Assembly: GCA_002405995.1 (NCBI GenBank)
Contig: DHMW01000122.1
Location: forward strand, 21,791 to 84,518
Direction of reading: 5' to 3'
Length of the DNA stretch: 62,728 bases
Origin: Oscillospiraceae bacterium UBA4632
GTDB taxonomy: Bacteria; Bacillota; Clostridia; Oscillospirales; Oscillospiraceae
The position numbers and the translations under genes were made by a program. Shown here piece by piece: positions 1 through 62,728 of this stretch (the stretch's first letter is position 1; every line of letters starts with the position of its first letter). The notes beneath the pieces are model-generated. The model was not told the DNA's origin, did no database searches, and saw nothing but the letters and a program-made list of their open reading frames with translations.

Positions 1-647
1 AGCGCCGCGGGAATAAAGAGCAGCGGCAGCCAGATGGCCTTTCTTCCACGGGAGCCCCGGCATTTATAGAGCATGATGGCAAGGGCACTGACGCCGCACA
101 GCGCCATAAAGCCCATGACGGTGAAATAACCCGCGCCGTAGGTGTAGCCGGTGTCCCGCCACTCGGTCAGCGCCGGGTCAAAGGTGAAGACCATCTGGTG
201 CAGGTCGTTGGTCAGCACCAGCAGGAACAGGCCGCCGGCCAGAAAATACAGCAACCGTGTCCAGCGGGGCAGCCGGTAATTCTCCGGCTTGTCCAGAGAC
301 GCCGCCACAAACACCGCGAACAGCGGGATAAACAGCATGGGGAGATAGAAGCCGTACCACAGATAGCGGATGGCAGCCGCCGAGGTGACGAAGAAGTATT
401 TGACCGTTCGATCCAGCAGCCAGAAGACGATCAGTCCCGCGATAGAGGTGAGGAAGTGCCGTGCCTGAGGCTGCATCACCCTGCGGCGCAGGGAGATTCC
501 CCACGCAGTAAAGAGCCCCAGATAGAGGAGGCTGCGCACAATACCCAGCGCACGCCCGGGGATTTCCCGCCCGATGTTCCGGCAGAGCACGGCGGCAAGG
601 ATCACCAATAGCACGCAGAGCGCAGTAGCTTTTCGGCTGCGGTTCAT
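1..647 (-). CDS. Host membrane protein, probably the multi-TM N-terminus of a sensor histidine kinase (runs off the window edge)
   Basis: Not in the ORF track because it has no stop in the window. ATG at 647 follows GGAGGGA and reads MNRSRKATALCVLLVILAAVL...RYLWYGFYLPMLFIP...LLVLTNDLHQMVF, with several hydrophobic helices. It lies outside the att site. Confidence 0.6.
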   Translation of the reverse strand, partial: MNRSRKATALCVLLVILAAVLCRNIGREIPGRALGIVRSLLYLGLFTAWGISLRRRVMQPQARHFLTSIAGLIVFWLLDRTVKYFFVTSAAAIRYLWYGFYLPMLFIPLFAVFVAASLDKPENYRLPRWTRLLYFLAGGLFLLVLTNDLHQMVFTFDPALTEWRDTGYTYGAGYFTVMGFMALCGVSALAIMLYKCRGSRGRKAIWLPLLFIPAA

Positions 648-790
648 CGGCGATCCCTCCCATCTGCGCATCGGAACGCGAAAATCTATGCTAAGAATAG
701 CATACGCCCCCCTAATCCGCAACAGAATTTACGCCTGCCAGTTCCATTATTTCAGCACACACAGCTTCAAGGTGTGTGGGTCGATGTTCG

Positions 791-2464
791 TCAGAATACA
801 TAATTGCTGCCATTTTTGAGTGGAAATATCTTTGTATCTGTGATAGAAACAATAAATCCGAACCCATGACCAATCGGCAAAAGGTTCGGATTATATTGTT
901 TTGGTGGACCCAGGCAGAGTTTATACGAACTTTCCGCGCAGTTCTCAATGTTGTCAATGGACTGATTCAAGGGGATCCAGATTGTGTTTTTGTCGCCGGA
1001 GAAGCTGAACACGATTTTCATGTCGTCATCGTAGAGATATACCGCGACCAAGAACGTATCGAATAGCCGAGCCTGATATTTCTTGTCGTGAACATCACCT
1101 TCACGGAACATTTCAAGGCCGGAAATCAAGTCATCGCGACTGATGGTTACAATGTCCGCCCGCGCGGCTGCGATCTTCGCCTGAATGGCTGCGCGTTCGG
1201 ATTCCAGCTCAACAAGGCGGTCCTTGGTCGTCGCTGTGATGATTCCCTGTTCAATGGCGGCCATGACATTCTTGATGCTGCGCTCCGTACCGGCGAGCTG
1301 ATCTTCGAGGATGCCCACCTTGCTTTCGGCTTCTTTCCTCTCGTTGTAGGCCATGGTGCTATCTGCAATCCATTTGATAATCTCGTCCTTGAGCGCATTG
1401 TTCTTAATAGCCTCGGCAATCTGCAACTCGATGTCGTCCCGTCGGACATTCTTCTTGTCGCAATCTTTCTCCGTCCGCCGCCGCTGGCAGACGTAGTAGT
1501 GATGCAGATTGCCTGTCCTGCTCGTACCAGACACGCCGACCATAGGAGACTTGCAATGCCCGCAGAATAGTTTGCCGGTCAGCAGATAATCACCGTTGAC
1601 GCGATGGCGTCCTTGCGGATTCTTTTTCGTGGTCAACACCTCCTGCACTTTGAAGTACAATTCGTCGCTCACAATTCGCGGTATGCCGCCCTCTTTGCGG
1701 ACATCGCCGTAAATGTAGATGCCGCGGTACCGTTCGTTGGAAAGGATTTTCTGGAAGCTCGACCGGCCCCACGGCCGGCCGTAGGATGTCGTAATCCCGC
1801 GCGCGTTCAGACTTGACATGATATCAACCAGCGCTTCACCGGTTGCAACGCGCGCAAATATCTCGCGGATGACGGCTGCTTTTGGCTCGTCGAGGGCGTA
1901 GTGCAGCGTTTCGTCGGCCTTATAGCCATAAGGCAGATGGCCGTTTGCCACCATGCAATTTGCGGCGTTATCATACAGACCGCGCTTGATGTCCTCGGCC
2001 ATGTTCTCGCTGTAGAACTGGTTGACGTTCATCATCGAGCGGGCAGCAAAGCGGCCTGCGGCGGTATCGTCGAAATCCTCCTCGACATAGAGCACACGGA
2101 CGCCCAAATCCTGAAGCTTGGTTTCGTTAATGAGCGCTTCCAGCATATTGCGGCCCATGCGGTTAGACTTCCATGCAATCACATAGCGGAACTTGCCTTT
2201 GGCCGCGTCCGACATCATGCGCTGGAAGTCCTTGCGCTTGTCGGTGCGGCCGGACACGGCGCGGTCGGCATAGGTATCGACGATTCTGATGCCATACTCC
2301 GCCGCCAGCTCATAGCCTTTTTCAAACTGCTGCTCTACGGAAATGTCCTTCTGGTTGTGGCTGCTGTACCGGCCATAAAGAACGCCCGGTTCTTCGATTT
2401 CCAGCTTCTTTCCCCGCTTTGGCTTCGCGGGATGCTTCGGAGCCTTTTTCGGCAACAGCGCCAC
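791..2464 (-). CDS. Large serine recombinase (phage integrase)
   Basis: Resolvase motif YGRYSS..Q..S, AWKSNRMGRN, recombinase domain, Zn ribbon (LLTGKLFCGHC...YYVC...C) and coiled coil. The start may be TTG at 2455. Confidence 0.95.
   Translation of the reverse strand: MALLPKKAPKHPAKPKRGKKLEIEEPGVLYGRYSSHNQKDISVEQQFEKGYELAAEYGIRIVDTYADRAVSGRTDKRKDFQRMMSDAAKGKFRYVIAWKSNRMGRNMLEALINETKLQDLGVRVLYVEEDFDDTAAGRFAARSMMNVNQFYSENMAEDIKRGLYDNAANCMVANGHLPYGYKADETLHYALDEPKAAVIREIFARVATGEALVDIMSSLNARGITTSYGRPWGRSSFQKILSNERYRGIYIYGDVRKEGGIPRIVSDELYFKVQEVLTTKKNPQGRHRVNGDYLLTGKLFCGHCKSPMVGVSGTSRTGNLHHYYVCQRRRTEKDCDKKNVRRDDIELQIAEAIKNNALKDEIIKWIADSTMAYNERKEAESKVGILEDQLAGTERSIKNVMAAIEQGIITATTKDRLVELESERAAIQAKIAAARADIVTISRDDLISGLEMFREGDVHDKKYQARLFDTFLVAVYLYDDDMKIVFSFSGDKNTIWIPLNQSIDNIENCAESSYKLCLGPPKQYNPNLLPIGHGFGFIVSITDTKIFPLKNGSNYVF
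848..900 (-). terminator. Hairpin, probably the original ssrA downstream terminator displaced by prophage insertion
   Basis: Inverted repeat AACAAT-AAATCCGAACC ... GGTTCGGATT-ATATTGTT directly adjacent to the left att core. Confidence 0.6.
900..908. repeat. att core, left junction (TTTGGTGGA)
   Basis: Identical to 62482-62490. Lies inside the 3' end of the integrase ORF (codons G-P-P-K). Confidence 0.8.
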
Positions 2465-2474
2465 CTCCTTCTAC

Positions 2475-2650
2475 AAGATAGTCTTTCTAAGATAGTCTCA
2501 GAAACAGATTACAGTAACAGATACAGGTACAGTAACAGATACAGAGACAGTGCGCGCGTGATCGCGCGCACACGCACGCGCGCACGCGATGTATCGATAC
2601 GGTATCAGCGTTTGCATATGCCCGTATAGATAGGGTATCTATACGGTATC
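2475..2650. repeat. Iteron-like and hexamer repeat block, candidate phage replication origin
   Basis: AAGATAGTCT x2 (2475, 2489); ACAGNN x8 (2504-2552); a CG/CA-alternating tract; 11-bp (G/T)ATA(C/G)GGTATC at 2596, 2629 and 2640. Confidence 0.6.
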
Positions 2651-2662
2651 GTTTGGTTCATA

Positions 2663-3178
2663 TCACGAGCCGGATATGCTTTCGTATTCTCCTTCGGCAT
2701 ATCCGCAGTGCGCGTACACTTCGGATACGGTTAAGTCAGCTGATACCCCGTCCATCGGAGAAACAAAATGCCCTGAATCAAGGTCTGCTGACGTCCAGCT
2801 CATAGCACTGTCAACTTCTCCGTTCTTATAGAAAAACGCGGACATTTTGTACTCTGAAAGCTCAATTTCGTGCAGAGACAAATCTTCTTTCAGTCTCGCT
2901 ATTATCGGCTCCATATTAAGGGCAAACGAGTATTCCGTGACCGCAGGATCGAGATACACAGAAATTTTTATCTTGCCATTGTCGTCAAGAGCTATAACCT
3001 TGACCTCATCAATAGCGACCGATTCCAAGTCAGAGGAAATGCTATGCATTGTGTCTATTGGTATCTGAGTTTCTCCAACGGTTCCGGCTGCCGAATCATC
3101 CCCTTGCGAAGATGTCGAGGCGCATGAGCAAAGGAATACAAGAACTCCTAACAGAAGAACAAACCATAGTTTTTTCAT
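2663..3178 (-). CDS. Lipoprotein in the lysogeny module (possible superinfection exclusion)
   Basis: MKK + hydrophobic stretch + lipobox-like LCSC. Located between repressor and integrase; lower GC than neighbours. Confidence 0.6.
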   Translation of the reverse strand: MKKLWFVLLLGVLVFLCSCASTSSQGDDSAAGTVGETQIPIDTMHSISSDLESVAIDEVKVIALDDNGKIKISVYLDPAVTEYSFALNMEPIIARLKEDLSLHEIELSEYKMSAFFYKNGEVDSAMSWTSADLDSGHFVSPMDGVSADLTVSEVYAHCGYAEGEYESISGS

Positions 3179-3373
3179 GAAAGCGTCCTCCCTTTCGCAA
3201 ATTCGGTCGAATGTGATAATATATCTTTTTCTGCCAAAAAATCAGTTTTCTGATATACTGTTGATACTGTCGGCAGGCATCATAACGAGAGGAGACAATC
3301 TACATGAGAGAACTGCGCTGGAACGATGTGAGAGGGGTTTTTCTGCGCCTGCCTCCTGAAAAGCAAGCCGAAT

Positions 3374-3766
3374 TTATTGCTTATCTCCATTCGTTGCAAG
3401 ATAGCGAAGATAATTTAGAGCCTCGGAGCGCTGAGAATCCGAAAGAGATTCAAACAACTGCATAGCTTCAAATTCACGCTCATCTTCGGCGCCGGAGATG
3501 AGCGCATTTTTTTCGCTTCCCTCCACGAGAAGATCAACGGGCATATCGTCCGCTTTCAGGAAAAGGTCATTGAGCGTCAGCCCCATGCCCCTTGCGATTT
3601 TTTTCAACGCTGGAAGCGACGGAGTAACAGGCAGTCCAGTCTTGGGATTCACGTTCTTTTCGAGCATAGAAATATAGCCGTTCGACAGTCCACACAAAGC
3701 GGCAAACTGCCGCTGGGACAGGCCTTTTTCAGTGCGAAAAGTAATAACAAGTTCTCTGAGCGTCAT
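3374..3766 (-). CDS. CI-like XRE HTH repressor
   Basis: ATG 3766 after GGAGG; RTEKGLSQRQFAALCGLSNGYISMLEK HTH; divergent from cro. Confidence 0.85.
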   Translation of the reverse strand: MTLRELVITFRTEKGLSQRQFAALCGLSNGYISMLEKNVNPKTGLPVTPSLPALKKIARGMGLTLNDLFLKADDMPVDLLVEGSEKNALISGAEDEREFEAMQLFESLSDSQRSEALNYLRYLATNGDKQ

Positions 3767-3805
3767 GGCTTGCTGCCTCCGTTGTACGCGTTTTTTGTTT
3801 AACAT

Positions 3806-3834
3806 ATTATACATTGAGCGGTGCGGCCTGTCAA
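3806..3834 (-). promoter_or_regulatory. sigma70/A promoter for repressor-lipoprotein-integrase
   Basis: Perfect TTGACA (3834-3829), 17 bp, TATAAT (3811-3806) on the minus strand. Confidence 0.85.
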
Positions 3835-3875
3835 CGCGATTGTGAAATTTATTGAACATTTTTTGTTTAGCCCAC

Positions 3876-3904
3876 TTGACACAGCACAAGGCATGGTGTA
3901 CTAT
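3876..3904 (+). promoter_or_regulatory. Early lytic promoter upstream of cro
   Basis: TTGACA (3876), 17 bp, TACTAT (3899). Confidence 0.75.
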
Positions 3905-3955
3905 GACTGTGCAATCGGTTAAACACTACGACGACAAAGAAAGGAGGATTTACGC

Positions 3956-4156
3956 ATGGGCTACAAAATCAAAGAGTTCCGAGAAGCGCTGAAAATGACG
4001 CAGGAAGAGTTGGCGGAAAAGAGCGGCGTGAGCCGTGGGACCATCTCTGCCCTCGAAAACGGCACGAACAAAACCACCACATCCAAAACCTTGGTCAAAC
4101 TTGCGCAGGCCCTCAACACCAGCGTTGACCGTATTTTTTTTACTGAGAGTGTTTAA
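3956..4156 (+). CDS. Cro-like HTH regulator
   Basis: 66 aa XRE HTH (MTQEELAEKSGVSRGTISALENG); strong SD AAGGAGG. Confidence 0.88.
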   Translation: MGYKIKEFREALKMTQEELAEKSGVSRGTISALENGTNKTTTSKTLVKLAQALNTSVDRIFFTESV

Positions 4157-4187
4157 CCGATTAAACACTAATGAGGAGGTGACGGTT

Positions 4188-4403
4188 TTGCGCGAAGATT
4201 TTCGGAACGAAACCGGCGCAACTCTCGAAGGTGAGCTGGTGAGCGAGGTACATATCAACACGGCGGAGATTCCCGATCATGTGCGGGACAATTTGGCCGC
4301 GGCGACGCTGGATTTGATTTACGGAATCCTGCGCCAGCCGGGCGGCCGTGCGGCGCTGGATGCGAGAACCGCCGCCAGAAAAGCGGCTGCGGCCGCGAAG
4401 TGA
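4188..4403 (+). CDS. Hypothetical phage protein
   Basis: TTG start after GAGGAGGTGA; in the early operon; start uncertain. Confidence 0.5.
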   Translation: MREDFRNETGATLEGELVSEVHINTAEIPDHVRDNLAAATLDLIYGILRQPGGRAALDARTAARKAAAAAK

Positions 4404-4419
4404 AAGGAGCTGATGAAGA

Positions 4420-4620
4420 ATGGCATATTACTGGACTTGCCCTGACTGCGGCAGCAATAACGACCCCGGCGAGGCCTGTGATTGCCGCGCAGAAGCAAAA
4501 AAGAGCCCGCCCCCGGCGCAACGGGAACGGACTCAGGTAACTGGATACCCATATTTAGTTTATCAGTCGGGTCGAGCCGCGTCAAGGACAAAGGAGGTGC
4601 CGCCGTGTCGGAGGACCTGA
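4420..4620 (+). CDS. Small Cys-rich (Zn-ribbon-like) protein
   Basis: CPDCGSNNDPGEACDC; SD AAAGGAG. Confidence 0.6.
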   Translation: MAYYWTCPDCGSNNDPGEACDCRAEAKKSPPPAQRERTQVTGYPYLVYQSGRAASRTKEVPPCRRT

Positions 4621-4979
4621 GAGAGCTGCGGCTTGCAAAGCAGATTCCGGCAAAAGAAATGGTGGCCGTCGTGCAGGAGCTTTATCCGAAGTATGACAAG
4701 ACCGTGCAAAGTAAATGTGAGAACGGCGAGGCCTATGGCGTGAGCCTGCGGCCAGATGCGATGGCAGCGCTCTACGCCCGTTTCGCTCCGGAGCTGGCAA
4801 CGGCGCGCAAAGCGCCCAAAAAGGACAACCGACGTCTGACCTGTCGTATCTCAGCAAGGCTCGAAGATGCCGACTATGCGGCGTTGCAACGGCTTGTAGC
4901 GGCCGAGGGCTACACCACCATGCAGGACCTGCTTACCGCTATCGTCCGCCGCTATATCTCAGAGAAGGAGGAACGGTAA
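4605..4979 (+). CDS. Putative DNA-binding protein (HTH plus RHH-like C-terminus)
   Basis: GTG after AAGGAGGT; LRELRLAKQIPAKEMV..., C-terminal RISARLEDADYAAL. Confidence 0.6.
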   Translation: MSEDLRELRLAKQIPAKEMVAVVQELYPKYDKTVQSKCENGEAYGVSLRPDAMAALYARFAPELATARKAPKKDNRRLTCRISARLEDADYAALQRLVAAEGYTTMQDLLTAIVRRYISEKEER

Positions 4980-4980
4980 T

Positions 4981-5199
4981 GTGAAAACGCTCGGCTATGT
5001 GATTAAAAATGCGCGGGAATCGCGTGGGATGACACAGGAAGATTTCTCCGACGCTATAGGCGTATCGCGGAGTTCAGTCGGAATGTATGAAACGGACCAG
5101 CGCGAGCCGAAGCTGAGTACGCTTAAACGGATATCCGAAGTTCTGTCCGTTCCTATTGAAGTGCTGGTGGGAAGCGCATCGCCATCGGAAAGCAGGTGA
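4981..5199 (+). CDS. XRE HTH regulator
   Basis: IKNARESRGMTQEDFSDAIGVSRSSVGMYETDQREP. Confidence 0.8.
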   Translation: MKTLGYVIKNARESRGMTQEDFSDAIGVSRSSVGMYETDQREPKLSTLKRISEVLSVPIEVLVGSASPSESR

Positions 5200-5205
5200 A
5201 CCGGA

Positions 5206-5424
5206 ATGAGCTATGACCTGCCTGACCATCCCGTGATCAGAAACATGGAGCGCACCGGCTACCCTGGCGGCAAAGAGCCGGTCTATCCCCGCTGCCCTGT
5301 CTGCGGCGAGGAGTGCGAAACCATCTGCAAAGACAGAGATTTGAATATCGTCGGCTGCGATGTCTGCATCAAGCAGTCCGACGCTTGGGAGGAGCCGGAG
5401 TGCTTTCCCGGAAAGGAGCAATGA
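5206..5424 (+). CDS. Small Zn-finger-like phage protein
   Basis: CPVCGEEC...GCDVC; coupled to neighbours. Confidence 0.6.
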   Translation: MSYDLPDHPVIRNMERTGYPGGKEPVYPRCPVCGEECETICKDRDLNIVGCDVCIKQSDAWEEPECFPGKEQ

Positions 5425-5804
5425 TGAAAGGACTGGTTATCAATACCCAGCACAAAATGAAGATCGCAGACTTTGGCGAGCCTGCTTATAAGACCATCGG
5501 CGCGGCGGTTGACGGCTGGATTGAGGTCGTTCACCCGAAGGGACTGCCTGCCCCCTTCTGCATGGTTGTCAACGAGGAAGGGCTGCTGCGCGGCCTGCCG
5601 CTGAACCTGTTCGGGAGCATTCTTTACGGAACGATTCACCACGGGAATCCCATTGTTGGTGACATCGTGCTTCTCAAAGAGGGCTTCACCAATGCCGGAG
5701 AGCGGGATTTTGTCGGACTGGATGATGACGACATTAAGTTCCTCAGCGCGATGGCTGCCAGCGTAAGTGGTGGCGGCGTCAAGTGGGAAAGCGAGAACCA
5801 GTAA
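5421..5804 (+). CDS. DUF3846-like phage protein
   Basis: VDGWIEVV...MVVNEEGLL.GLPLN...IVGDIV pattern; SD AAAGGAG. Confidence 0.6.
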   Translation: MMKGLVINTQHKMKIADFGEPAYKTIGAAVDGWIEVVHPKGLPAPFCMVVNEEGLLRGLPLNLFGSILYGTIHHGNPIVGDIVLLKEGFTNAGERDFVGLDDDDIKFLSAMAASVSGGGVKWESENQ

Positions 5805-6061
5805 TGCCGAAGTTCTATTTTACCTATGGCACCGAAGGTCAGCCGTTTTTCGGCGGCTGGACGGAAGTTGATGCCCCGGATATCCACGCGGCCTGCGCTG
5901 CATTCCGCGTTTATCACCCCGACAAGACCGAGGGCATCGTGAACTGCTCCAGCATCTACAACGAGGATTCGTTTATGAGAACCCAGATGTACCGCGACGG
6001 CAATTATAACCGCCGCTGCCACGAAATTATCACCCTGCGGCATGAAGTTGTCGCTGACTGA
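5804..6061 (+). CDS. Hypothetical phage protein
   Basis: TAATG coupling; MPKFYFTYGTEGQPFFGGW. Confidence 0.6.
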   Translation: MPKFYFTYGTEGQPFFGGWTEVDAPDIHAACAAFRVYHPDKTEGIVNCSSIYNEDSFMRTQMYRDGNYNRRCHEIITLRHEVVAD

Positions 6062-6075
6062 AAGGAGCTATTACC

Positions 6076-7032
6076 ATGATTAGAAACCCCAACGATATTC
6101 AGGAGGGCGCAAAGAAAATCCGTATGCTGATTGCCGGTTATCCTGGCATCGGCAAGTCCACGCTGGCGCTGTCCGCCCCTAACCCGCTGCACATCGACGT
6201 CGATTTCGGCATTGACCGTATCGAGCCGCGCTACCGTAAGCCGTACATCCAGCCCAAGAACTACGATGAAATCCTGAGCGACCTTGTTCCCGAAAGCCTC
6301 GGAGACTATGACACGCTGGTTTTCGATACCGGCGGCAAGCTCATTTCCCTCATGTCCCTGTGGGCCATCAAGAAGGACCCCAAGTATGGCCAGCGCGACG
6401 GCAGCCTGTCGCTCAAGGGCTACAGCTTCGTCGGCAAGGAGTTCGTCCGCCTGATGGACTACTGTTTCTATGAGCTTCAAAAGAACATCGTGATTGTGTT
6501 TCACGCGACCGAGGAAAAGGACGGCGATAACGTCCGTCTCCGCATCAAGGTCGAGGGCCAGACCAAGAACAACGTCTGGGAGCCTATGGACCTCGGCGGC
6601 TTCGTGGAGATTTACGGCAACGACCGCACCATCGGCTTCTCCAACTGCGAGCGGTACTTTGCCAAGGGTACGCGCGGCATCTCCGGCATTCGCAAGATTC
6701 CAGCACTCGGCCCATCCAGCCCTAATGACTTCCTGACGAAGCTGTTTTCGGAATACAACGCCAAGGCCACCGCAGAGGTTGAGCAGAATGCCGCCGATCA
6801 GGCCGTGTATGAAGCGGCTATGATCGAGGGTACGGCCATCATCGCCAAAATCATTGACGCCGATTCCGCCAACGCTGCTATGCCAGAGTATCAGAACATC
6901 AAGCACGCGCTGACCTCTAACAAGGAGCTGGGTGTGCTCTGGAATAAGAAAATCAAGGAATGCGGCCTGTTCTTCGACAAGGTTTTGAAGAAGTACACGC
7001 CGGCGCCTGCGGAGGCAAAGGAGGCAGAGTGA
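6076..7032 (+). CDS. Sak4-like AAA ATPase / single-strand annealing protein
   Basis: Walker A GYPGIGKST, Walker B-like TLVFDT, IVFH; sits upstream of an exonuclease-like gene and SSB. Confidence 0.8.
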   Translation: MIRNPNDIQEGAKKIRMLIAGYPGIGKSTLALSAPNPLHIDVDFGIDRIEPRYRKPYIQPKNYDEILSDLVPESLGDYDTLVFDTGGKLISLMSLWAIKKDPKYGQRDGSLSLKGYSFVGKEFVRLMDYCFYELQKNIVIVFHATEEKDGDNVRLRIKVEGQTKNNVWEPMDLGGFVEIYGNDRTIGFSNCERYFAKGTRGISGIRKIPALGPSSPNDFLTKLFSEYNAKATAEVEQNAADQAVYEAAMIEGTAIIAKIIDADSANAAMPEYQNIKHALTSNKELGVLWNKKIKECGLFFDKVLKKYTPAPAEAKEAE

Positions 7033-7640
7033 TGCGCTACCTGATGACGCATTCCCTGCTAACCTCGTGGCTCTACACCATGCGGGAGAATCCCTACGAG
7101 GACGCGACTTCGGAGAGCGACCCCATGGGAGAGTTCATGGCGACGCTGCGGCGTGAGCCGACGCCCACCACCGAAGCTATGCAGAATGGCATCCGCTTTG
7201 AGAATTTGGTGACGGCCATCATCAATGGCAACGCAGATCCGAGCGAGCAGTGGTATTCCGCCGCCGAAAAGGTTGCGCGCCGGTGCGCCGGCGGCATCCT
7301 CCAGTACAAGGCGAAAAAGGCCCTTATGGTCGGCGATATGGAACTGCTGCTGTACGGGCGGTTGGACTGTCTGAAAGCCGGAGAGATCATCGACATCAAA
7401 TTTTCCAAGGGCTACGACCCCGGCAAGTATTTTTCCAGCACTCAGCATCCCACCTATTTCGAGCTGATCCCCGAAGCTGACCGTTTTACATACCTCGTCA
7501 GCAATGGCAGCGCTGTGTGGCCGGAAACCTACCGGCGCGATGAAGCCGGTGACATTCGCCCTGTGATTGCAGACTTCTTCGATTGGCTGCGCGCCGTCGA
7601 TCTGATGTCTGTCTATCAGGAGCACTGGAAAGCGCTATGA
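7032..7640 (+). CDS. PD-(D/E)XK exonuclease-like protein
   Basis: YGRLD...IIDIKF...Q...Y motif; adjacent to the Sak4-like gene. Confidence 0.65.
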   Translation: MRYLMTHSLLTSWLYTMRENPYEDATSESDPMGEFMATLRREPTPTTEAMQNGIRFENLVTAIINGNADPSEQWYSAAEKVARRCAGGILQYKAKKALMVGDMELLLYGRLDCLKAGEIIDIKFSKGYDPGKYFSSTQHPTYFELIPEADRFTYLVSNGSAVWPETYRRDEAGDIRPVIADFFDWLRAVDLMSVYQEHWKAL

Positions 7641-8176
7641 ACGGAAAGCTGAAAGACTGGTCATTTGCGCGCAGCGGCGAAAGCATCCTGACGCTCACCA
7701 CCCGCGAGAGCTGTAAAAAGCTGTGGGACGAGCTGGGCGAGCAGGAAATCACGTTCACCATCAAGCGCCGCGCGACACCGCGCAGCCTGAACGCCAACAA
7801 CTATGCATGGCCGCTGATTGAGCAGCTGGCCGTCGCCGTAAAGTCGGACAAGGATTCGGTCTACGAAGATATGCTCCGGCGCTACGGCACCGGCGAAACC
7901 TACACCGACGAGGCGGGGAACGAGTGCAAAGTGCTCTTTTCTCTGCGCGAGGGCATCCCGCCCTCGTTGGTGGCCCGGCACTATGCCGAGGTCGGCGTGG
8001 GCTACATCGACGGCAAAAAGTTCATCCATTACCGCGCAATCAAGGGTACGAGCGAATATTCCTCCAAAGAAATGGCTGCTTTTTTGGACGGCGTCATTTC
8101 GGAATGTCAGGAAGTCGGCATTCAGACCGACACGCCGGAGCAGCTTGCCCGCTATAAGGAGGCATGGCATCCATGA
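7637..8176 (+). CDS. NinB/Orf-like recombination accessory protein
   Basis: RSLNANNYAW and TSEYSSKEMAAFLD motifs. Confidence 0.55.
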   Translation: MNGKLKDWSFARSGESILTLTTRESCKKLWDELGEQEITFTIKRRATPRSLNANNYAWPLIEQLAVAVKSDKDSVYEDMLRRYGTGETYTDEAGNECKVLFSLREGIPPSLVARHYAEVGVGYIDGKKFIHYRAIKGTSEYSSKEMAAFLDGVISECQEVGIQTDTPEQLARYKEAWHP

Positions 8177-8577
8177 AAGTCTACTGCGATTACTGCGGCC
8201 ACGAAGCCGCGCTGGTCGATGATTCTGAAATCTACGGCCGCAGCTTCGGCCACACCGCCTACCTCTGCCGGAACTGCGGCGCGTATGTTGGCTGCCATGG
8301 CCGGACGGACAAGCCACTAGGCAGGTTGGCCGACGCCGCGCTCCGCTCGTGGAAGATGAAAGCCCACGCTGCTTTCGACCCGCTCTGGATGTACCGTTCC
8401 AGCCCGTTTTACCATCGGCGCAATGCCGCTTATGCGTGGCTCGCTGAAAAGATGGGCCTGCCGACAGCCAAGACCCACATCGGTATGTTTGACATTGAGC
8501 AGTGTCAACAGGTTATCAAGATCATAGATTCGGAAGGAGATTTCGACAATGGAAAATTCCAAAAAGGAAACCACTGA
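8173..8577 (+). CDS. Zn-finger protein (DUF3268-like)
   Basis: CDYCG...YLCRNCGAYVGCH...PLGRLA...AHAAFDPLW...HIGMFD. Confidence 0.7.
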   Translation: MKVYCDYCGHEAALVDDSEIYGRSFGHTAYLCRNCGAYVGCHGRTDKPLGRLADAALRSWKMKAHAAFDPLWMYRSSPFYHRRNAAYAWLAEKMGLPTAKTHIGMFDIEQCQQVIKIIDSEGDFDNGKFQKGNH

Positions 8578-8818
8578 TTTGTTCGCAGAGCTTTGCCTTG
8601 ACCCCGGCTTCGTCCTCGTCCCGCAGGACCGCTACGAAGAGTTGATTCGCGCTGAAACTGAGCGTGACGTGCTGGAGGAGACTCTTTCGGACGGCACCAG
8701 CTATAGCGCGGAAAAGGTACTTGCGGCGATCAGGTCTGCGCGCAGCAGAGTATACCGCATGAAAATGCTGACGATTGACACACCGGCAACGATGGAGGAC
8801 AAGCCTGATGCTGAATAA
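8549..8818 (+). CDS. Hypothetical phage protein
   Basis: SD GGAAGGAG; overlaps neighbours in the operon. Confidence 0.55.
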   Translation: MENSKKETTDLFAELCLDPGFVLVPQDRYEELIRAETERDVLEETLSDGTSYSAEKVLAAIRSARSRVYRMKMLTIDTPATMEDKPDAE

Positions 8819-9287
8819 GATCGTCGTCATGGGCCGTCTGACCCGCGACCCTGAGCTGCGCCGCACTCAGTCCGGCCTTGCCGTGACTTCGTTTTCCGTG
8901 GCCTGCGACCGCGATTTCAAGTCTCAGAGCGGAGAAAAGGAAACGGACTTCATCGACGTCGTTGCGTGGCGCCAGACAGCGGAATTTGTCTGTAAGTATT
9001 TCGCCAAGGGCCGCATGGCCGTGGTGGAGGGCAGGCTTCAGATCCGCGACTGGACGGACAACAACGGAAACAAGCGCCGCAGCGCGGAGATCGTAGCCGA
9101 CAATATCTATTTCGGTGACAGTAAGCGCGACGGTGACGGCGGCGGGTATCAGGGCGGCTATCAGCCGCAAGGCTACGGTGCCGCTCCGGCCAGCAGTTAC
9201 GGCGCGCCCGCTGGCGGCTATCCTGCTTCCGATTATGGCGGCGGCTTTTCGCCCGTGGACGAGGACGACGGAGAGCTTCCGTTCTGA
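8808..9287 (+). CDS. ssb: Single-stranded DNA-binding protein
   Basis: MLNKIVVMGRLTRDPELR...; Gly-rich linker; acidic tail DEDDGELPF. Confidence 0.95.
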   Translation: MLNKIVVMGRLTRDPELRRTQSGLAVTSFSVACDRDFKSQSGEKETDFIDVVAWRQTAEFVCKYFAKGRMAVVEGRLQIRDWTDNNGNKRRSAEIVADNIYFGDSKRDGDGGGYQGGYQPQGYGAAPASSYGAPAGGYPASDYGGGFSPVDEDDGELPF

Positions 9288-9336
9288 TGTGTGACCGCCC
9301 GGCTATCCGGGCGGCCCCACGAGGAGGTGAAACACA

Positions 9337-10071
9337 ATGGCAAATTATCGGAATATCAGCATGGACTTCTGGCAGGACAGCAAGGTTGTAGACGATTTCA
9401 CGCCGGAGGACAGGTACATGTATCTCTACTGCATGACCAATCCTCACACCAATCTGTGCGGCTGCTACGAGATCAGTGTTAAGCAGATGGCCAACGAAAC
9501 GGGCTACAACACGGATTCAGTGCGGCATTTGCTGCGACGGTTGGACAATTCGCATGATGTGCTCCGCTATGACGCCGGAACGAAAGAGCTGCTGATCCTG
9601 AACTGGTGGCGTTACAACTGGACGGCCTCAGATAAGTTGAACAGGCCGCTGCTGAATGAGATCCGCAAGGTCAAATGCGACCGCTTCCGCGAGTACCTGG
9701 CGGCGCGCTACAACGAGCGCGAGAATGTCGCCACTCCCTACGATCCGGCCACAGATGAAAAGCAGGAAATCCCCCGCCATAAGCACGGTGCATATGGCTG
9801 GGTGCGGCTCACGGAGGATGAGTATGCCCGCCTGCTGGATGACCTCGGCGAAGATGAACTCGTACGCTGCATTACATATCTGGACGAATCGGCCCAGTCC
9901 AACGGGAACAAGAACAAGTGGAAGGACTGGAACCTTGTCGTCCGCAAGTGCAGCCGTGAGCGCTGGGGCATCCGAAGCAACGGCAACGGCGGCAGGCCGA
10001 GCGCCAGCGAATCGGCAATGGGCGACCTGCAGCAGCTCCACCAAATGTATGCCAGTGAGGACTACCAATGA
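9337..10071 (+). CDS. Phage replication initiator (replisome organiser-like)
   Basis: N-terminal FWQD..V...TPEDRYMYLYCMTNPHTNLCGCY wHTH-type region; C-terminal VRLTEDEYARL...KWKDW; followed by a loader-like gene. Confidence 0.75.
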   Translation: MANYRNISMDFWQDSKVVDDFTPEDRYMYLYCMTNPHTNLCGCYEISVKQMANETGYNTDSVRHLLRRLDNSHDVLRYDAGTKELLILNWWRYNWTASDKLNRPLLNEIRKVKCDRFREYLAARYNERENVATPYDPATDEKQEIPRHKHGAYGWVRLTEDEYARLLDDLGEDELVRCITYLDESAQSNGNKNKWKDWNLVVRKCSRERWGIRSNGNGGRPSASESAMGDLQQLHQMYASEDYQ

Positions 10072-10625
10072 CGCACAAGGAAATGTCAGAGATTTTCGCC
10101 GTCATGCTGCTCGCTTATCCCAATGCAGAGGTATTCAAGGGCGGCGTCGCCAAACTCGGCCCGACCATCAATCTTTGGGTAACGGCGCTGCCGGAAATCG
10201 ACTACTGGACAGGCTGTCAGGCCGTGATGAAGCTCGTGCGCGAGTGCAAATACCCGCCGACCATCGCGGAGTTCAAGGCAAAAGCGGAAGCTGTCCAGTC
10301 TGAGGTAAAGGCGCAAATAAGCAGCGCATGGAATCGGGTAAGGCTTGAAATAAACGTGTTTGAAAAATCCCCCCAAGAATTCTTTGCCATGCTGCCGGAA
10401 GATTCAGACATACGCCGCGCCATCGAAATGATTGGTGGTCCCGATTGCATTGTCATCAAGGAGGAGCACACGTTCGGAGACGGCCATAAGGAAATGGTCG
10501 AGGAATACAACTACAGCAAATTCGTAGAAGCGTATGAAAAAGTGCTCCGCCAGACCAACGCCCTCGGCGGCGGCCCGCGCAAAGCGGTTGGCGCTGGCGT
10601 GAAGCAGATAGGAGGGAAAACATGA
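10068..10625 (+). CDS. Helicase loader/inhibitor (G39P-like)
   Basis: MTHKEMSEIFAVMLLAYPN...W...L...KYPPTIAE; directly after the initiator. Confidence 0.65.
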   Translation: MTHKEMSEIFAVMLLAYPNAEVFKGGVAKLGPTINLWVTALPEIDYWTGCQAVMKLVRECKYPPTIAEFKAKAEAVQSEVKAQISSAWNRVRLEINVFEKSPQEFFAMLPEDSDIRRAIEMIGGPDCIVIKEEHTFGDGHKEMVEEYNYSKFVEAYEKVLRQTNALGGGPRKAVGAGVKQIGGKT

Positions 10626-11242
10626 ATCGAAAAAGGAACACGAAAGCCCTGTCGGTGCTGCTTGTCTGCCTGTTCGCGGCTTTGACCTGTGTCATCGTTT
10701 TTCGTATCAGCGCTGGCGGGGATGCTCCTGCTCCCGCGCAGCAAGTTACCAGCAAGTTAGATTCGCCCGCTGTATCAATGCCGGAAGCGGTCGTGATTGA
10801 GGAGCAGCCGGAAGTCGAGCAAGTTAATCCCGCGTGGGATAAGCCCGCTCGCGCTGCCCGATATGTCTACATCGACATGACGGACGAGGAGCTTGAGGAG
10901 CTGGCGGAGATTTTATTTCTGGAAGCTGGCAATCAGAGCGCCGAAGGGCAACAGGCCGTAGTCGAGGTGGTGTTCAACCGCGTGCTGCACAGCGGCTTTC
11001 CCAATACCGTGCATGACGTGCTGCATCAGGGCGAAGGGACCGATGTCCCGCAGTTCTCGACGATTTCACTGCTCGGCACGGTGACGCCGACGCAAGCGCA
11101 GTATGACGCCATCAACGAAGCACTGTACGGTGACACGCTCACCGACCCTGACGTGGTGTTCTTCTCCCGCAGCGGGGAAAACGACCGCGTATGGCGCAAA
11201 ATCGGCGATCACGTTTTCTGCCGTGAGTACATCTGGGAGTGA
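10622..11242 (+). CDS. Membrane-anchored SleB/Hydrolase_2-like cell wall hydrolase
   Basis: N-terminal TM; LAEILFLEAGNQSAEGQQAVVEVVFNRV...FPNTVHDVLHQ...QFS...IGDHVF. Confidence 0.8.
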   Translation: MNRKRNTKALSVLLVCLFAALTCVIVFRISAGGDAPAPAQQVTSKLDSPAVSMPEAVVIEEQPEVEQVNPAWDKPARAARYVYIDMTDEELEELAEILFLEAGNQSAEGQQAVVEVVFNRVLHSGFPNTVHDVLHQGEGTDVPQFSTISLLGTVTPTQAQYDAINEALYGDTLTDPDVVFFSRSGENDRVWRKIGDHVFCREYIWE

Positions 11243-11246
11243 GATT

Positions 11247-11429
11247 ATGGCACGAAAGAGATTCAGACGCGCGTGTGCGGTCGTCGCTGCAATCGGATTT
11301 GTGGTCATGATCGGCACGGCCGGCGCCAGCGACCATGACCTTATCCCCATGAGCCGCATCCTGTGGCAAGGCACTGCTGGTCTGGCTATGTTCGCCGGTG
11401 GCCTGTGGCTGGGAGGGTACCTGTCATGA
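11247..11429 (+). CDS. Small membrane protein
   Basis: Two hydrophobic segments; coupled to recU. Confidence 0.5.
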   Translation: MARKRFRRACAVVAAIGFVVMIGTAGASDHDLIPMSRILWQGTAGLAMFAGGLWLGGYLS

Positions 11430-11938
11430 CGGCAAAGAAAGACCCGAAGCGGCAGCTACTCGGCAAAATCGCCAAGGCGCGCGGCGCACAGTTTGAACAG
11501 CGGCTGGACGATTCTTTCGCCTACTATGCGCAGAAGGGATTCGCCATCATTGAAAAGACGCCTGAGCCGATGCATCCCACCAAAAGCCTTGGGAATGGAA
11601 AGTTCATCGCTTTCTACGAAAAGCAGGCGCAGCCGGACTACAAGGGTACAATCAAGGGCGGCCGCACGGTCATGTTCGAGGCGAAGTTCACCGCCGCTGA
11701 CCGCATGGAGCAGAGCCGCGTCCTCCAGACCCAGCAGGACTACATGGAGCGTCATCAGGCGCTCGGCGCAAGGTGCTTTGTGGTTGCCGGATTCAGCTCC
11801 GGCGAGGTCTACCGCGTCCCGTGGGATGTGTGGGCGCGTATGAACGAGCATTTCGGCCGGAAGTATGTGACCGAGGCCGATTTGGAGAAATACCGTGTGC
11901 AGACGGCGTGGAACGGCACGCTGCTTCTGCTCAACTGA
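11426..11938 (+). CDS. recU: RecU-like Holliday junction resolvase
   Basis: RGAQFE...IEKTPEP...PDYKG...FEAK motif. Confidence 0.8.
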   Translation: MTAKKDPKRQLLGKIAKARGAQFEQRLDDSFAYYAQKGFAIIEKTPEPMHPTKSLGNGKFIAFYEKQAQPDYKGTIKGGRTVMFEAKFTAADRMEQSRVLQTQQDYMERHQALGARCFVVAGFSSGEVYRVPWDVWARMNEHFGRKYVTEADLEKYRVQTAWNGTLLLLN

Positions 11939-11957
11939 AAATGGAAGGAGATTTACC

Positions 11958-12650
11958 ATGAGCGAAATTTCTATGTACGAAGCTCAGAAAAAGAAGATGC
12001 AGGGTCTGTGCGACGAGCACGATCTTGTCTATCGCTTTGTGAAGGACAAGTACCCCATCACCTTTTCCATCAAGCCCGTGTCGGGAATGGATGCGCAGAT
12101 TTCGATGCTGGAGAACGTCGAGGAGGTCGGCTATCGCAGCCCTGACGCCGTTATGACGTGGATTTTCAAGGATGGCACGTTTGATACCAAAGTCACCGGC
12201 GGCACTTTCGTCATCAGCGAGACGCTCCGCGCAAAAATCAAGACTGTGCTGGTCAAGATGATTACTTACTGGCAGCAGTATTTCTTCCGTGATGTCATGG
12301 AAAAGGGTGCGCTGCGCACTGGCCTGATGCCGGTTATCGACGAGGACGAAGCCGCTGACGAGGACATTGAGGACGAAGCGGAGGATGCAGACGAGCCGGA
12401 GGACTTCGGCTCAGAGCTTGACGAGGACGACCCCGACATCCAGCAGGCGACCGCCATTGTGCGGGCAGAGAATAAGGCCACGGCAAGCCTGTTGCAACGC
12501 CGTATGAACATCGGCTACGCCAAGGCTGCGCGTATCCTTGATGCGCTGGAGGAACTGGGCGTTATCGGCCCGTACAACGGTTCTGAGCCGCGCGAGGTGC
12601 TGGCCGCCGACGAGCCTGACGACATCGAGGAGGGTGCAGACAATGAGTAA
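11958..12650 (+). CDS. Protein with C-terminal FtsK-gamma winged-helix domain
   Basis: ATASLLQRRMNIGYAKAARILDALEELGVIGPYNGSEPREVL after an acidic linker; no ATPase domain. Confidence 0.8.
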   Translation: MSEISMYEAQKKKMQGLCDEHDLVYRFVKDKYPITFSIKPVSGMDAQISMLENVEEVGYRSPDAVMTWIFKDGTFDTKVTGGTFVISETLRAKIKTVLVKMITYWQQYFFRDVMEKGALRTGLMPVIDEDEAADEDIEDEAEDADEPEDFGSELDEDDPDIQQATAIVRAENKATASLLQRRMNIGYAKAARILDALEELGVIGPYNGSEPREVLAADEPDDIEEGADNE

Positions 12651-12828
12651 CACCGATCAGATGCCCGTCCTCTCCCGCTCCGACTACAAGGCCATCAAGC
12701 ACATGGACAAGGACCGGCTGACCGCCTATCTGTACCGTGTGTATATGCGCGGCGTGGAGCGCGGCCGTGAGCTGGCCGCGGGTGAATCCAAGGTCGAAAG
12801 CACTCCGGCCGCGGACACGGAGGGTTAA
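12643..12828 (+). CDS. Hypothetical phage protein
   Basis: SD GGAGGG; LSRSDYKAIKHMDK. Confidence 0.55.
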   Translation: MSNTDQMPVLSRSDYKAIKHMDKDRLTAYLYRVYMRGVERGRELAAGESKVESTPAADTEG

Positions 12829-12834
12829 GCCATA

Positions 12835-12957
12835 ATGGGCTTCCTGTTCCGGAACGCGGCAGAGCAGGTACCGGCAGAGCCGCCGGTGCCTGCCGCGCCG
12901 CCGGAACAGGCTAAACCGCTGGCGGAAACGAAAACCGGCCAGCTCACATTTTTTTGA
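12835..12957 (+). CDS. 40-aa micro-ORF ending in QLTFF (possible gene remnant)
   Basis: Below the ORF-track cut-off; GGAGGG upstream; MGFLFRNAAEQVPAEPPVPAAPPEQAKPLAETKTGQLTFF. Confidence 0.4.
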   Translation: MGFLFRNAAEQVPAEPPVPAAPPEQAKPLAETKTGQLTFF

Positions 12958-13007
12958 AATACGGGGAACTGCCGCCCCACATCGGCAGAGCATGAAAGGA
13001 GCAATTC

Positions 13008-14378
13008 ATGGCAGAAATCAAGAATATTCCGGTCAGAAAGTTATGGCCGCATCCCGACAACCCGCGCAAAGACGTGGGCGACGTGACCGAGCTGGCTGAG
13101 AGCATCAAAGTCAATGGCGTACTCCAAAACCTCACCGTTGTTCCGCTGATTGGGAAAATCTCAGGCACGTGGGACGGAGAAAGCTATCGCGTCATCATCG
13201 GCCATCGCCGCCTTGCAGCCGCGAAGCTGGCCGGTCTGGAGGAGCTTCCCTGCGTCGTGGTCGAGATGACGGAGCGGGAGCAACTGAGTACCATGCTCAC
13301 GGAGAATATGCAGCGCTCTGATCTGACCGTCTACGAGCAGGCACAGGGCTTTCAGATGATGCTTGACTTGGGCGATACGGTCAAGGATATTGCGCAAAAC
13401 TACGGCTTTTCCACTACTACCGTCCGGAGCCGCGTAAAACTCTTGGAGCTGGACAAAGACAAATTCAAAAAGTCCGAGGAACGCGGCGTCAGCCTGTATG
13501 ACTATATGGAGCTGGACAAGCTGAAAAGCCCGAAACGTAAGAATGAAATGCTCGACTACATCGGCACAGAGAATTTCAAGTACAAGTTGAAACAGGCCAT
13601 TGATGCCGAGGCTGCGGAAGAACGCAAGGCTGCGTGGGTGGAGCAGTTAAGCGCCTTTGCGACGCAGATCACCGACAGGACCGGCTACAAGTTCGTCAGG
13701 AGCTTCTATGTCAGCAACGAGGTCAAGGTGGATCGCCCGGAGGACGCTGATACCGTCGAGTATTTCTTCCTCGTCGAAATGTACTATATCACGCTGATGG
13801 TCAAGGATGGACCAGCCGTCCTCACCCCGGAGGAGGAAGCCAAAAAGCGTGAGGAGCAGATAAAGCAGGAGCGCAAGAATGCGGCTGAACAGGCACTGGC
13901 CGAAGCCACTGCCCGCGCCTATGAGCTTCGCGCCGACTTTGTAGCTACCGTTTCTGCGACCGCTATCAAAAAGCACCTTGCGGACGTTGTGGCGCTGTGG
14001 GCTTACGCCGAATACTGGGACGACACCGGCTGGCTCACCGAAGATGAGATTGCACGGGCTACCGGTGCTGAGCCTCTTGCCGAGGAGGACGATGATAACG
14101 GCGAGGACGATGCCGAATTTACGCTTCAGGCCGTGACCGATGCAATCAGCAAGACGCCTGAAAAGGCGCTGCTGCGAATGGTCTATGCGCGGGTGGGTGA
14201 CCGCAAATCCGAGGGCTATTTCTGTAGCTACTGGAACAGCTACACTATGCGTCACCAGGAAAATGAGCATCTGGACCGCATCTATGCGCTGCTCGTCAAG
14301 TTGGGCTATGAGATGTCCGACGACGAAAAGGCGCTCCAGGACGGCACGCATGAGCTGTTTGGCAAGGAGGCTGAATGA
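13008..14378 (+). CDS. ParB/Spo0J-family protein
   Basis: PHPDNPRK...ELAESIK.NGVLQNL...IIGHRRLAAAK...ENMQRSDL followed by an HTH. Confidence 0.9.
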   Translation: MAEIKNIPVRKLWPHPDNPRKDVGDVTELAESIKVNGVLQNLTVVPLIGKISGTWDGESYRVIIGHRRLAAAKLAGLEELPCVVVEMTEREQLSTMLTENMQRSDLTVYEQAQGFQMMLDLGDTVKDIAQNYGFSTTTVRSRVKLLELDKDKFKKSEERGVSLYDYMELDKLKSPKRKNEMLDYIGTENFKYKLKQAIDAEAAEERKAAWVEQLSAFATQITDRTGYKFVRSFYVSNEVKVDRPEDADTVEYFFLVEMYYITLMVKDGPAVLTPEEEAKKREEQIKQERKNAAEQALAEATARAYELRADFVATVSATAIKKHLADVVALWAYAEYWDDTGWLTEDEIARATGAEPLAEEDDDNGEDDAEFTLQAVTDAISKTPEKALLRMVYARVGDRKSEGYFCSYWNSYTMRHQENEHLDRIYALLVKLGYEMSDDEKALQDGTHELFGKEAE

Positions 14379-14632
14379 TGATGAGATCGACCACCTGTAA
14401 GGGCTGCGGCGCAGCTATCGTCTGGATCGGGACGCCCAACGGGAAAGCCATGCCGTGTGACGCCGCCCCCCGCTACTACATCGAAAAGCCCCGCTCCGGC
14501 AGCAAGAAGATCGTGACGCCGAACGGCGAGGTTATCTCCTGTGAGTATACCGAAGATTCGCACAAGGCCACCGGCACCGGTTTTGCTCCCCATTGGGGGA
14601 GCTGCCGGGCGGCGGGCGCTTTCAGAAAGTGA
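14375..14632 (+). CDS. Hypothetical Zn-binding phage protein
   Basis: CKGCGAAIVW...GKAMPCD...PHWGSC. Confidence 0.6.
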   Translation: MMMRSTTCKGCGAAIVWIGTPNGKAMPCDAAPRYYIEKPRSGSKKIVTPNGEVISCEYTEDSHKATGTGFAPHWGSCRAAGAFRK

Positions 14633-14642
14633 GGGCGGGCCG

Positions 14643-14936
14643 ATGTATATTCTGACCAGCGATGGCAAGAGCATTGTTGATTCGAGCTTTGTCGAACGCT
14701 TCTGCATTGTTGAAAAGCCGGACGCCTGTCTGGTCGTTGCAAGCTATTCTGCGGATCGCGCCATCACGATTGGGAGATACGCAGACCGGAAGGAAGCGGA
14801 CTCTGCATTTAGCAGCCTGCTCAGCAATCTTGTCGGAAACAGCGATACATACGCATTCACGATGCCGGACAGCGTTCTCTATCACGGGGAGACGTGGAAA
14901 CGGGACGCGCGCACGACGCGCAAAGGAGGAAGCTAA
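14643..14936 (+). CDS. Hypothetical phage protein
   Basis: ATG 14643; coupled by TAATG to the next gene. Confidence 0.55.
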   Translation: MYILTSDGKSIVDSSFVERFCIVEKPDACLVVASYSADRAITIGRYADRKEADSAFSSLLSNLVGNSDTYAFTMPDSVLYHGETWKRDARTTRKGGS

Positions 14937-15346
14937 TGGATAGATTGATTTGGTACGATTCCGATGGGCGCATCAACTGTCGCCGTGGGTATGAAGTCGC
15001 CCTTGCGCGGTTGGCCTCCTACGAGGCGACCGGCATGATGCCGGACGAAATTGTAAAAATGGGCATGGCCTATGAGGACAGTAAGCGATACTCCGGTCGG
15101 CTCGAATTGAAGCTGAATGCTGCGGCGAAGCAGACGGACAGATGGGTGTCTGTAAAAGAGAGACTACCGGAAGATCGTAGCAATGTCCTTGTCGTTGCCT
15201 ATTGGCATGAGCGATGGGGCGTGTATATGGGCTGGTGCGCTCCTGAAAGGGCGGAATGGAGTGTCCATGTCGGCATCGGGGATAGAGACGATGTCGCAGT
15301 TACCCACTGGATGCCCCTGCCTGAGCCGCCGGAGGTGGAAACATGA
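14936..15346 (+). CDS. DUF551-like protein
   Basis: WVSVKERLPE...VTHWMPLPEPP. Confidence 0.7.
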   Translation: MDRLIWYDSDGRINCRRGYEVALARLASYEATGMMPDEIVKMGMAYEDSKRYSGRLELKLNAAAKQTDRWVSVKERLPEDRSNVLVVAYWHERWGVYMGWCAPERAEWSVHVGIGDRDDVAVTHWMPLPEPPEVET

Positions 15347-15780
15347 ACGCGGATGTGATGTTTTCGTCTAAAAAGGATACGTGGTCAACACCACAAGACT
15401 TTTTCGACGCGTTGAATGCAGAATTTGGGTTTACGTGTGATGTATGTGCGCTCCCAGAGAATGCAAAGTGTGAGAAGTATTTCACGCCGGAGCAGGACGG
15501 GCTCGCGCAGGAGTGGAGCGGCGTGTGTTGGTGCAATCCTCCTTACGGGCGGCAGATTGGCAGGTGGGTGCAAAAGGCTGCACAGAGCGAATGCACAGTT
15601 GTGATGCTACTACCCGCACGAACAGATACGGGGTGGTTCCATGATTGGATTTACGGTAAGACCGAAGTGCGTTTTTTGCGCGGGCGGTTAAAATTCAGTG
15701 AATACGGAAATGCCGCACCATTCCCAAACATGGTTGTCGTATTTAGGAACGCAGGAAAACAGGAGGGCGCAAATGGATAA
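15343..15780 (+). CDS. Phage DNA N6-adenine methyltransferase (Dam-like)
   Basis: W.TPQDFF..L..EF.F..DVCA, DGL.Q.W, catalytic WCNPPY, LLPARTDT.WF, GRLKF. Confidence 0.88.
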   Translation: MNADVMFSSKKDTWSTPQDFFDALNAEFGFTCDVCALPENAKCEKYFTPEQDGLAQEWSGVCWCNPPYGRQIGRWVQKAAQSECTVVMLLPARTDTGWFHDWIYGKTEVRFLRGRLKFSEYGNAAPFPNMVVVFRNAGKQEGANG

Positions 15781-16384
15781 AAGTGTGCTTATTAGCATTC
15801 GTCCGGAATGGTGCGAGTTAATCGCTTCCGGCGAAAAGACCATCGAGGTACGCAAGACGCGACCGAAGCTGGACGTGCCGTTTAAGTGCTATATCTACTG
15901 CGCAAATATAAGGCCATTCCTTGTGTGGGGAGATATTTTCCGTGGTGATTGGTTCACAGAATTTACCCGGATTTCAGGGTATAGCAGAGCAGAAGCGGAC
16001 AAAATCTGGGATGTTTTCAATGGGCATATTGCTGGCGAGTTTACCTGCGACCGGATTTATGAAATTCAGAAACGAGGAATCCCCGAAAATTTTGATTATT
16101 GCTATCTATCACTTAACGAATGGGGCAGTGACGATATTGCAGCCGAAATCAACGCCATATCCGCATCATGTGTATCAAAAGGGGAGCTCAACGCGTATGG
16201 AGCCAGAACACCGGTTCTGTACGGCTGGCATATCTCCAATCTGCGCATCTACGATACGCCGCGTGATCTGGGTGAGTTTATTGGCTTACGGACAATGAAA
16301 AACGGTTTTGAGCTACGAGAACTCGACAGACCACCGCAGAGTTGGTGTTACGTGGCAGAAATGCCGGAGGGCGCAAATGAATGA
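15773..16384 (+). CDS. ASCH/PUA-like domain protein
   Basis: VLISIRPEWCELIASGEKTIEVRK...YGWHISNL...RPPQSWCYV. Confidence 0.7.
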   Translation: MDKSVLISIRPEWCELIASGEKTIEVRKTRPKLDVPFKCYIYCANIRPFLVWGDIFRGDWFTEFTRISGYSRAEADKIWDVFNGHIAGEFTCDRIYEIQKRGIPENFDYCYLSLNEWGSDDIAAEINAISASCVSKGELNAYGARTPVLYGWHISNLRIYDTPRDLGEFIGLRTMKNGFELRELDRPPQSWCYVAEMPEGANE

Positions 16385-16826
16385 ATCTAATCTGAAAAAC
16401 CTCGAACAGTTTCTCGGAACTCCAATCAGCCCACAGGCCCTCGAAGAAGTAAAAAAGGCCGTTGCCCGCGAAATTGGCGTGCCTGAATGCGAGTTGGTCT
16501 GCGAGGTTGACGATCGGGGCATAGTTACTGTTTTGCGGAAAACCAACGAGGCAGAGGAGCTGCCTGCATATATTGACAGTTCCAGCTACGACTTCATACA
16601 GGATTCGGTTTATGAGGAATTGGCGGAAAATTTCAGGGCGTTGCCGGAATCACCGCGATATTCCCCCAATTTTGTGAGCGCGCCGGTTGTTAAGCCGAAT
16701 CGCATCACCGGTGAGGGGCGCTTCCATAAGCGTGGCCGCGACAAGGTTGGCCGTAATCTCAAAGAGAAAAAACGCATAGCGCGGAAGCAAAAGAAGCTGG
16801 GCCGACGCCGGAACAGGAGGACGTGA
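16377..16826 (+). CDS. Hypothetical protein with very basic C-terminus
   Basis: SD GGAGGG; acidic middle, K/R-rich tail. Confidence 0.55.
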   Translation: MNESNLKNLEQFLGTPISPQALEEVKKAVAREIGVPECELVCEVDDRGIVTVLRKTNEAEELPAYIDSSSYDFIQDSVYEELAENFRALPESPRYSPNFVSAPVVKPNRITGEGRFHKRGRDKVGRNLKEKKRIARKQKKLGRRRNRRT

Positions 16827-16830
16827 TGCC

Positions 16831-17022
16831 GTGAGCAATGATGTCTATAACGGCCGGTATTGCTCCGCTTTCTACTGTGACCGGCATCGGGAGCGGCGCT
16901 GCTGCGCTGACTGCTGGCATAAAAAGCATCACAAGTGCAATAATCCGTGCATGAACGACCCAAGCCGGTGCGGGCTGGAATGCCCGCCGCCGCGGAAATA
17001 CAAGTACGCAAAGGAGGACTGA
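16831..17022 (+). CDS. Small Cys-rich hypothetical protein
   Basis: CSAFYCD...CCADC...CNNPCMNDPSRCG. Confidence 0.55.
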   Translation: MSNDVYNGRYCSAFYCDRHRERRCCADCWHKKHHKCNNPCMNDPSRCGLECPPPRKYKYAKED

Positions 17023-17025
17023 TGT

Positions 17026-17388
17026 GTGCAGAGAATCATTTGCAATAAATGCGGCGCAGAGTTTTCGGTGGGGCGCTCTGACATCCTGAAGCTGGCTGAC
17101 GGTGAAATAGAAGTCCAGTATTTCACCTGTCCGAAGTGCTCATGGCGGTATCAAGTCCTCACGACCGACACCGAATTCCGAGAGCTGATTGAGCGCCGCA
17201 AAAAGGTAACAGAGGAAATCAGGATGGCACATGCGAAAAAGTTCCGTGAGAAAGTCATCCGTGGTTATGAACAAAAGCTGGCCGATATTGAATCTCTGCA
17301 AAAGCAGGCGCGTCAAAGGCTAAAGCGACGCGGAGAGGAACTGCTCGGCAACAGCGACCGCAAGGAGGAAACCGATGGGACACTATGA
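17026..17388 (+). CDS. Zn-ribbon hypothetical protein
   Basis: CNKC...YFTCPKC plus coiled coil; SD AAGGAGG. Confidence 0.6.
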   Translation: MQRIICNKCGAEFSVGRSDILKLADGEIEVQYFTCPKCSWRYQVLTTDTEFRELIERRKKVTEEIRMAHAKKFREKVIRGYEQKLADIESLQKQARQRLKRRGEELLGNSDRKEETDGTL

Positions 17389-18064
17389 AAACCTGATCGC
17401 CTATATCGACGAGCTTAATGCCGATGGGCGCATTCAGTACGAGGATTACAGCAAACTCTTTGACCTTGCCAGTGAGCTGTACGGGCTCGAAGAAGTTTTT
17501 GATGCTATTCACACCGACATTGCCGCGCTGCTCTGGCTGAACGGGAATTGTGAGTATTGCAGACATGGGCTCAAGGAGGAATTCAGCGGTGCAAACCGCT
17601 GGACCTGTGCGCTCGGCTCCGGCGTGGACTGCCGCCCAGAGTGGCGCGGCGCAACGCTTCCCGACAATGCCAACGTCAAAGCGCCTGAGCCGGTGCAGAT
17701 GGCCCCGAAGCATGAAGTCACCGCCCCGCAGGCCGGTGTCGACGTCAGCGCACCCACAGTGAACCCCCGTAAGACCTACAAGCCGGTCGTATACAAGGGA
17801 TTCCTGTTCATCAGGTGCCATGGCTGCGGGAGGATTCACGGCTTCTGCGCAAAGACGCCCATTTCCAATTACCGCTGCGTCGACTGCGGGTGCTTGACGC
17901 CGCTGAATGACATCGTGCCGATGTATGTTCGCTGCAAGTGTGGGCAGCGCTTCCGCTATCAGACAAATCTTACGGACGACTGCTTTACATACACCTGCTT
18001 CATCTGCGGTGCGCCGGTCGATATGACCTACAACAAAAAGGGCCGCAAATATCAGACGGTGTGA
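17375..18064 (+). CDS. Multi-Cys hypothetical protein
   Basis: Several CxxC pairs (YKGFLFIRCHGCG, CVDCG, CKCG, CFICG). Confidence 0.6.
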   Translation: MGHYENLIAYIDELNADGRIQYEDYSKLFDLASELYGLEEVFDAIHTDIAALLWLNGNCEYCRHGLKEEFSGANRWTCALGSGVDCRPEWRGATLPDNANVKAPEPVQMAPKHEVTAPQAGVDVSAPTVNPRKTYKPVVYKGFLFIRCHGCGRIHGFCAKTPISNYRCVDCGCLTPLNDIVPMYVRCKCGQRFRYQTNLTDDCFTYTCFICGAPVDMTYNKKGRKYQTV

Positions 18065-18066
18065 CC

Positions 18067-18249
18067 ATGCTTATTATCACAGTTCATGTGAATGCTCCGC
18101 CCGGACAGGCCATCGGCATCAAGGAGCAGATCGCGCAGGATTTGGAGCGCTTCGGAGATACCCGCGTTGTATCGGTAGAGGTCGTGCAGCCGACATACCG
18201 GCAAATGCGGATTGGAGAAACCGGCGCGCAGAAGTCCAGCAAAAAGTAA
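18067..18249 (+). CDS. Hypothetical phage protein
   Basis: MLIITVHVNAPPGQAIGIKEQIAQDLE. Confidence 0.55.
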   Translation: MLIITVHVNAPPGQAIGIKEQIAQDLERFGDTRVVSVEVVQPTYRQMRIGETGAQKSSKK

Positions 18250-18270
18250 TGACAATATGGGGGTGAGCCA

Positions 18271-18663
18271 TTGACGCTTACGGAATTAAATCAGCACCTT
18301 GAGCTGCTGAAAACGCTCTCGGCGACAAAAGAAATGCTGCAATCTTTGCGCGATGCGGCTTACCCCGGCGCAGCTGTGATTACAGGCATGCCCCACACGC
18401 CCGGCGTCAAGGATAAGGTCGGCGACCTCGCATCAGAAATCGCAGACGCAGAATCAGATCTGGAGCAGATTGAGCGGCAGGTCAAAGCCAGTGAGGAGCT
18501 GATCGCACCGTTCATTTTCGCAATAGACGACGTGCAAACGCGCTTCATCTTCCGGCTGCGCTTCCTGCGGGGGCTGACGTGGAAAGAGGTCGCAGCGGTC
18601 GTAGGAGGCCGTAATTCGGAAGAATCGGTGAAGATGGTGTGTTACCGCTACCTCGGCTCTTAA
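18271..18663 (+). CDS. Late transcriptional activator (RinA/ArpU-like, sigma region-4-type HTH)
   Basis: ITGMPH...DKVGDLA...RFIFRLRFLRGLTWKEVA; last gene of the early/middle operon. Confidence 0.7.
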   Translation: MTLTELNQHLELLKTLSATKEMLQSLRDAAYPGAAVITGMPHTPGVKDKVGDLASEIADAESDLEQIERQVKASEELIAPFIFAIDDVQTRFIFRLRFLRGLTWKEVAAVVGGRNSEESVKMVCYRYLGS

Positions 18664-18667
18664 AAGC

Positions 18668-18728
18668 TGTTACGCGCTGTTGCAACGTGTTACTTGCTGT
18701 TTTGCGAACATAGGAGTATGGTTAAACT
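18668..18728 (+). promoter_or_regulatory. Putative activator-dependent late promoter
   Basis: TGTT(A/G/T)(C/T) repeated with 10-bp period at 18668, 18678, 18688 and 18698, just after the activator gene; -10-like TAAACT at 18723. Confidence 0.55.
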
Positions 18729-18749
18729 CGTAAAATCCTACATAAGCCA

Positions 18750-18829
18750 GACGGTCGTCCCGAAAGGGATGGCCGTCATTCTTTTTGGAAAGGAGGCTGT
18801 GGCCCCGCGTTGCTCCTTTGCGCGAGGTC
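18750..18829 (+). ncRNA. Two-hairpin leader motif, copy 1
   Basis: 12-bp stem ending CCC-GAAA-GGG plus a U-tract, then a hairpin with TTGCTCCTTT loop; similar to 26105-26178. Confidence 0.45.
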
Positions 18830-18896
18830 TGGTCTGGGCGGGTATCGGATCGCCACCGATGCCGGCAGCAGGCACAATCACAAAGGAGGAAGCGAT

Positions 18897-19898
18897 ATGT
18901 TTGTCGCTATCAAGAAGAAATTCAAAAACAATCCCCTGCTGTACTACGCACTGAGTATCTGTGCGACATGGGCGGGTATCGGATCGCTGATGAACGGCGT
19001 GGCCATGACGCAGACCTATGGGATTATCCCATCCCTGATCTGGGTACTCGGCAACTCGTTCGCCTGCGTCCTGTTCGGGCTGGTCGCCTTAAAAATTCCG
19101 AAGGTGCGGGAAGTGTTCTGCTCCAAACCTATGATGTGGGCTTGCGGCGTCATGTGCATCTTCCAGTCGTGGTTATCCATGAACGGGATGCAGACGGTCT
19201 TTGCCGATACCGCGCTGGGCGCGTCCGGAGGAACGTGGATTGCGTATGCCATCGCGGTCTTTTTCCTCGTTATCCTGCTCCGCTTTGGCATGATCCGCAA
19301 CGTCCTGACGGATGGCTTCGGCTGGCTCGTGGTCTATGCGTTGGCCGTCGTGGTTACGGTCGCGGCGCTGATCCATTCCCGCGGACACCTGAACGTGATA
19401 GGCCTCGGCCTTGAGCCGGAGAATATGAAAGCCGGTATCTGGAAAGCGTTCCTGCTGCTGCCTGGCCCGTTCACCTATCCGTACTTCTTCCGCATTCTGG
19501 ACTACAACGAAAAGAATGCCGAGGGCGTGCAGAAGGTGGACACGCAGCGCGCCTTTGCGCTGGGCGGTCTGTTCTTCGGCATCTATATGGCAATCACCTT
19601 CCTGCTGGCGTGGGCGCAATTTACCCCCGCGCTGAGCCTGCTCAAAGCCGTGCTGATTACCCTGATCGGGACATCTACGCTGTCGAGTGCCATGTACAGC
19701 ATTTATATTGCATTCGGCAGGTGGCTCGGCCTGTGTGTCAACCTCGGACTGGTCCTGCTGTGGCACATCCTGATTCCGCTCGGCGTGATGGGAATGTGGA
19801 CGCTGATGGCGTCGGTGCGCATTTACTTCGTCGGTGTCGGCATTCTCGCTGCATTGGTCTGGCACTGCGCTGAGAAGCGAAAGGCGGTGCGCGCATGA
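18897..19898 (+). CDS. Multi-pass membrane protein, sodium:solute-symporter-like
   Basis: 333 aa, about 10 hydrophobic segments, ALSICATWAGIGSL motif; SD AAAGGAGG. Confidence 0.6.
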   Translation: MFVAIKKKFKNNPLLYYALSICATWAGIGSLMNGVAMTQTYGIIPSLIWVLGNSFACVLFGLVALKIPKVREVFCSKPMMWACGVMCIFQSWLSMNGMQTVFADTALGASGGTWIAYAIAVFFLVILLRFGMIRNVLTDGFGWLVVYALAVVVTVAALIHSRGHLNVIGLGLEPENMKAGIWKAFLLLPGPFTYPYFFRILDYNEKNAEGVQKVDTQRAFALGGLFFGIYMAITFLLAWAQFTPALSLLKAVLITLIGTSTLSSAMYSIYIAFGRWLGLCVNLGLVLLWHILIPLGVMGMWTLMASVRIYFVGVGILAALVWHCAEKRKAVRA

Positions 19899-20500
19899 GG
19901 ACGGTCACGAAACTGCTCTCCGAGCTGAAACGCCCTGAGAGAAACGTGCGTATGCACACCGACAAGCAGCTGACGGAATTCCGGCGCTCGGTCGAAATGT
20001 TCGGCCAGATCCGCCCCATCGTCATTGACGAGAACAACGTCATGCTCGCCGGCAACGGCCTGTATGAAACGCTGCTCTCCATGGGGCGCACTGAAGCGGA
20101 CTGCTACGTGGTCGAAGGCCTGACTGAAAACGAGAAGAAAAAGCTCATGTTGGCCGACAACCGAATTTTCGATTTGGGCGTTGACGACATGAAAGCCTTT
20201 GACGAGTTCATCGCGGAGCTGGGCGACGATCTGGACGTGCCTGGCTTCGACGACGAGTTGCTGCGCTCGCTGGTTGCGAATGAAGCGGAGATTGACGAGA
20301 TGATGTCCTCCTACGGTCTGATCACCGAGGACAAGAAGGAGGAAATCGCCGGTGCGGCTGAAACATACCGCAAGGCAGAAGCCGAACGCGCCGCGCAGCC
20401 GGAGCCTGCTCCTGATGCTGCTGCGGTGAGCGCCGAAGCGGCGCAGCCTGTCGGCAAATATGTCGTCTGCCCGAAGTGCGGTGAAAAGATATGGCTGTAA
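19895..20500 (+). CDS. ParB/Srx-like N-terminal domain protein with terminal Zn ribbon
   Basis: NVRMH...SVEMFGQIRPIVIDE...LAGNG...LADNR; C-terminal CPKCG. Confidence 0.8.
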   Translation: MRTVTKLLSELKRPERNVRMHTDKQLTEFRRSVEMFGQIRPIVIDENNVMLAGNGLYETLLSMGRTEADCYVVEGLTENEKKKLMLADNRIFDLGVDDMKAFDEFIAELGDDLDVPGFDDELLRSLVANEAEIDEMMSSYGLITEDKKEEIAGAAETYRKAEAERAAQPEPAPDAAAVSAEAAQPVGKYVVCPKCGEKIWL

Positions 20501-21651
20501 AGAGAGCGCTCGGCTCCATGAGCTGCGTCGACGCTGCGCGCCTGCGTGTGCGCAATGTGTTCTCCAACGGCGTCAAGGTCTACCTGAGCCTGTCCGGCGG
20601 CAAAGATTCCATCTGCATGGCGGATGTGGTCTATAAGCTGATTCAGCGCGGAGAGATCGACGCCCGGCAGCTCACCTGCCTTTTCATCGACGAGGAAGCG
20701 ATCTATGACTGCTCCATCGACGCAATGAAGTTCTGGCGGAAGAAGTTCCTCATGGCCGGAGCTAAGTTCAACTGGTATTGCCTGCCCTTGAAACAGGTGT
20801 CCTGCTTCAACCAGCTCACCAATGACGAGAGCTGGGTCACATGGGAGCCTGGCAAGGAAAGCGTGTGGGTGCGAAAGCCCCCTCCCTTCGCCATCACGTC
20901 AAGTCCGTACATGACCGAAGCGGGCAGCATGAATTATCAGAGCTTTCTTCCGCGCATCACAAAGGATGGCATTATGCTGACCGGCGTGCGCGCAGCGGAA
21001 TCGGTGCAGCGGCTGCAATATATGAGCTCGCTAAACCTTGGCTTTCAGGGCATCACCGGCACCAACACCATCTATCCGATCTACGATTGGAGCGACAACG
21101 ATGTGTGGATGTATATCCGCGACAACCATCTGGACATCCCAGAAGCCTATTTGTGGATCTATCAGGCAGGCGAAAACCGGCATTCTCTGCGCATCTCCAA
21201 TTTCTTCGCCTGCGATTCTCTGCGTGGTCTGAAGCACGTTGCCGAAACAGACCCCGACCTCTGGCGCAGGATAGAGCTGCGCGAGCCGAACGCATACCTG
21301 ACCCTGCTCTACTGGGACACGGAATGGTACAAGCGCAGCTCGCGCACCCGGCGCAAAAACGAGGCTGCCGACAACCGCGATTATAAAGAGCTGGTCCGGA
21401 AGATGCTCTTTGAGGACTTCGACCGCCATTTCACCAACAGCACTACCCGCCACGTCGCCATTCAGTATCGCCGCTGCTACACCAAGGTGGACGGCGTAGC
21501 CCGGCCGCGCGACTACAAGCAGATGCACGATGCACTTGTCGCGGGCGACCCCAAGCTGCGCACCCTTCGCGCTGTATATCAGAACGTCTATGGCGCCTAC
21601 GCTGAGTACGCCAAGAAGTTCCGCGTGGAAGGGGGTGAAACACATGGCTGA
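20491..21651 (+). CDS. PAPS-reductase-like (PP-loop) protein, IbrA-like
   Basis: SLSGGKDS, FIDEE, GVRAAESVQR, YPIYDWSDNDVW, LRIS motifs. Confidence 0.85.
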   Translation: MAVKRALGSMSCVDAARLRVRNVFSNGVKVYLSLSGGKDSICMADVVYKLIQRGEIDARQLTCLFIDEEAIYDCSIDAMKFWRKKFLMAGAKFNWYCLPLKQVSCFNQLTNDESWVTWEPGKESVWVRKPPPFAITSSPYMTEAGSMNYQSFLPRITKDGIMLTGVRAAESVQRLQYMSSLNLGFQGITGTNTIYPIYDWSDNDVWMYIRDNHLDIPEAYLWIYQAGENRHSLRISNFFACDSLRGLKHVAETDPDLWRRIELREPNAYLTLLYWDTEWYKRSSRTRRKNEAADNRDYKELVRKMLFEDFDRHFTNSTTRHVAIQYRRCYTKVDGVARPRDYKQMHDALVAGDPKLRTLRAVYQNVYGAYAEYAKKFRVEGGETHG

Positions 21652-22165
21652 CATCGACATCTTCGCCCCGCTGGGCTCGCTGCAATGGGTAGACCGCGAT
21701 AAGCTCAAGCCCAATGACTACAACCCCAACAAGGTATCGGAAGAAAACCTCGACCTTCTCATTCGTTCCATTGAGACGAACGGCTGGACACTGCCCATCG
21801 TCGTTCGTCCTGATTTCACCATCATTGATGGTTTTCACCGCTGGACCGTCGCAGGGCGTGAGCCGCTGCATACGAAGCTCGGCGGTAAAGTGCCTGTCGT
21901 CATCGTCGCGCACACAGACGCGGCCGAAGATATGTACGGCACGATAACGCACAATCGCGCGCGTGGTACACACCTGCTCGAACCCATGAAAGCTATCGTG
22001 AAGAAGCTGCTCGCTGAGGGGAAGGACGTAAAAGAGATCGGGAAGCAACTCGGTATGCGGCCGGAGGAGGTATTCCGCTTGTCCGACTTCTCTAAGGACG
22101 AGTTTATCAACCTCATGGCCAAAGGCTCCACATACAGCAGAGCGCAAATCCTCACACGGGTGTGA
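21644..22165 (+). CDS. ParB-like nuclease domain protein, IbrB-like
   Basis: PNDYNPN.V...SI..NGWTLPIVV...IIDGFHRW...TITHNRARG.H...LGM.PEEV.RL. Confidence 0.85.
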   Translation: MADIDIFAPLGSLQWVDRDKLKPNDYNPNKVSEENLDLLIRSIETNGWTLPIVVRPDFTIIDGFHRWTVAGREPLHTKLGGKVPVVIVAHTDAAEDMYGTITHNRARGTHLLEPMKAIVKKLLAEGKDVKEIGKQLGMRPEEVFRLSDFSKDEFINLMAKGSTYSRAQILTRV

Positions 22166-22292
22166 CCTTGGCATGGCGCGTTCCAGCTCACAGGAGCGCG
22201 CAGGAGACAAGGAACGCATCGACGCAGGCGACGACACTACCCACGGCGGAAAACCCTGCCTGCGTGCCTCTGCGGCTGTTGCAACCGCAAAA

Positions 22293-22348
22293 AGGTACTG
22301 TGACGCCCCCGCCCCGTCTGTCGCGCGCTCGCCGACCCCGATTTTCAC
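22293..22348 (+). other. Putative cos packaging site
   Basis: AGGTACT...GCGCTCGCCGACCCCGATTTTCAC resembles lambda cosQ (GGGTCCT) and cosN (GGGCGGCGACCT-CGCGGGTTTTCGC) in sequence and spacing; upstream of Nu1/gpA-type terminase genes. Confidence 0.5.
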
Positions 22349-22392
22349 GTACTTAGTAGGGTAAAAATTTGGCGTTTCGTTACGCACCGACA

Positions 22393-22421
22393 TTGCTATT
22401 TGCGTTCCTTTGCTGTATAAT
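22393..22421 (+). promoter_or_regulatory. Promoter of the HNH gene
   Basis: TTGCTA, 17 bp, TATAAT. Confidence 0.55.
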
Positions 22422-22452
22422 TCAATTAGTTAGTGGCAAGGAGGGACGCAGA

Positions 22453-23076
22453 ATGAAGGACTTAACCGGGCAGCGATTTGGAAATCTCGTTGTTTTGGAG
22501 TTTGCTGGGAAGCAAGGGAACTTCGCAATGTGGAAATGCCGCTGTGACTGTGGCAACGAACATATTGCGAGAGGGTCAAACCTGCTTTCCGGACAGATAA
22601 AGTCATGCGGTTGTGGAGCAAAGCGAAACAGCTTGAAGCACGGAGAATCCCGTACAAGGCTCTATCGCATATGGTATGGGATTATTCGCAGAACAGAGGA
22701 CTGTAGCCGGAAAGAGTATAAGGACTACGGTGCACTGGGTGTTCGGATGTGTGATGAATGGCGCGAAAGCTATGAAGCGTTCAGGGCATGGGCGCTTGCC
22801 AACGGATACGATGATACTCTGAGCATCGACAGAATCGAATCCAATGGAAACTACGAGCCGAGTAATTGCCGTTGGGCGACCAAGTCCACGCAGGAAAACA
22901 ATAAAAGGGCAACTCATTTGTTGAGCATTGGCGGTGTGTCTAAGACACCTGCTGAGTGGTCGAAAATCAGCGGTATTCCTGCGTATCAGATTCGCCGCAG
23001 AAAAGCAAAGGGCTGGGATGACCAAAGGGCGGTATATGAGCCTTTGGACGTGAAACGCCAACATCCATTAAAATAA
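22453..23076 (+). CDS. HNH-type homing-endonuclease-like protein
   Basis: MKDLTGQRFG...WKCRCDCG...SCGC; LSIDRIESNGNYEPSNCRWAT..Q.NN; lower GC; has its own promoter and a downstream hairpin. Confidence 0.8.
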   Translation: MKDLTGQRFGNLVVLEFAGKQGNFAMWKCRCDCGNEHIARGSNLLSGQIKSCGCGAKRNSLKHGESRTRLYRIWYGIIRRTEDCSRKEYKDYGALGVRMCDEWRESYEAFRAWALANGYDDTLSIDRIESNGNYEPSNCRWATKSTQENNKRATHLLSIGGVSKTPAEWSKISGIPAYQIRRRKAKGWDDQRAVYEPLDVKRQHPLK

Positions 23077-23082
23077 TCTATG

Positions 23083-23111
23083 AAAGGCATCGGATTTCCC
23101 GGTGCCTTTTC
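23083..23111 (+). terminator. Intrinsic terminator-like hairpin after HNH
   Basis: AAAGGCATCGG-ATTTC-CCGGTGCCTTTTT. Confidence 0.55.
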
Positions 23112-23317
23112 GCTTACGCTGAGATGTGCGCAGATGCCTGAAAAGGCACTGCGCACTTTTCATACCACAGCGCGGTTGAGGTATACTGCGCTGGCCTCCT
23201 GTCTGAAATATAAGATCACAGCGGGATAAGGGTCTCGCGCAGAACTGCTGGCAGCAGCCTGTGTGCTCCGGTGCAATTCCGGTGAGTCCCGCGACAACAA
23301 GGAAAGGAGTTTGCTAT

Positions 23318-23878
23318 ATGGCTGAACAGGTGGAGAAGCTCTCCGACGAAACCGAGGTCAGCACCACGGAACTGGCCACAGTGCTGGGCGTGACAGCCCG
23401 GCGGGTGCAGCAGATGGCGCAGGACGGAACGCTGCCGACCGTGCGCAAGGGGCGCTTCCTGCTGGCTGAATCCGTTCAGCGATATATCAAGTTTCTTTCT
23501 GCCGAGCCGCTGGATGAGGAGGACCGGAAGCTCGAAAAGGCCCGCCGCGTGGCTGACGCGACCATCAAGACCTCCAAGGCGACGATCGCCAAGCTGGAAG
23601 CGGAGGAGCTGAAAGGATCGATGCACCGCGCAGAGGACGTCGCGGCCATGACAGAGGATTTGGTCTACACCATCCGCGGCGCGCTGAACGCCTTGCCCGG
23701 ACGGCTGGCCGTGGATACCGCGGCTGCGGCCACTCCGGCAGAAGCGTCCGAGGTCATCCGCAAAGAGGTCGGGAAGGTTATGCGCGAGCTGGCCGCCTAT
23801 CACTATGACCCCAAGAAGTATGAGGAGCGCGTGAGAGAGCGGCGCGACTGGTCGGAGCGTGACGCCGATGGCGAATAA
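23318..23878 (+). CDS. Terminase small subunit (Nu1-like)
   Basis: wHTH STTELATVLGVTARRVQQM, coiled coil; upstream of gpA. Confidence 0.8.
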   Translation: MAEQVEKLSDETEVSTTELATVLGVTARRVQQMAQDGTLPTVRKGRFLLAESVQRYIKFLSAEPLDEEDRKLEKARRVADATIKTSKATIAKLEAEELKGSMHRAEDVAAMTEDLVYTIRGALNALPGRLAVDTAAAATPAEASEVIRKEVGKVMRELAAYHYDPKKYEERVRERRDWSERDADGE

Positions 23879-25805
23879 CCGCGCAATCGCAATCGCGCGG
23901 CTGAACAAGGTCGTTGCAAAGGCGATGGCCGGAATGCTGCCGCCGGATGACCTGACCGTGACGGAATGGGCGGAGAAGAACCGCCGCCTGTCCGCCGAGA
24001 GCGCCGCCGAGCCCGGCCCATGGCGTACCGAGCGCACCCCTTATCTGCGCGAGCCGATGAACGCATGGACAGACCCAAAGGTGCGGCACATCGTTGTGGT
24101 GGCCGCGTCGCAGGTCGGCAAGTCCGAATTCCTGAACAACTGCATCGGCTACGTCATCGACCAGGACCCCGGCTCCATCCTTTTTGTGCATCCCACGACC
24201 ATTGACGCCAAGGAGTATTCCAAGCTCCGTATCGCGCCGATGATTCGCGACTGCCCCACGCTGCGCGCCAAGGTGGCCGAGGTCAAAAGCCGCGACAGCG
24301 GCAACACCATCCTGCAAAAGACCTACCCCGGCGGAATCCTTACGATGTGCGGCTCCACCGAGGCCCACGCCCTTGCGTCCAAGCCCATTCGCTATGTACT
24401 GGGCGACGAGCGCGACCGCTGGGCCACGAGCGCCGGCAACGAGGGCGACCCGTGGGGGCTGGCTATGGCGCGCCAGACCACCTTCTATAACGCGAAGTCC
24501 GGCGAGGTATCGACCCCGACGGTCAAGAACGCCAGCGCCATTGAAGCGTCCTTTTCGACCGGCACGATGGAGCGCTGGAAATCCTGCTGCCCGCACTGCG
24601 GCAAATACCACGAGATCAACTGGACGGATATCCGCTTTGACTACGACGAGAACCTTATCGCCGGTCACAAGACCTACAAGGTGCGGAATATCTATTACGT
24701 CTGCCCCAGCTGCGCGTGCGTGTCAACCGAATTGCAGATGAAGCGCGCACCGGCGCGCTGGGAAGCCGCGAACCCTGATGCCTATGAGCAGGGGACGCGG
24801 TCTTTTTGGCTCAATGCCTTTGTCAGCCAGTGGGCGACGTGGGAATCCATTATTCTCAAATACCTGAACGCCATCGGCAATACGAAAAAGATGCAGGTCG
24901 TCTATAACACCTGCTTCGGGCTGCTCTGGGAAGATCGCGGCGATTTGCAGGACGAAGACAGTTTGATGGCGCGGCGCGAGGAATACCCCGCCGAGCTGCC
25001 GGAGGGAACGCTGGTGCTGACTGCTGGCGTCGATACACAGGATGACCGCATGGAGTATGAGATCGTAGGCCACGGCAATTTCGGCGAGACATGGGGCATC
25101 GAAAAGGGCATTATCATGGGCCGCCCAGATGATGACGCCACATGGGACAAGCTGGACGATATAGTTTTCGACCGTGTGCTCCACTTTGAAAACGGTGTCG
25201 GTCTGAAAATGTCCATGTCCTTTGTCGATGAGGGCGGTCATTTTACGCAGGATGTGCGTATGCGCTGCCGCCAGCGCATCGGCAAGCATGTTTTCTGCAT
25301 TAAGGGCATACCGGGGCCTGACCGCCCCTATACCGCCCCGCCAAAGCAGATGAAGATTGTGGTGAATCAGGTAATTGTCGGCTACTGCTGGCAATACCAA
25401 ATCGGTGTCGATTCCGGAAAGCAAATCATTATGGATAATCTGGCCGTGCAGACGCCCGGCCAGAAATATTGTCATTTTCCCCTCCGTGACGATTACGGCA
25501 GCGCCTATTTCGCGGGGCTGCTATCGGAGCGGCTGGTATACAAGACCAACAAGCGGCAGCCGTGGGTGTGGGAGAAAATCCCCGGCCACGAGCGCAACGA
25601 GGCGCTGGACTGCCGCAACTACGCAATGGCGGCGTTTAAGGCGCTCCCGAAAGACCTTGATAAGATCGCAAGGATGCTCAAGGAAGCGGCTGCTGCGCGC
25701 GGCACAGGCGGCGTTGCAACAGCGCCGAGCGCCCCTTCCGAACCGGCCAGGCAACCGGCGCGGAGGAAAGCTCCGGCGCTGGAACGATATTACGACAATT
25801 GGTGA
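23868..25805 (+). CDS. Terminase large subunit, lambda gpA family
   Basis: GPWRTERTPYLREPM, ASQVGKSE, DERDRW, STPT, LTAGVDTQ, RNEALDC. Confidence 0.95.
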   Translation: MANNRAIAIARLNKVVAKAMAGMLPPDDLTVTEWAEKNRRLSAESAAEPGPWRTERTPYLREPMNAWTDPKVRHIVVVAASQVGKSEFLNNCIGYVIDQDPGSILFVHPTTIDAKEYSKLRIAPMIRDCPTLRAKVAEVKSRDSGNTILQKTYPGGILTMCGSTEAHALASKPIRYVLGDERDRWATSAGNEGDPWGLAMARQTTFYNAKSGEVSTPTVKNASAIEASFSTGTMERWKSCCPHCGKYHEINWTDIRFDYDENLIAGHKTYKVRNIYYVCPSCACVSTELQMKRAPARWEAANPDAYEQGTRSFWLNAFVSQWATWESIILKYLNAIGNTKKMQVVYNTCFGLLWEDRGDLQDEDSLMARREEYPAELPEGTLVLTAGVDTQDDRMEYEIVGHGNFGETWGIEKGIIMGRPDDDATWDKLDDIVFDRVLHFENGVGLKMSMSFVDEGGHFTQDVRMRCRQRIGKHVFCIKGIPGPDRPYTAPPKQMKIVVNQVIVGYCWQYQIGVDSGKQIIMDNLAVQTPGQKYCHFPLRDDYGSAYFAGLLSERLVYKTNKRQPWVWEKIPGHERNEALDCRNYAMAAFKALPKDLDKIARMLKEAAAARGTGGVATAPSAPSEPARQPARRKAPALERYYDNW

Positions 25806-25815
25806 GGTGAACCAC

Positions 25816-26073
25816 ATGGCAGATGCAGTTGAGCTGCGCGCGCGGTTGGACTTCCGGCAGCGGGCGCTTACCCGGCTGAGAGACGCTTATATCAAGCTGA
25901 TCGAGGGCGGCGTGAAAAGCTACATGATCGACGACCGGCAGCTCACAAAATTTGACCTCCCCGCGCTGAAAAAGGAAATTGAAGCGCTGGAGGACGAAAT
26001 CGATGAGCTGGAAGCGGCGCTGGCGAACACCCGCCCGCGCAAGGCATTCGGCGTGATTCCCCGCGACTGGTGA
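25816..26073 (+). CDS. Head-tail joining protein (gpW-like)
   Basis: Small protein between terminase and portal; GVKSYMIDDRQLTKFDL. Confidence 0.7.
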   Translation: MADAVELRARLDFRQRALTRLRDAYIKLIEGGVKSYMIDDRQLTKFDLPALKKEIEALEDEIDELEAALANTRPRKAFGVIPRDW

Positions 26074-26104
26074 CCTTTTTCGTGAGGTCACGAAAATGAT
26101 ACCG

Positions 26105-26178
26105 GCAAATCGCCCGAAAGGGCTTTTGCACCGCGCCGCCCGGCGGAATTTGCTCCTTTCGCTGCCGGGCAGCGCGGT
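26105..26178 (+). ncRNA. Two-hairpin leader motif, copy 2
   Basis: GCCC-GAAA-GGGC hairpin, then a 16-bp stem with one C.A mismatch and a loop containing TTGCTCCTTT. Confidence 0.45.
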
Positions 26179-26299
26179 TATAACCGCATCACGCGTGCGC
26201 TTTTTCCGCAAAAATGCACGCGTGCAATAGCAACACAGCAGGAATGCGCAACCGTGCGTTCCTGCTGTGTTTATTTTCACCCCATAGGAGGCGAAACGC

Positions 26300-27925
26300 A
26301 TGAGCAAAAAGAAGAACGCCCGGCGCGGCGGCGTGCAGGCCAGAGGGTACAGCGAAGCCGGGGCCAGTATGACGCGGCGAGCGCTCAAGGGCTTTATCCC
26401 CGACAGCGGCTCGCCCAATGAGGATATCAACCGCAACGGAATGACGCTCCGTCAGCGGTCGAGGATGCTGTATATGGCCGCGCCGGTAGCGACTTCGGCC
26501 ATCAATACCAACCGCACCAAAATCGTCGGCACTGGGCTGACGCTGAAATCGACCATCGACCGTGACCTGCTGGGCCTGTCGCCGGAAGCGGCAAAGGCGT
26601 GGCAGCGGAAAGCGGAAGCGGAATTTGCGCTGTGGGCGAACAAGGCGCAGAACTGCGACGCACTCGGTCTGAACAATTTCGCAGGCTTGCAGCAGCTGGC
26701 CTTGAAGTCGTGGCTGCTCTCCGGCGACGTATTCCCGCTTGTGAAGCATTACACCCCCACGCCGCTGAATCCCTATTCCCTGCGCATCCACCTGATCGAA
26801 GCCGACCGTGTGAGCACGCCGGATGAATTCGGCGGATATTCCATGCTGCGCCTGACTGACGGGAAGATCCCCGCCGGAAAGCCGGGCGCGGGCCACAAGG
26901 TCTATGACGGCGTGGAGGTGGACAGTGACGGCCGCGTGGTGGCCTATCACGTCTGCAACAGCTATCCGCAGGCTGACGCGCTGGAAGAAAAGCGCGAATG
27001 GACGCGCGTTCTTGCCTACGGCGAGCGCACCGGCCTGCCGAATATCCTGCACATCATGGACAGCGAGCGCCCCGACCAGTACCGCGGCGTTCCGTATCTG
27101 GCGCAGGTCATTGAGCCGCTTTTACAGCTCCGGCGCTACACGGAAGCTGAGCTGATGGCCGCACTGGTGCAGAGCTTTTTCACGGCGTGGATCGAGACGG
27201 AAACCGACCCGTCGCAGATTCCCGTGAACGAGGTCGGCGGCAGCAACATCGACGGCGTACCGGACGCGAACCCCGGCGAGTTTGCCAGCGGTGAGAACGA
27301 GTATCAGATGGGGCCAGGCACGGTGACGCACCTTGCCCCCGGCGAAAAGGTGCAGTTCGGCAATCCGAACGTGCCGACGGCGGGCTTTGAAACCTTCGTC
27401 AAGACCATCTGCCGCATCGTCGGCTCGGCGCTGGAACTGCCCTATGACGTGCTGATCAAGGAGTTCAACAGCTCCTATTCCGCCAGCCGCGGCGCGCTGC
27501 TGGAAGCGTGGGAAGCGTTCAAAATGCGCCGCGTGTGGTTTGTGGACGGCTTCTGTCAGCCGATATATGAAATCTGGCTGGCCGAGGCGGTTGCCCGCGG
27601 GCGCATCAAGGCCCCCGGCTTTTTCGACGACCCGCTGCTGCGCGCTGCGTGGAGCGGGGCGCGGTGGATCGGCCCCGTACAGGGGCAGCTTGACCCCAAG
27701 AAGGAAGCCGAGGCCGCGATCATGCTGACCAACTGCGGCATCAAGACCCACGAGCAGATCACCCGCGAGCTGGGCGGCGGCGACTGGCAGGAGAACGTGG
27801 AGCAGCTGAAAGCTGAAAACGAACTGCTTGCCGCGGCCGGAAGCCCGACGCATCAGGCCCTCCCGCCCGACGATGACGGCGGGGATGATGGCGAGGACGG
27901 CGGTGACGGCGATGAGAACAACTAA
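26300..27925 (+). CDS. Portal protein, lambda family
   Basis: LRQRSRML, GVEVD..GR.VAY, RPDQYRGVP.LA, SYSASRGALLE, DPKKEAEA. Confidence 0.95.
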   Translation: MSKKKNARRGGVQARGYSEAGASMTRRALKGFIPDSGSPNEDINRNGMTLRQRSRMLYMAAPVATSAINTNRTKIVGTGLTLKSTIDRDLLGLSPEAAKAWQRKAEAEFALWANKAQNCDALGLNNFAGLQQLALKSWLLSGDVFPLVKHYTPTPLNPYSLRIHLIEADRVSTPDEFGGYSMLRLTDGKIPAGKPGAGHKVYDGVEVDSDGRVVAYHVCNSYPQADALEEKREWTRVLAYGERTGLPNILHIMDSERPDQYRGVPYLAQVIEPLLQLRRYTEAELMAALVQSFFTAWIETETDPSQIPVNEVGGSNIDGVPDANPGEFASGENEYQMGPGTVTHLAPGEKVQFGNPNVPTAGFETFVKTICRIVGSALELPYDVLIKEFNSSYSASRGALLEAWEAFKMRRVWFVDGFCQPIYEIWLAEAVARGRIKAPGFFDDPLLRAAWSGARWIGPVQGQLDPKKEAEAAIMLTNCGIKTHEQITRELGGGDWQENVEQLKAENELLAAAGSPTHQALPPDDDGGDDGEDGGDGDENN

Positions 27926-28121
27926 CTATGAGCACCTGCTTGAGCTGGGCGTGTGGAAGATGGCAAACGCCATATGGAACTACCTGTGCGACAGCTGCGC
28001 CTACTGCCCGCGCAGCCGCGAGCGCCGATGCAACGACGATTGCCGCGCGGGCATCCGCGAATGGCTGAACGCCCCATACATCCCATCAAGTGATATCTGG
28101 AAAGAGAGGAATCGAACGTGA
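27912..28121 (+). CDS. Small Cys-containing protein between portal and protease
   Basis: 69 aa, CDSCAYC...RCNDDCRAGIREWL; overlaps both neighbours. Confidence 0.55.
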   Translation: MRTTNYEHLLELGVWKMANAIWNYLCDSCAYCPRSRERRCNDDCRAGIREWLNAPYIPSSDIWKERNRT

Positions 28122-29329
28122 AAGGCATCAACATCAAGAGAAACTGCTATGCCCTGTCCAGCTCCGACGGCGTTTCTGCCGAAGTGCAGATGTACGGCGA
28201 CGTCGTGGAGACGTGGCCGACGGACTGGTGGACGGGCGAAAAGCTGGAGGGCAACTACATTGCGCAGGACGAATTTCTGCGCGATCTGGACGCGATCAAG
28301 GGCTGCAAGGATGCAACCATCCGCCTGAACAGCTACGGCGGCGATGCGGTGGTCGGCATCGTAATCCACAACCGGCTCCGTGAGCTGGCTGCGGCCGGCA
28401 TGAAGCTTACCTGCATTGTGGACGGCGTGGCCATGAGCGCCGGCAGCGTCATCATGTGCGCCTGCGATACGGTCAAGGTGAATCCGTCCTCCCTTGTGAT
28501 GATCCACAAGGGCTGGTCGTTCCTTTACGGCGGCTACAACGCCGACGATATGCGAAAGGCCGCCGAGGGCATGGACAGCTACGACAAGGCGATGGTGAGC
28601 ATCTACAAGCGCAAAAGCGGCATGAGCGATACGGTCATCAGTCACATGATGAGCGACGAAACCTATATGACCGGCCGCGAAGCCGTGGAAAAGGGCTTTG
28701 CCGATGAAGTCATTGAGGACGCTGAGCCGCTGGACATCGCCGCCAGCGCGGACGGCCGCTGCCTGTTCGTGCGCGGCCGCAAGATGCACCTCTGCCCCGG
28801 CATGGTGCTGCCGGACAATATCCCCACGGTCACACCCGGCGCGGAAGCGTCGGCTGCGATAAATCAGCCTGTGGTCACAGGCGGTGATAAAGGAGGAAAT
28901 AACTCTATGACCAAGGAAGAACTCCGGGCAAAGTACCCGGAACTGGTTGCCGAGGTGGAAGCGGACGCACGCGCGGCCGTCGATACCAACGCCGCCGTCA
29001 CCGAAGCGGTGCAGGCTGAGGAGCGCCGTATGCAGGAGATCGACGAGGTGTCCGCTCTGTTTTCGGACGAGCTGGTGCAGGAAGCCAAGTACGGTGACAA
29101 GAAGTGTACCGCGCAGGAGCTTGCCTACCGTGCCGCGCAGAAAGCGGCCAAACAGGGCAGCAAATTCCTTGCCGACGCGGATGGCGACGCCAAGGACAGC
29201 GGCGCGTCCGGTGTGCCTGCCGCCCCCGGCGCCGATGACGGCAAGGACGGCGAGGACGACAAGGACGACATCGAAGCGCAGGCCAAGGCTGCGGTCGCAG
29301 CCTTCCTGAAGCGGAAGGAGGGCAAGTAA
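28118..29329 (+). CDS. ClpP-like prohead protease with scaffold C-terminus
   Basis: LNSYGGD, DGVAMSAGSVI, MIH, ETYMTGREAVEKGFADE; C-terminal ELRAKYPELV...ERRMQEID. Confidence 0.92.
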   Translation: MKGINIKRNCYALSSSDGVSAEVQMYGDVVETWPTDWWTGEKLEGNYIAQDEFLRDLDAIKGCKDATIRLNSYGGDAVVGIVIHNRLRELAAAGMKLTCIVDGVAMSAGSVIMCACDTVKVNPSSLVMIHKGWSFLYGGYNADDMRKAAEGMDSYDKAMVSIYKRKSGMSDTVISHMMSDETYMTGREAVEKGFADEVIEDAEPLDIAASADGRCLFVRGRKMHLCPGMVLPDNIPTVTPGAEASAAINQPVVTGGDKGGNNSMTKEELRAKYPELVAEVEADARAAVDTNAAVTEAVQAEERRMQEIDEVSALFSDELVQEAKYGDKKCTAQELAYRAAQKAAKQGSKFLADADGDAKDSGASGVPAAPGADDGKDGEDDKDDIEAQAKAAVAAFLKRKEGK

Positions 29330-29332
29330 GCC

Positions 29333-29752
29333 ATGAACAAGAATCTCGTAAGACCTATTGGCAGCTGCACGGTGGACAACCTGATCGCCAAGCTGACCCC
29401 CGCAGCAGAAACCTTCGGCGTCACGATCCGCAAGGAGGGCAGCGCCGAGACGACCTATAAGCGCGGCACGATCCTCGCCATGTCCAGCCGCGACGGTAAG
29501 TGCGTCATTCTCGGCACGACCGCGCAGGCTGCCGTGACCGGCGACAACCCCGTGGCCGCCGAGGAGCTGACCCCGCACTGCATCCTTGCGGACGATGTGA
29601 CCGTCGGCAAGACTGCCGACGCAGTGGCCGTCGCGTACCGCTGTGGCAATTTCAACCGCGCCGCCGTCGCCGTCAAGTCCGGCTACACCCTGAGTGCTGC
29701 CGATGAGGACGCCATGCGCAAGTATGACATCATCCTCACCGACATGATGTAA
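29333..29752 (+). CDS. Head decoration protein (gpD-like)
   Basis: YKRGTILA...CILADD...AY..GNFN; between protease and capsid. Confidence 0.8.
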   Translation: MNKNLVRPIGSCTVDNLIAKLTPAAETFGVTIRKEGSAETTYKRGTILAMSSRDGKCVILGTTAQAAVTGDNPVAAEELTPHCILADDVTVGKTADAVAVAYRCGNFNRAAVAVKSGYTLSAADEDAMRKYDIILTDMM

Positions 29753-29763
29753 GGAGGAACTTT

Positions 29764-30849
29764 ATGGACATTTACAGCACCTATTTCATGCTCGCAGCGG
29801 TGCGCGAAATCCCGCTGGAGCAGTCTTTCTTCAAGACCCGCTACTTCCCCACGGATGACGCAATGGACGTCTTCGGCACCTCCCGCGTCCTTGCGGACTA
29901 CAAGGAGGAAAAGCAGAAGCGCGCGCCCTTCGTGCTGCCGCGCATCGGCTCCATCCCCGGCACTCGTGACGGTTATAGTACGGCGGAGCTTGAGCCTGCC
30001 AACATCGCCGTGGCAATGCCCCTGACGCTGGACCAGCTGCAGAGCCGCGGCTTCGGCGAATCGCTGCTCTCTACGGCTACCCCCGCAGAGCGCGAACGCC
30101 ACTTCCTCGTGCATGACCTCGCGGAGCTGTCTGCCCGTATCTCCCGCAGCGAGGAGCTGCTGGCGGTGCAGACCATCCTGAACAACGGCACGACCATGCG
30201 TCACCGCACCGACCGCGCGGATGTCTACGAGGACATCGGCGTGCAGTTCTACGACGGCACGAACAACCCCGCGCTGTTCACTCCGTCCGCGACGTGGGCG
30301 CACAGCACCTATTCCAACGGTATCTGGACGCCCGGCAACTGGTACGACGACATCTGCACCATGATCCACCAGCTGACCCAGAGCGGCCGCCCCGTGCGCG
30401 AAATCCTCGTGGCGCAGGATGTGGGCGACTTCCTCATGGAGGACGGCTGGGTGCTCGCCATGCTGGATAACCGCCGCGTGGAGCTTGGCCGCATCGACCC
30501 GTCTGAGCTGACCGAGTTCGTCTATCAGATCGGCTCGTTCAACTTCAAGGGCCGTGTGCTTCCCATTCTCGTTTCCGACGGCACCTATGAGGACGAGAAC
30601 GGCCGAGACACTGCCTATGTGCCTGCCGGTACGGTCATCGCCATTGCGCCCAACGTTGGCCGTGGCCTGTACGGCGCCGTGACGCAGATGGAGAACGACG
30701 GCCATTTCCACACCTACGCCAATAAGCGCGTTCCGCAGCACATCTACACCATCCGTCCGCCCGCCCGCGAGACGCAGCTTTCCTGCCGCCCGCTGTTCGT
30801 CCCCAACCGCATCAACCCGTGGCGCGTGGCGAAGAACGTCCTCGGCTGA
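29764..30849 (+). CDS. Major capsid protein (lambda gpE family)
   Basis: 361 aa; FFKTRYFP, RAPFV.P, C-terminal SCRPLFVP; canonical position. Confidence 0.88.
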   Translation: MDIYSTYFMLAAVREIPLEQSFFKTRYFPTDDAMDVFGTSRVLADYKEEKQKRAPFVLPRIGSIPGTRDGYSTAELEPANIAVAMPLTLDQLQSRGFGESLLSTATPAERERHFLVHDLAELSARISRSEELLAVQTILNNGTTMRHRTDRADVYEDIGVQFYDGTNNPALFTPSATWAHSTYSNGIWTPGNWYDDICTMIHQLTQSGRPVREILVAQDVGDFLMEDGWVLAMLDNRRVELGRIDPSELTEFVYQIGSFNFKGRVLPILVSDGTYEDENGRDTAYVPAGTVIAIAPNVGRGLYGAVTQMENDGHFHTYANKRVPQHIYTIRPPARETQLSCRPLFVPNRINPWRVAKNVLG

Positions 30850-30863
30850 GAAAGGAGCGGAAC

Positions 30864-31289
30864 ATGATCAGAATGATTTCCGGCTCCACTCGCATCGGCA
30901 AGCGCACCTACACTCCCGTTGACGGCTGCTTTGAAGCCGCTCCGGAGGTGGAGGAACGCCTTGTCGCGCAGAAGGTTGCCGTCTTTGTGCCGGAGAGGCA
31001 CGCGGAGGGCGTTGCAACGCCGCCTGCGGGCTCGGACGAGAATCAGGCGGGCGACGACACTGCCGCGCTCAACAACGCCGCAGAGGGCGAGGAAACGGGC
31101 CATCTTGACCTCGAACAGCTCTCGACGCTGACCTGTGACAAGCTCCGCGCTCTGGCCGAGGACATGGGCATCAGCACCGGCAAGCTCAAGACCAAGGCGC
31201 AGCTCATTGACGCCATCACCGCCGCCGAGGTCACCCCCGGCGACGGCGACATGCCGCCCGTTCTTTCGGCGGAGGCCCCTGTGGAATGA
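30864..31289 (+). CDS. Head-associated protein with Rho-N/HeH-like motif
   Basis: LSTLTCDKLRALAEDMGI...KTKAQLIDAI. Confidence 0.6.
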   Translation: MIRMISGSTRIGKRTYTPVDGCFEAAPEVEERLVAQKVAVFVPERHAEGVATPPAGSDENQAGDDTAALNNAAEGEETGHLDLEQLSTLTCDKLRALAEDMGISTGKLKTKAQLIDAITAAEVTPGDGDMPPVLSAEAPVE

Positions 31290-31660
31290 GCGCGTTCAAG
31301 GACATGGTTGCCGCGGATAACCTTGCGGTATTTCTCAACGACGGCGAGTTTGCCGACCGGCGCACCGTGCGCTACGACGGCGCGGTGTATGCGGACATCC
31401 CCATCGTGCTGTCCGGCATCAAGCAGAGCGAGCGCCCCGTCATGGTGAGCAGCGGCGACCATGGCCAGGGGCTTTATCTGGCGTCGGCTGTGCTGCACTG
31501 CGCGCTGTCCGACCTCGGCGGCAACCAGCCGGAAAAGGGTATGCGCATCCAGATCAACGACGAGGAGGGCAGCGGTGGATTCTACCGTGAGTTCTATGTT
31601 GCCGCGTCTGTCTGCGAAATGGGGATGCTGCGGGTGGAATTGGAGGCGATTGACGAATGA
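31286..31660 (+). CDS. Head-tail adaptor/closure protein
   Basis: MSAFKDMVAAD..AVFLN..EFAD; position. Confidence 0.65.
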   Translation: MSAFKDMVAADNLAVFLNDGEFADRRTVRYDGAVYADIPIVLSGIKQSERPVMVSSGDHGQGLYLASAVLHCALSDLGGNQPEKGMRIQINDEEGSGGFYREFYVAASVCEMGMLRVELEAIDE

Positions 31661-32229
31661 GCACTGTCCGTATCAGCGAAGCAAACGCCAATACCGTCGA
31701 GCGCGCCAATAAGCTCCTTGCCGGTATTCCAGGCGGCATCTATAAGGCGTCCTATGCGGCGCTGCGCCGCGCGGGAGACCAGGCGAAAACCAAGGCCGGA
31801 CAGTTCGCCGCCGCTGAGTACACCATCAACAAGGGAGACTTCATGCGTAATGTCACCAGCAAAACCAGTATCACCGGCGACGCTGGCGGCGTGGCAAGCC
31901 TACGCATCATGTACGCGGGGAACGTGCTGCCGCTGCTGACATTCCGGACGCGGTATTCGCGCGCTGGCCGTCTGCAAACGCAGGTGATGCGCTCCGGCGG
32001 AACGGCTGTGCTGGAACATGCCTTTGCCGGGCGGGTATTCGGCCCGACGGCGGTATTTGAGCGCGTCGGCAAGGACCGGTTCCCCGTGCAGCAGCTGTTC
32101 GGCCCATCTACTGCCCACATGATGCGCAACGAGCACGTCATAGAGCAGATGGACGAGACGATTCAGGACGCATTCGGGCAGCGCATGGAGCACGAGATCA
32201 CGCGCCTGCTCAACGGCTGGGGAGGGTAA
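31657..32229 (+). CDS. Minor tail/neck protein (gpZ-like)
   Basis: Basic protein; HAF...VFERVGK.RFPV..LFGPS...M. Confidence 0.65.
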   Translation: MSTVRISEANANTVERANKLLAGIPGGIYKASYAALRRAGDQAKTKAGQFAAAEYTINKGDFMRNVTSKTSITGDAGGVASLRIMYAGNVLPLLTFRTRYSRAGRLQTQVMRSGGTAVLEHAFAGRVFGPTAVFERVGKDRFPVQQLFGPSTAHMMRNEHVIEQMDETIQDAFGQRMEHEITRLLNGWGG

Positions 32230-32232
32230 CGG

Positions 32233-32724
32233 ATGGACCGAGTTGACCTTCTGAACGCGCTGAAAGCGTTCACGCTGGAATCGACCGGCGAAATTCTGAT
32301 GCCGACCTCTGCCCAGAAGGGCGACGGCGAGCCGGAGCTTCGGGCCGCGCGGGTGCATCTGATGCGCCTGCCGGACAGCCGGGCCGCCGAGAAGAAAGCC
32401 CCCTACATCATCCACCAGCTCATTACCGCCAAGGACCAGCAGGAAAAGGGCCAGCTGCCCAAATCGACAGCGCAGGTGCGCTCCATCTTCTGCGTATACA
32501 GCAGCGACGAGGAAGAGGGCGCGCTTGCGCTGCTCAATCTTATGGAGCGGCTGCGCATCGACCTGCTGCGCAAATGCGTCCTTGCCGACCGGTATGAGCT
32601 TGACCTTGAAACAGGACTGGAAGGGCTGATTTATCCCAACGATTCCGCGCCCTACTACATGGGCGAAATGGTGAGTATGTGGAAACTTCCGGCTGTGGAA
32701 AGAGAGGTACGCCAATGGCTGTAA
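32233..32724 (+). CDS. Tail terminator-like protein
   Basis: Position before the sheath; APYII, PYYMGEMVSMW. Confidence 0.55.
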   Translation: MDRVDLLNALKAFTLESTGEILMPTSAQKGDGEPELRAARVHLMRLPDSRAAEKKAPYIIHQLITAKDQQEKGQLPKSTAQVRSIFCVYSSDEEEGALALLNLMERLRIDLLRKCVLADRYELDLETGLEGLIYPNDSAPYYMGEMVSMWKLPAVEREVRQWL

Positions 32725-33017
32725 GACGAGCCGCGGGACGGTCGGCACGAAAGAAAAAAACCGTTCAGGAGCCGGTGCGGTACTGCGTATACCTCGGCCC
32801 ATCTATCCGTGGCGTCGTGCAATACGGTGCCATTTTTCATTGCTCACGCGACGACGCCTGCAAGCAGCTTGCGCCCTATGTGGAGCGCTGGCCGCGCATC
32901 CGCAGCCTGATTGTGGACGGCGAGCAGCTGAGCGAAGCGCGAATCCGAATCAAAACACCCGGCAACGGCTTATACGAGCAGGCGCGCAGGCTGACCCGCG
33001 AGCTGGCCGGAGAATAA
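32715..33017 (+). CDS. Hypothetical tail protein
   Basis: VYLGPSI motif; immediately upstream of the sheath. Confidence 0.6.
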   Translation: MAVRRAAGRSARKKKTVQEPVRYCVYLGPSIRGVVQYGAIFHCSRDDACKQLAPYVERWPRIRSLIVDGEQLSEARIRIKTPGNGLYEQARRLTRELAGE

Positions 33018-33032
33018 AGGAGGGTATCAACC

Positions 33033-34454
33033 ATGCCTAATCATGGCGTAAATGTGACCAAGAGAGCTACGAGCGTTTCTACGCCGATCGTCGCAAAGGT
33101 CGGCATCCCGTTCGTCATCGGCTCTGCGCCGGTCCATACGGCGGAGAATCCGGCCACGGTCGGCATCCCCGTCCTCTGCACGAGCTGGGACGAATACGAA
33201 TCCAAGTTCGGCTACTCTGACGACTGGGGGAAGTTCACCCTTTGCGAGTTTGCCTACTCCCACTTCAAGCTCTACGGCTGCCAGCCGGTGATCTTCTGCA
33301 ACCTGCTGAATCCCGAAACCATGAAGGAAGCCGTGACGGCGGACGATCTCACAGTGGTCAACCGCCGCGTGGAGCTGCCGGTGACGGCGATCCCGTCCAC
33401 CGTGGTGGTCAAGGCGGACGGCGGCGAGGGCGCAGCGTACACGCTGGACGAGGATTACACGGTCTATCTGGCCGACGAGCATATCTACGTCGAGCTGGAC
33501 GCGCGCAGCGAGCACGCAACGGAGGAGAGCCTGAACATCGCCTACTCCACCGTCAAGACCGATGCCGTGACGGCGGCGCTCGTCGCATCCAGCATGGACG
33601 CGATCGAGCTTTGTATGTCCACGGCCGGCGTCATCCCCGACCTCATCTGCGCGCCCGGCTTCTCGCAGGTCAGCTCCGTTGCGGCGGTGATGGCGACCAA
33701 GGCCACGGCCATCAACGGCATCTTCCCCGCCAAGGCGCTGGTGGACGTTGACAGCTCCGCATCCGGCTGCACCGCCTACAATGCGGTGTCGGCGTGGAAG
33801 CAGAGCAAGAACCTTGTGGATCTGACCGAGATCCTGTGCTGGCCGATGTGCTCGCTGGATAAGCGCAAGTTCCACCTTTCCACGCAGCTGGCCGGTTTGA
33901 TCGCCAGCGTTGACGCCGGCAACGACGGCTGCCCCTATGAAAGCCCGTCCAACAAGGCACTCAAGATCGACGGCCTGTGTCTGGAGAACGGCACGCCCGT
34001 CACGCAGACCAAGGCGCAGGCAGACACGCTGAATAACATCGGCGTGGTAACGGCGCTGAACTTCCTGTCCTCCGGCTGGGTGGCATGTGGCAACTATACC
34101 GCGTGTTACCCCACCAACACGGACGTCAAGGATTACTTCATCCCTCTCAGCCGCATGTTTGACTGGGTATCCAGCAGCCTGATCCAGTCCTGCTGGGCGA
34201 AGCTGGACAAGCCGATGAACCGCCGCCTGATCGACGCAATCATGAACAGCGCAAACATCTGGCTCAATGGCCTCGTCGGCGCGGGGTATCTGCTCGGCGC
34301 GCGCGTTGAGTTCGTGGACGCGGAGAACCCCGTTGCCGACCTGATGGCGGGCATTGTGCGCTTCCACGTCTACATCACCCCGCCCAGCCCCGCACAGGAG
34401 ATCTCGTTCATTCTGGAATACGACGCCGACTATGTGACGGCGGCGTTTGCCTAA
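33033..34454 (+). CDS. Tail sheath protein
   Basis: HGV.V, IGSAP, PDLICAPGFS, ESPSNK, ITPPSPAQEISF. Confidence 0.92.
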   Translation: MPNHGVNVTKRATSVSTPIVAKVGIPFVIGSAPVHTAENPATVGIPVLCTSWDEYESKFGYSDDWGKFTLCEFAYSHFKLYGCQPVIFCNLLNPETMKEAVTADDLTVVNRRVELPVTAIPSTVVVKADGGEGAAYTLDEDYTVYLADEHIYVELDARSEHATEESLNIAYSTVKTDAVTAALVASSMDAIELCMSTAGVIPDLICAPGFSQVSSVAAVMATKATAINGIFPAKALVDVDSSASGCTAYNAVSAWKQSKNLVDLTEILCWPMCSLDKRKFHLSTQLAGLIASVDAGNDGCPYESPSNKALKIDGLCLENGTPVTQTKAQADTLNNIGVVTALNFLSSGWVACGNYTACYPTNTDVKDYFIPLSRMFDWVSSSLIQSCWAKLDKPMNRRLIDAIMNSANIWLNGLVGAGYLLGARVEFVDAENPVADLMAGIVRFHVYITPPSPAQEISFILEYDADYVTAAFA

Positions 34455-34467
34455 GGAGGTGTAATTC

Positions 34468-34977
34468 ATGGATTCTGCGGTCATCAATTTTGCGGTCTAT
34501 GAGGACGGCAAGGAATTTATCGGCACGGCCAGCGCCACGATGCCGGATATCGGCTTTGCTACGGTGTCCCATTCCGGCGCGGGCATTTCCGGTGAGATCG
34601 AGGACGTCATCCTCGGCCATCTGAACGCGATGACGCTCGCGCTCAACTTCAAGACGCTGAGCGACAATGCGTTCCGCCTGGCAGAGATGCGCTATCACGA
34701 CATCGACCTGCGCGTGGCGCAGCAGGAGGAGGACCCTGTTGCCGGTGCGATCAAGGTGCGCGCCGTGAAGCACTTCATGCGCGTGATTCCTAAGAAAACC
34801 GGCGGCGGTGGCGTGGCCCCTGCGTCTGCGGCGGATGTTTCCGGCGAATACGCGGTGCGCTACTGGAAAACCACCATCGACGGCGAGACGAAGCAGGAAC
34901 TCGACCCGCTGAACTTCATTTGTAACGTCAACGGCGTCGACGTGCTCTCCGAGGTCAGGACGGCGCTCGGCAAGTAA
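34468..34977 (+). CDS. Tail tube protein (P2 FII-like)
   Basis: INFAVY.DG, GAGISGEI, ELDPLN....NGVD.L..VRTALG. Confidence 0.9.
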   Translation: MDSAVINFAVYEDGKEFIGTASATMPDIGFATVSHSGAGISGEIEDVILGHLNAMTLALNFKTLSDNAFRLAEMRYHDIDLRVAQQEEDPVAGAIKVRAVKHFMRVIPKKTGGGGVAPASAADVSGEYAVRYWKTTIDGETKQELDPLNFICNVNGVDVLSEVRTALGK

Positions 34978-34987
34978 GTCAACCAAC

Positions 34988-35030
34988 GCACCCGGCAGGA
35001 GAAAAGTGCTCTTGCCGGGTGCAGCTTTTT
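34988..35030 (+). terminator. Intrinsic terminator/attenuator after the tube gene
   Basis: GCACCCGGCAGGAG / CTCTTGCCGGGTGC stem followed by AGCTTTTT. Confidence 0.65.
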
Positions 35031-35049
35031 GTGTGAAAGGAGATATCCC

Positions 35050-35424
35050 ATGAGTACGAAAAAGACCGACAACATCGTAGATGCAGATGCTTTCTCCGTC
35101 GCGGAGAACGAGGCCGAAAACGCGGCCTTTACCTACGTTCACCATTTTTCCACGCCGTTTACCTACGACGGCGTGACCTATGACACGCTGACCTTTGACT
35201 GGGGCAGCCTGACCGGCAGGGACGGCCTTGCCATTGAGAGTGAGCTTCAGGCGCTCGGCAAGCCGGTCATCGTCCCGACACTTTCCGGCGAGTACCTGAT
35301 CCGCATGGCTGCGCGTGCCTGTGACAAGCCCATCGGCTCGGATGCGTTCGAGCTGATGCGCCTTTCTGACTACAACCGTATCAGGAGCAGCGCAAGAAGT
35401 TTTTTGCTCAGATCGGAGCTGTAA
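35050..35424 (+). CDS. Tail assembly chaperone (gpE/gp41-like)
   Basis: Between tube and tape measure; ends ...ARSFLLRSEL over a T6G slippery run. Confidence 0.8.
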   Translation: MSTKKTDNIVDADAFSVAENEAENAAFTYVHHFSTPFTYDGVTYDTLTFDWGSLTGRDGLAIESELQALGKPVIVPTLSGEYLIRMAARACDKPIGSDAFELMRLSDYNRIRSSARSFLLRSEL

Positions 35425-35582
35425 TCGGAGACGGCGGCACATGGCTGCGCCGCCAATGCCTGTTACTGGCAAAGGTGAACAATACGCCGGTGCCGTTCTG
35501 GCTGTCTCTGCCGCTGTGCGAACTGTCGGCGTGGATCAGGGACAGCAACTGGATCGTTGAAAAATCGAAACCGCACCCATAG
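35403..35582 (+). CDS. -1 frameshift extension of the tail chaperone (gpE'/gpGT-type)
   Basis: TTTTTTG at 35400-35406; the -1 frame is open to TAG 35580-35582 and includes TPVPFWLSLPLCELSAW. Confidence 0.72.
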   Translation, partial: FAQIGAVIGDGGTWLRRQCLLLAKVNNTPVPFWLSLPLCELSAWIRDSNWIVEKSKPHP

Positions 35583-35637
35583 CGGTCGGCTTTTTTGACC
35601 GCTATGGGTAAGAAAATAGACCAAAGGAGGGCTGACT

Positions 35638-38600
35638 GTGGCAAACAGAAAAGAATACGAGATGCTATTCAAGCTCAATTCTCAGCTTGGCGGCTCGTTT
35701 TCCGGTGCGTTCCAGAAAGCCCAAAAGGAGCTCGCCGAACTGCAGAAGCAGGTCGAAGCGCTTAATAAATCGCAATCCGACATCAAGGCATACCAGCGGC
35801 AGCAGGAGTCCATTGGCAAGACCGAAGAAAAGCTGAAGCTTTTGCAGCAGCAGTATGACAACATCCAGCGCGAGATGCAGGAAACTGGAGGTTACTCCTC
35901 AGAGCTGGAAAACAAGCTACTTTCCAAGCAGCAGCAGATCGACAAGACCTCCGCCTCCCTCGACCAGCAGCGCGAGAAGCTTGAGCGGCTGGCCGCTGCG
36001 ATGAAGGAAAGCGGCATCGACACCGATAATCTCACCGAGGAGAACAAGCGGCTCAGTGAGCAGCTCGGCGAGCTGAAAGAGAAGGAGGAGGACTTCGGCA
36101 GCACGGGCGCGATGGCCTTTGACGTCGTTGCATCCGCCATCAGCGCGGCGGGCATCGCGGCGGCGCTGCACGAGATTGCCGACGCCTACATGGAGTGCGT
36201 CACCATCGCGGGCAACTTCGAGGAGGGCATGAGCAACGTCGAAGCCCTCTCCGGCGCCAGCGCAGAGGAAATGCAGCTGCTGAGCGACAAGGCCAAGGAG
36301 CTGGGCGCGACCACGAAGTTCACCGCGCAGGAAGCATCCGACGCGATGGGCTACATGGCAATGGCGGGCTGGGACGCGCAGGAGATGCTTTCGGGCATGG
36401 ATGGCGTGTTGCAACTGGCCGCAGCGAGCGGCGAGGACCTTGCGATGGTTTCGGATATTGTCACCGACAACCTCACCGCATTCGGCCTCACAGCGGCCGA
36501 CACGGCGCGCTTTGCCGACGTGCTGGCAGCGGCGGCGACCAACTCCAACACCAACGTGTCAATCATGGGCGAAACCTTCGCCAATGCTGCGTCCATTGCC
36601 GGCGCTTTGGGCTACTCCGTGGAGGACGTGGCGGTAGCCGTTGGCCTGATGGCCAACAGCGGCGTCAAGGGCAGCGTTGCCGGTACGGCACTCAAGAACA
36701 CCTTCAACGGTCTGCTGGAGGGCGTCACGCTGACCGGCGCGGCGTTCGGCGAGTACGACTACACGGCGATCAAGGCCAACGGCACGATGAAGTCGTTCAG
36801 CGATACCATCGACGAGCTGCGCGTCTACTTCGAGCAGATGACCGAGGCCGAGCGCGTGAATAACGCAATGGCTCTCGCCGGACAGCGCGGCTACAACGGA
36901 CTGCTGGCAATTCTGAACGCCACCGACGAGGACTACGCATCCCTGACGGCCAGCATCAACAACTGCACCGGCGCGGCGCAGCGCATGGCCGAAATCAAGC
37001 TGGACAACATGAACGGTCAGCTTACCATCATGAAGTCCGCATGGGATGGCCTGAAAATCAGCGTCGGTGAGCAGTTCACACCGGCCATGGAAAAGCTCTA
37101 CGGGGTCGGCACGAAATGCTTTGACCTGTTCAATAACGTTGTGCAGGAGCACCCCGCGCTGGTCAAGGCGATTGCGGCGTTCGCTGGCGTCCTCCTTGCG
37201 GCTGTCAGCGCACTGTCGGCATATGCCGCAATCACGAAGGTCGTTATCCCGCTGATGAAGCTGTTTACAGCATCTATCCCCGGCGTAAATATCATTATGG
37301 GCGTGGTTGCCGGTCTGGCAGCACTGACCGCCGTGATTGTCGGCCTGACGAGCGCTGCGGACAGCGAAGCCAAGCAGGTGCGGGAGATGACCGAGGCATC
37401 CCGGCAAGAGTATTTCCAGCTTCAGGAGCTGCGGGCCGAGTATGAGGAAACCTGCGAAGTTTACGGCGAAACCTCGGAGGAAGCCCGTTATCTCGCGTGG
37501 CGCATCGACGACCTGAACGATAGCTTTGAATCGAACCGGCAGACGCTCAGCGACTATCAGGACGAGTTCCGCAGCACCATCGACAGTCTCAACGAGGGGC
37601 TTGACAGCTATCGGGAAGCCTATCTCGAGATCGGCAACAACGAGGCTAATACGCTTGCCCTCGTTCACAGGCTGCAAGACCTCGCGTCGCAGACCGATAA
37701 AACGGCTGCCACGCAGGAGGAAATGAAAGCCATCATCGCGGGTCTGAACGAGATCGTTCCCGACCTCGCGCTGAACTATGATGATGTGGTCGGCGGCGTC
37801 ACCAATGTCACCGCGGCGATCGAAGCGATGGTTAAGGCGCAGGCCGCGAGCCAGCGCTATGAAGCTGCGCAGGAGGGCATGGTAAACGCCCTGAATGCGC
37901 AGTACACCGCGCAGCAAAAGCTTCAGGACGCGACTGAGCAGCAGGCATCCGCACAGGAGCGTTTCAATGCGGCCGAAGCGGCATTCCAGGAGCTGACCGA
38001 CAACGCATCGAAATACGATACCTCCGGCCTTTCGTGGTTTTCTATTGGCCTTTCTGCTGAGCAGAAGGAATACAACGCCGCGAAGGAAGCGCTGGACGCC
38101 TACACGGCGGACGTTGCCGACGCGCAGGCCACCTACGACAGCGCGGTATCGGAATATCAGCAGTACCTTGACGAGCTGACGGAGTACGCCGAAGCGACCT
38201 CCGGCGCCGCCGACAGCACCGAAGCCATGACGCTTGCCATCGGCGAGACGAAAGAGCGGATGGAGGAGCTGACCAAGGCGTATACCGAGGTCTACGACGC
38301 GGCGCTGGAAAGCGTCAGCGGGCAGTATGAGCTTTGGGACGAGGCGGAGAAGGTCGTTGCAACCTCCGCGTCCAGCATCAACAGCAACCTACAGGGCCAG
38401 ATTGCCTACTGGCAGGAGTATAACACGAATCTCGCTTCCCTGCGCGAGCGCACAGGCGACATCGAGGGCCTGAGCGACATGATCGCCAGCTTTGCCGACG
38501 GCAGCACGGACAGCGTGAATGCCGTTGCCGGTATGGCTGCGGCCAGCGACGCCGACCTTGCCGCAATGGTGAAGAACTGGCAGGCTTTGCAGACGGAGCA

Positions 38601-39273
38601 GAACGCCGTGGCGGACAACATCGCCGAGCTGAAAACCAATTTCTCCGCAGAAATGGACGAGCTGGGCGAGACGCTGGCAGACGACATTGCCGCGATGGAT
38701 CTCAGCGATGAATCCACGGAAGCGGGCCGCGCCACCATTCAGGGCTTTATCGACGGCGCGAACGAAATGCTGCCGCAGGTGCAGGCGGCATATGCGCGGA
38801 TCGCCAGCTATGCCCGCAGCGCACTGACACCGCAGGTCATCAAGCCCGGACAGAGCGGGCAGAGCGGCTATCTCCAGCAGTATGCATCCGGCACGGAGAG
38901 CGCCGCGCCCGGCTTCGCCCTCGTCGGCGAGCACGGGCCGGAGCTGGTTTATTTCAACGGCGGCGAGCAGGTCATGACCGCGGAGGAAACCGCCGCCATG
39001 CGCGGCGGGCTGTCCACCGAAATGCAGATGGTTTCCTTTGCGCCGCAGCTTTTGCAGGCGCTGGCATCCTATGGGAGCGACGCCGTATATGCCAATATGG
39101 GCGGCTCCGGCGGCGTGCCCGCCGCAGTCATCAACGTCTCGTTCCAGATCGAGGGGAATGCGTCGCCTGAAACCGTGGAGCAGCTGCGGGCCTACGGCGA
39201 TGAATTCGCCGAGCGGGTGCGCGAGATTATCGAAGAAGTGAACGCGGACAACGGGAGGAGGGTGTACCGATGA
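35638..39273 (+). CDS. Tape measure protein (TP901 family)
   Basis: FEEGMSNVEALSGA...AKELGATTKFTAQEA...YMAMAGW; Ala-rich helical; C-terminal YASGT...VGEHGPELV. Confidence 0.95.
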   Translation: MANRKEYEMLFKLNSQLGGSFSGAFQKAQKELAELQKQVEALNKSQSDIKAYQRQQESIGKTEEKLKLLQQQYDNIQREMQETGGYSSELENKLLSKQQQIDKTSASLDQQREKLERLAAAMKESGIDTDNLTEENKRLSEQLGELKEKEEDFGSTGAMAFDVVASAISAAGIAAALHEIADAYMECVTIAGNFEEGMSNVEALSGASAEEMQLLSDKAKELGATTKFTAQEASDAMGYMAMAGWDAQEMLSGMDGVLQLAAASGEDLAMVSDIVTDNLTAFGLTAADTARFADVLAAAATNSNTNVSIMGETFANAASIAGALGYSVEDVAVAVGLMANSGVKGSVAGTALKNTFNGLLEGVTLTGAAFGEYDYTAIKANGTMKSFSDTIDELRVYFEQMTEAERVNNAMALAGQRGYNGLLAILNATDEDYASLTASINNCTGAAQRMAEIKLDNMNGQLTIMKSAWDGLKISVGEQFTPAMEKLYGVGTKCFDLFNNVVQEHPALVKAIAAFAGVLLAAVSALSAYAAITKVVIPLMKLFTASIPGVNIIMGVVAGLAALTAVIVGLTSAADSEAKQVREMTEASRQEYFQLQELRAEYEETCEVYGETSEEARYLAWRIDDLNDSFESNRQTLSDYQDEFRSTIDSLNEGLDSYREAYLEIGNNEANTLALVHRLQDLASQTDKTAATQEEMKAIIAGLNEIVPDLALNYDDVVGGVTNVTAAIEAMVKAQAASQRYEAAQEGMVNALNAQYTAQQKLQDATEQQASAQERFNAAEAAFQELTDNASKYDTSGLSWFSIGLSAEQKEYNAAKEALDAYTADVADAQATYDSAVSEYQQYLDELTEYAEATSGAADSTEAMTLAIGETKERMEELTKAYTEVYDAALESVSGQYELWDEAEKVVATSASSINSNLQGQIAYWQEYNTNLASLRERTGDIEGLSDMIASFADGSTDSVNAVAGMAAASDADLAAMVKNWQALQTEQNAVADNIAELKTNFSAEMDELGETLADDIAAMDLSDESTEAGRATIQGFIDGANEMLPQVQAAYARIASYARSALTPQVIKPGQSGQSGYLQQYASGTESAAPGFALVGEHGPELVYFNGGEQVMTAEETAAMRGGLSTEMQMVSFAPQLLQALASYGSDAVYANMGGSGGVPAAVINVSFQIEGNASPETVEQLRAYGDEFAERVREIIEEVNADNGRRVYR

Positions 39274-39482
39274 AAACCTATACCACCGTACAGGGCGATA
39301 TGTGGGACGGCATCGCATATGCCCAGCTCGGCAGCTGTGCCTACACCGACACGCTCATGAGCGCCAATATGGCATACCGCGAAACGTACATCTTCCCCGC
39401 CGGTGTGGTGCTGACCATCCCCGACGTAGACACGACGTCGGACGATGACACGCAGCCGCCGTGGAGGGAGGTGTGCGGATGA
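39270..39482 (+). CDS. Tail protein X (P2 gpX/LysM-like)
   Basis: YTTVQGDMWDGIA...LMSAN...FPAGVVLTIPD...PPW. Confidence 0.85.
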   Translation: MKTYTTVQGDMWDGIAYAQLGSCAYTDTLMSANMAYRETYIFPAGVVLTIPDVDTTSDDDTQPPWREVCG

Positions 39483-40810
39483 GCGACCGCAACACCGCGC
39501 GTCACGCATTGGCAGAGGTCTACTTCGCTGGTGTGGATATCTCCAAATCGCTGCGCCCGTATCTGCTCTCGCTGTCGTACACCGACAACGAGGAGGACGA
39601 AACGGACGATCTGCAAATCAAAATTGAGGACAGAGACGGCACATGGCTGCGCAAGTGGCTGGACGTCTCTGTTCACGCTGCCATCGAGGGCGGGGGCGCG
39701 TCCTCCGCCTCCGGCGGCAGCGGCTACACCGTGACGGCCAAGAGCGGGCTGAATATCCGCTCCGGCCCCGGCACGAGCTATTCCAAGTACGGCGCGTTCG
39801 CCTGCGGGGCGACGGTCAGCGTGCAGGAGATATCCGGCGGCTGGGCGAAAATCAGCTACAACGGCAAGACCGCCTACGTCGCTGCGGAATACCTCAAAGC
39901 CGAGGGCGGCGGAAGCTCCGGCAGCGGCAGCGTCGGTGCGGAAGTCGATAAGATAAAAGGCTTGAGCATTCAGGCCGCGATCCTCCGCTGCAACTGGAAC
40001 GGCGACGGCAAGGATACGATGCTGAACTGCGGCCAATTTGAGCTGGACAGCGTGCAGGCGTCCGGCCCGCCGAACACCATTGCCATCAAGGCGACCAGCC
40101 TGCCATACAGCAGCACCATCCGCCAGATGAAAAAGAGCAAGGCGTGGGAGGGCTATTACCTCTCCGGCATTGCTGGCGAAATGGCGGGAGCTGCCGGCAT
40201 GGCGGTCATCTATGAATCCGGAAACGACCCGTATTATGACCGCGTGGAGCAGATCACGCAGACGGACATCACCTTTTTGCAGACGCTCTGCCACAATGCA
40301 GGAATCTCGCTGAAAGTGGCGAACAACGTCCTTGTGCTGTTCGATCAGGCGGACTACGAAGCAAAGGACGCCGTGTTCACCATCGCCTACGGGACAACGG
40401 GCTATACCAAGTGGAGGCTCGATACCGGCGAGGCAGAAGTGAAATATACCTCCTGCCGTGTGAGCTACACCAAGCCCTCCGGCGAGGTCGTGCAAGGCAC
40501 GGCCTATGTGGAGGACTACAAATCCAATGATGACAACAACCAGTGCCTTGAGATCACCGCCGCCGTCGCCAACGCGGGCGAGGCCAAGGCGCTGGCTGAG
40601 AAAAAGCTGCGTGAGCACAACAAGTTTGAGCTGACGGCAGCTTTTACGCTGCCGGGCAATCCCGCACTGACCGCAGGGCGCACCGTCATGCTGCGCGGCT
40701 GGGGGATGTGGAACGGCAAGTACATGATCAAGCAGGCAAAGCACACGGTGGACGGCTCCGGCGGCTACACGACGCAGATATCCCTGCGCAGAGTTTTGGA
40801 GGGTTATTGA
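39479..40810 (+). CDS. Baseplate hub (P2 gpD-like) with an inserted SH3b domain
   Basis: SLSYTDNEEDETDDLQI..EDRD, Q.DITFL..LC, LPGNP.L.AG; insert VTAKSGLNIRSGPGTSY...GWAKISYNGKTAYV between Gly/Ser linkers. Confidence 0.88.
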   Translation: MSDRNTARHALAEVYFAGVDISKSLRPYLLSLSYTDNEEDETDDLQIKIEDRDGTWLRKWLDVSVHAAIEGGGASSASGGSGYTVTAKSGLNIRSGPGTSYSKYGAFACGATVSVQEISGGWAKISYNGKTAYVAAEYLKAEGGGSSGSGSVGAEVDKIKGLSIQAAILRCNWNGDGKDTMLNCGQFELDSVQASGPPNTIAIKATSLPYSSTIRQMKKSKAWEGYYLSGIAGEMAGAAGMAVIYESGNDPYYDRVEQITQTDITFLQTLCHNAGISLKVANNVLVLFDQADYEAKDAVFTIAYGTTGYTKWRLDTGEAEVKYTSCRVSYTKPSGEVVQGTAYVEDYKSNDDNNQCLEITAAVANAGEAKALAEKKLREHNKFELTAAFTLPGNPALTAGRTVMLRGWGMWNGKYMIKQAKHTVDGSGGYTTQISLRRVLEGY

Positions 40811-41130
40811 TGAACGACAATATTCTTGCAAACCTCGTGCGTGTCGGCACGGTATACGCCGTGGACGACGGTCGGCGCTTAGCCCGCGTGCGCTTCGACG
40901 ACAAGGGACTGACCTCTGCATGGCTGCCGGTGCTGAAATCGCCGCCGTTCATCCCGTCCCGAGAGGAATCCCGCACGGAGTACGAAGCGGGCGGCAGCGG
41001 CGATGCAGCCTACGAGAGCCACAAACACGACCTGATCATCAAGCCGTGGATGCCGAGCGTCAATGATACGGTGCTGTGCCTGTATATTCCGACATTCAAC
41101 GGCGACGGCTATGTATTGGGGGCGATCTGA
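40810..41130 (+). CDS. Baseplate spike/assembly protein (gpV-like, short)
   Basis: VRVGTV...ARVRF.D....SAWL.V...WMPSVNDTVLCL. Confidence 0.75.
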   Translation: MNDNILANLVRVGTVYAVDDGRRLARVRFDDKGLTSAWLPVLKSPPFIPSREESRTEYEAGGSGDAAYESHKHDLIIKPWMPSVNDTVLCLYIPTFNGDGYVLGAI

Positions 41131-41531
41131 TGGCTATGGTAGGCGTTCTTGGGGACATTGTTTTCAACGTATCGAGCGAGACGGTCGAAACCGTGAGCAA
41201 CATGAAGTGGTCGGGTTCGGCGCGCTACACGACGCACCAGCGGCACAACACCCACGCGCTCACGGAGTTCACCGGCCTGGGCGCGGATAAACTGAGCTTC
41301 GACATCTACCTGTCCGCCACGCTCGGCATCGACCCGATGACGGAGCTGGTGAAGATCTGGAAGTATGAGCGGAATCACACGCCGCTGTCGCTGGTGCTGG
41401 GTACCCACGCTTACGGCAAGCATAAGTGGGTCATCGAAAGCCACAGCGCCAAGGTGAAATACTTCCGGCGCAACGGTGATTTGCAGCAAGTGACCGTATC
41501 GCTCAGCCTGCTGGAATACCTGACATGGTGA
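41130..41531 (+). CDS. P2 gpU-like tail protein
   Basis: G.LGDIVF.VS...EFTG...LSF.I...KWVIES...LLEY. Confidence 0.8.
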   Translation: MAMVGVLGDIVFNVSSETVETVSNMKWSGSARYTTHQRHNTHALTEFTGLGADKLSFDIYLSATLGIDPMTELVKIWKYERNHTPLSLVLGTHAYGKHKWVIESHSAKVKYFRRNGDLQQVTVSLSLLEYLTW

Positions 41532-41540
41532 GGTGACGGC

Positions 41541-41861
41541 ATGAGCTATATCGTAACGCCCGCAGACGCGGACAAAATCACGCTGAACGAGAGCGACACC
41601 GTGCGCTCCGTTCTGCAAAATATCAAGATCATCCTATCGACGAAAAAGCTTTCCGTGCCGCTCTATCGGGAGTTCGGCGTGGATATGGCCTTTGTTGATA
41701 AACCGATGCCGGTTGCGCAGGCGCTGATGATCGTGGAGATCAAGGACGCTATCACCCGCTGGGAACCCCGCGCCGAGCTGGTGAGCGTGGAGTTTCAGAT
41801 CGACGAGAGCGCGCCCGGCAAACTGATTCCTGTTGTGGAGGTGGAAATCGATGGCCAGTGA
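41541..41861 (+). CDS. Baseplate wedge protein (gpW/gp25-like)
   Basis: QNIKIILST...VPLYREFG...AITRWEPRA. Confidence 0.85.
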   Translation: MSYIVTPADADKITLNESDTVRSVLQNIKIILSTKKLSVPLYREFGVDMAFVDKPMPVAQALMIVEIKDAITRWEPRAELVSVEFQIDESAPGKLIPVVEVEIDGQ

Positions 41862-43218
41862 CTACAAGTTCGTATCGACGGACACATCCCCGCTGGTGTC
41901 GGAAATGATTGCGGCATATGAGGCCATCACCGGCGTGACGGTGCAGCCTGCCAGCCCTGAACGGCTGTTTATCCTGTGGGTGGCGGATGTCATCGTCCAG
42001 CTCCGCACGATGGTCAACTACGCAGCCAACCAAAACCTGCCGTCCCGCGCCAGCGGGGCGAACCTTGACGCGCTGGGCGAGCTGTTCTACGACAGCACGC
42101 GCCCCGGCGCGACGCCCGCCACCTGCAAGATGCAGGTGAACATTTCCGAAGCGCAGAGCTCGGCAATCCTGATTCCCAAAGGCGCGCGCTTCACGGATAA
42201 GAACTACACGCTCCTGTGGGACAACACCGAGGACGTGTATGTGGCCGCAGGCGAAACCGGCGCGGAGATCACCCTTGTCTGCGAGACGGCTGGTGCGGTC
42301 GGAAACGGCTATGTGGCCGGACAGATCAATACGCTGGTGGACATCTCCGACGTCCGCTACTACGAATCCTGCGCCAACACCACGGCGACGGACGGCGGCG
42401 CAGAAGCCGCCACCGACGCAGAGTATTATGCGCTGCTGCGGGCGTCGGAGGACGCCTATTCCGTCGCTGGGCCGATGGGGGCTTATGAATACTGGGCCAA
42501 GTCTGTGTCCACCAACATTGCAGACGTGAAAGCCATCCGCCCCACCGAGAAGATCACCAAGACGCTGACGCTCTACGCGGGCCATGCGTTTTACGGCGGC
42601 GAGCACATCAAAAAGGCCACCGTGAAGGTCTACGCGGCGGCGGACAGCGAAACGGCGCTGGTGGAGGGTACGGACTACACGCTCAGCTACGCCGACAACC
42701 TGCTGACCATCACCGCCGAGGAGGGCGGCGCGCTGGCTGACGCGGAATCGCTGGTGCTGGAAGCCGTAGCAGAAAAGGCCGGTCATGTGCATATCTTCGC
42801 GCTGATGAAGGACGGCTCGATTGCGACGCCGACCATCAAGGAACTGATTCTGGCAGCGTGCAGCGACGACACGGTGCGTCCCCTGACGGACTATGTGCAG
42901 GTGCAGGACCCCGGCACGGCCAACTACAACATCGACCTGACCTACTACATCCAGACAGGGACAGAGACGCCAGCGACGGAGATCCAGACCGCCGTTGAAA
43001 AGGCGGTGGACGAGTTCAAGGCATGGCAGAGCGCACGGCTCGGCCGCGACATCAATCCGTCCAAGCTCATTTCGCTGCTGATGCAGACCGGCATCAAGCG
43101 CGTTGTCATCACCGCGCCGGTGTTCACCAAGCTCTCTGACGGCGGGGACGGTACCGCGCCGGAGATCGCGTCCTGCGGCACGGTGCAGATCACGAACGGA
43201 GGGTACGAGGATGAGTAA
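41851..43218 (+). CDS. Baseplate J-like protein
   Basis: ASGANLDALG, GAVGNG, GGAEA, SVAGPMGAYEYWA, VRPLTDYV, LGRDINPS. Confidence 0.92.
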   Translation: MASDYKFVSTDTSPLVSEMIAAYEAITGVTVQPASPERLFILWVADVIVQLRTMVNYAANQNLPSRASGANLDALGELFYDSTRPGATPATCKMQVNISEAQSSAILIPKGARFTDKNYTLLWDNTEDVYVAAGETGAEITLVCETAGAVGNGYVAGQINTLVDISDVRYYESCANTTATDGGAEAATDAEYYALLRASEDAYSVAGPMGAYEYWAKSVSTNIADVKAIRPTEKITKTLTLYAGHAFYGGEHIKKATVKVYAAADSETALVEGTDYTLSYADNLLTITAEEGGALADAESLVLEAVAEKAGHVHIFALMKDGSIATPTIKELILAACSDDTVRPLTDYVQVQDPGTANYNIDLTYYIQTGTETPATEIQTAVEKAVDEFKAWQSARLGRDINPSKLISLLMQTGIKRVVITAPVFTKLSDGGDGTAPEIASCGTVQITNGGYEDE

Positions 43219-43867
43219 CGGCATCACGGCCGAAAACCTCCTCCGTGCGCTGCCGGATGTTTTACAGCAGGACGACAATATGCGCGCGCTGGCGGAAGCG
43301 ATTGCCGGACAGCTCGTGCCGTGCATCGCCGACACCGACGAGCCGCGGATATTCCCGCGCATCGACGAGCTGAGCGAAACGCTGCTGGACACGCTGGCGT
43401 GGGACTTCAAGGTAGACTGGTGGGATTATTCCTACAGCTTGCAGGAGAAGCGGAACACGCTGCGGCAATCGTGGTATGTCCACAAGCACATGGGGACGCC
43501 TGCCGCCGTTATGGCGGCGCTCTCGGCCATCTATCCCAATTCCAAGGTCGAGGAATGGTGGGCCTACGGCGGCGAGCCGTATCACTTCCGCCTGCTGATT
43601 CCTGTGGACGCATCCACGCTGGACGCGAGCAAGCACGCGACCGTGCTTTCCCTCGTGACGTTTTACAAGAATCTGCGCTCAGAGCTGGACAGTGTGGAGT
43701 ATTCCGGCAGCACCAGCAGCCTGACGGTCTACCCGATGGCGGCGCAGTGGGGCACGCATATCGTCAATGCCGGTACGGCCTCCGGTATCTCTGCGGGCGA
43801 CCAGCTGCTTGACGAGCTGAACGATTTCCTCACTGACGAACTCAATGACATTCTGACTGACGGATAA
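43211..43867 (+). CDS. Tail protein I (P2 gpI-like)
   Basis: IDELSE.LLDTLAWDFKVDWW...HKHMGTPAAV...EWW.YGGEPYHF. Confidence 0.88.
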   Translation: MSNGITAENLLRALPDVLQQDDNMRALAEAIAGQLVPCIADTDEPRIFPRIDELSETLLDTLAWDFKVDWWDYSYSLQEKRNTLRQSWYVHKHMGTPAAVMAALSAIYPNSKVEEWWAYGGEPYHFRLLIPVDASTLDASKHATVLSLVTFYKNLRSELDSVEYSGSTSSLTVYPMAAQWGTHIVNAGTASGISAGDQLLDELNDFLTDELNDILTDG

Positions 43868-43881
43868 AGGAAGGTGAAAAT

Positions 43882-44943
43882 ATGTGGGAAGTAGCAACGA
43901 TCACGGATGCCGGTTCTAACCTGCTGGCGAGCTGGATCACCGGCACGGAGCTGCGCATCACGCGCGCTGCCGCCGGTTCCGGCACAGTGGCCGACGCCGA
44001 CCTTTATGCGCTGACGGCGCTCAAGGAGCAGAAGCAGCCCATGAGCATCGTCGGGATGTCGCAGGATGAAAACGGCGTCACGGTGAAGCTCCAGCTGGAA
44101 GCGGCGACGGACGCCTATACGCTCCAGCAGATCGGCGTCTTTGCCAAGGTCGGCAGCGGCGCAGAAGCGCTGCTCGCTGTATTCCAGGATAACGTCGGCA
44201 TCTCCATCCCTGCGGCAAGTACGTCGCAGTCGTTTATCTACAATTTCTTCGCTACCATCGCCGTGAACAACACGGGAACGCTGACGATCGAGATTGACGG
44301 CGGCGCGTCGGTCACGCTGGAAACTGTGCAGGACCTTATCAGCGATAAGCAGGACAAGATCACGGCGACCGGCCTGCTCTACCGCGAGGAGAACGGGACG
44401 ATCCGCGAAGCCATCCCCGGCGAGGACTTTGACGCAGGCGGCGGAGGAGGCGGATTCTACGGCGACTGCGACAGCGCCGCGAGTGACAGCGCGAAGATCG
44501 CGGCATCGGAGGACTACGATTCCGTCGAAGTCGGCGATCTGTGCGTCATCACCTTTGACAACGCGAACACCGCCGTCAACCCCACGCTGAAGGTCGGCGA
44601 CACCGACGAGAAGAAAATCGTGTCCAAAGGCAAGACCACGCTGCTGGCCGAGGATTACTGGGAGGCGGGCGACTACTGCATTTTCGTCTACGACGGCGAG
44701 AATTGGGTGCTTCTGTTCCGCTTCGGTACTTATATCCCCATGAAGCAGAAAGGCACGGCAAAGGGCGTTGCAACGCTGGCGGAGGACGGGAAAGTGCCTA
44801 CCGCGCAGCTGCGCGGCGGCTTCATCATTTCGGCCACGCAGCCCACCGACACCTCGCTGCTGTGGATCGATAGCAAGCAGGTCATGCGCTACTACGACCA
44901 AACGGCAAAGACGTGGAAAACCGTGCTGCCGGTCTGGGGGTGA
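43882..44943 (+). CDS. Tail fibre proximal/attachment protein (gpH-like N-terminus)
   Basis: ITDAG..LLA...[10 protein letters not shown]-terminus directly after gp[21 protein letters not shown] repeat; SATQP....LWID. Confidence 0.7.
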
Positions 44944-44947
44944 TGGC

Positions 44948-46258
44948 ATGGCCTACGGAATGATGACAGCGGCAGAGCTGTTGCAGCTCAAGGCTGCGAT
45001 CAAGGCGGAAATGCTCCGCCGCAATGCGCCGGTCGGCGGGCTTGACGCTTATGGCAGCGATGCCTACGACCTCGCGGCAACGCCGGTCAGCGGCGGCGTG
45101 GTGAAAGCCGACGCCGGACGCAAGACCGTTGACCTGCTGCTCAAAATCAAGGACTACGGCGACCTTGTGAACACAAAGCAGGGCGAGACTGTGCCGGAGA
45201 GCTTTACGGCGAGCCTGATCACCTACGTCAACACGCTTGCGCAGGAACCGATGAACGGCAACAGCAGCTCGTGCCGCGGCGCCTGCACGGGGCTGTGCGT
45301 TGACACCTGCTCGGCGTCTGCGTCCGGCAGCGCCGGTTGCAGCGGATGCGCTTCCGGCTGCTATGGGACGTGCAATGCTTCCTGCGGCAACAGCTGCACG
45401 GGCTGCTCCGGCTGTTCGTCCGGCTGCGGCTCTACCTGCGGCGGATCGTGCGGCGCTGCGTGCGTCGGCGGCTGCTGGTCGAGCTGCACTACCTCCTGCG
45501 GGCGGTCCTGCGCTTCGACCTGCTCAGGGTGCAGCGCGAGTTGTCAGGATTCCTGTGCGCGCGACTGCGACAGCGACTGCTACGCGAACTGCGGAAGCGG
45601 CTGTTCCTCCGGATGCTCCGGATGTTCGTCCGGATGCTCGTCCGGATGCGACGGGTGCAGCAGCCGGTGCGGCGGCGCGTGCATGGGCTCGTGCAGCGGC
45701 TATTGCTACTCCTGCTCCGGCTGCTCTAACGGCTGCACACATGAGTGCAACGCAGGCTGCTCCAATGAGTGCGGCGCGGGCTGCTCCGGCTCCTGCGGCG
45801 GCGCGTGCTCCGGCTGTTCCGGCTGTTCCGGTTCCTGCTCCGGTACCTGCTCCAGCGGATGCAGCCGAAGCTGCTCCGGTGGGTGCTCCGGCGGGTGCAG
45901 CGGAAGCTGCGGCGGATGCGGCGGCGCTTGCAGCTCGTCCTGCTCCGGCGCGTGCGTCTCCGCCTGTTCCGGCGGATGCGCGGGGGCCTGCACTTCCTGC
46001 GGCGGCAACTGCACGAGCAGCTGCTATTCCGCCTGTTCCTCCGGATGCTCCGGATGCTCCGGATGCGGCCAATCGTGCAACGGCGGATGCTATACGAGCT
46101 GCACGGCAACCTGCGGCGGGAACTGCACGGGCGGCTGCGGCACGAGCTGCACGGGATGCGCCGGAAGCTGCGGCAGCGTGTGCAGCCAGAATTGCAATGC
46201 AAATTGCTTCGGTACCTGTTCGACCCAGTGCTTCGGCACTGCTACATCAAAGACCTGA
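44948..46258 (+). CDS. Giant CXXX/CXX-repeat Cys-rich protein, predicted radical-SAM substrate
   Basis: 436 aa from ATG 44948; 108-aa Cys-free N-terminus, then about 83 Cys (hand count) spaced every 3-4 residues among mostly S/G/A/T. Confidence 0.85.
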
Positions 46259-46277
46259 TCTGAAAAGGAGATTGCTT

Positions 46278-46586
46278 ATGAAAACCATTACCAAGACCCT
46301 CGACGCGGAAGTTGTCGCCAATGTGGAGCGCTATTCCTATGAGCTGGAAGCGCGCAAGACCGTCATCGCCGAAATGCTGTCCATGAACATGGACATCAGC
46401 ACGGATGCCTTCGCCAAGTATCAGGCGGAGCTTGTACGCTACAATACCATGTTCGAAGCGGCGAAGAAGGAGATCGAAAAGCAGTACGTCGCGGATGTCC
46501 CCGGCAGTGTGAAGTGGTCGCTGGACTACGCCACCCGCGAGCTGACGATCACCGTGGACGAAGCGGCGGGTGCGGCCCGTGGCTAA
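46278..46586 (+). CDS. CXXX-repeat modification system accessory protein
   Basis: 102 aa, SD AAAAGGAG; helical body and C-terminal KWSLDYATREL, resembling the W.(I/L)D(F/Y).T.E ending I recall for this family. Confidence 0.65.
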   Translation: MKTITKTLDAEVVANVERYSYELEARKTVIAEMLSMNMDISTDAFAKYQAELVRYNTMFEAAKKEIEKQYVADVPGSVKWSLDYATRELTITVDEAAGAARG

Positions 46587-47895
46587 GCGCACGGAACAGT
46601 TTCAGGACTACCTTGCCCGTCTCTTTCCGGAGGCGGGCGGGAAAGCCCGGACGCGCGTCGTGACCTTTCAGGTGACGGACGCCTGCAATCTCCGCTGCAC
46701 CTACTGCTATCAGATCAACAAGGCCGCGCACCGCATGAGCTTTGATGTCGCCAGGCGCTTTGTCGATATGCTGCTGGATGCCGACGAAGAATCCAACCTG
46801 TACCTCAACCCTGAAAACACATCGGGGGTGGTCATCGAATTCATCGGCGGGGAACCTCTGCTGGAAATCGATTTGGTCAATCAGATTACGGACTATTTCC
46901 TGTCTGAAATGTTCCGGCGGAATCACCCGTGGGCGACGCGCTACCGGCTGTCTATCTGCTCCAACGGCGTGCTGTACTTCGACCCGCGCTGGCAGGACTA
47001 TATGCGCCAGCACTGGCGCAACCTTTCGTTCAGTATTTCCGTGGACGGCTGCAAGGAGCTGCACGACAGCTGCCGCGTATTCCCTGACGGCAGCGGCAGC
47101 TATGACTTTGCCATCAAGGGCGTGCGGCATTTCGTAGACGTGCTGGGCGGTGCGATGGGCAGCAAGATGACCCTCGCCCCCGGCAATATCCGGTACACCT
47201 GCAAAGCCATCCGCGGGCTGATCGAGAGCGGGTATCGGGAAATCTTCCTGAACTGCGTCTACGAGGAAGGATGGACGGTCGAGCACGCGAAAATCCTGTA
47301 TGCGGAGCTGAAAAAGGCAGCGGATTATATCATCGACAACGGCTTGTTCGAGGATGTGTATTTGAGCATCTTCGAGCAGGCTTTTTTCCGGCCCAAGGAT
47401 GCAAACGACGTGCAGAACTGGTGCGGCGGCAACGGCGAAATGATCGCCTGCGACTGGAAGGGCGACATCTACCCCTGCATCCGTTACATGGAATCGTCCC
47501 TTGGCGACGACCAGCCGCCGGTGAAGATCGGCAACGTGTACGACGGCGTAATGGTCACGGAGCAGCAGTGCGACTGCGTGAATTGTCTGCGCTCCATCAC
47601 GCGCCGCAGCCAGTCCACGGACGAATGTTTCAACTGCCCCATCGCCGAAGGGTGTTCGTGGTGTACGGCGCTGAACTATCAGCTGTTTGGCACACCGGAT
47701 AAGCGGGCGACCTATATCTGCGTCATGCACAAGGCCCGCGCCCTGGCGAATGCCTATTACTGGAACAAGGGCTTCCGCGCGGCCGGCCGGCCGAAGCGCC
47801 AGAAGATCTATGTGCCGGAGGAATGGGCGCTGGAGATCATCACCCCGGAAGAATGGGCTTACCTGCGCAAGCTGGAAGGCCCGGAGGAGGTTTAG
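46579..47895 (+). CDS. Radical SAM/SPASM peptide maturase, CXXX-repeat-target type
   Basis: VTDACNLRCTYCY (CxxxCxxC), EFIGGEPLLE, SISVDG, SPASM Cys set (WCGG...IYPC...CFNCPIAEGCSWC...IC), C-terminal CVMHKARALANAYYWNK. The start may be 46570. Confidence 0.93.
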   Translation: MAKRTEQFQDYLARLFPEAGGKARTRVVTFQVTDACNLRCTYCYQINKAAHRMSFDVARRFVDMLLDADEESNLYLNPENTSGVVIEFIGGEPLLEIDLVNQITDYFLSEMFRRNHPWATRYRLSICSNGVLYFDPRWQDYMRQHWRNLSFSISVDGCKELHDSCRVFPDGSGSYDFAIKGVRHFVDVLGGAMGSKMTLAPGNIRYTCKAIRGLIESGYREIFLNCVYEEGWTVEHAKILYAELKKAADYIIDNGLFEDVYLSIFEQAFFRPKDANDVQNWCGGNGEMIACDWKGDIYPCIRYMESSLGDDQPPVKIGNVYDGVMVTEQQCDCVNCLRSITRRSQSTDECFNCPIAEGCSWCTALNYQLFGTPDKRATYICVMHKARALANAYYWNKGFRAAGRPKRQKIYVPEEWALEIITPEEWAYLRKLEGPEEV

Positions 47896-47898
47896 CGT

Positions 47899-50800
47899 AT
47901 GGCTACCAAAATCACAACCAAGAAAATTTCCGAGATCGCCGCGGACGACCTTCATGTGCTGATCACGCAGACGGAGGACGACCTCGTTTCCCTGCGGCGT
48001 ATGCCGGCGCATGTGCTGTTCGACAAGTTCGGCGTGAACGGCCTGAGCTATACCGACAGCAAGCTCCAGCTCATGTGCGGCAGTGTCCCCGTTGGCGCGC
48101 CGGTCACGATTCAGGGCGGCAGCGGCAGCGGCGACTTCGGCAGCACCATGCGTCTGAGCAACAAAATGGAATCGCGCACGTTCACAGTCATGGACACCGC
48201 GCCCACCGTGGAGATCGCCTACAACGTGACCAGCGTGGACACGGAGACGGAGGAAGCCACTGGCAATATCTCCGTGGAATGGTACGTCGGCAGCAGCCGC
48301 GTATACGCCGGTACGGTGGCGCAGGGCGACAACGTCTATGATGTTAAGAAACACCTCGTCAGCGGTGCATACAACACCGTGCGGCTTGTTGCAACGGACA
48401 CCTACGGCAATTCCAAGTCGATGACATGGACGATCACGGTCGCGGCCTACGGGCTGACGTGGAATCTCTCCGACTTCGGTATCTACAACGGCGAATCCCT
48501 GACGCTGCGCCTTGTGCCGACCGGCACGGGTGAAAAGGTCGTGAAGGTCAAGCTGGATGATACCGTCATCAGCACACAGACCGTATCGACCACCGGCCGC
48601 GCCGTTGCCGTCACCGTGGCTGCGCAGACGCACGGCGCGCACCGCCTGACCGCGTGGATGGAGGTTGACCTTGACGGCCAGACCGTCACCACGGAAACGC
48701 TGACCCACGTCGGCGTGTGGGTCGATTCCGAAAGCGAGACGCCTATTGTGGCGTTCCTGCAAACGTCGGTGTCGGTGCCGGTATACGGCACGGCGGAGGT
48801 CAAGTGGATCGCCTATGACCCCGCCAGCGAATCCGCAACCGTCGTGCGCTCCGTCGTCGGGACGGACATTTCCGCATCCCTGACGGTAGACCGCACGCCC
48901 CAGACGTGGGGCTACCGCCCGACCTCGACCGGCACGCAGACGCTCCGCGTGGTCTGCGGTACGGCCTACGCCACCTGCACCTGCACGGCCACGGCGCTGG
49001 ACTATGACATCGAGCCGGTCACGCGCTCGCTCTCCATGAGCGTAGACCCCAGCGGCCACACCAACGCCGAGGCAAGCCGCACGAGCTTTGGCTACTCGGA
49101 CGGCGGCGGCACGAATCACCCCTTCACCTTCAGCAGCAATTTTGACTGGGTGAACGGCGGCTTCAAGGTCGATGATGAGGGCGTCACCGCGTTCGTCATC
49201 AAGCGCGGCACGTCGATTACCTGCGACCGCTCGCTGTTTGCAGACGACGCCAAAACGAACGGCAAGGAGATCAAGATGATCTTCGCCGTCAAGGAGTGCC
49301 GCAGCGGCACCGCCGAGATTGCCAGCTGCAAACCCGGCAGCATCGGCCTTTCCATGCAGGCCCATCAGGTCACGCTTTCCTCGGAAGCGCAGTCGATCAC
49401 GGCGCTGTACTGCGAGGACAAGAAGATCGAGATGGACGTCAACATCGAATCGTCCAACGAAAACCGCTTCGCTATGATCTGGCTGGAGGGCATCCCGTCC
49501 CGCGTGACCGCATACGGCAGCACCGACAACTGGACACAGGCGACGCCCGCGATGCTGACCATCGGCTCGGCGGACTGCGATGTGTGGCTCTACCGCTTCA
49601 AGCTCTATGACAGCTCCCTGACGCGCTATGAGATCCTGGACAACTTCATCGCGGACTGCGCCAATCCCACGGAAATGGTAGACCGCTATGAGCGCAACAA
49701 CATCTACAACACGGACGGCACTATCAACAGGCAGAAGCTCTCTGCCGTGTCGCCGGAGCTGCGCGTGATCCATATCGTTGCCGACCGCATGACGACCTCC
49801 AAATCGGACAACGTGAGCTGCTCTGTGGAGCTGCTCTACGGCAGCGGCGGTGCAGCGCGGCAGTTCACCGGTTTGGGCGTGACGATGAAGGCACAGGGTA
49901 CGTCCTCGCTGGAATACCTGCTGGCCGCGCTCAACCTCGACCTCGACTTTTCCAAGGCGACGTGGACGAACGGCAACGGCGAGTTCATTTCCGGCTATGC
50001 CATGACGGAGAACAGCATTCCCGTGGACTATCTCAACGTCAAGCTGAACGTGGCATCGAGTGAGAACGCGAACAATGTCTGCGCGGTGGACGAGTACAAC
50101 ACCTTCCAGCCGAATCCCTGTGCCGCCCGCGAAGCCAATCCCAAGGTGCGCGACACGGTGGAGGGGCATCCCTGTGCGGTGTTCTTCACCAACAATGCCA
50201 CGGCCGCGATCTCTGTCGGCGCGCGCACGGTGCAGCCCGGCGAGACGATCATGTACGGCGTGGGCGACCTGAACAACAGCAAGAAAAACCTTGCCGTGTT
50301 CGGGCAGGACAACAGCGTTTATTCCGAGCAGTGCTGCATTGAGATCATGAACAATAACAATCCGCAGTGCCTGTTCAAATCCGACGACCTGACCGGCGAG
50401 ACGTGGGACGGCGGCAACTTTGAGTTCCGCTTCCCCAAGAATCCAACCGATGCCATGAAGTCCCGCTGGCAGCAGCTCCTTTCGTGGGTCGTGTCCACCG
50501 ACCGCACAGCCGCGACCGGCACAACGCTGGAGCAGCCCGTGACCTATGACGGCGTGGCGTATGCCGCCGACACGGTGGCCTACCGCGCAGCCAAGTTCAA
50601 GGCCGAGGTCTACAACTACTTCCACGAGGGCGACCTTGAATATCACTACCTGTTCACCGAGCGGCATCTGCTGGTGGATAACCGCGCGAAAAACTGCTTT
50701 GTCAGCTATGAGTATTTCAACGACGTGGAGGGGTACCGCTGGACATTCCGCTGCGACTACGACAACGATACGTTCAGCGGCAACGATAACTCCGGCGGCA

Positions 50801-53214
50801 TGACCTTCACCTATGGCCTTGAGGACGTTGATTCTGTCGGCGCGGCCAAGGTGTTCAACGCTTCGGATTCTGTACTGTGGTGCAACGTCCGCGACCTGCT
50901 GTCCCCGCAGCTGGTGGCGATGTATAAGGACCGCGAATCCGCCGGTGCATGGAGCGCCGACCGCATCTGCGCGAAGTGGAAAGCGCATCAGAGCGCGCGC
51001 CCCGAAGCGCTGATGGCCGAGGACACATGGGGCAAATATCTTTCCCCGTATATCAACAAGGGCGAAACGCGCTTCCTGAACATCGCCTACGGCACAAAGG
51101 AGGATCAGCTCCGCCAGTTCGAGACTGACCAGGAGGCGTATATCGCTTCCAAGTATGGCGGCAGCGTATCCACCGCCGACCGTATCTCTCTGCGTACCAA
51201 TGCGCCGGACGAGTGGGCGGGCGTGGAGCCGAGCGGCGATATTTCCGATATCGTCCCGTTTTCCGACGTCTACATCACGGTCAAGTACGGCAATGCCGGC
51301 ACGCAGCGGATCCGCGCAAAGGCAGGGCAGTCCTACGACGTGACGCTGCCGGAGGGCGCGTCGCTTAACGACCTTGAAACCTACATCTATTCCGCGTCCC
51401 GCCTGTCCTCTATCGGCTCGTTGGCCGCGCTGTATTCCAAACTCGCAGAGCTGGCGTCGGCCACGCGGCTGAAACAGTTCATCGGGGGCAGCGGCGAGGT
51501 CGGTTATGCCAACGGCTCCATGACCTCTATCTCGTTCGGACAGAACCTCATGATGGAGAAGATCGACCTGCGCGGCACACCGCAGCTCACACAGGCGCTT
51601 GACCTGTCTGCGCTGACCGCGCTCAAGGAGCTGTACACGGAAGGCTCCGGTGTGACCGGCGTAACCTTCGCCCGCAACTCGCCGGTGAAGATTGCCAAGC
51701 TCGGCAGCATCCGCACGCTGGTTGCCCGCGACCTTACCAACGTGGAAACCTTCTCCGTCGGCAATGCGCTCCAGTCCGTGTGGATCGAGGGCTGCTCCGC
51801 CGCGGTCGATACGCAATCCATGCTGATGGCTGCGACCGGCCTCACCCGCGGCCGCGTGCTGGGCGTCAACTGGTCTCTCAACAACGCCGATCTGCTGCTC
51901 CGGCTGGCATCGCTCGCCGGTCTTGACGCCAACGGCGACAATACCACGCAGTTCGTGCTGACCGGCGCATGCTATGTCTATATGCTTTCGCAGGACGAGC
52001 TGGACACGATCAATACGGCGTTCCCTGAGCTGACCGTCACCTATAACACGCTGCTGAGCACCTTCACCGTCACGTTCAAGAACTACGACGGCACGGTGCT
52101 GAACACCCAGCGCGTCCGCCAGTACGGCGACGCGAAGAATCCTGTGACCGAGGGGCTGATTGCCACGCCCACCAAGCCGCCCACCGTGGACAAGGTGTTC
52201 ACCTTTGCGGCGTGGGACAAGGCGATCACCTACATCACGCAGGATTTGGAGGTAACGGCGACCTACGCCGAAGCCGCGAGAATGTATACGGTCAAGTGGT
52301 GGAACGGCCTGACGCTGCTCCAGACCTCGACCGTGGAGGTCTACGACAACGGCGAGTACACCGGCGACATCCCCTATATCTCCGACAACGACATCTTCAC
52401 GGGATGGAGCATCGCAACGACGAATGTGCAGGCGGATATCAACACCTACGCGCAGTTTGAATCGGCCAGCATTCCGGCAGCCAAGGCTACGGATTACGAC
52501 TACCTGTATTCCGACGACCCCGACGATGACAGCGCCTACACGCTGGGCGAGCTCGTGGGTATCATCAACTCCGGACAGGCAAGCTCGTGGTTCGAGATCG
52601 GCGACAAGATCAAGATGGTCACGCCGACCAAGGCGTTTGCCGATACGTCCATCATCCTCGGCTTCACGGCCGTCAACCATTTCAAGCTGGCGGACGGCAG
52701 CGGCATGGCAAAAGCGTTCTTCCTGATGATCGGCGCGATGACCGCTCCCTATAAGCACCACACCACCAACATTAACACCGGCGGCTATCCGCAATCCGAC
52801 ATCCACACATATCTGGAGACGGTCGTATTCCCAAATCTGCCGCTGCACTGGCAGTCCCTCGCAAAGCTCGTGCAGCGCAGGTCGTCCGTGGGCGATATGT
52901 CGCCGGAGATCGTGACGACGAATTGTCACCTGACGATTCCCGTGTATGCGGAGTGCTTCCCCGATGGTGCGACTGCCGTTCCGTACAAGAACGAGGTCGA
53001 TCCGGACGCTGACAACATAACCTTTTCCTGCTTCACCGACAACAACAGTCGTATCCGCAAGACCTTCAACGGCGAGGGTTCTGCTGTGAACTGGTGGTTG
53101 GGCTCTCCTGATCCCACTTCCGTTGCGTACTGGCGCATTGTGGGCAACGGCGGCGCCGCGGGCAGCTACCACGCGAGCGGCAGCTCTTCCCTCGTGTGGG
53201 GCTTAAATTTTTAA
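47899..53214 (+). CDS. Large DGR target protein, likely receptor-binding/adhesin
   Basis: 1771 aa: beta-rich N-terminus, CotH-kinase-like motifs, LRR-like stretch, Flg_new-like repeats, and a C-terminal CLec-type end (NWWLGSP...WRIV) carrying the VR. Confidence 0.85.
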   Translation: MATKITTKKISEIAADDLHVLITQTEDDLVSLRRMPAHVLFDKFGVNGLSYTDSKLQLMCGSVPVGAPVTIQGGSGSGDFGSTMRLSNKMESRTFTVMDTAPTVEIAYNVTSVDTETEEATGNISVEWYVGSSRVYAGTVAQGDNVYDVKKHLVSGAYNTVRLVATDTYGNSKSMTWTITVAAYGLTWNLSDFGIYNGESLTLRLVPTGTGEKVVKVKLDDTVISTQTVSTTGRAVAVTVAAQTHGAHRLTAWMEVDLDGQTVTTETLTHVGVWVDSESETPIVAFLQTSVSVPVYGTAEVKWIAYDPASESATVVRSVVGTDISASLTVDRTPQTWGYRPTSTGTQTLRVVCGTAYATCTCTATALDYDIEPVTRSLSMSVDPSGHTNAEASRTSFGYSDGGGTNHPFTFSSNFDWVNGGFKVDDEGVTAFVIKRGTSITCDRSLFADDAKTNGKEIKMIFAVKECRSGTAEIASCKPGSIGLSMQAHQVTLSSEAQSITALYCEDKKIEMDVNIESSNENRFAMIWLEGIPSRVTAYGSTDNWTQATPAMLTIGSADCDVWLYRFKLYDSSLTRYEILDNFIADCANPTEMVDRYERNNIYNTDGTINRQKLSAVSPELRVIHIVADRMTTSKSDNVSCSVELLYGSGGAARQFTGLGVTMKAQGTSSLEYLLAALNLDLDFSKATWTNGNGEFISGYAMTENSIPVDYLNVKLNVASSENANNVCAVDEYNTFQPNPCAAREANPKVRDTVEGHPCAVFFTNNATAAISVGARTVQPGETIMYGVGDLNNSKKNLAVFGQDNSVYSEQCCIEIMNNNNPQCLFKSDDLTGETWDGGNFEFRFPKNPTDAMKSRWQQLLSWVVSTDRTAATGTTLEQPVTYDGVAYAADTVAYRAAKFKAEVYNYFHEGDLEYHYLFTERHLLVDNRAKNCFVSYEYFNDVEGYRWTFRCDYDNDTFSGNDNSGGMTFTYGLEDVDSVGAAKVFNASDSVLWCNVRDLLSPQLVAMYKDRESAGAWSADRICAKWKAHQSARPEALMAEDTWGKYLSPYINKGETRFLNIAYGTKEDQLRQFETDQEAYIASKYGGSVSTADRISLRTNAPDEWAGVEPSGDISDIVPFSDVYITVKYGNAGTQRIRAKAGQSYDVTLPEGASLNDLETYIYSASRLSSIGSLAALYSKLAELASATRLKQFIGGSGEVGYANGSMTSISFGQNLMMEKIDLRGTPQLTQALDLSALTALKELYTEGSGVTGVTFARNSPVKIAKLGSIRTLVARDLTNVETFSVGNALQSVWIEGCSAAVDTQSMLMAATGLTRGRVLGVNWSLNNADLLLRLASLAGLDANGDNTTQFVLTGACYVYMLSQDELDTINTAFPELTVTYNTLLSTFTVTFKNYDGTVLNTQRVRQYGDAKNPVTEGLIATPTKPPTVDKVFTFAAWDKAITYITQDLEVTATYAEAARMYTVKWWNGLTLLQTSTVEVYDNGEYTGDIPYISDNDIFTGWSIATTNVQADINTYAQFESASIPAAKATDYDYLYSDDPDDDSAYTLGELVGIINSGQASSWFEIGDKIKMVTPTKAFADTSIILGFTAVNHFKLADGSGMAKAFFLMIGAMTAPYKHHTTNINTGGYPQSDIHTYLETVVFPNLPLHWQSLAKLVQRRSSVGDMSPEIVTTNCHLTIPVYAECFPDGATAVPYKNEVDPDADNITFSCFTDNNSRIRKTFNGEGSAVNWWLGSPDPTSVAYWRIVGNGGAAGSYHASGSSSLVWGLNF
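53076..53203 (+). repeat. DGR variable repeat (VR)
   Basis: 128 bp, ungapped match to 53843-53970 with 17 substitutions, all opposite TR adenines. Confidence 0.97.
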
Positions 53215-53228
53215 TCCATGCTCTCACT

Positions 53229-53256
53229 ATCTGCGCCCCCTTTGTGGGGCGCAGAT
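53229..53256 (+). promoter_or_regulatory. DGR target-recognition hairpin downstream of VR/IMH
   Basis: ATCTGCGCCCC-CTTTGT-GGGGCGCAGAT, 11-bp perfect stem 25 bp after VR; further small hairpins at 53264-53280 and 53291-53304. Confidence 0.75.
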
Positions 53257-53413
53257 GGAGCACCCCGCGCTGTGCGCGGGCAAATACTATGCCGCGTAAG
53301 CGGCCGCGCGATTTTTATTTTTTAAAAATAACGTATTCCGTTATAATCTCCCCTTTTTCCTTTCGGCAGGTCCGGCGGTGCTACAATAACACGGCCTGAA
53401 AGGGGTGGGGTAT

Positions 53414-53818
53414 ATGTCTGTTATCCGCAGTGCTCGTTCGGTGTCGGAGGTGCAATTTCTGCACACGGCACGCGAGCTGCAAATCTACACGGTCCAGAAG
53501 TGTGTCGGCTTTCCGAAGCGGTACACCTTCTATGTCAGCCAGCCGCTTGCGGCGGTTGCTACACGGATCTATGAGGATGTGAAGCGCGGCAACAGCATTT
53601 ATCCCGCCAATCAGCATGAAGTGCAGCTCCGCAGGGACTACTTTCTGCATGCGCTGGCTGAGCTTCAGAATCTGATCTCTCAGGTGGAAGTCGCCTACGA
53701 GCTGTTCCGGTTTGACGCCAACATCATGGAGCACTGGATGGAGCTGGTCGATACCGAAATGAAGCTCGTCAAGGCGCTGCTGAAAAGCGACAAATCCCGC
53801 TATAAGGATTTGCCATAG
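53414..53818 (+). CDS. avd: DGR accessory variability determinant (Avd-like four-helix bundle)
   Basis: 134 aa helical protein between target and TR; FPKRYTF, NSIYP, R..Y...A, W..L...E.KL. Confidence 0.85.
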   Translation: MSVIRSARSVSEVQFLHTARELQIYTVQKCVGFPKRYTFYVSQPLAAVATRIYEDVKRGNSIYPANQHEVQLRRDYFLHALAELQNLISQVEVAYELFRFDANIMEHWMELVDTEMKLVKALLKSDKSRYKDLP

Positions 53819-53842
53819 GTCATGCGCTGAATGAGATCGTTG

Positions 53843-53970
53843 GGGTTCTGCTGTGAACTGGTGGTTGGGCTCTCCTGATCCCACTTCCGTTACGAACTGG
53901 CGCAATGTGAACAACAACGGCAACGCGAACAGCAACAACGCGAGCAACAGCAATTCCCTCGTGTGGGGCT
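53843..53970 (+). repeat. DGR template repeat (TR)
   Basis: AAC-rich non-coding copy of VR between avd and RT. Confidence 0.97.
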
Positions 53971-54186
53971 CCTCTCCGTGCAGACCGAGTAACCTTCAAG
54001 GCGAAAGCAGACATCGAAGGAGATAAGGAGCGCATGACCGTCCGAAAGGTGAATATACGCCCTGATGCGTCCGGGCGGACGCTTCTTGCATGGCGCGGAT
54101 TGCAGGTCATTCCGCGTTTCATGCCCGGTGACGCTATGCCGCTACTGCAACCTGCCGACAGCGGTACGGGGTGGAGGAGAGTTTTT
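53971..54186 (+). ncRNA. Structured spacer 3' of TR (part of the DGR template RNA)
   Basis: Stretch between TR and the RT start with stems such as GCATGGCGCGGA/TTCCGCGTTTCATGC and CGCCC/GGGCG; function inferred from position. Confidence 0.5.
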
Positions 54187-55338
54187 ATGACCAGTGCAGA
54201 ACGGAGGGAGGGCCGCTACCAACGCCGGGTGGCCCTCCGTGCAGAAAAGAAAGCGCGAAGCTGCGCGCAGTATGACGACTACGACGCGGTATTTTCTTTC
54301 GCGCATCTTTATCAGGCGTACCGAAAGTGCAGGCAGAATGTGGCCTGGAAGGCCAGCGTGCAGAAGTACATCGCCACGGCCCCGCTGAATGTCTATCAGA
54401 CATACAGGCGACTGATGGCGGGGACGTACAAAAGCCCCGGCTTTTTCGAGTTCGACGTGTTCGAGCGCGGGAAAAAGCGCCACATCCGCAGCACCATCAT
54501 TGGCGAGCGCGTCGTGCAGCGCTGCCTATGCGACAACGCGCTTGTGCCGATGCTCTACCGCACCTTCATCCACGACAACGGGGCCAGCATGACGGACAAG
54601 GGCTATTCTTTCGCCGTCCGGCGCATGGGGCAGCATCTCCACGAGCATTACCGCAAGCACGGGCAGAAGGGATATATCCTCCTGTTCGACTTCTCCAAGT
54701 TCTTTGACCGCGTTTCCCACGCGGTCATTGAGCGCATCATCCGGAGGAACTTCACCGACCGGCGGCTGATCCGCATCATCGGCCACTTCGTTCGGATGTT
54801 CGGCCCGGTGGGTCTGGGCCTCGGCAGCCAGATCAGTCAGGTGCTCGCGCTGGCGAGTGCCAATGAGCTGGACCATGCCATCAAGGAGCTGCTGCGCATC
54901 CACGCCAGCGCGCGTTATATGGACGACGGATATCTGATTCACGAATCCAAGGAGTATTTGCAGCGGTGCCTTTCGCTGGTTCAGGAGGTCTGCGACAAGC
55001 TGGAAATCACCCTGAATCCGAAAAAGACGCAGATCGTGAAACTGGCTCACGGCTTCACATGGCTGCAAATCCGTGTGTTCCTGACGCCGGCCGGCAAGAT
55101 CGTCAAGAAGATGCCCCACAAGGGTATCACCAAAATGCGGCGCAAGCTGAAAAAGCTGCGCCGGAAGCTGGACGCGGGCGAGATCACCCGCGAGGATGTC
55201 TGGACATCGTGGCAGAGCTGGCGCAGCCATGCGGAGCGCTTCGATGCCTGGCACACGCTACAATCCATGGGGCAGCTATACGATGAGCTGTTCGTGTTTA
55301 CGGAGGACTTCTATTATGATTTACCTGAAAGTGCTTGA
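54187..55338 (+). CDS. DGR reverse transcriptase
   Basis: ATG after GGAGGAG; ERGKKRHI, ERVVQR, LLFDFSKFFD, GLGLGSQISQ, RYMDD, LNPKKTQI. Confidence 0.96.
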   Translation: MTSAERREGRYQRRVALRAEKKARSCAQYDDYDAVFSFAHLYQAYRKCRQNVAWKASVQKYIATAPLNVYQTYRRLMAGTYKSPGFFEFDVFERGKKRHIRSTIIGERVVQRCLCDNALVPMLYRTFIHDNGASMTDKGYSFAVRRMGQHLHEHYRKHGQKGYILLFDFSKFFDRVSHAVIERIIRRNFTDRRLIRIIGHFVRMFGPVGLGLGSQISQVLALASANELDHAIKELLRIHASARYMDDGYLIHESKEYLQRCLSLVQEVCDKLEITLNPKKTQIVKLAHGFTWLQIRVFLTPAGKIVKKMPHKGITKMRRKLKKLRRKLDAGEITREDVWTSWQSWRSHAERFDAWHTLQSMGQLYDELFVFTEDFYYDLPESA

Positions 55339-55717
55339 CGCGGACGGAAAGCTCTCGTCCGTGGAAGCAATCGAAACCCCGGTCTATGTCAAATATCAAA
55401 GCAGAAACAAGCTGCTTCTCCAATGCCCCGCGCTTCACGCGCAGGGCATTCTTTCTGCCAACAATGCGGTGGCGTACCTGCTCGAAGGGAAAGACCCGAT
55501 CCCCGGTCTGACGCACACCGCGTACATCATCGGCGTCGCGGAGTATGAACAGCTCAAAGACACCGACCCCGAAGATGAAAACCCCGACCCGCCGGATGAC
55601 CCCGACACCGAAGTGCTGACCCGTGCCCAGCTCACCGCCAAGGTGACCGAGCTGGAGGAAACCAACGCAATGCTCATGGAGTGTGTGTTGGAGATGTCGG
55701 AGGCCGTCTATGCGTGA
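55316..55717 (+). CDS. Tail-fibre-associated small protein (XkdW-like C-terminus)
   Basis: Ends ELEETNAMLMECVLEMSEAVYA; precedes an XkdX/CD1375-like ORF. Confidence 0.55.
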   Translation: MIYLKVLDADGKLSSVEAIETPVYVKYQSRNKLLLQCPALHAQGILSANNAVAYLLEGKDPIPGLTHTAYIIGVAEYEQLKDTDPEDENPDPPDDPDTEVLTRAQLTAKVTELEETNAMLMECVLEMSEAVYA

Positions 55718-55790
55718 TATGATCCGAAAATATGCGTACAGGCTCCAAGCCTGTGCGCTTATTTTATTCTCGAAAGAAGGAGGTGCTGAT

Positions 55791-55925
55791 ATGATGGCTA
55801 TGCTCTGGGCGCAGCAGATCATGCTGGGCAAGAAGACCTATGCGCAGGTTCCCCGTCTGCTCAAGGCCAAGGTCAAGGAAATCCTGATCGACAGCGGCAT
55901 GGATGAACTCGTCACCGAGGAATAA
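55791..55925 (+). CDS. CD1375/XkdX-like small protein
   Basis: MMAMLWAQQIMLGKKTYAQVPRLLKAKVKEIL; SD AAGGAGGT. Confidence 0.7.
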   Translation: MMAMLWAQQIMLGKKTYAQVPRLLKAKVKEILIDSGMDELVTEE

Positions 55926-56004
55926 CGCATAGCGTTATATTCTTCCGCTGCGGCGATCCGCCGCTCCCTCTTTGGTATAATCTACGCCGAGAGGGGGCGG
56001 TGGA

Positions 56005-56199
56005 TTGTCCAACCTGCAAATTATCGAAGCACTATGCAAACTGGTCGAGCAGCAGTCACAGCTTATCCGCAAACTGGCTTTCGCGCTGGAGGAGGCCGAC
56101 TGTTTGACCGCGGAGGAGCGGCGAGCGGTACAGGAATCGCAGAATGCATATTCCGCGATCCTCGGTGCCGACGAAGTTCCCGACAACCTGAGCGAGTAA
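56005..56199 (+). CDS. Hypothetical protein
   Basis: TTG start; MSNLQIIEALCKLVEQQ; followed by a terminator. Confidence 0.5.
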   Translation: MSNLQIIEALCKLVEQQSQLIRKLAFALEEADCLTAEERRAVQESQNAYSAILGADEVPDNLSE

Positions 56200-56207
56200 A
56201 TCAAAAC

Positions 56208-56240
56208 GAAAGCAGTACCGTTTCGGCGGTACTGCTTTTT
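56208..56240 (+). terminator. Intrinsic terminator
   Basis: AAAGCAGTACCG-TTTCGG-CGGTACTGCTTTTT. Confidence 0.7.
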
Positions 56241-56256
56241 CGTTGGAAAGGCAATT

Positions 56257-56382
56257 ATGGAAGATTACTGTGTATGCTGCGGCGCTCCCGTGCCGGAGGG
56301 ACGGCAGGTCTGCCCGATCTGCGAAGCAAAGGCGGGGGTACTCGAAAAAGGAGGCGGTCCCGATGGGAAGCATTACGCTTGA
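56257..56382 (+). CDS. 41-aa Zn-ribbon micro-protein
   Basis: MEDYCVCCGAPVPEGRQVCPICEAK...; SD GGAAAGG; below the ORF-track cut-off. Confidence 0.5.
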   Translation: MEDYCVCCGAPVPEGRQVCPICEAKAGVLEKGGGPDGKHYA

Positions 56383-56713
56383 TGTCGGCCAGCTTGTTTT
56401 GGCCTTTATCGCCGCGATGGGCATTCCGTCGGCAATCATGGGGATTGTCGTCTGGAAACTGGAGCGGCGCATCTCCAAGCAGGAGAAGGACGTGGAGGAC
56501 CGGGAGGACGCGCGCGAAGCGATGCTCCTGCTGGTGATTCAGTCCAGCTCCGCCGCCATTGCGCTGGGCGAAGCAACCGCGAAAGCGGTGCAGCGCATCC
56601 CCGACGCCCATTGCAACGGCGATATGCACGCGGCCTTGGACTACGCGGCCAAGGTCAAGCACGAGCAGAAAGATTTTCTGTCAAAACAGGGCGTTCACGC
56701 CCTCTGGGACTAA
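56363..56713 (+). CDS. Lysis-module membrane protein (holin-like)
   Basis: N-terminal TM, coiled coil, HCNGDMHAAL; SD AAGGAGG. Confidence 0.6.
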   Translation: MGSITLDVGQLVLAFIAAMGIPSAIMGIVVWKLERRISKQEKDVEDREDAREAMLLLVIQSSSAAIALGEATAKAVQRIPDAHCNGDMHAALDYAAKVKHEQKDFLSKQGVHALWD

Positions 56714-56725
56714 GGAGGATATTTT

Positions 56726-57070
56726 ATGCAGTTCAACATCACCCCTGTCGTTGAGGCCGTCGCGGCGCTCATCGCCGCCGTTGTCACGGCATTCGTTGTG
56801 CCGTACATCAAGAGCCGCACCACCACCAATCAGCAGCAGCAGATCAATGCGTGGGTGCGCATTGCCGTCACGGCCGCCGAACAGATCTATGCCGGCAGCG
56901 GCCGCGGCGAGGAGAAGAAAGCCTACGTCATCGACTGGCTGCGCAAGCACGGCGTCACCGTCGATGAAAGCAAGCTCGATGCACTGATCGAAGCCGCCGT
57001 GTTTGAACTTAATAAGGGGCTGCTCACGATCGGTGAAGTTGTGGAGCCTGCCGTCGGCACCACACCCTGA
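56726..57070 (+). CDS. Holin (LL-H-like)
   Basis: TM + WVRIAVTAAEQIY...GEEKKAYV...IEAAVFEL. Confidence 0.85.
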   Translation: MQFNITPVVEAVAALIAAVVTAFVVPYIKSRTTTNQQQQINAWVRIAVTAAEQIYAGSGRGEEKKAYVIDWLRKHGVTVDESKLDALIEAAVFELNKGLLTIGEVVEPAVGTTP

Positions 57071-57084
57071 CGGGAGGGCGCGCT

Positions 57085-57861
57085 ATGAGTAACAGCCCCC
57101 TCGTAAATTACACCAAACTCAGCCCGAACCATTCCGGCAAGCGCAATCATGTGATTGACACAATCAGCATTCATTGCATGGCCGGTAACCTGAGCGTGGA
57201 GAGCTGCGGCGATCTGTTCGCCAATTCGGCACGGAAAGCCAGCAGCAACTACGGTATCGGCAGCGACGGGCGCATCGGCCTTTATGTCGATGAAGCCAAT
57301 CGGAGCTGGTGTACGTCCAGCGGCAGCAATGATAACCGCGCTGTGACCATCGAAGTGGCCAACTGCGCCATCGGCGAGCCGTGGCCCATCACGGACGCGG
57401 CCTATAAGTCCCTCATTGACCTGCTGGTGGATATCTGCCAGCGCAACGGCATCAAGAGCCTGCTCTGGCGCGGGGATAAGTCGCTGATCGGACAGGTCGA
57501 TAAACAGAACATGACCGTGCATCGGTGGTTCGCCAATAAGTCCTGCCCCGGCAACTGGCTGTATGAGCATCACGGCCAGATCGCGGCAGACGTCAATGCC
57601 CGGCTGGGTGCAGCCGGAGAAACGGAGGATGAAGATATGGATGTCGTAAAGTTCAAGGAGCTGTGGCGCGAAATGCGCAAGGAGCTTCAGGACAACGACG
57701 CTTCCGCCTACTCGGAGGAAGCGCGCAAGTGGGCCGTTGAGAACGGCATCGTTCAGGGCAGCAGCTCCGGCGAGTTCAACGGTATGTGGGAGGACATGAT
57801 GACGCGCGAGCAGCTCGTGACCGTCCTCTACCGCTTCGCCAAGAAGTTCGGCCTGGTCTGA
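57085..57861 (+). CDS. Endolysin, N-acetylmuramoyl-L-alanine amidase (Amidase_2) with SLH-like tail
   Basis: SIHCMAG, SSNYGIG.DG, TIEVAN, HRWFANKSCPG; C-terminal WAVENGIVQG...TREQLVTVLYR. Confidence 0.92.
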   Translation: MSNSPLVNYTKLSPNHSGKRNHVIDTISIHCMAGNLSVESCGDLFANSARKASSNYGIGSDGRIGLYVDEANRSWCTSSGSNDNRAVTIEVANCAIGEPWPITDAAYKSLIDLLVDICQRNGIKSLLWRGDKSLIGQVDKQNMTVHRWFANKSCPGNWLYEHHGQIAADVNARLGAAGETEDEDMDVVKFKELWREMRKELQDNDASAYSEEARKWAVENGIVQGSSSGEFNGMWEDMMTREQLVTVLYRFAKKFGLV

Positions 57862-58190
57862 TGGCGCAGCATAGGCGCAAGCGCAAATCCGCGAAGAAGC
57901 GCAAGGTCGAGTGGAGCAAGGTCGTGTGCCTGCTGGCCATCCTCGCCGGTTTCATCATCGTGCAGGAATGCCTGGTCCTCATGTACCTGTGCATCAAGAG
58001 CGGCTATACTGCCACCGCCGCATGGCTGACTGCGGCAACCGGCGTCGGTGAGGCGGTCATCATCGCTGGCGCGAACGGCTATCTATCCCTCGCCAAGTCT
58101 GACCACAAACGCGGCGGCATCACCTTTGAATCTGCCAAGGCCAAAGACTTCCGGCAGGACGATGACAACATCGACAGCCCCGCAATCTAA
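57861..58190 (+). CDS. Two-TM membrane protein after the endolysin
   Basis: Basic N-terminus, EWSK, two hydrophobic helices. Confidence 0.6.
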   Translation: MAQHRRKRKSAKKRKVEWSKVVCLLAILAGFIIVQECLVLMYLCIKSGYTATAAWLTAATGVGEAVIIAGANGYLSLAKSDHKRGGITFESAKAKDFRQDDDNIDSPAI

Positions 58191-58223
58191 ATCAATAAGC
58201 AAAGTGTTTGCAAAACCGTTTGC

Positions 58224-58270
58224 AAAAAGCCCCCTCGCAGGATTTTACCGTCCTGTCGAGGGGGCTTTTT
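58224..58270. terminator. Bidirectional terminator ending the late operon
   Basis: AAAAAGCCCCCTCG...CGAGGGGGCTTTTT between convergent genes. Confidence 0.75.
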
Positions 58271-58405
58271 CTGTTTTCTGCGTAAATCGCGTTTCCGTGG
58301 TGCAGGAGCGCTTTTCACATTTGGGTGGGCGTCTACCCTCCCGTGCCGCAAAGGCGGCGTTGCAACTCGCCTACGGCGGCGAGAGAGGGCTTGCGCGCGG
58401 CGCGA

Positions 58406-58984
58406 TTACTTATCGCTGAGCGTGATGCGGATTGTCTGCTGTGATGTGCTGACGGTAATCTCGCCACTTTGCAGCAGACGGCCAATTTCCGAGACGCTGA
58501 CGGACAGGTAGACAACGCCGCCTGCTTTTGCGCTTTCATCGGCGAGAAAATCGTCTACGGAGAGGCCAAGCGCTTGTGCTATCTTACTGAGTTGATCAAT
58601 TCGTGGTCGCTTTGTAATTCCGCGTTCGTACTGTTGGAGCGTTATAACGGGAACTCCTGCCATTTCCGCAAGATTTTTTTGACTGATGTCCCGCCGCTCC
58701 CGTTCGGCGCGGATTCGCTTGCCAATTTCTTTGGAATGATCTTCGTTGGTATCGCTGGTATGCAAGAGATCGTCTACCGAGATATTGAGAGCATGCGCCA
58801 GTTTTATAAGCTGGTCTGTCCGAGGCGACGATCTCGCGCCGCGCTCATATTGCCGCAATGTGAAAATCGAAACGCCTGCGCGGTCGGCTAATTCTTCCTG
58901 AGTCAAATTCTGCTCTTTTCGATAAAAGCGTATTTTGTCTCCAACTCCAGCAGACGCGGTTTTAGGTGTCCAATCTCTGCTCAC
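58406..58984 (-). CDS. Tandem double XRE-HTH protein
   Basis: Two homologous HTH units (LTQEELADRAGVSIFTLRQYERG / ISQKNLAEMAGVPVITLQQYERG). Confidence 0.8.
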   Translation of the reverse strand: MSRDWTPKTASAGVGDKIRFYRKEQNLTQEELADRAGVSIFTLRQYERGARSSPRTDQLIKLAHALNISVDDLLHTSDTNEDHSKEIGKRIRAERERRDISQKNLAEMAGVPVITLQQYERGITKRPRIDQLSKIAQALGLSVDDFLADESAKAGGVVYLSVSVSEIGRLLQSGEITVSTSQQTIRITLSDK

Positions 58985-59451
58985 AGGTATTTTCTCCCTT
59001 CTTCATCGTCCACGGTAAAGTGATAACCCTCGGTCAAAAGCACAGTCCCTTTGACCGGCGCGTGAATCATGACGGTTCGGCGACCAATGTAATCTGCCGG
59101 AATTTCGCCGCGCTCAGCCATATCCCGGAAGTAGGGACAATCATTCCAGCGGTCGGTGTACTGCTCGCGCGCCCACTCTGCGGCAGTATAGTGCTTTTTA
59201 TGCCCCCACAGTTCAGGGGACTGCACGATGACCCACGCCGTCAATGGAGTACGGCTGTCCGCCATATCCTCCATTGCTTCTGTCATGCCGCAGGCGTCGC
59301 AGATGTGAACCGCCGCCCGGCGGCTCAGGGCGTTGCGCGTGACGTTCTCTGCATTCATCGTCATTCGCCCGCAGCGGGGGCAAGCAAAATGCCCGCCCTG
59401 CTGCTTTTCTGCAAAACGCTCTATCAGCGTCCTGGCTTCGTTCTCGTTCAT
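58981..59451 (-). CDS. Hypothetical Zn-finger protein
   Basis: ATG 59451 after GAAAGGA; CPRCG...NALSR...ICDACG..EA. Confidence 0.65.
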   Translation of the reverse strand: MNENEARTLIERFAEKQQGGHFACPRCGRMTMNAENVTRNALSRRAAVHICDACGMTEAMEDMADSRTPLTAWVIVQSPELWGHKKHYTAAEWAREQYTDRWNDCPYFRDMAERGEIPADYIGRRTVMIHAPVKGTVLLTEGYHFTVDDEEGRKYL

Positions 59452-59494
59452 GGCTTGTCCTTTCTCCCCGTCGCGCCGATAGGCCAGCCTTGAT

Positions 59495-59650
59495 TTACAG
59501 TTTGCAGAGGTCTTTGAAGTCGTTGGCAATATTTTCGATGACCTGGGCGGCGCTGTAGTAACGGGTCGGGTTGTCCTGCTTGGCAGCGTCCACGAGCATC
59601 GAAAGAAATTCTTCCGCGTCCATGCGGTCGATGATGATTTTGTCGTTCAT
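59495..59650 (-). CDS. 51-aa hypothetical protein
   Basis: MNDKIIIDRMDAEEFLSMLVDAAKQDNPTRYYSAAQVIENIANDFKDLCKL; fills the gap in the operon. Confidence 0.5.
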   Translation of the reverse strand: MNDKIIIDRMDAEEFLSMLVDAAKQDNPTRYYSAAQVIENIANDFKDLCKL

Positions 59651-59661
59651 GATGACTTCTC

Positions 59662-59892
59662 TCACTCGATAGCAGCTTCGATGCTGCTGATGGCTTCTTC
59701 CAGATTGTCCACGGAATCGGAGAGGTTGTCGCAGGCCTCGTCTGCCTTTTCATAGCGTTCGCTTTCCTGCATATTCTCCGGGATGTTGTCGCGGTATTCT
59801 TCTTCCTCGGCCAGAAGGTCTTCAAGACTGCCTTTCAGCTCCTCCAGCTGGTCGATGATGGCCTGTAGGTTCTTGCGGCGAATCTTATTCAT
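59662..59892 (-). CDS. Small acidic coiled-coil protein
   Basis: MNKIRRKNL...EEEEYRDNIPENMQESERYE; SD GGAGGA. Confidence 0.7.
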   Translation of the reverse strand: MNKIRRKNLQAIIDQLEELKGSLEDLLAEEEEYRDNIPENMQESERYEKADEACDNLSDSVDNLEEAISSIEAAIE

Positions 59893-60094
59893 CGTTGTTA
59901 TCCTCCCCATAGCCTTCTTCAAAGCGGCCCTCGGTAATGCCGCCGTAGGTGTAGCCGTTGTCAAAGCTCAGATAAATCGGCGTGTCCTCGTCGTACTGCG
60001 AAAGGAAGTCAATCAGCTCGCCGACGGTCATTGTCTCGCGGATTTGGTCGGTACCGTAACCTTCGCGGAAGGTGGAATAAATCAGCTTTTCCAT
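59885..60094 (-). CDS. Small acidic protein
   Basis: MEKLIYSTFREGYG...MTVGELIDFLSQYDEDTPIYLSFDNGYTYG. Confidence 0.65.
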   Translation of the reverse strand: MEKLIYSTFREGYGTDQIRETMTVGELIDFLSQYDEDTPIYLSFDNGYTYGGITEGRFEEGYGEDNNDE

Positions 60095-60100
60095 GATGAA

Positions 60101-60435
60101 CCTTTCTTCCCTCGTAACCTCCGGGGTGGGATATTTGTGCTTTTGATTTTCAGACTGCTCAGATACAAAGATTCTTGTATTCGTCCTCGGTAATTTCAAC
60201 CCCGCAAGAGTTGCAGTCCAGCAGCTCCAGCACGGAGATTAACGCGTCCTCCTTGGTAAATCCAGTCTTGTCTTTCCCGGACTCAACAAAATCACGCCAT
60301 CTTGCGTTGACAAGTGCGGGAATATCCGCTTTTTGCGTTCGGCAGTTACAAAGCCGAGTATAAACGGATTCGGGCAGGTGGTCTGTCCATCTTGACATGT
60401 CATGTCCTTTCTGCCCTCGTGACCTCCGGGGCGGG
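60101..60435 (-). repeat. 30-bp intergenic direct repeat, two copies (60101-60130 and 60406-60435)
   Basis: Minus-strand CCC(A/G)CCCCGGAGGT(T/C)ACGAGGG(A/C)AGAAAGG, 27/30 identical; each copy ends in the SD of the next gene. Confidence 0.8.
60159..60398 (-). CDS. Hypothetical protein
   Basis: 79 aa, bracketed by the two 30-bp repeats. Confidence 0.65.
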   Translation of the reverse strand: MSRWTDHLPESVYTRLCNCRTQKADIPALVNARWRDFVESGKDKTGFTKEDALISVLELLDCNSCGVEITEDEYKNLCI

Positions 60436-60442
60436 CGAAAAC

Positions 60443-61039
60443 TTAGCAGGTGTAGAAGCAGAGCTGGCCGTTGATAAACTCGTACATGAAGAAAGCACAG
60501 TCAAAGCGGATGTAGTTCCAGTCGGTAGATTCGTACATGGGCGCACGGTCGAAGGTGCCAGCCACTCGAAGGAGGCGGTGCTTGTTGACCTCGTAGGTAT
60601 TCACCTCGTGCAGAATTGTGATTTTCTCAGGGGCAAAGCCGCATTCATCCGCGATAAACTTCTTGGCTTCTTCGTCGGACATGACCTGCCCGCAGTTGGC
60701 AAGGTGCTCATAGCGTTCCTGCGTCATGTTCGTGCCGGTGCCGTCGCTGGGCTTCCATTCAAGCTCACGGTCCAGATCTGCGGTCAGCTCGTCAATCTTC
60801 TTCTCGCGCTCGGCGATATCCTTCACGTACCGCTTGTCGCTCTCCAGCAGCAGGCTGTTCAAACACTCAATCTCGGTAGCTCTGGCCTTGCAGATTTCCC
60901 GCGCCCCGCCGTCCTTGACAAAGGCTTTGCAGAAGGCATCTTTGTCGCCGTCGAATTTGTAATAGGCTTCCTCGATTTTGGCATATTCTTTGGCGGTCGG
61001 TTCAAAACCTGTGCGGGTGATAAATTCGGACATCATCAT
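60443..61039 (-). CDS. Hypothetical phage protein
   Basis: MMMSEFITRTGFEPT..EY..IEEAYY.FDGDKDAFCK; SD AAGGAGG. Confidence 0.7.
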   Translation of the reverse strand: MMMSEFITRTGFEPTAKEYAKIEEAYYKFDGDKDAFCKAFVKDGGAREICKARATEIECLNSLLLESDKRYVKDIAEREKKIDELTADLDRELEWKPSDGTGTNMTQERYEHLANCGQVMSDEEAKKFIADECGFAPEKITILHEVNTYEVNKHRLLRVAGTFDRAPMYESTDWNYIRFDCAFFMYEFINGQLCFYTC

Positions 61040-61161
61040 TTTGTGTTCCTCCTTGATATTTCTGCCTTACTCGGTTATAATCAAGGCGGCCGGGGTAAGG
61101 CTCCCGGCTCGCCTTTCGGGGTGGAAGTAGCGGCTGCTGTGGTAGGTGGGCCGCTACTTTT

Positions 61162-61278
61162 TTATGCCTTGACCTTGCTATCTCGCACGATCTTCGCGGC
61201 GGCAGCCGGGTCATCGGCGGTTGCTTCAATCAGCTTTGCGATGTTCTCTAAGAACTGATTGAGCTCGGCGGTTGTCAT
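61162..61278 (-). CDS. 38-aa first ORF of the accessory operon
   Basis: MTTAELNQFLENIAKLIEATADDPAAAAKIVRDSKVKA; SD AAGGAAGTGAGG; followed by a hairpin at 61126-61163. Confidence 0.55.
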   Translation of the reverse strand: MTTAELNQFLENIAKLIEATADDPAAAAKIVRDSKVKA

Positions 61279-61337
61279 CTCGTCCAAGTCCTCACTTCCT
61301 TTCGTAAGAGGTTGTTCACCTCTGCCTTACGAGTATT

Positions 61338-61437
61338 ATTATAAAGGATTTCCTTTCAAATGTCAACCCTTTTCTTTAATGTTTTCCTGTAAATTTGAAA
61401 ATTTTTATTTGACATCAGAAAGGTTTTCGTTTATATT
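61338..61437. promoter_or_regulatory. Second divergent promoter pair with palindromic operators
   Basis: Minus: TTGACA (61366-61361), 17 bp, TATAAT (61343-61338). Plus: TTGACA (61409), 17 bp, TATATT. AAAGGA-TT-TCCTTT and AAAGGT-TT-TCGTTT lie in the two spacers. Confidence 0.8.
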
Positions 61438-61456
61438 ATGCTCAGGAGGTGTGCAT

Positions 61457-61666
61457 ATGGATATTTCGACAAAGATCAAGCTTGCAGAAACCTATGCGAA
61501 AATGAGCGAAGCCGAACTTGCCCGCAAAATGGGGACGACTTCTCAGGCCCTTGGCCAGCGCATCAAGACGGGAAAGTTTTCGTCTGCCGATCTTGACGCA
61601 ATCGCTTCCGCGCTTGGAGCGGAATTTGTTTGCCATTTCAGATTCCCCGATGGGACCGAGATTTAG
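61457..61666 (+). CDS. Small HTH repressor
   Basis: MSEAELARKMGTTSQALGQRIKTGKFS..DL..IA.ALG; SD AGGAGGT. Confidence 0.8.
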   Translation: MDISTKIKLAETYAKMSEAELARKMGTTSQALGQRIKTGKFSSADLDAIASALGAEFVCHFRFPDGTEI

Positions 61667-61677
61667 GGAGGAGAGCC

Positions 61678-61953
61678 ATGTACGAAGATTTCAAAGAACA
61701 TGGCATTCGCAGGACCATCGTATCTTTTGACCCGTTCCTGACACGGGAAGATGTCCGAGGCCTGACGGATGCGCAGGTCGGCAAAAAATATGGGCTGCCC
61801 ACACAGACAGTCAAGGCCATGCGCCGACACATGGATGTTCCGTTTGAAACAATCCGGATACTTTGCCATCAGCTCGAATGTCAGCCAGGCGACATTTTGA
61901 ACGCCATGGAGGTCTACACGATTCCAGCAAAAGAAAAAGCCCCGGACAGGTGA
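61678..61953 (+). CDS. Cro/C1-type HTH protein
   Basis: VSFDPF...VPFETIRILCHQLECQPGDIL. Confidence 0.7.
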   Translation: MYEDFKEHGIRRTIVSFDPFLTREDVRGLTDAQVGKKYGLPTQTVKAMRRHMDVPFETIRILCHQLECQPGDILNAMEVYTIPAKEKAPDR

Positions 61954-61977
61954 GTGTCCGAGGCTTCGGGAGCAGGC

Positions 61978-62232
61978 CTATCGCTTGCTATGTATGTCTG
62001 CGCCGGTGCGTGATTTGACCCGTATATCCGGATTTTCCTCTCGGACTATCAGATCGGACAATTCGCAGCCCAGCGCCTCGCAGATCAGATCGAGATGCTC
62101 AAGGTTTACCCTCTCCGCAATCTCGTGGTACAGGTCGTTGATCGTGGACGGCCTGATGCCGGTTGCTCTGGCGAGGTCTGCTTGCGTCCAGCGCCTTTCG
62201 CCGAGGCGCGTGGATAGTAAAATCCTAATCAT
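61978..62232 (-). CDS. Cro/C1-type HTH protein
   Basis: LGERRWTQADLARATGIRPSTINDLY...LDLICEALGCELSDL; SD AAAGGAG. Confidence 0.85.
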   Translation of the reverse strand: MIRILLSTRLGERRWTQADLARATGIRPSTINDLYHEIAERVNLEHLDLICEALGCELSDLIVREENPDIRVKSRTGADIHSKR

Positions 62233-62322
62233 ATGCCATGCTCCTTTACGGTAGATTTTACCGTATATTCTACGATTTCGCATGGATTCGGGAGATTATC
62301 ACGGAATCCGGAAGATAATCAC

Positions 62323-62370
62323 AAAAGGGGACTACCGCACACAAAGCCGTGTACGGTAGTCCCCTTTTTT
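62323..62370. terminator. Terminator hairpin near the right prophage end
   Basis: AAAAGGGGACTACCG...CGGTAGTCCCCTTTTTT. Confidence 0.7.
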
Positions 62371-62481
62371 TATGTCTTTTTATGCGCAAGCGGGCAGACC
62401 AGCACGAAGACGCCACTGATCATGTAGACCGCCGGAGCATGACAAAAGCCAGGCGAACCGCTGTGGTTCGTCTGGCTCTGC

Positions 62482-62490
62482 TTTGGTGGA
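62482..62490. repeat. att core, right junction (TTTGGTGGA)
   Basis: Overlaps the tmRNA 3' terminus (UCCACCA); identical to 900-908. Confidence 0.8.
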
Positions 62491-62728
62491 GGCGGCGGGA
62501 GTCGAACCCGCGTCCGAAAGCACTTTAGCAGGACTTTCTCCGGGCGCAGTCAGGATTTAAGCATTCCCTCCGCGTAAGGACACCTGACGGACCTTGCGTT
62601 TCAGTAGAGTCATGATGCGTGGGCAGGTCAACTCTTTCCCGCCTCACGGACGCCACGTTCACGACGCCTTCCCCGGTCCGTGGCCTTCCCGGTTCAGACG
62701 GCTGCCTTAATTAGGCAGCGACAGCAAC
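62484..62728 (-). ncRNA. ssrA: tmRNA, 3' portion (5' end outside the window)
   Basis: Minus strand ends ...GGACGCGGGTTCGACTCCCGCCGCCTCCACCA (T-arm, acceptor, CCA). The window edge reads GTT GCT GTC GCT GCC TAA = VAVAA-stop, a proteolysis-tag ending. Confidence 0.93.

Follow-up and report, generated by a model that had tools for sequence, protein, structure and literature searches.

The window analysed here is a stretch of 62,728 nucleotides from Oscillospiraceae bacterium UBA4632, a gut anaerobe. It carries a myovirus-type prophage, in the late operon of which a cassette of three genes spans positions 44948-47895 of the + strand. These genes encode a long cysteine-ladder protein, a small accessory protein and a radical SAM/SPASM maturase (Table 1), and the genes surrounding them code for sheath, tube, tape measure, V/W/J/I-like baseplate proteins and fibre. 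The three genes are translationally coupled, and are flanked upstream by a tail-fibre-type gene and downstream by the gene of a 1771-aa protein that is the target of a DGR. The successive junctions measure 4 nt between the fibre and ladder genes, 19 nt between the ladder and helper genes, -17 nt (an overlap) between the helper and enzyme genes and 3 nt between the enzyme and 1771-aa genes; the maturase gene begins 311 nt 3' of the end of the ladder gene. A GGAG-containing ribosome-binding site is located 5' of the accessory gene. In a consensus scan of positions 43000-54500, no sigma-70-like promoter was detected (shuffles expect 2.9 +/- 1.8). Terminator-like sites in this interval number 8 for 8.7 expected; none of them coincides with a gene end within the cassette, and the earliest gene-end site lies at 53293-53310, 3' of the 1771-aa gene.

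Table 1. Features of the cassette and its flanks (positions in the window).
Feature	Position	Strand	Basis
353-aa tail-fibre-type protein	43882..44943	+	PHROG matches; 4-nt gap to ladder gene
Ladder protein P0001, 436 aa	44948-46258	+	ORF
Cys-free N-domain of P0001, residues 1-108	44948..45271	+	42-sequence alignment A2, AF2
Cysteine ladder of P0001, residues 109-428	45272..46231	+	Cys count, phrog_6085
Non-Cys tail of P0001, 8 residues FGTATSKT + stop codon	46232..46258	+	sequence
Accessory protein P0002, 102 aa	46278..46586	+	AF2, 25-sequence alignment A3
Radical SAM/SPASM maturase P0003, 441 aa, GTG start	46570..47895	+	TIGR04115
1771-aa DGR-diversified protein	47899..53214	+	PHROGs, variable repeat at 53076-53203
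DGR template repeat	53843-53970	+	repeat comparison
DGR reverse transcriptase gene	54034-55338	+	RVT_1 7.5e-17

The 353-aa protein encoded upstream matches the tail fibre families phrog_7037 (3.4e-22) and phrog_27381 (7.8e-19) over residues 1-160, and the minor tail family phrog_1446 over residues 282-310. Both of its extremities recur in the 41 genes lying before a ladder gene in related loci: the N-terminal 165 aa are found in 7 of them and the C-terminal ~70 aa in 15, often near the C-terminal end of the encoded protein. The 1771-aa protein matches phrog_14959 and phrog_24896, two families without known function, and shows at residues 1620-1755 a DUF6273 similarity (E 1e-4) that is below the cut-off. 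Its diversification is attested by a reverse transcriptase gene downstream and by a pair of 128-nt repeats that differ only at template adenines (17/17 differences). A leader peptidase or a dedicated exporter, which RiPP clusters carry near their precursor, was not found here. Peptidase_C39 has no match in the genome (75.9% complete), and none of its 45 ABC_tran matches is on the contig of the window. A previous sequence-only reading of this DNA had described its open reading frames, cysteine count and gaps, and proves correct in all these details. The 102-aa protein does finish in the reported W.LDY.T.E pattern (its C-terminal stretch reads ...VKWSLDYATRELTITV...), the scan agrees with the reported lack of an obvious promoter or terminator, the cassette is indeed inserted among virion morphogenesis genes, and the exporter and peptidase reported as not visible were not retrieved by the searches above.

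The ladder protein contains 83 cysteines in all, the earliest being residue 109. Of the 82 intervals from one Cys to the next, 66 measure 4 residues, 15 measure 3 and a single one measures 10. The tract is composed nearly entirely of C, S, G, A, T and N. Its acidic residues are few, with 6 D and 2 E over a length of 329, and so are its basic ones (6 K/R), so that a trypsin digest would not reveal it, unlike the N-domain, which does contain K and R. Its start, CRGACTGLC, is conserved, with C109, C113, G115, C117 and C121 invariant in an alignment of 42 sequences. This start (45269-45322) is also the site of the best TIGR04114 match, whose 18.3 bits (E 0.011) miss the cut-off of 20 bits. The trait common to TIGR04114 and PF27846, a Cys at each fourth residue in tandem, is present in the ladder. 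The Syntroph_Cxxx target model TIGR04117 reaches at best 12.5 bits for a cut-off of 50, with a match confined to the repeats, and hmmscan with the whole protein found no NCBIfam or Pfam family. The only PHROG match is phrog_6085, of unknown function, which covers the ladder at 3.5e-20. The target family is already curated in databases as PF27846, or 'Modification target Cys-rich repeat domain-containing protein', and PF27846 is present on 13-47% of the members of the ESM Atlas clusters nearest to this protein. The same architecture recurs across hundreds of homologues, so that the ladder is not a chance open reading frame. Its length is highly variable (11-105 Cys among 43 homologues), and one in-frame indel of 16 aa, that is four units, separates near-identical prophages. 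Many homologues finish in F/Y-G-S/T-A tails resembling FGTATSKT. Nineteen loci with the gene order of L049 carry an extra C-terminal non-Cys domain of ~190 aa; this domain, in relatives of the L044 type, could be assigned to nothing in PHROG, Pfam, the PDB or the Atlas.

The N-domain belongs to an unannotated family with 729 representative homologues, and begins at or before residue 32 in 146 of the best 150 of these. Residues R24, R25, G30, G49 and K59 are near-invariant in the 42-sequence alignment, and the AF2 model (pLDDT 73.9, pTM 0.68) predicts three main helices. No convincing fold was found for this model in the PDB by Foldseek (best E 3.1) or with VIA-align wide (best Z 4.7), a sequence profile retrieved nothing from the PDB below E 0.45, and BFVD returned family members only. 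A tblastn search of 50,697 deposited phage genome records gave no match. A kinship with the 353-aa fibre protein encoded upstream was considered and rejected, as hhalign detects no similarity (probability 0.7%). The domain has no hydrophobic segment (maximum KD19 0.81), and neither the ladder protein nor the accessory protein has a signal-peptide-like or membrane segment. Fusions of the N-domain to long fibre proteins were sought as well: none scored at 764-2180 aa, which is weak evidence, and none of the 41 longer homologues (229-611 aa) has an annotated fibre domain on record, PF27846 being their only recorded Pfam domain (17/41). As a whole, the ladder protein matches no known tail-fibre family in PHROG, Pfam or NCBIfam and no PDB fold.

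The accessory protein is predicted with high confidence (pLDDT 93.3) to adopt a beta-alpha-alpha-beta-beta topology, a three-stranded sheet with a helical hairpin, and F45 and W80 are near-invariant among 25 aligned sequences. It belongs to no NCBIfam or Pfam family. TIGR04116 (cut-off 50 bits) does not match it, nor any of the 25 aligned homologues at E <=0.01. The sole near-member of TIGR04116 that was found, at 37.9 bits, is the helper of the canonical bacterial relative, locus L137, and hhalign gives a probability of 1.2% between this helper and the 25-sequence alignment. Fold searches yield generic helical hairpins only, without an RRE or PqqD among the Foldseek (best E 0.13) or VIA-align (best Z 7.2) matches. 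A complex prediction combining this protein with the N-domain and ladder start (score 0.01, mark 0.32) is neutral on binding.

The maturase passes TIGR04115 with 457.1 bits (E 5.2e-137; 457.5 bits in a genome-wide search) for a cut-off of 350, the alignment covering model positions 1-359 of 359, and a CXXX-repeat target gene, a trait of this family, adjoins it at the cassette. The CX3CX2C motif is formed by C39, C43 and C46, conserved in 45/45 aligned relatives, and the SPASM cysteines C285, C303, C353, C356, C362, C365 and C384 in 44-45 of the 45. The best non-self family match is the PapB model NF047865 (7.2e-49, residues 30-377); with 166.8 bits for a cut-off of 340 the protein is a related enzyme and not a PapB. 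Next come the models of Cys-rich peptide maturases, of the SCIFF maturase and of other enzymes that form thioethers. Partial matches extend to the anaerobic sulfatase maturases TIGR03942 (2.7e-15) and NF010308 (1.3e-9), as well as to a large number of further SPASM families. The earlier assignment of the trio to the TIGR04114/04115/04116 system therefore stands for the enzyme and is only approximate for the target (18.3 bits for 20) and for the helper (no TIGR04116 match). True TIGR04115 members are sporadic in the order, with 2 of 401 genomes including UBA4632, as expected for prophage cargo. IMG/VR contains 148 relatives of the enzyme. Among the matches listed from deposited phage genomes, the closest are two unannotated faecal contigs (37-38% identity), followed by jumbo enterobacterial phages (~25%). 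Campylobacter phages also occur in the organism tally of these matches.

The synteny was then compared in 126 related loci, grouped into 57 clusters at 90% enzyme identity. The carriers are anaerobes according to their record titles, and the family occurs mostly in phages of gut Clostridia. A Cys-ladder gene is found within 6 kb of the enzyme in 50 of the 57 clusters. Of the 47 clusters that have an upstream ORF of at least 100 aa, 26 show a distance of 300-370 nt from the end of this ORF to the first Cys of the ladder, so that a gene with an N-domain of ~105-115 aa begins directly after it. When 41 upstream proteins were compared with PHROGs, the 25 most-hit families comprised 15 labelled tail fibre, minor tail or tail protein, one labelled virion structural and 9 unnamed; in the largest cluster, L049, the upstream gene is labelled head or virion structural, not tail fibre. 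On the downstream side, lysis functions (endolysin, amidase, holin or hemolysin) account for 13 of the 25 most-hit families, against only 3 families of tail proteins. Fibre-type genes on one side and lysis genes on the other place the usual site of the cassette at the boundary of the tail and lysis modules, which is also a common seat of phage cargo genes. The sequence-only reading had called for a synteny survey and asked whether the trio is always bracketed by gpH and a receptor-binding gene. The survey turned out favourable, since the ladder gene accompanies the enzyme and mostly follows a gene of tail-fibre type. On the downstream side, however, relatives mostly have lysis genes.

Starting from the gene anatomy, the enzyme family membership, the operon coupling and the conserved synteny beside fibre genes, all directly observed, a role can be proposed for this cassette. 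The three genes would form a late-expressed phage module. The maturase, probably helped by the accessory protein, would take the ladder as its substrate and modify the cysteines of this 329-residue (CXXX/CXX)n tract in the anaerobic cytoplasm of the host. The likeliest chemistry would be the formation of thioether cross-links from Cys sulfur to carbon, as with related SPASM maturases. The modified protein would presumably retain its 108-aa N-domain, without excision or export as a peptide, and would join or dock onto the tail-fibre apparatus of the virion as a redox-insensitive and protease-resistant stalk or appendage. A probability of roughly 0.5 is attached to the proposal that the enzyme cross-links the ladder and that the product is a virion appendage, a proposal based on gene context. 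It is supported by the tight coupling of the cassette to both fibre-type neighbours without a promoter-like site, by the TIGR04115 membership with intact catalytic and SPASM cysteines, by the co-occurrence of enzyme and ladder and the fibre-type upstream genes in relatives, by a fibre-like layout (conserved N-domain, shaft of variable length, C-terminal domain in some) and by the failure to find a Peptidase_C39, an ABC_tran on the contig, a signal peptide or a membrane segment. It is weakened by the restriction of the PHROG matches to phrog_6085, by an N-domain unlike the upstream fibre or solved folds and not found fused to fibre domains, by the usual location of the cassette in relatives between the tail and lysis modules, a site shared with cargo genes, and by the head or virion structural label of the gene upstream in L049. 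A cross-linked structural tail component had already been suggested from the sequence and is partly supported; the synteny speaks in its favour and the lysis genes downstream in relatives against it. A broader proposition, held tentatively and at somewhat less than even odds, is that phages of strict anaerobes apply radical-SAM chemistry of the RiPP type to a structural protein of their own, a processive maturase producing a thioether-stapled rod of adjustable length, with up to ~100 Cys, anchored to the tail-fibre apparatus by its conserved N-domain.

The same genes could instead make a RiPP-like product. In that case the N-domain would be an unusually long leader, and the modified ladder, either intact or after cleavage by a host protease, would be set free by lysis or come from lysogens. 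It would then work away from the particle, for instance as an antimicrobial, as a chelator of metals or by conditioning neighbouring cells. The enzyme does belong to a curated peptide-maturase family, and L137 couples such an enzyme and a 101-aa helper to two CXXX peptides of ~75 aa with short leaders. Long leader-like domains are known in ordinary RiPPs too (NHLP/Nif11 leaders), and a cassette seated in relatives at the tail/lysis boundary, a common cargo position, would see its product freed by phage lysis without any exporter. Nevertheless, this explanation is quite unlikely, given that no promoter-like site of its own was found in a cassette tightly coupled between two fibre-type genes, and that neither peptidase nor exporter was found. 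Moreover, the N-domain is a conserved domain of fixed length, predicted by AF2 to be folded, in 729 representative proteins, the ten-fold range of ladder length and the C-terminal domain of some relatives are unlike a defined bioactive peptide, and the module recurs directly behind fibre-type genes in unrelated phage backbones. The chances are similarly slim that the modified ladder acts as a non-virion factor, which would aid the folding or assembly of the neighbouring fibre, or buffer metals or redox in late infection. In P2-type phages the fibre gene is directly followed by the genes for fibre assembly, a position that the ladder gene occupies here, and the ladder protein has no tail-fibre PHROG match; however, a chaperone would hardly need 11-105 enzymatically modified cysteines, the ten-fold length variation and the extra C-terminal domain of some relatives would be unexpected for it, and the N-domain is conserved whereas the upstream fibres are very diverse.

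Another alternative maintains the substrate and changes the reaction, to formylglycine oxidation, epimerisation or C-methylation, or sees the ladder chiefly as a ligand of metals or Fe-S clusters. The thioether assignment rests on analogy, since the PapB score is only 166.8 bits, far from the cut-off of 340. Formylglycine is the product of Cys oxidation by anaerobic sulfatase maturases, whose models match the enzyme partially together with those of many SPASM families, and no characterised TIGR04115 member was found in literature searches. This alternative is given a minor, though not negligible, probability since PapB (7.2e-49) leads the non-self matches, ahead of Cys-rich peptide and SCIFF maturases and further enzymes that form thioethers, and since, according to the family descriptions, Cys-rich repeat substrates are typical of the thioether-maturase group.

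If the ladder protein is indeed a modified virion component, the radical chemistry of RiPPs would reach from small secreted peptides to large viral structural proteins. It would represent a new means to stabilise the organelles of host recognition in the reducing, protease-rich gut, a redox-proof stand-in for disulfide bonds and the first enzymatically cross-linked virion appendage. For chemists, it would provide an enzyme possibly capable of working on dozens of sites in a single polypeptide. The family is large, with 729 representative N-domain proteins and 148 enzyme relatives in IMG/VR, and is relevant to the biology of microbiome phages and their hosts. To judge by record titles, the carriers include cultured strains, namely Neglectibacter timonensis SN17 and Eubacterium pyruvativorans i6, and the hypothesis is therefore directly testable.

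The CXXX-repeat radical SAM system of NCBIfam is so far defined only bioinformatically. Literature searches found no experimental paper on it or on TIGR04115 and, supplements aside, no paper on the present system, in agreement with the earlier statement that no characterised example is known; a term search of the review PMC8326336 found mention of neither phage nor CXXX. The single paper found to name TIGR04115 is a pig-microbiome study unrelated to the cassette. The likeness to the NCBIfam system lies in the TIGR04115 membership, in the CXXX periodicity of the ladder and, with L137, in a helper gene of ~100 aa directly before the enzyme gene. Unlike this system, the target is below the TIGR04114 cut-off, the helper has no TIGR04116 match and the cassette belongs to a phage tail operon; unlike the ~75-aa short-leader peptides of L137, the target has 436 aa and a 108-aa N-domain folded in the AF2 model. 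The PapB/PapA (freyrasin) ranthipeptide system, the SCIFF maturase and CcpM are comparable in view of the best non-self match of the enzyme, PapB, whose Cys motif is CX3D. Within motifs of repeated Cys, PapB couples the thiols of these residues to carbon atoms (PMC12373016). The differences with PapB/PapA are a score of 166.8 bits, far below 340, a PapB-type acceptor mostly absent from the ladder owing to its few Asp and Glu, a putative substrate five to ten times longer and the lack of a protease or exporter.

As with the two-component maturases PqqE/PqqD, a separate protein of ~100 aa is encoded just upstream of the enzyme, with overlapping stop and start. Compared with SPASM maturases endowed with an N-terminal domain, the maturase starts ~85-95 residues later, its alignments beginning at model positions 83-95 of HxsB, SCIFF and CcpM. 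By this analogy, the accessory protein may be a functional counterpart of a PqqD-type peptide-binding partner, although its model is beta-alpha-alpha-beta-beta and matches neither RRE nor PqqD. With a putative anchor at the N-terminus, a shaft of repeats and, in some relatives, a C-terminal domain, the ladder protein resembles ordinary phage tail fibres in its layout; unlike these, it is matched by no tail-fibre family. Finally, the idea of a covalently reinforced particle component recalls the isopeptide chainmail of the HK97 capsid. The cross-linking of HK97 is autocatalytic and occurs on the capsid, whereas in the cassette the task would fall to a dedicated radical SAM enzyme, with a protein of the tail module as its target.

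The putative modification cassette consists of three genes read in one direction (44948-47895), whose coordinates are collected in the table with those of the surrounding features. The three coupled genes, the 108-residue cysteine-free N-terminus and the roughly 83 cysteines described in the sequence-only reading are all present. P0001, the cysteine-ladder protein, contains no Cys in residues 1-108 (the N-domain) and 83 in residues 109-428 (the ladder), where successive cysteines are spaced by 4 residues 66 times, by 3 residues 15 times and by 10 once. The residues between these cysteines are almost exclusively S, G, A, T and N, and the protein ends with an 8-residue tail, FGTATSKT. The helper P0002 ends with the sequence ...VKWSLDYATRELTITV... 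The cassette is separated by 4 nt from the preceding 353-aa gene and by 3 nt from the following 1771-aa gene. No obvious promoter or terminator had been noticed in this region and, indeed, a consensus scan of positions 43000-54500 detected no sigma-70-like promoter (2.9 +/- 1.8 expected) and no excess of terminator-like sites over their chance frequency, the earliest at a gene end being found 3' of the 1771-aa gene. A 17-pair stem-loop followed by a T-run within the maturase gene is probably coincidental, given the expected frequency of terminator-like sites.

Coordinates of the cassette and of its surroundings in the prophage
Feature	Position	Strand	Remark
Serine recombinase gene	791-2464	-	HTH regulators also at window ends
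Terminase, portal, major head genes			After the serine recombinase/HTH end region
ParB-N/HTH_ParB and PAPS-reductase-domain genes	13008-14378 and 20491-21651		Early region
Sheath	33033
Tube	34468
Tape measure	35638
gpD-like protein, then baseplate V-, W-, J-, I-like proteins			Downstream of tape measure
353-aa protein	43882-44943		N-terminal 160 residues match tail-fibre PHROGs
P0001, ladder protein	44948-46258	+	436 aa
P0002, helper	46278-46586	+	102 aa
P0003, enzyme	46570-47895	+	441 aa, GTG start, 17-nt overlap with P0002
Stem-loop	47341-47382	+	Within maturase CDS
DGR variable repeat	53076-53203		128 nt, 3' end of 1771-aa gene
Terminator-like site	53293-53310		3' of 1771-aa gene
137-aa ORF	53405-53818		Between the two repeats; no Pfam match
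DGR template repeat	53843-53970		767 nt beyond variable repeat
Reverse transcriptase gene	54034-55338
Amidase gene	57085		After reverse transcriptase gene

The window is a prophage, and the surroundings are as first described, with virion morphogenesis genes, a tail fibre before the cassette and the target of a diversity-generating retroelement (DGR) after it. This DGR is complete: at all 17 positions where its two repeats differ, the template has an adenine. Its target is the C-terminus of the 1771-aa protein, in which a weak DUF6273 match was found. The cassette and a DGR-diversified fibre are combined in one operon. The pairing of ParB-type and PAPS-reductase-type proteins in the early region hints at a DNA-modification or partition function. 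The reported lack of an exporter and a peptidase was confirmed within a genome that is 75.9% complete, where Peptidase_C39 had no match and none of the 45 ABC_tran matches lies on the contig of the window.

The enzyme P0003 is a member of TIGR04115, a curated and uncharacterised family, with 457.1 bits over the full model length (cut-off 350). The CX3CX2C motif and the seven SPASM cysteines are kept in 44-45 of 45 aligned relatives. This model has true hits in only two of 401 genomes of the same order, including the present one; phrog_1802 also matches P0003 (1e-65) and is labelled only 'radical SAM domain-containing protein'. On several related Cys-rich-peptide maturase models, the alignment of P0003 starts at positions 83-95, and the enzyme therefore lacks the N-terminal domain of those maturases. 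Because of this absence, and because the helper gene overlaps the enzyme gene, P0002 may be a substrate-presenting partner acting in trans, by analogy with PqqD and PqqE. Its AF2 model is confident (pLDDT 93.3), with a three-stranded sheet (strands 2-7, 77-83 and 88-94) on a long helical hairpin, for which fold searches returned generic helical hairpins only. No hydrophobic segment was found in P0002 or in the N-domain of P0001. Among related loci (L016, L117, L085, L018/L096), some have over-long enzyme ORFs (653, 569 and 558 aa) and others two radical SAM genes in tandem.

The proposed likeness to the TIGR04114/TIGR04115/TIGR04116 trio holds for the enzyme and is only loose for its partners. 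The best match of TIGR04114, an 18-position model, coincides exactly with the ladder start (45269-45322) and scores 18.3 bits, slightly below the cut-off of 20; TIGR04117 reaches only 12.5 bits on the ladder, and TIGR04116 matches neither P0002 nor any of 25 aligned homologues. No NCBIfam or Pfam family (in a copy without PF27846) was matched by P0001 or P0002 using hmmscan. The ladder is matched by phrog_6085 (3.5e-20), which carries no function label. The closest ESM Atlas clusters bear the name 'Modification target Cys-rich repeat domain-containing protein', with PF27846 on 13-47% of their members, and are 54-100% viral where the phylum is known.

The N-domain is widespread: among 1.84 billion representative proteins, a profile search gave 729 homologues at E <= 1e-3, of which 460 reach E <= 1e-10. 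It starts at or before residue 32 in 146 of the 150 best homologues, which range from 104 to 522 aa, the 436 aa of P0001 being at the long end. In an alignment of 42 N-domains, R24, R25, G30, G49 and K59 are near-invariant and the 12-letter consensus at the ladder start is strictly conserved (invariant C109, C113, G115, C117 and C121), while the repeats beyond it vary freely. The AF2 model is a small helical domain of moderate confidence (pLDDT 73.9, pTM 0.68), with no convincing counterpart in the PDB and no relation to the upstream fibre.

Among 43 homologues, ladders hold 11-105 cysteines (1397 intervals of 4 and 571 of 3) and usually end in a 2-14-residue tail, often F/Y-G-S/T-A. Two near-identical prophages differ by a single in-frame indel of 16 aa, or four units. 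The ladder gene of L008 (6427-7689), whose enzyme is 99% identical to P0003, is exactly four CXXX units shorter than that of the window, in frame, and L009, another such prophage, keeps the full length; the number of repeats thus changes among close relatives. The ladder DNA is made of diverged short repeats with periods of 9, 12, 21, 24 and 36. In 19 loci with the gene order of L049, the largest cluster, a non-Cys domain of ~136-192 aa is fused after the ladder (L044 7062-7631, L032, L035, L047 and others), and in other loci of this type this region forms an ORF of its own (166-168 aa), which may come from a true split, a frameshift or misassembly within the repeats. This domain received no family, PDB or Atlas assignment. 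Unusual architectures were also observed: P0186 (611 aa) has a ~200-aa insertion inside its N-domain, with motifs that we take to resemble lectin-like phage fibre domains; P0029 (435 aa) has two ladders joined by a ~90-aa linker; P0080 (327 aa) has an additional 136-aa N-terminal domain; and L016 and L021 contain several ladder genes each, five in L016, one of 968 aa.

Enzyme relatives numbered 148 in IMG/VR (80 loci kept) and 47 in a species-representative genome set (46 loci), the carriers in the latter being labelled as Oscillospiraceae, Lachnospiraceae, Eubacteriales or further anaerobes, chiefly of the gut, with two cultured strains among them. Some contigs are labelled Treponemataceae, Methanobrevibacter, Slackia or 'Mollicutes' MAGs (L089, L110, L112, L127/L130), which could reflect true host breadth or mis-binned phage contigs. 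The 126 loci, with crude ORF calls, form 57 clusters at 90% enzyme identity. In 50 of them, a Cys-rich ORF (at least 12 Cys, >8% Cys) is found no more than 6 kb from the enzyme gene, mostly upstream and downstream in six; of the remaining seven, four show 2-5 called genes ahead of that for the enzyme (L126, L104, L110, L010) and one is a partial enzyme gene at a contig end (L132). In 26 of 57 clusters, the gene just before that of the enzyme encodes a P0002 homologue (phmmer), and more clusters share the C-terminal W/F-x-L/I-D/N-F/Y motif. Of the 47 clusters having an upstream ORF of at least 100 aa, 26 show that ORF stopping 300-370 nt short of the first ladder Cys, so that the gene for a ~105-115-aa N-domain begins right after it. 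L001, a low-GC contig of a divergent faecal phage (enzyme 38% identical), keeps the order of the window, with a fibre, a 193-aa ladder protein whose N-domain is homologous to that of P0001, a 202-aa ORF, a 94-aa helper, the enzyme and further ORFs. A second N-domain subfamily (L116, L121-L124, L001; ladder start ...SDCKSGCTGTCYTGC) has a conserved gene of ~175-215 aa between the ladder and helper/enzyme genes, the L001 copy of which (9110-9718) has no Pfam match.

Whether such trios always sit between a tail fibre and a receptor-binding gene had been asked; the survey came out in favour of the link to fibre genes, with a different picture downstream. Among 41 upstream proteins scanned against PHROGs (six cases where the upstream ORF was the enzyme itself were dropped), the 25 most-hit families comprise 15 of tail fibre, minor tail or tail protein, one virion structural and nine unnamed. 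In L049 (36 loci), however, the label of the upstream protein is that of a head or virion structural protein. An iterative search recovered the last ~70 residues of the 353-aa fibre in 15 of these 41 proteins, often close to their C-terminal end, and its first 165 residues in seven. Downstream (90 proteins scanned), endolysin, amidase, holin or hemolysin families account for 13 of the 25 hit most often, tail families for three and unnamed ones for nine. As a rule, the module thus closes the tail-fibre block and comes right before the lysis genes; in the window it lies between two fibre-type genes.

Judged from sequence, there is about an even chance (0.5) that P0003 modifies the ladder cysteines and that the entire ladder protein joins or docks on the tail-fibre apparatus. 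It would best account for four observations: ladder, helper and enzyme are inherited together; they are tightly coupled in an operon with fibre genes in phages of unrelated backbone; a folded, conserved domain of fixed size is almost always N-terminal; and the length of the shaft changes by entire repeats, with a C-terminal domain added occasionally. The usual site, at the tail/lysis junction, counts against it and leaves a small place for a ladder product released at lysis, an improbable outcome beside the coupling to fibre genes. Neither a fibre family match nor a fibre-domain fusion was found to tie the ladder protein to virions, which also speaks against the tail-fibre proposal; a non-virion assembly or intracellular factor is just as improbable.

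As for the chemistry, the family that P0003 matches best after TIGR04115 is that of PapB (166.8 bits against a cut-off of 340), a ranthipeptide maturase that forms thioethers, and further Cys-rich-peptide maturases come next. This resemblance makes thioether formation most likely, and a different reaction, in a family that is itself uncharacterised, would be rather unlikely. A plausible rationale is that disulfides would be useless in the reducing gut lumen, where thioethers would be unaffected, and that the anaerobic cytoplasm needed by radical SAM enzymes is supplied by these hosts.

No description of a TIGR04115-type system in a phage tail context was found in the literature within search reach. 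TIGR04116 itself is rare, one of 401 genomes of the phylum matching at 37.9 bits, below threshold. This locus, L137, has the classical form, with an enzyme, a 101-aa helper and two short-leader peptides of ~75 aa carrying some twelve CXXX units; in a profile comparison, the L137 helper proved dissimilar to the P0002 family (probability 1.2%). The target P0001 and the helper P0002 depart from the curated models.
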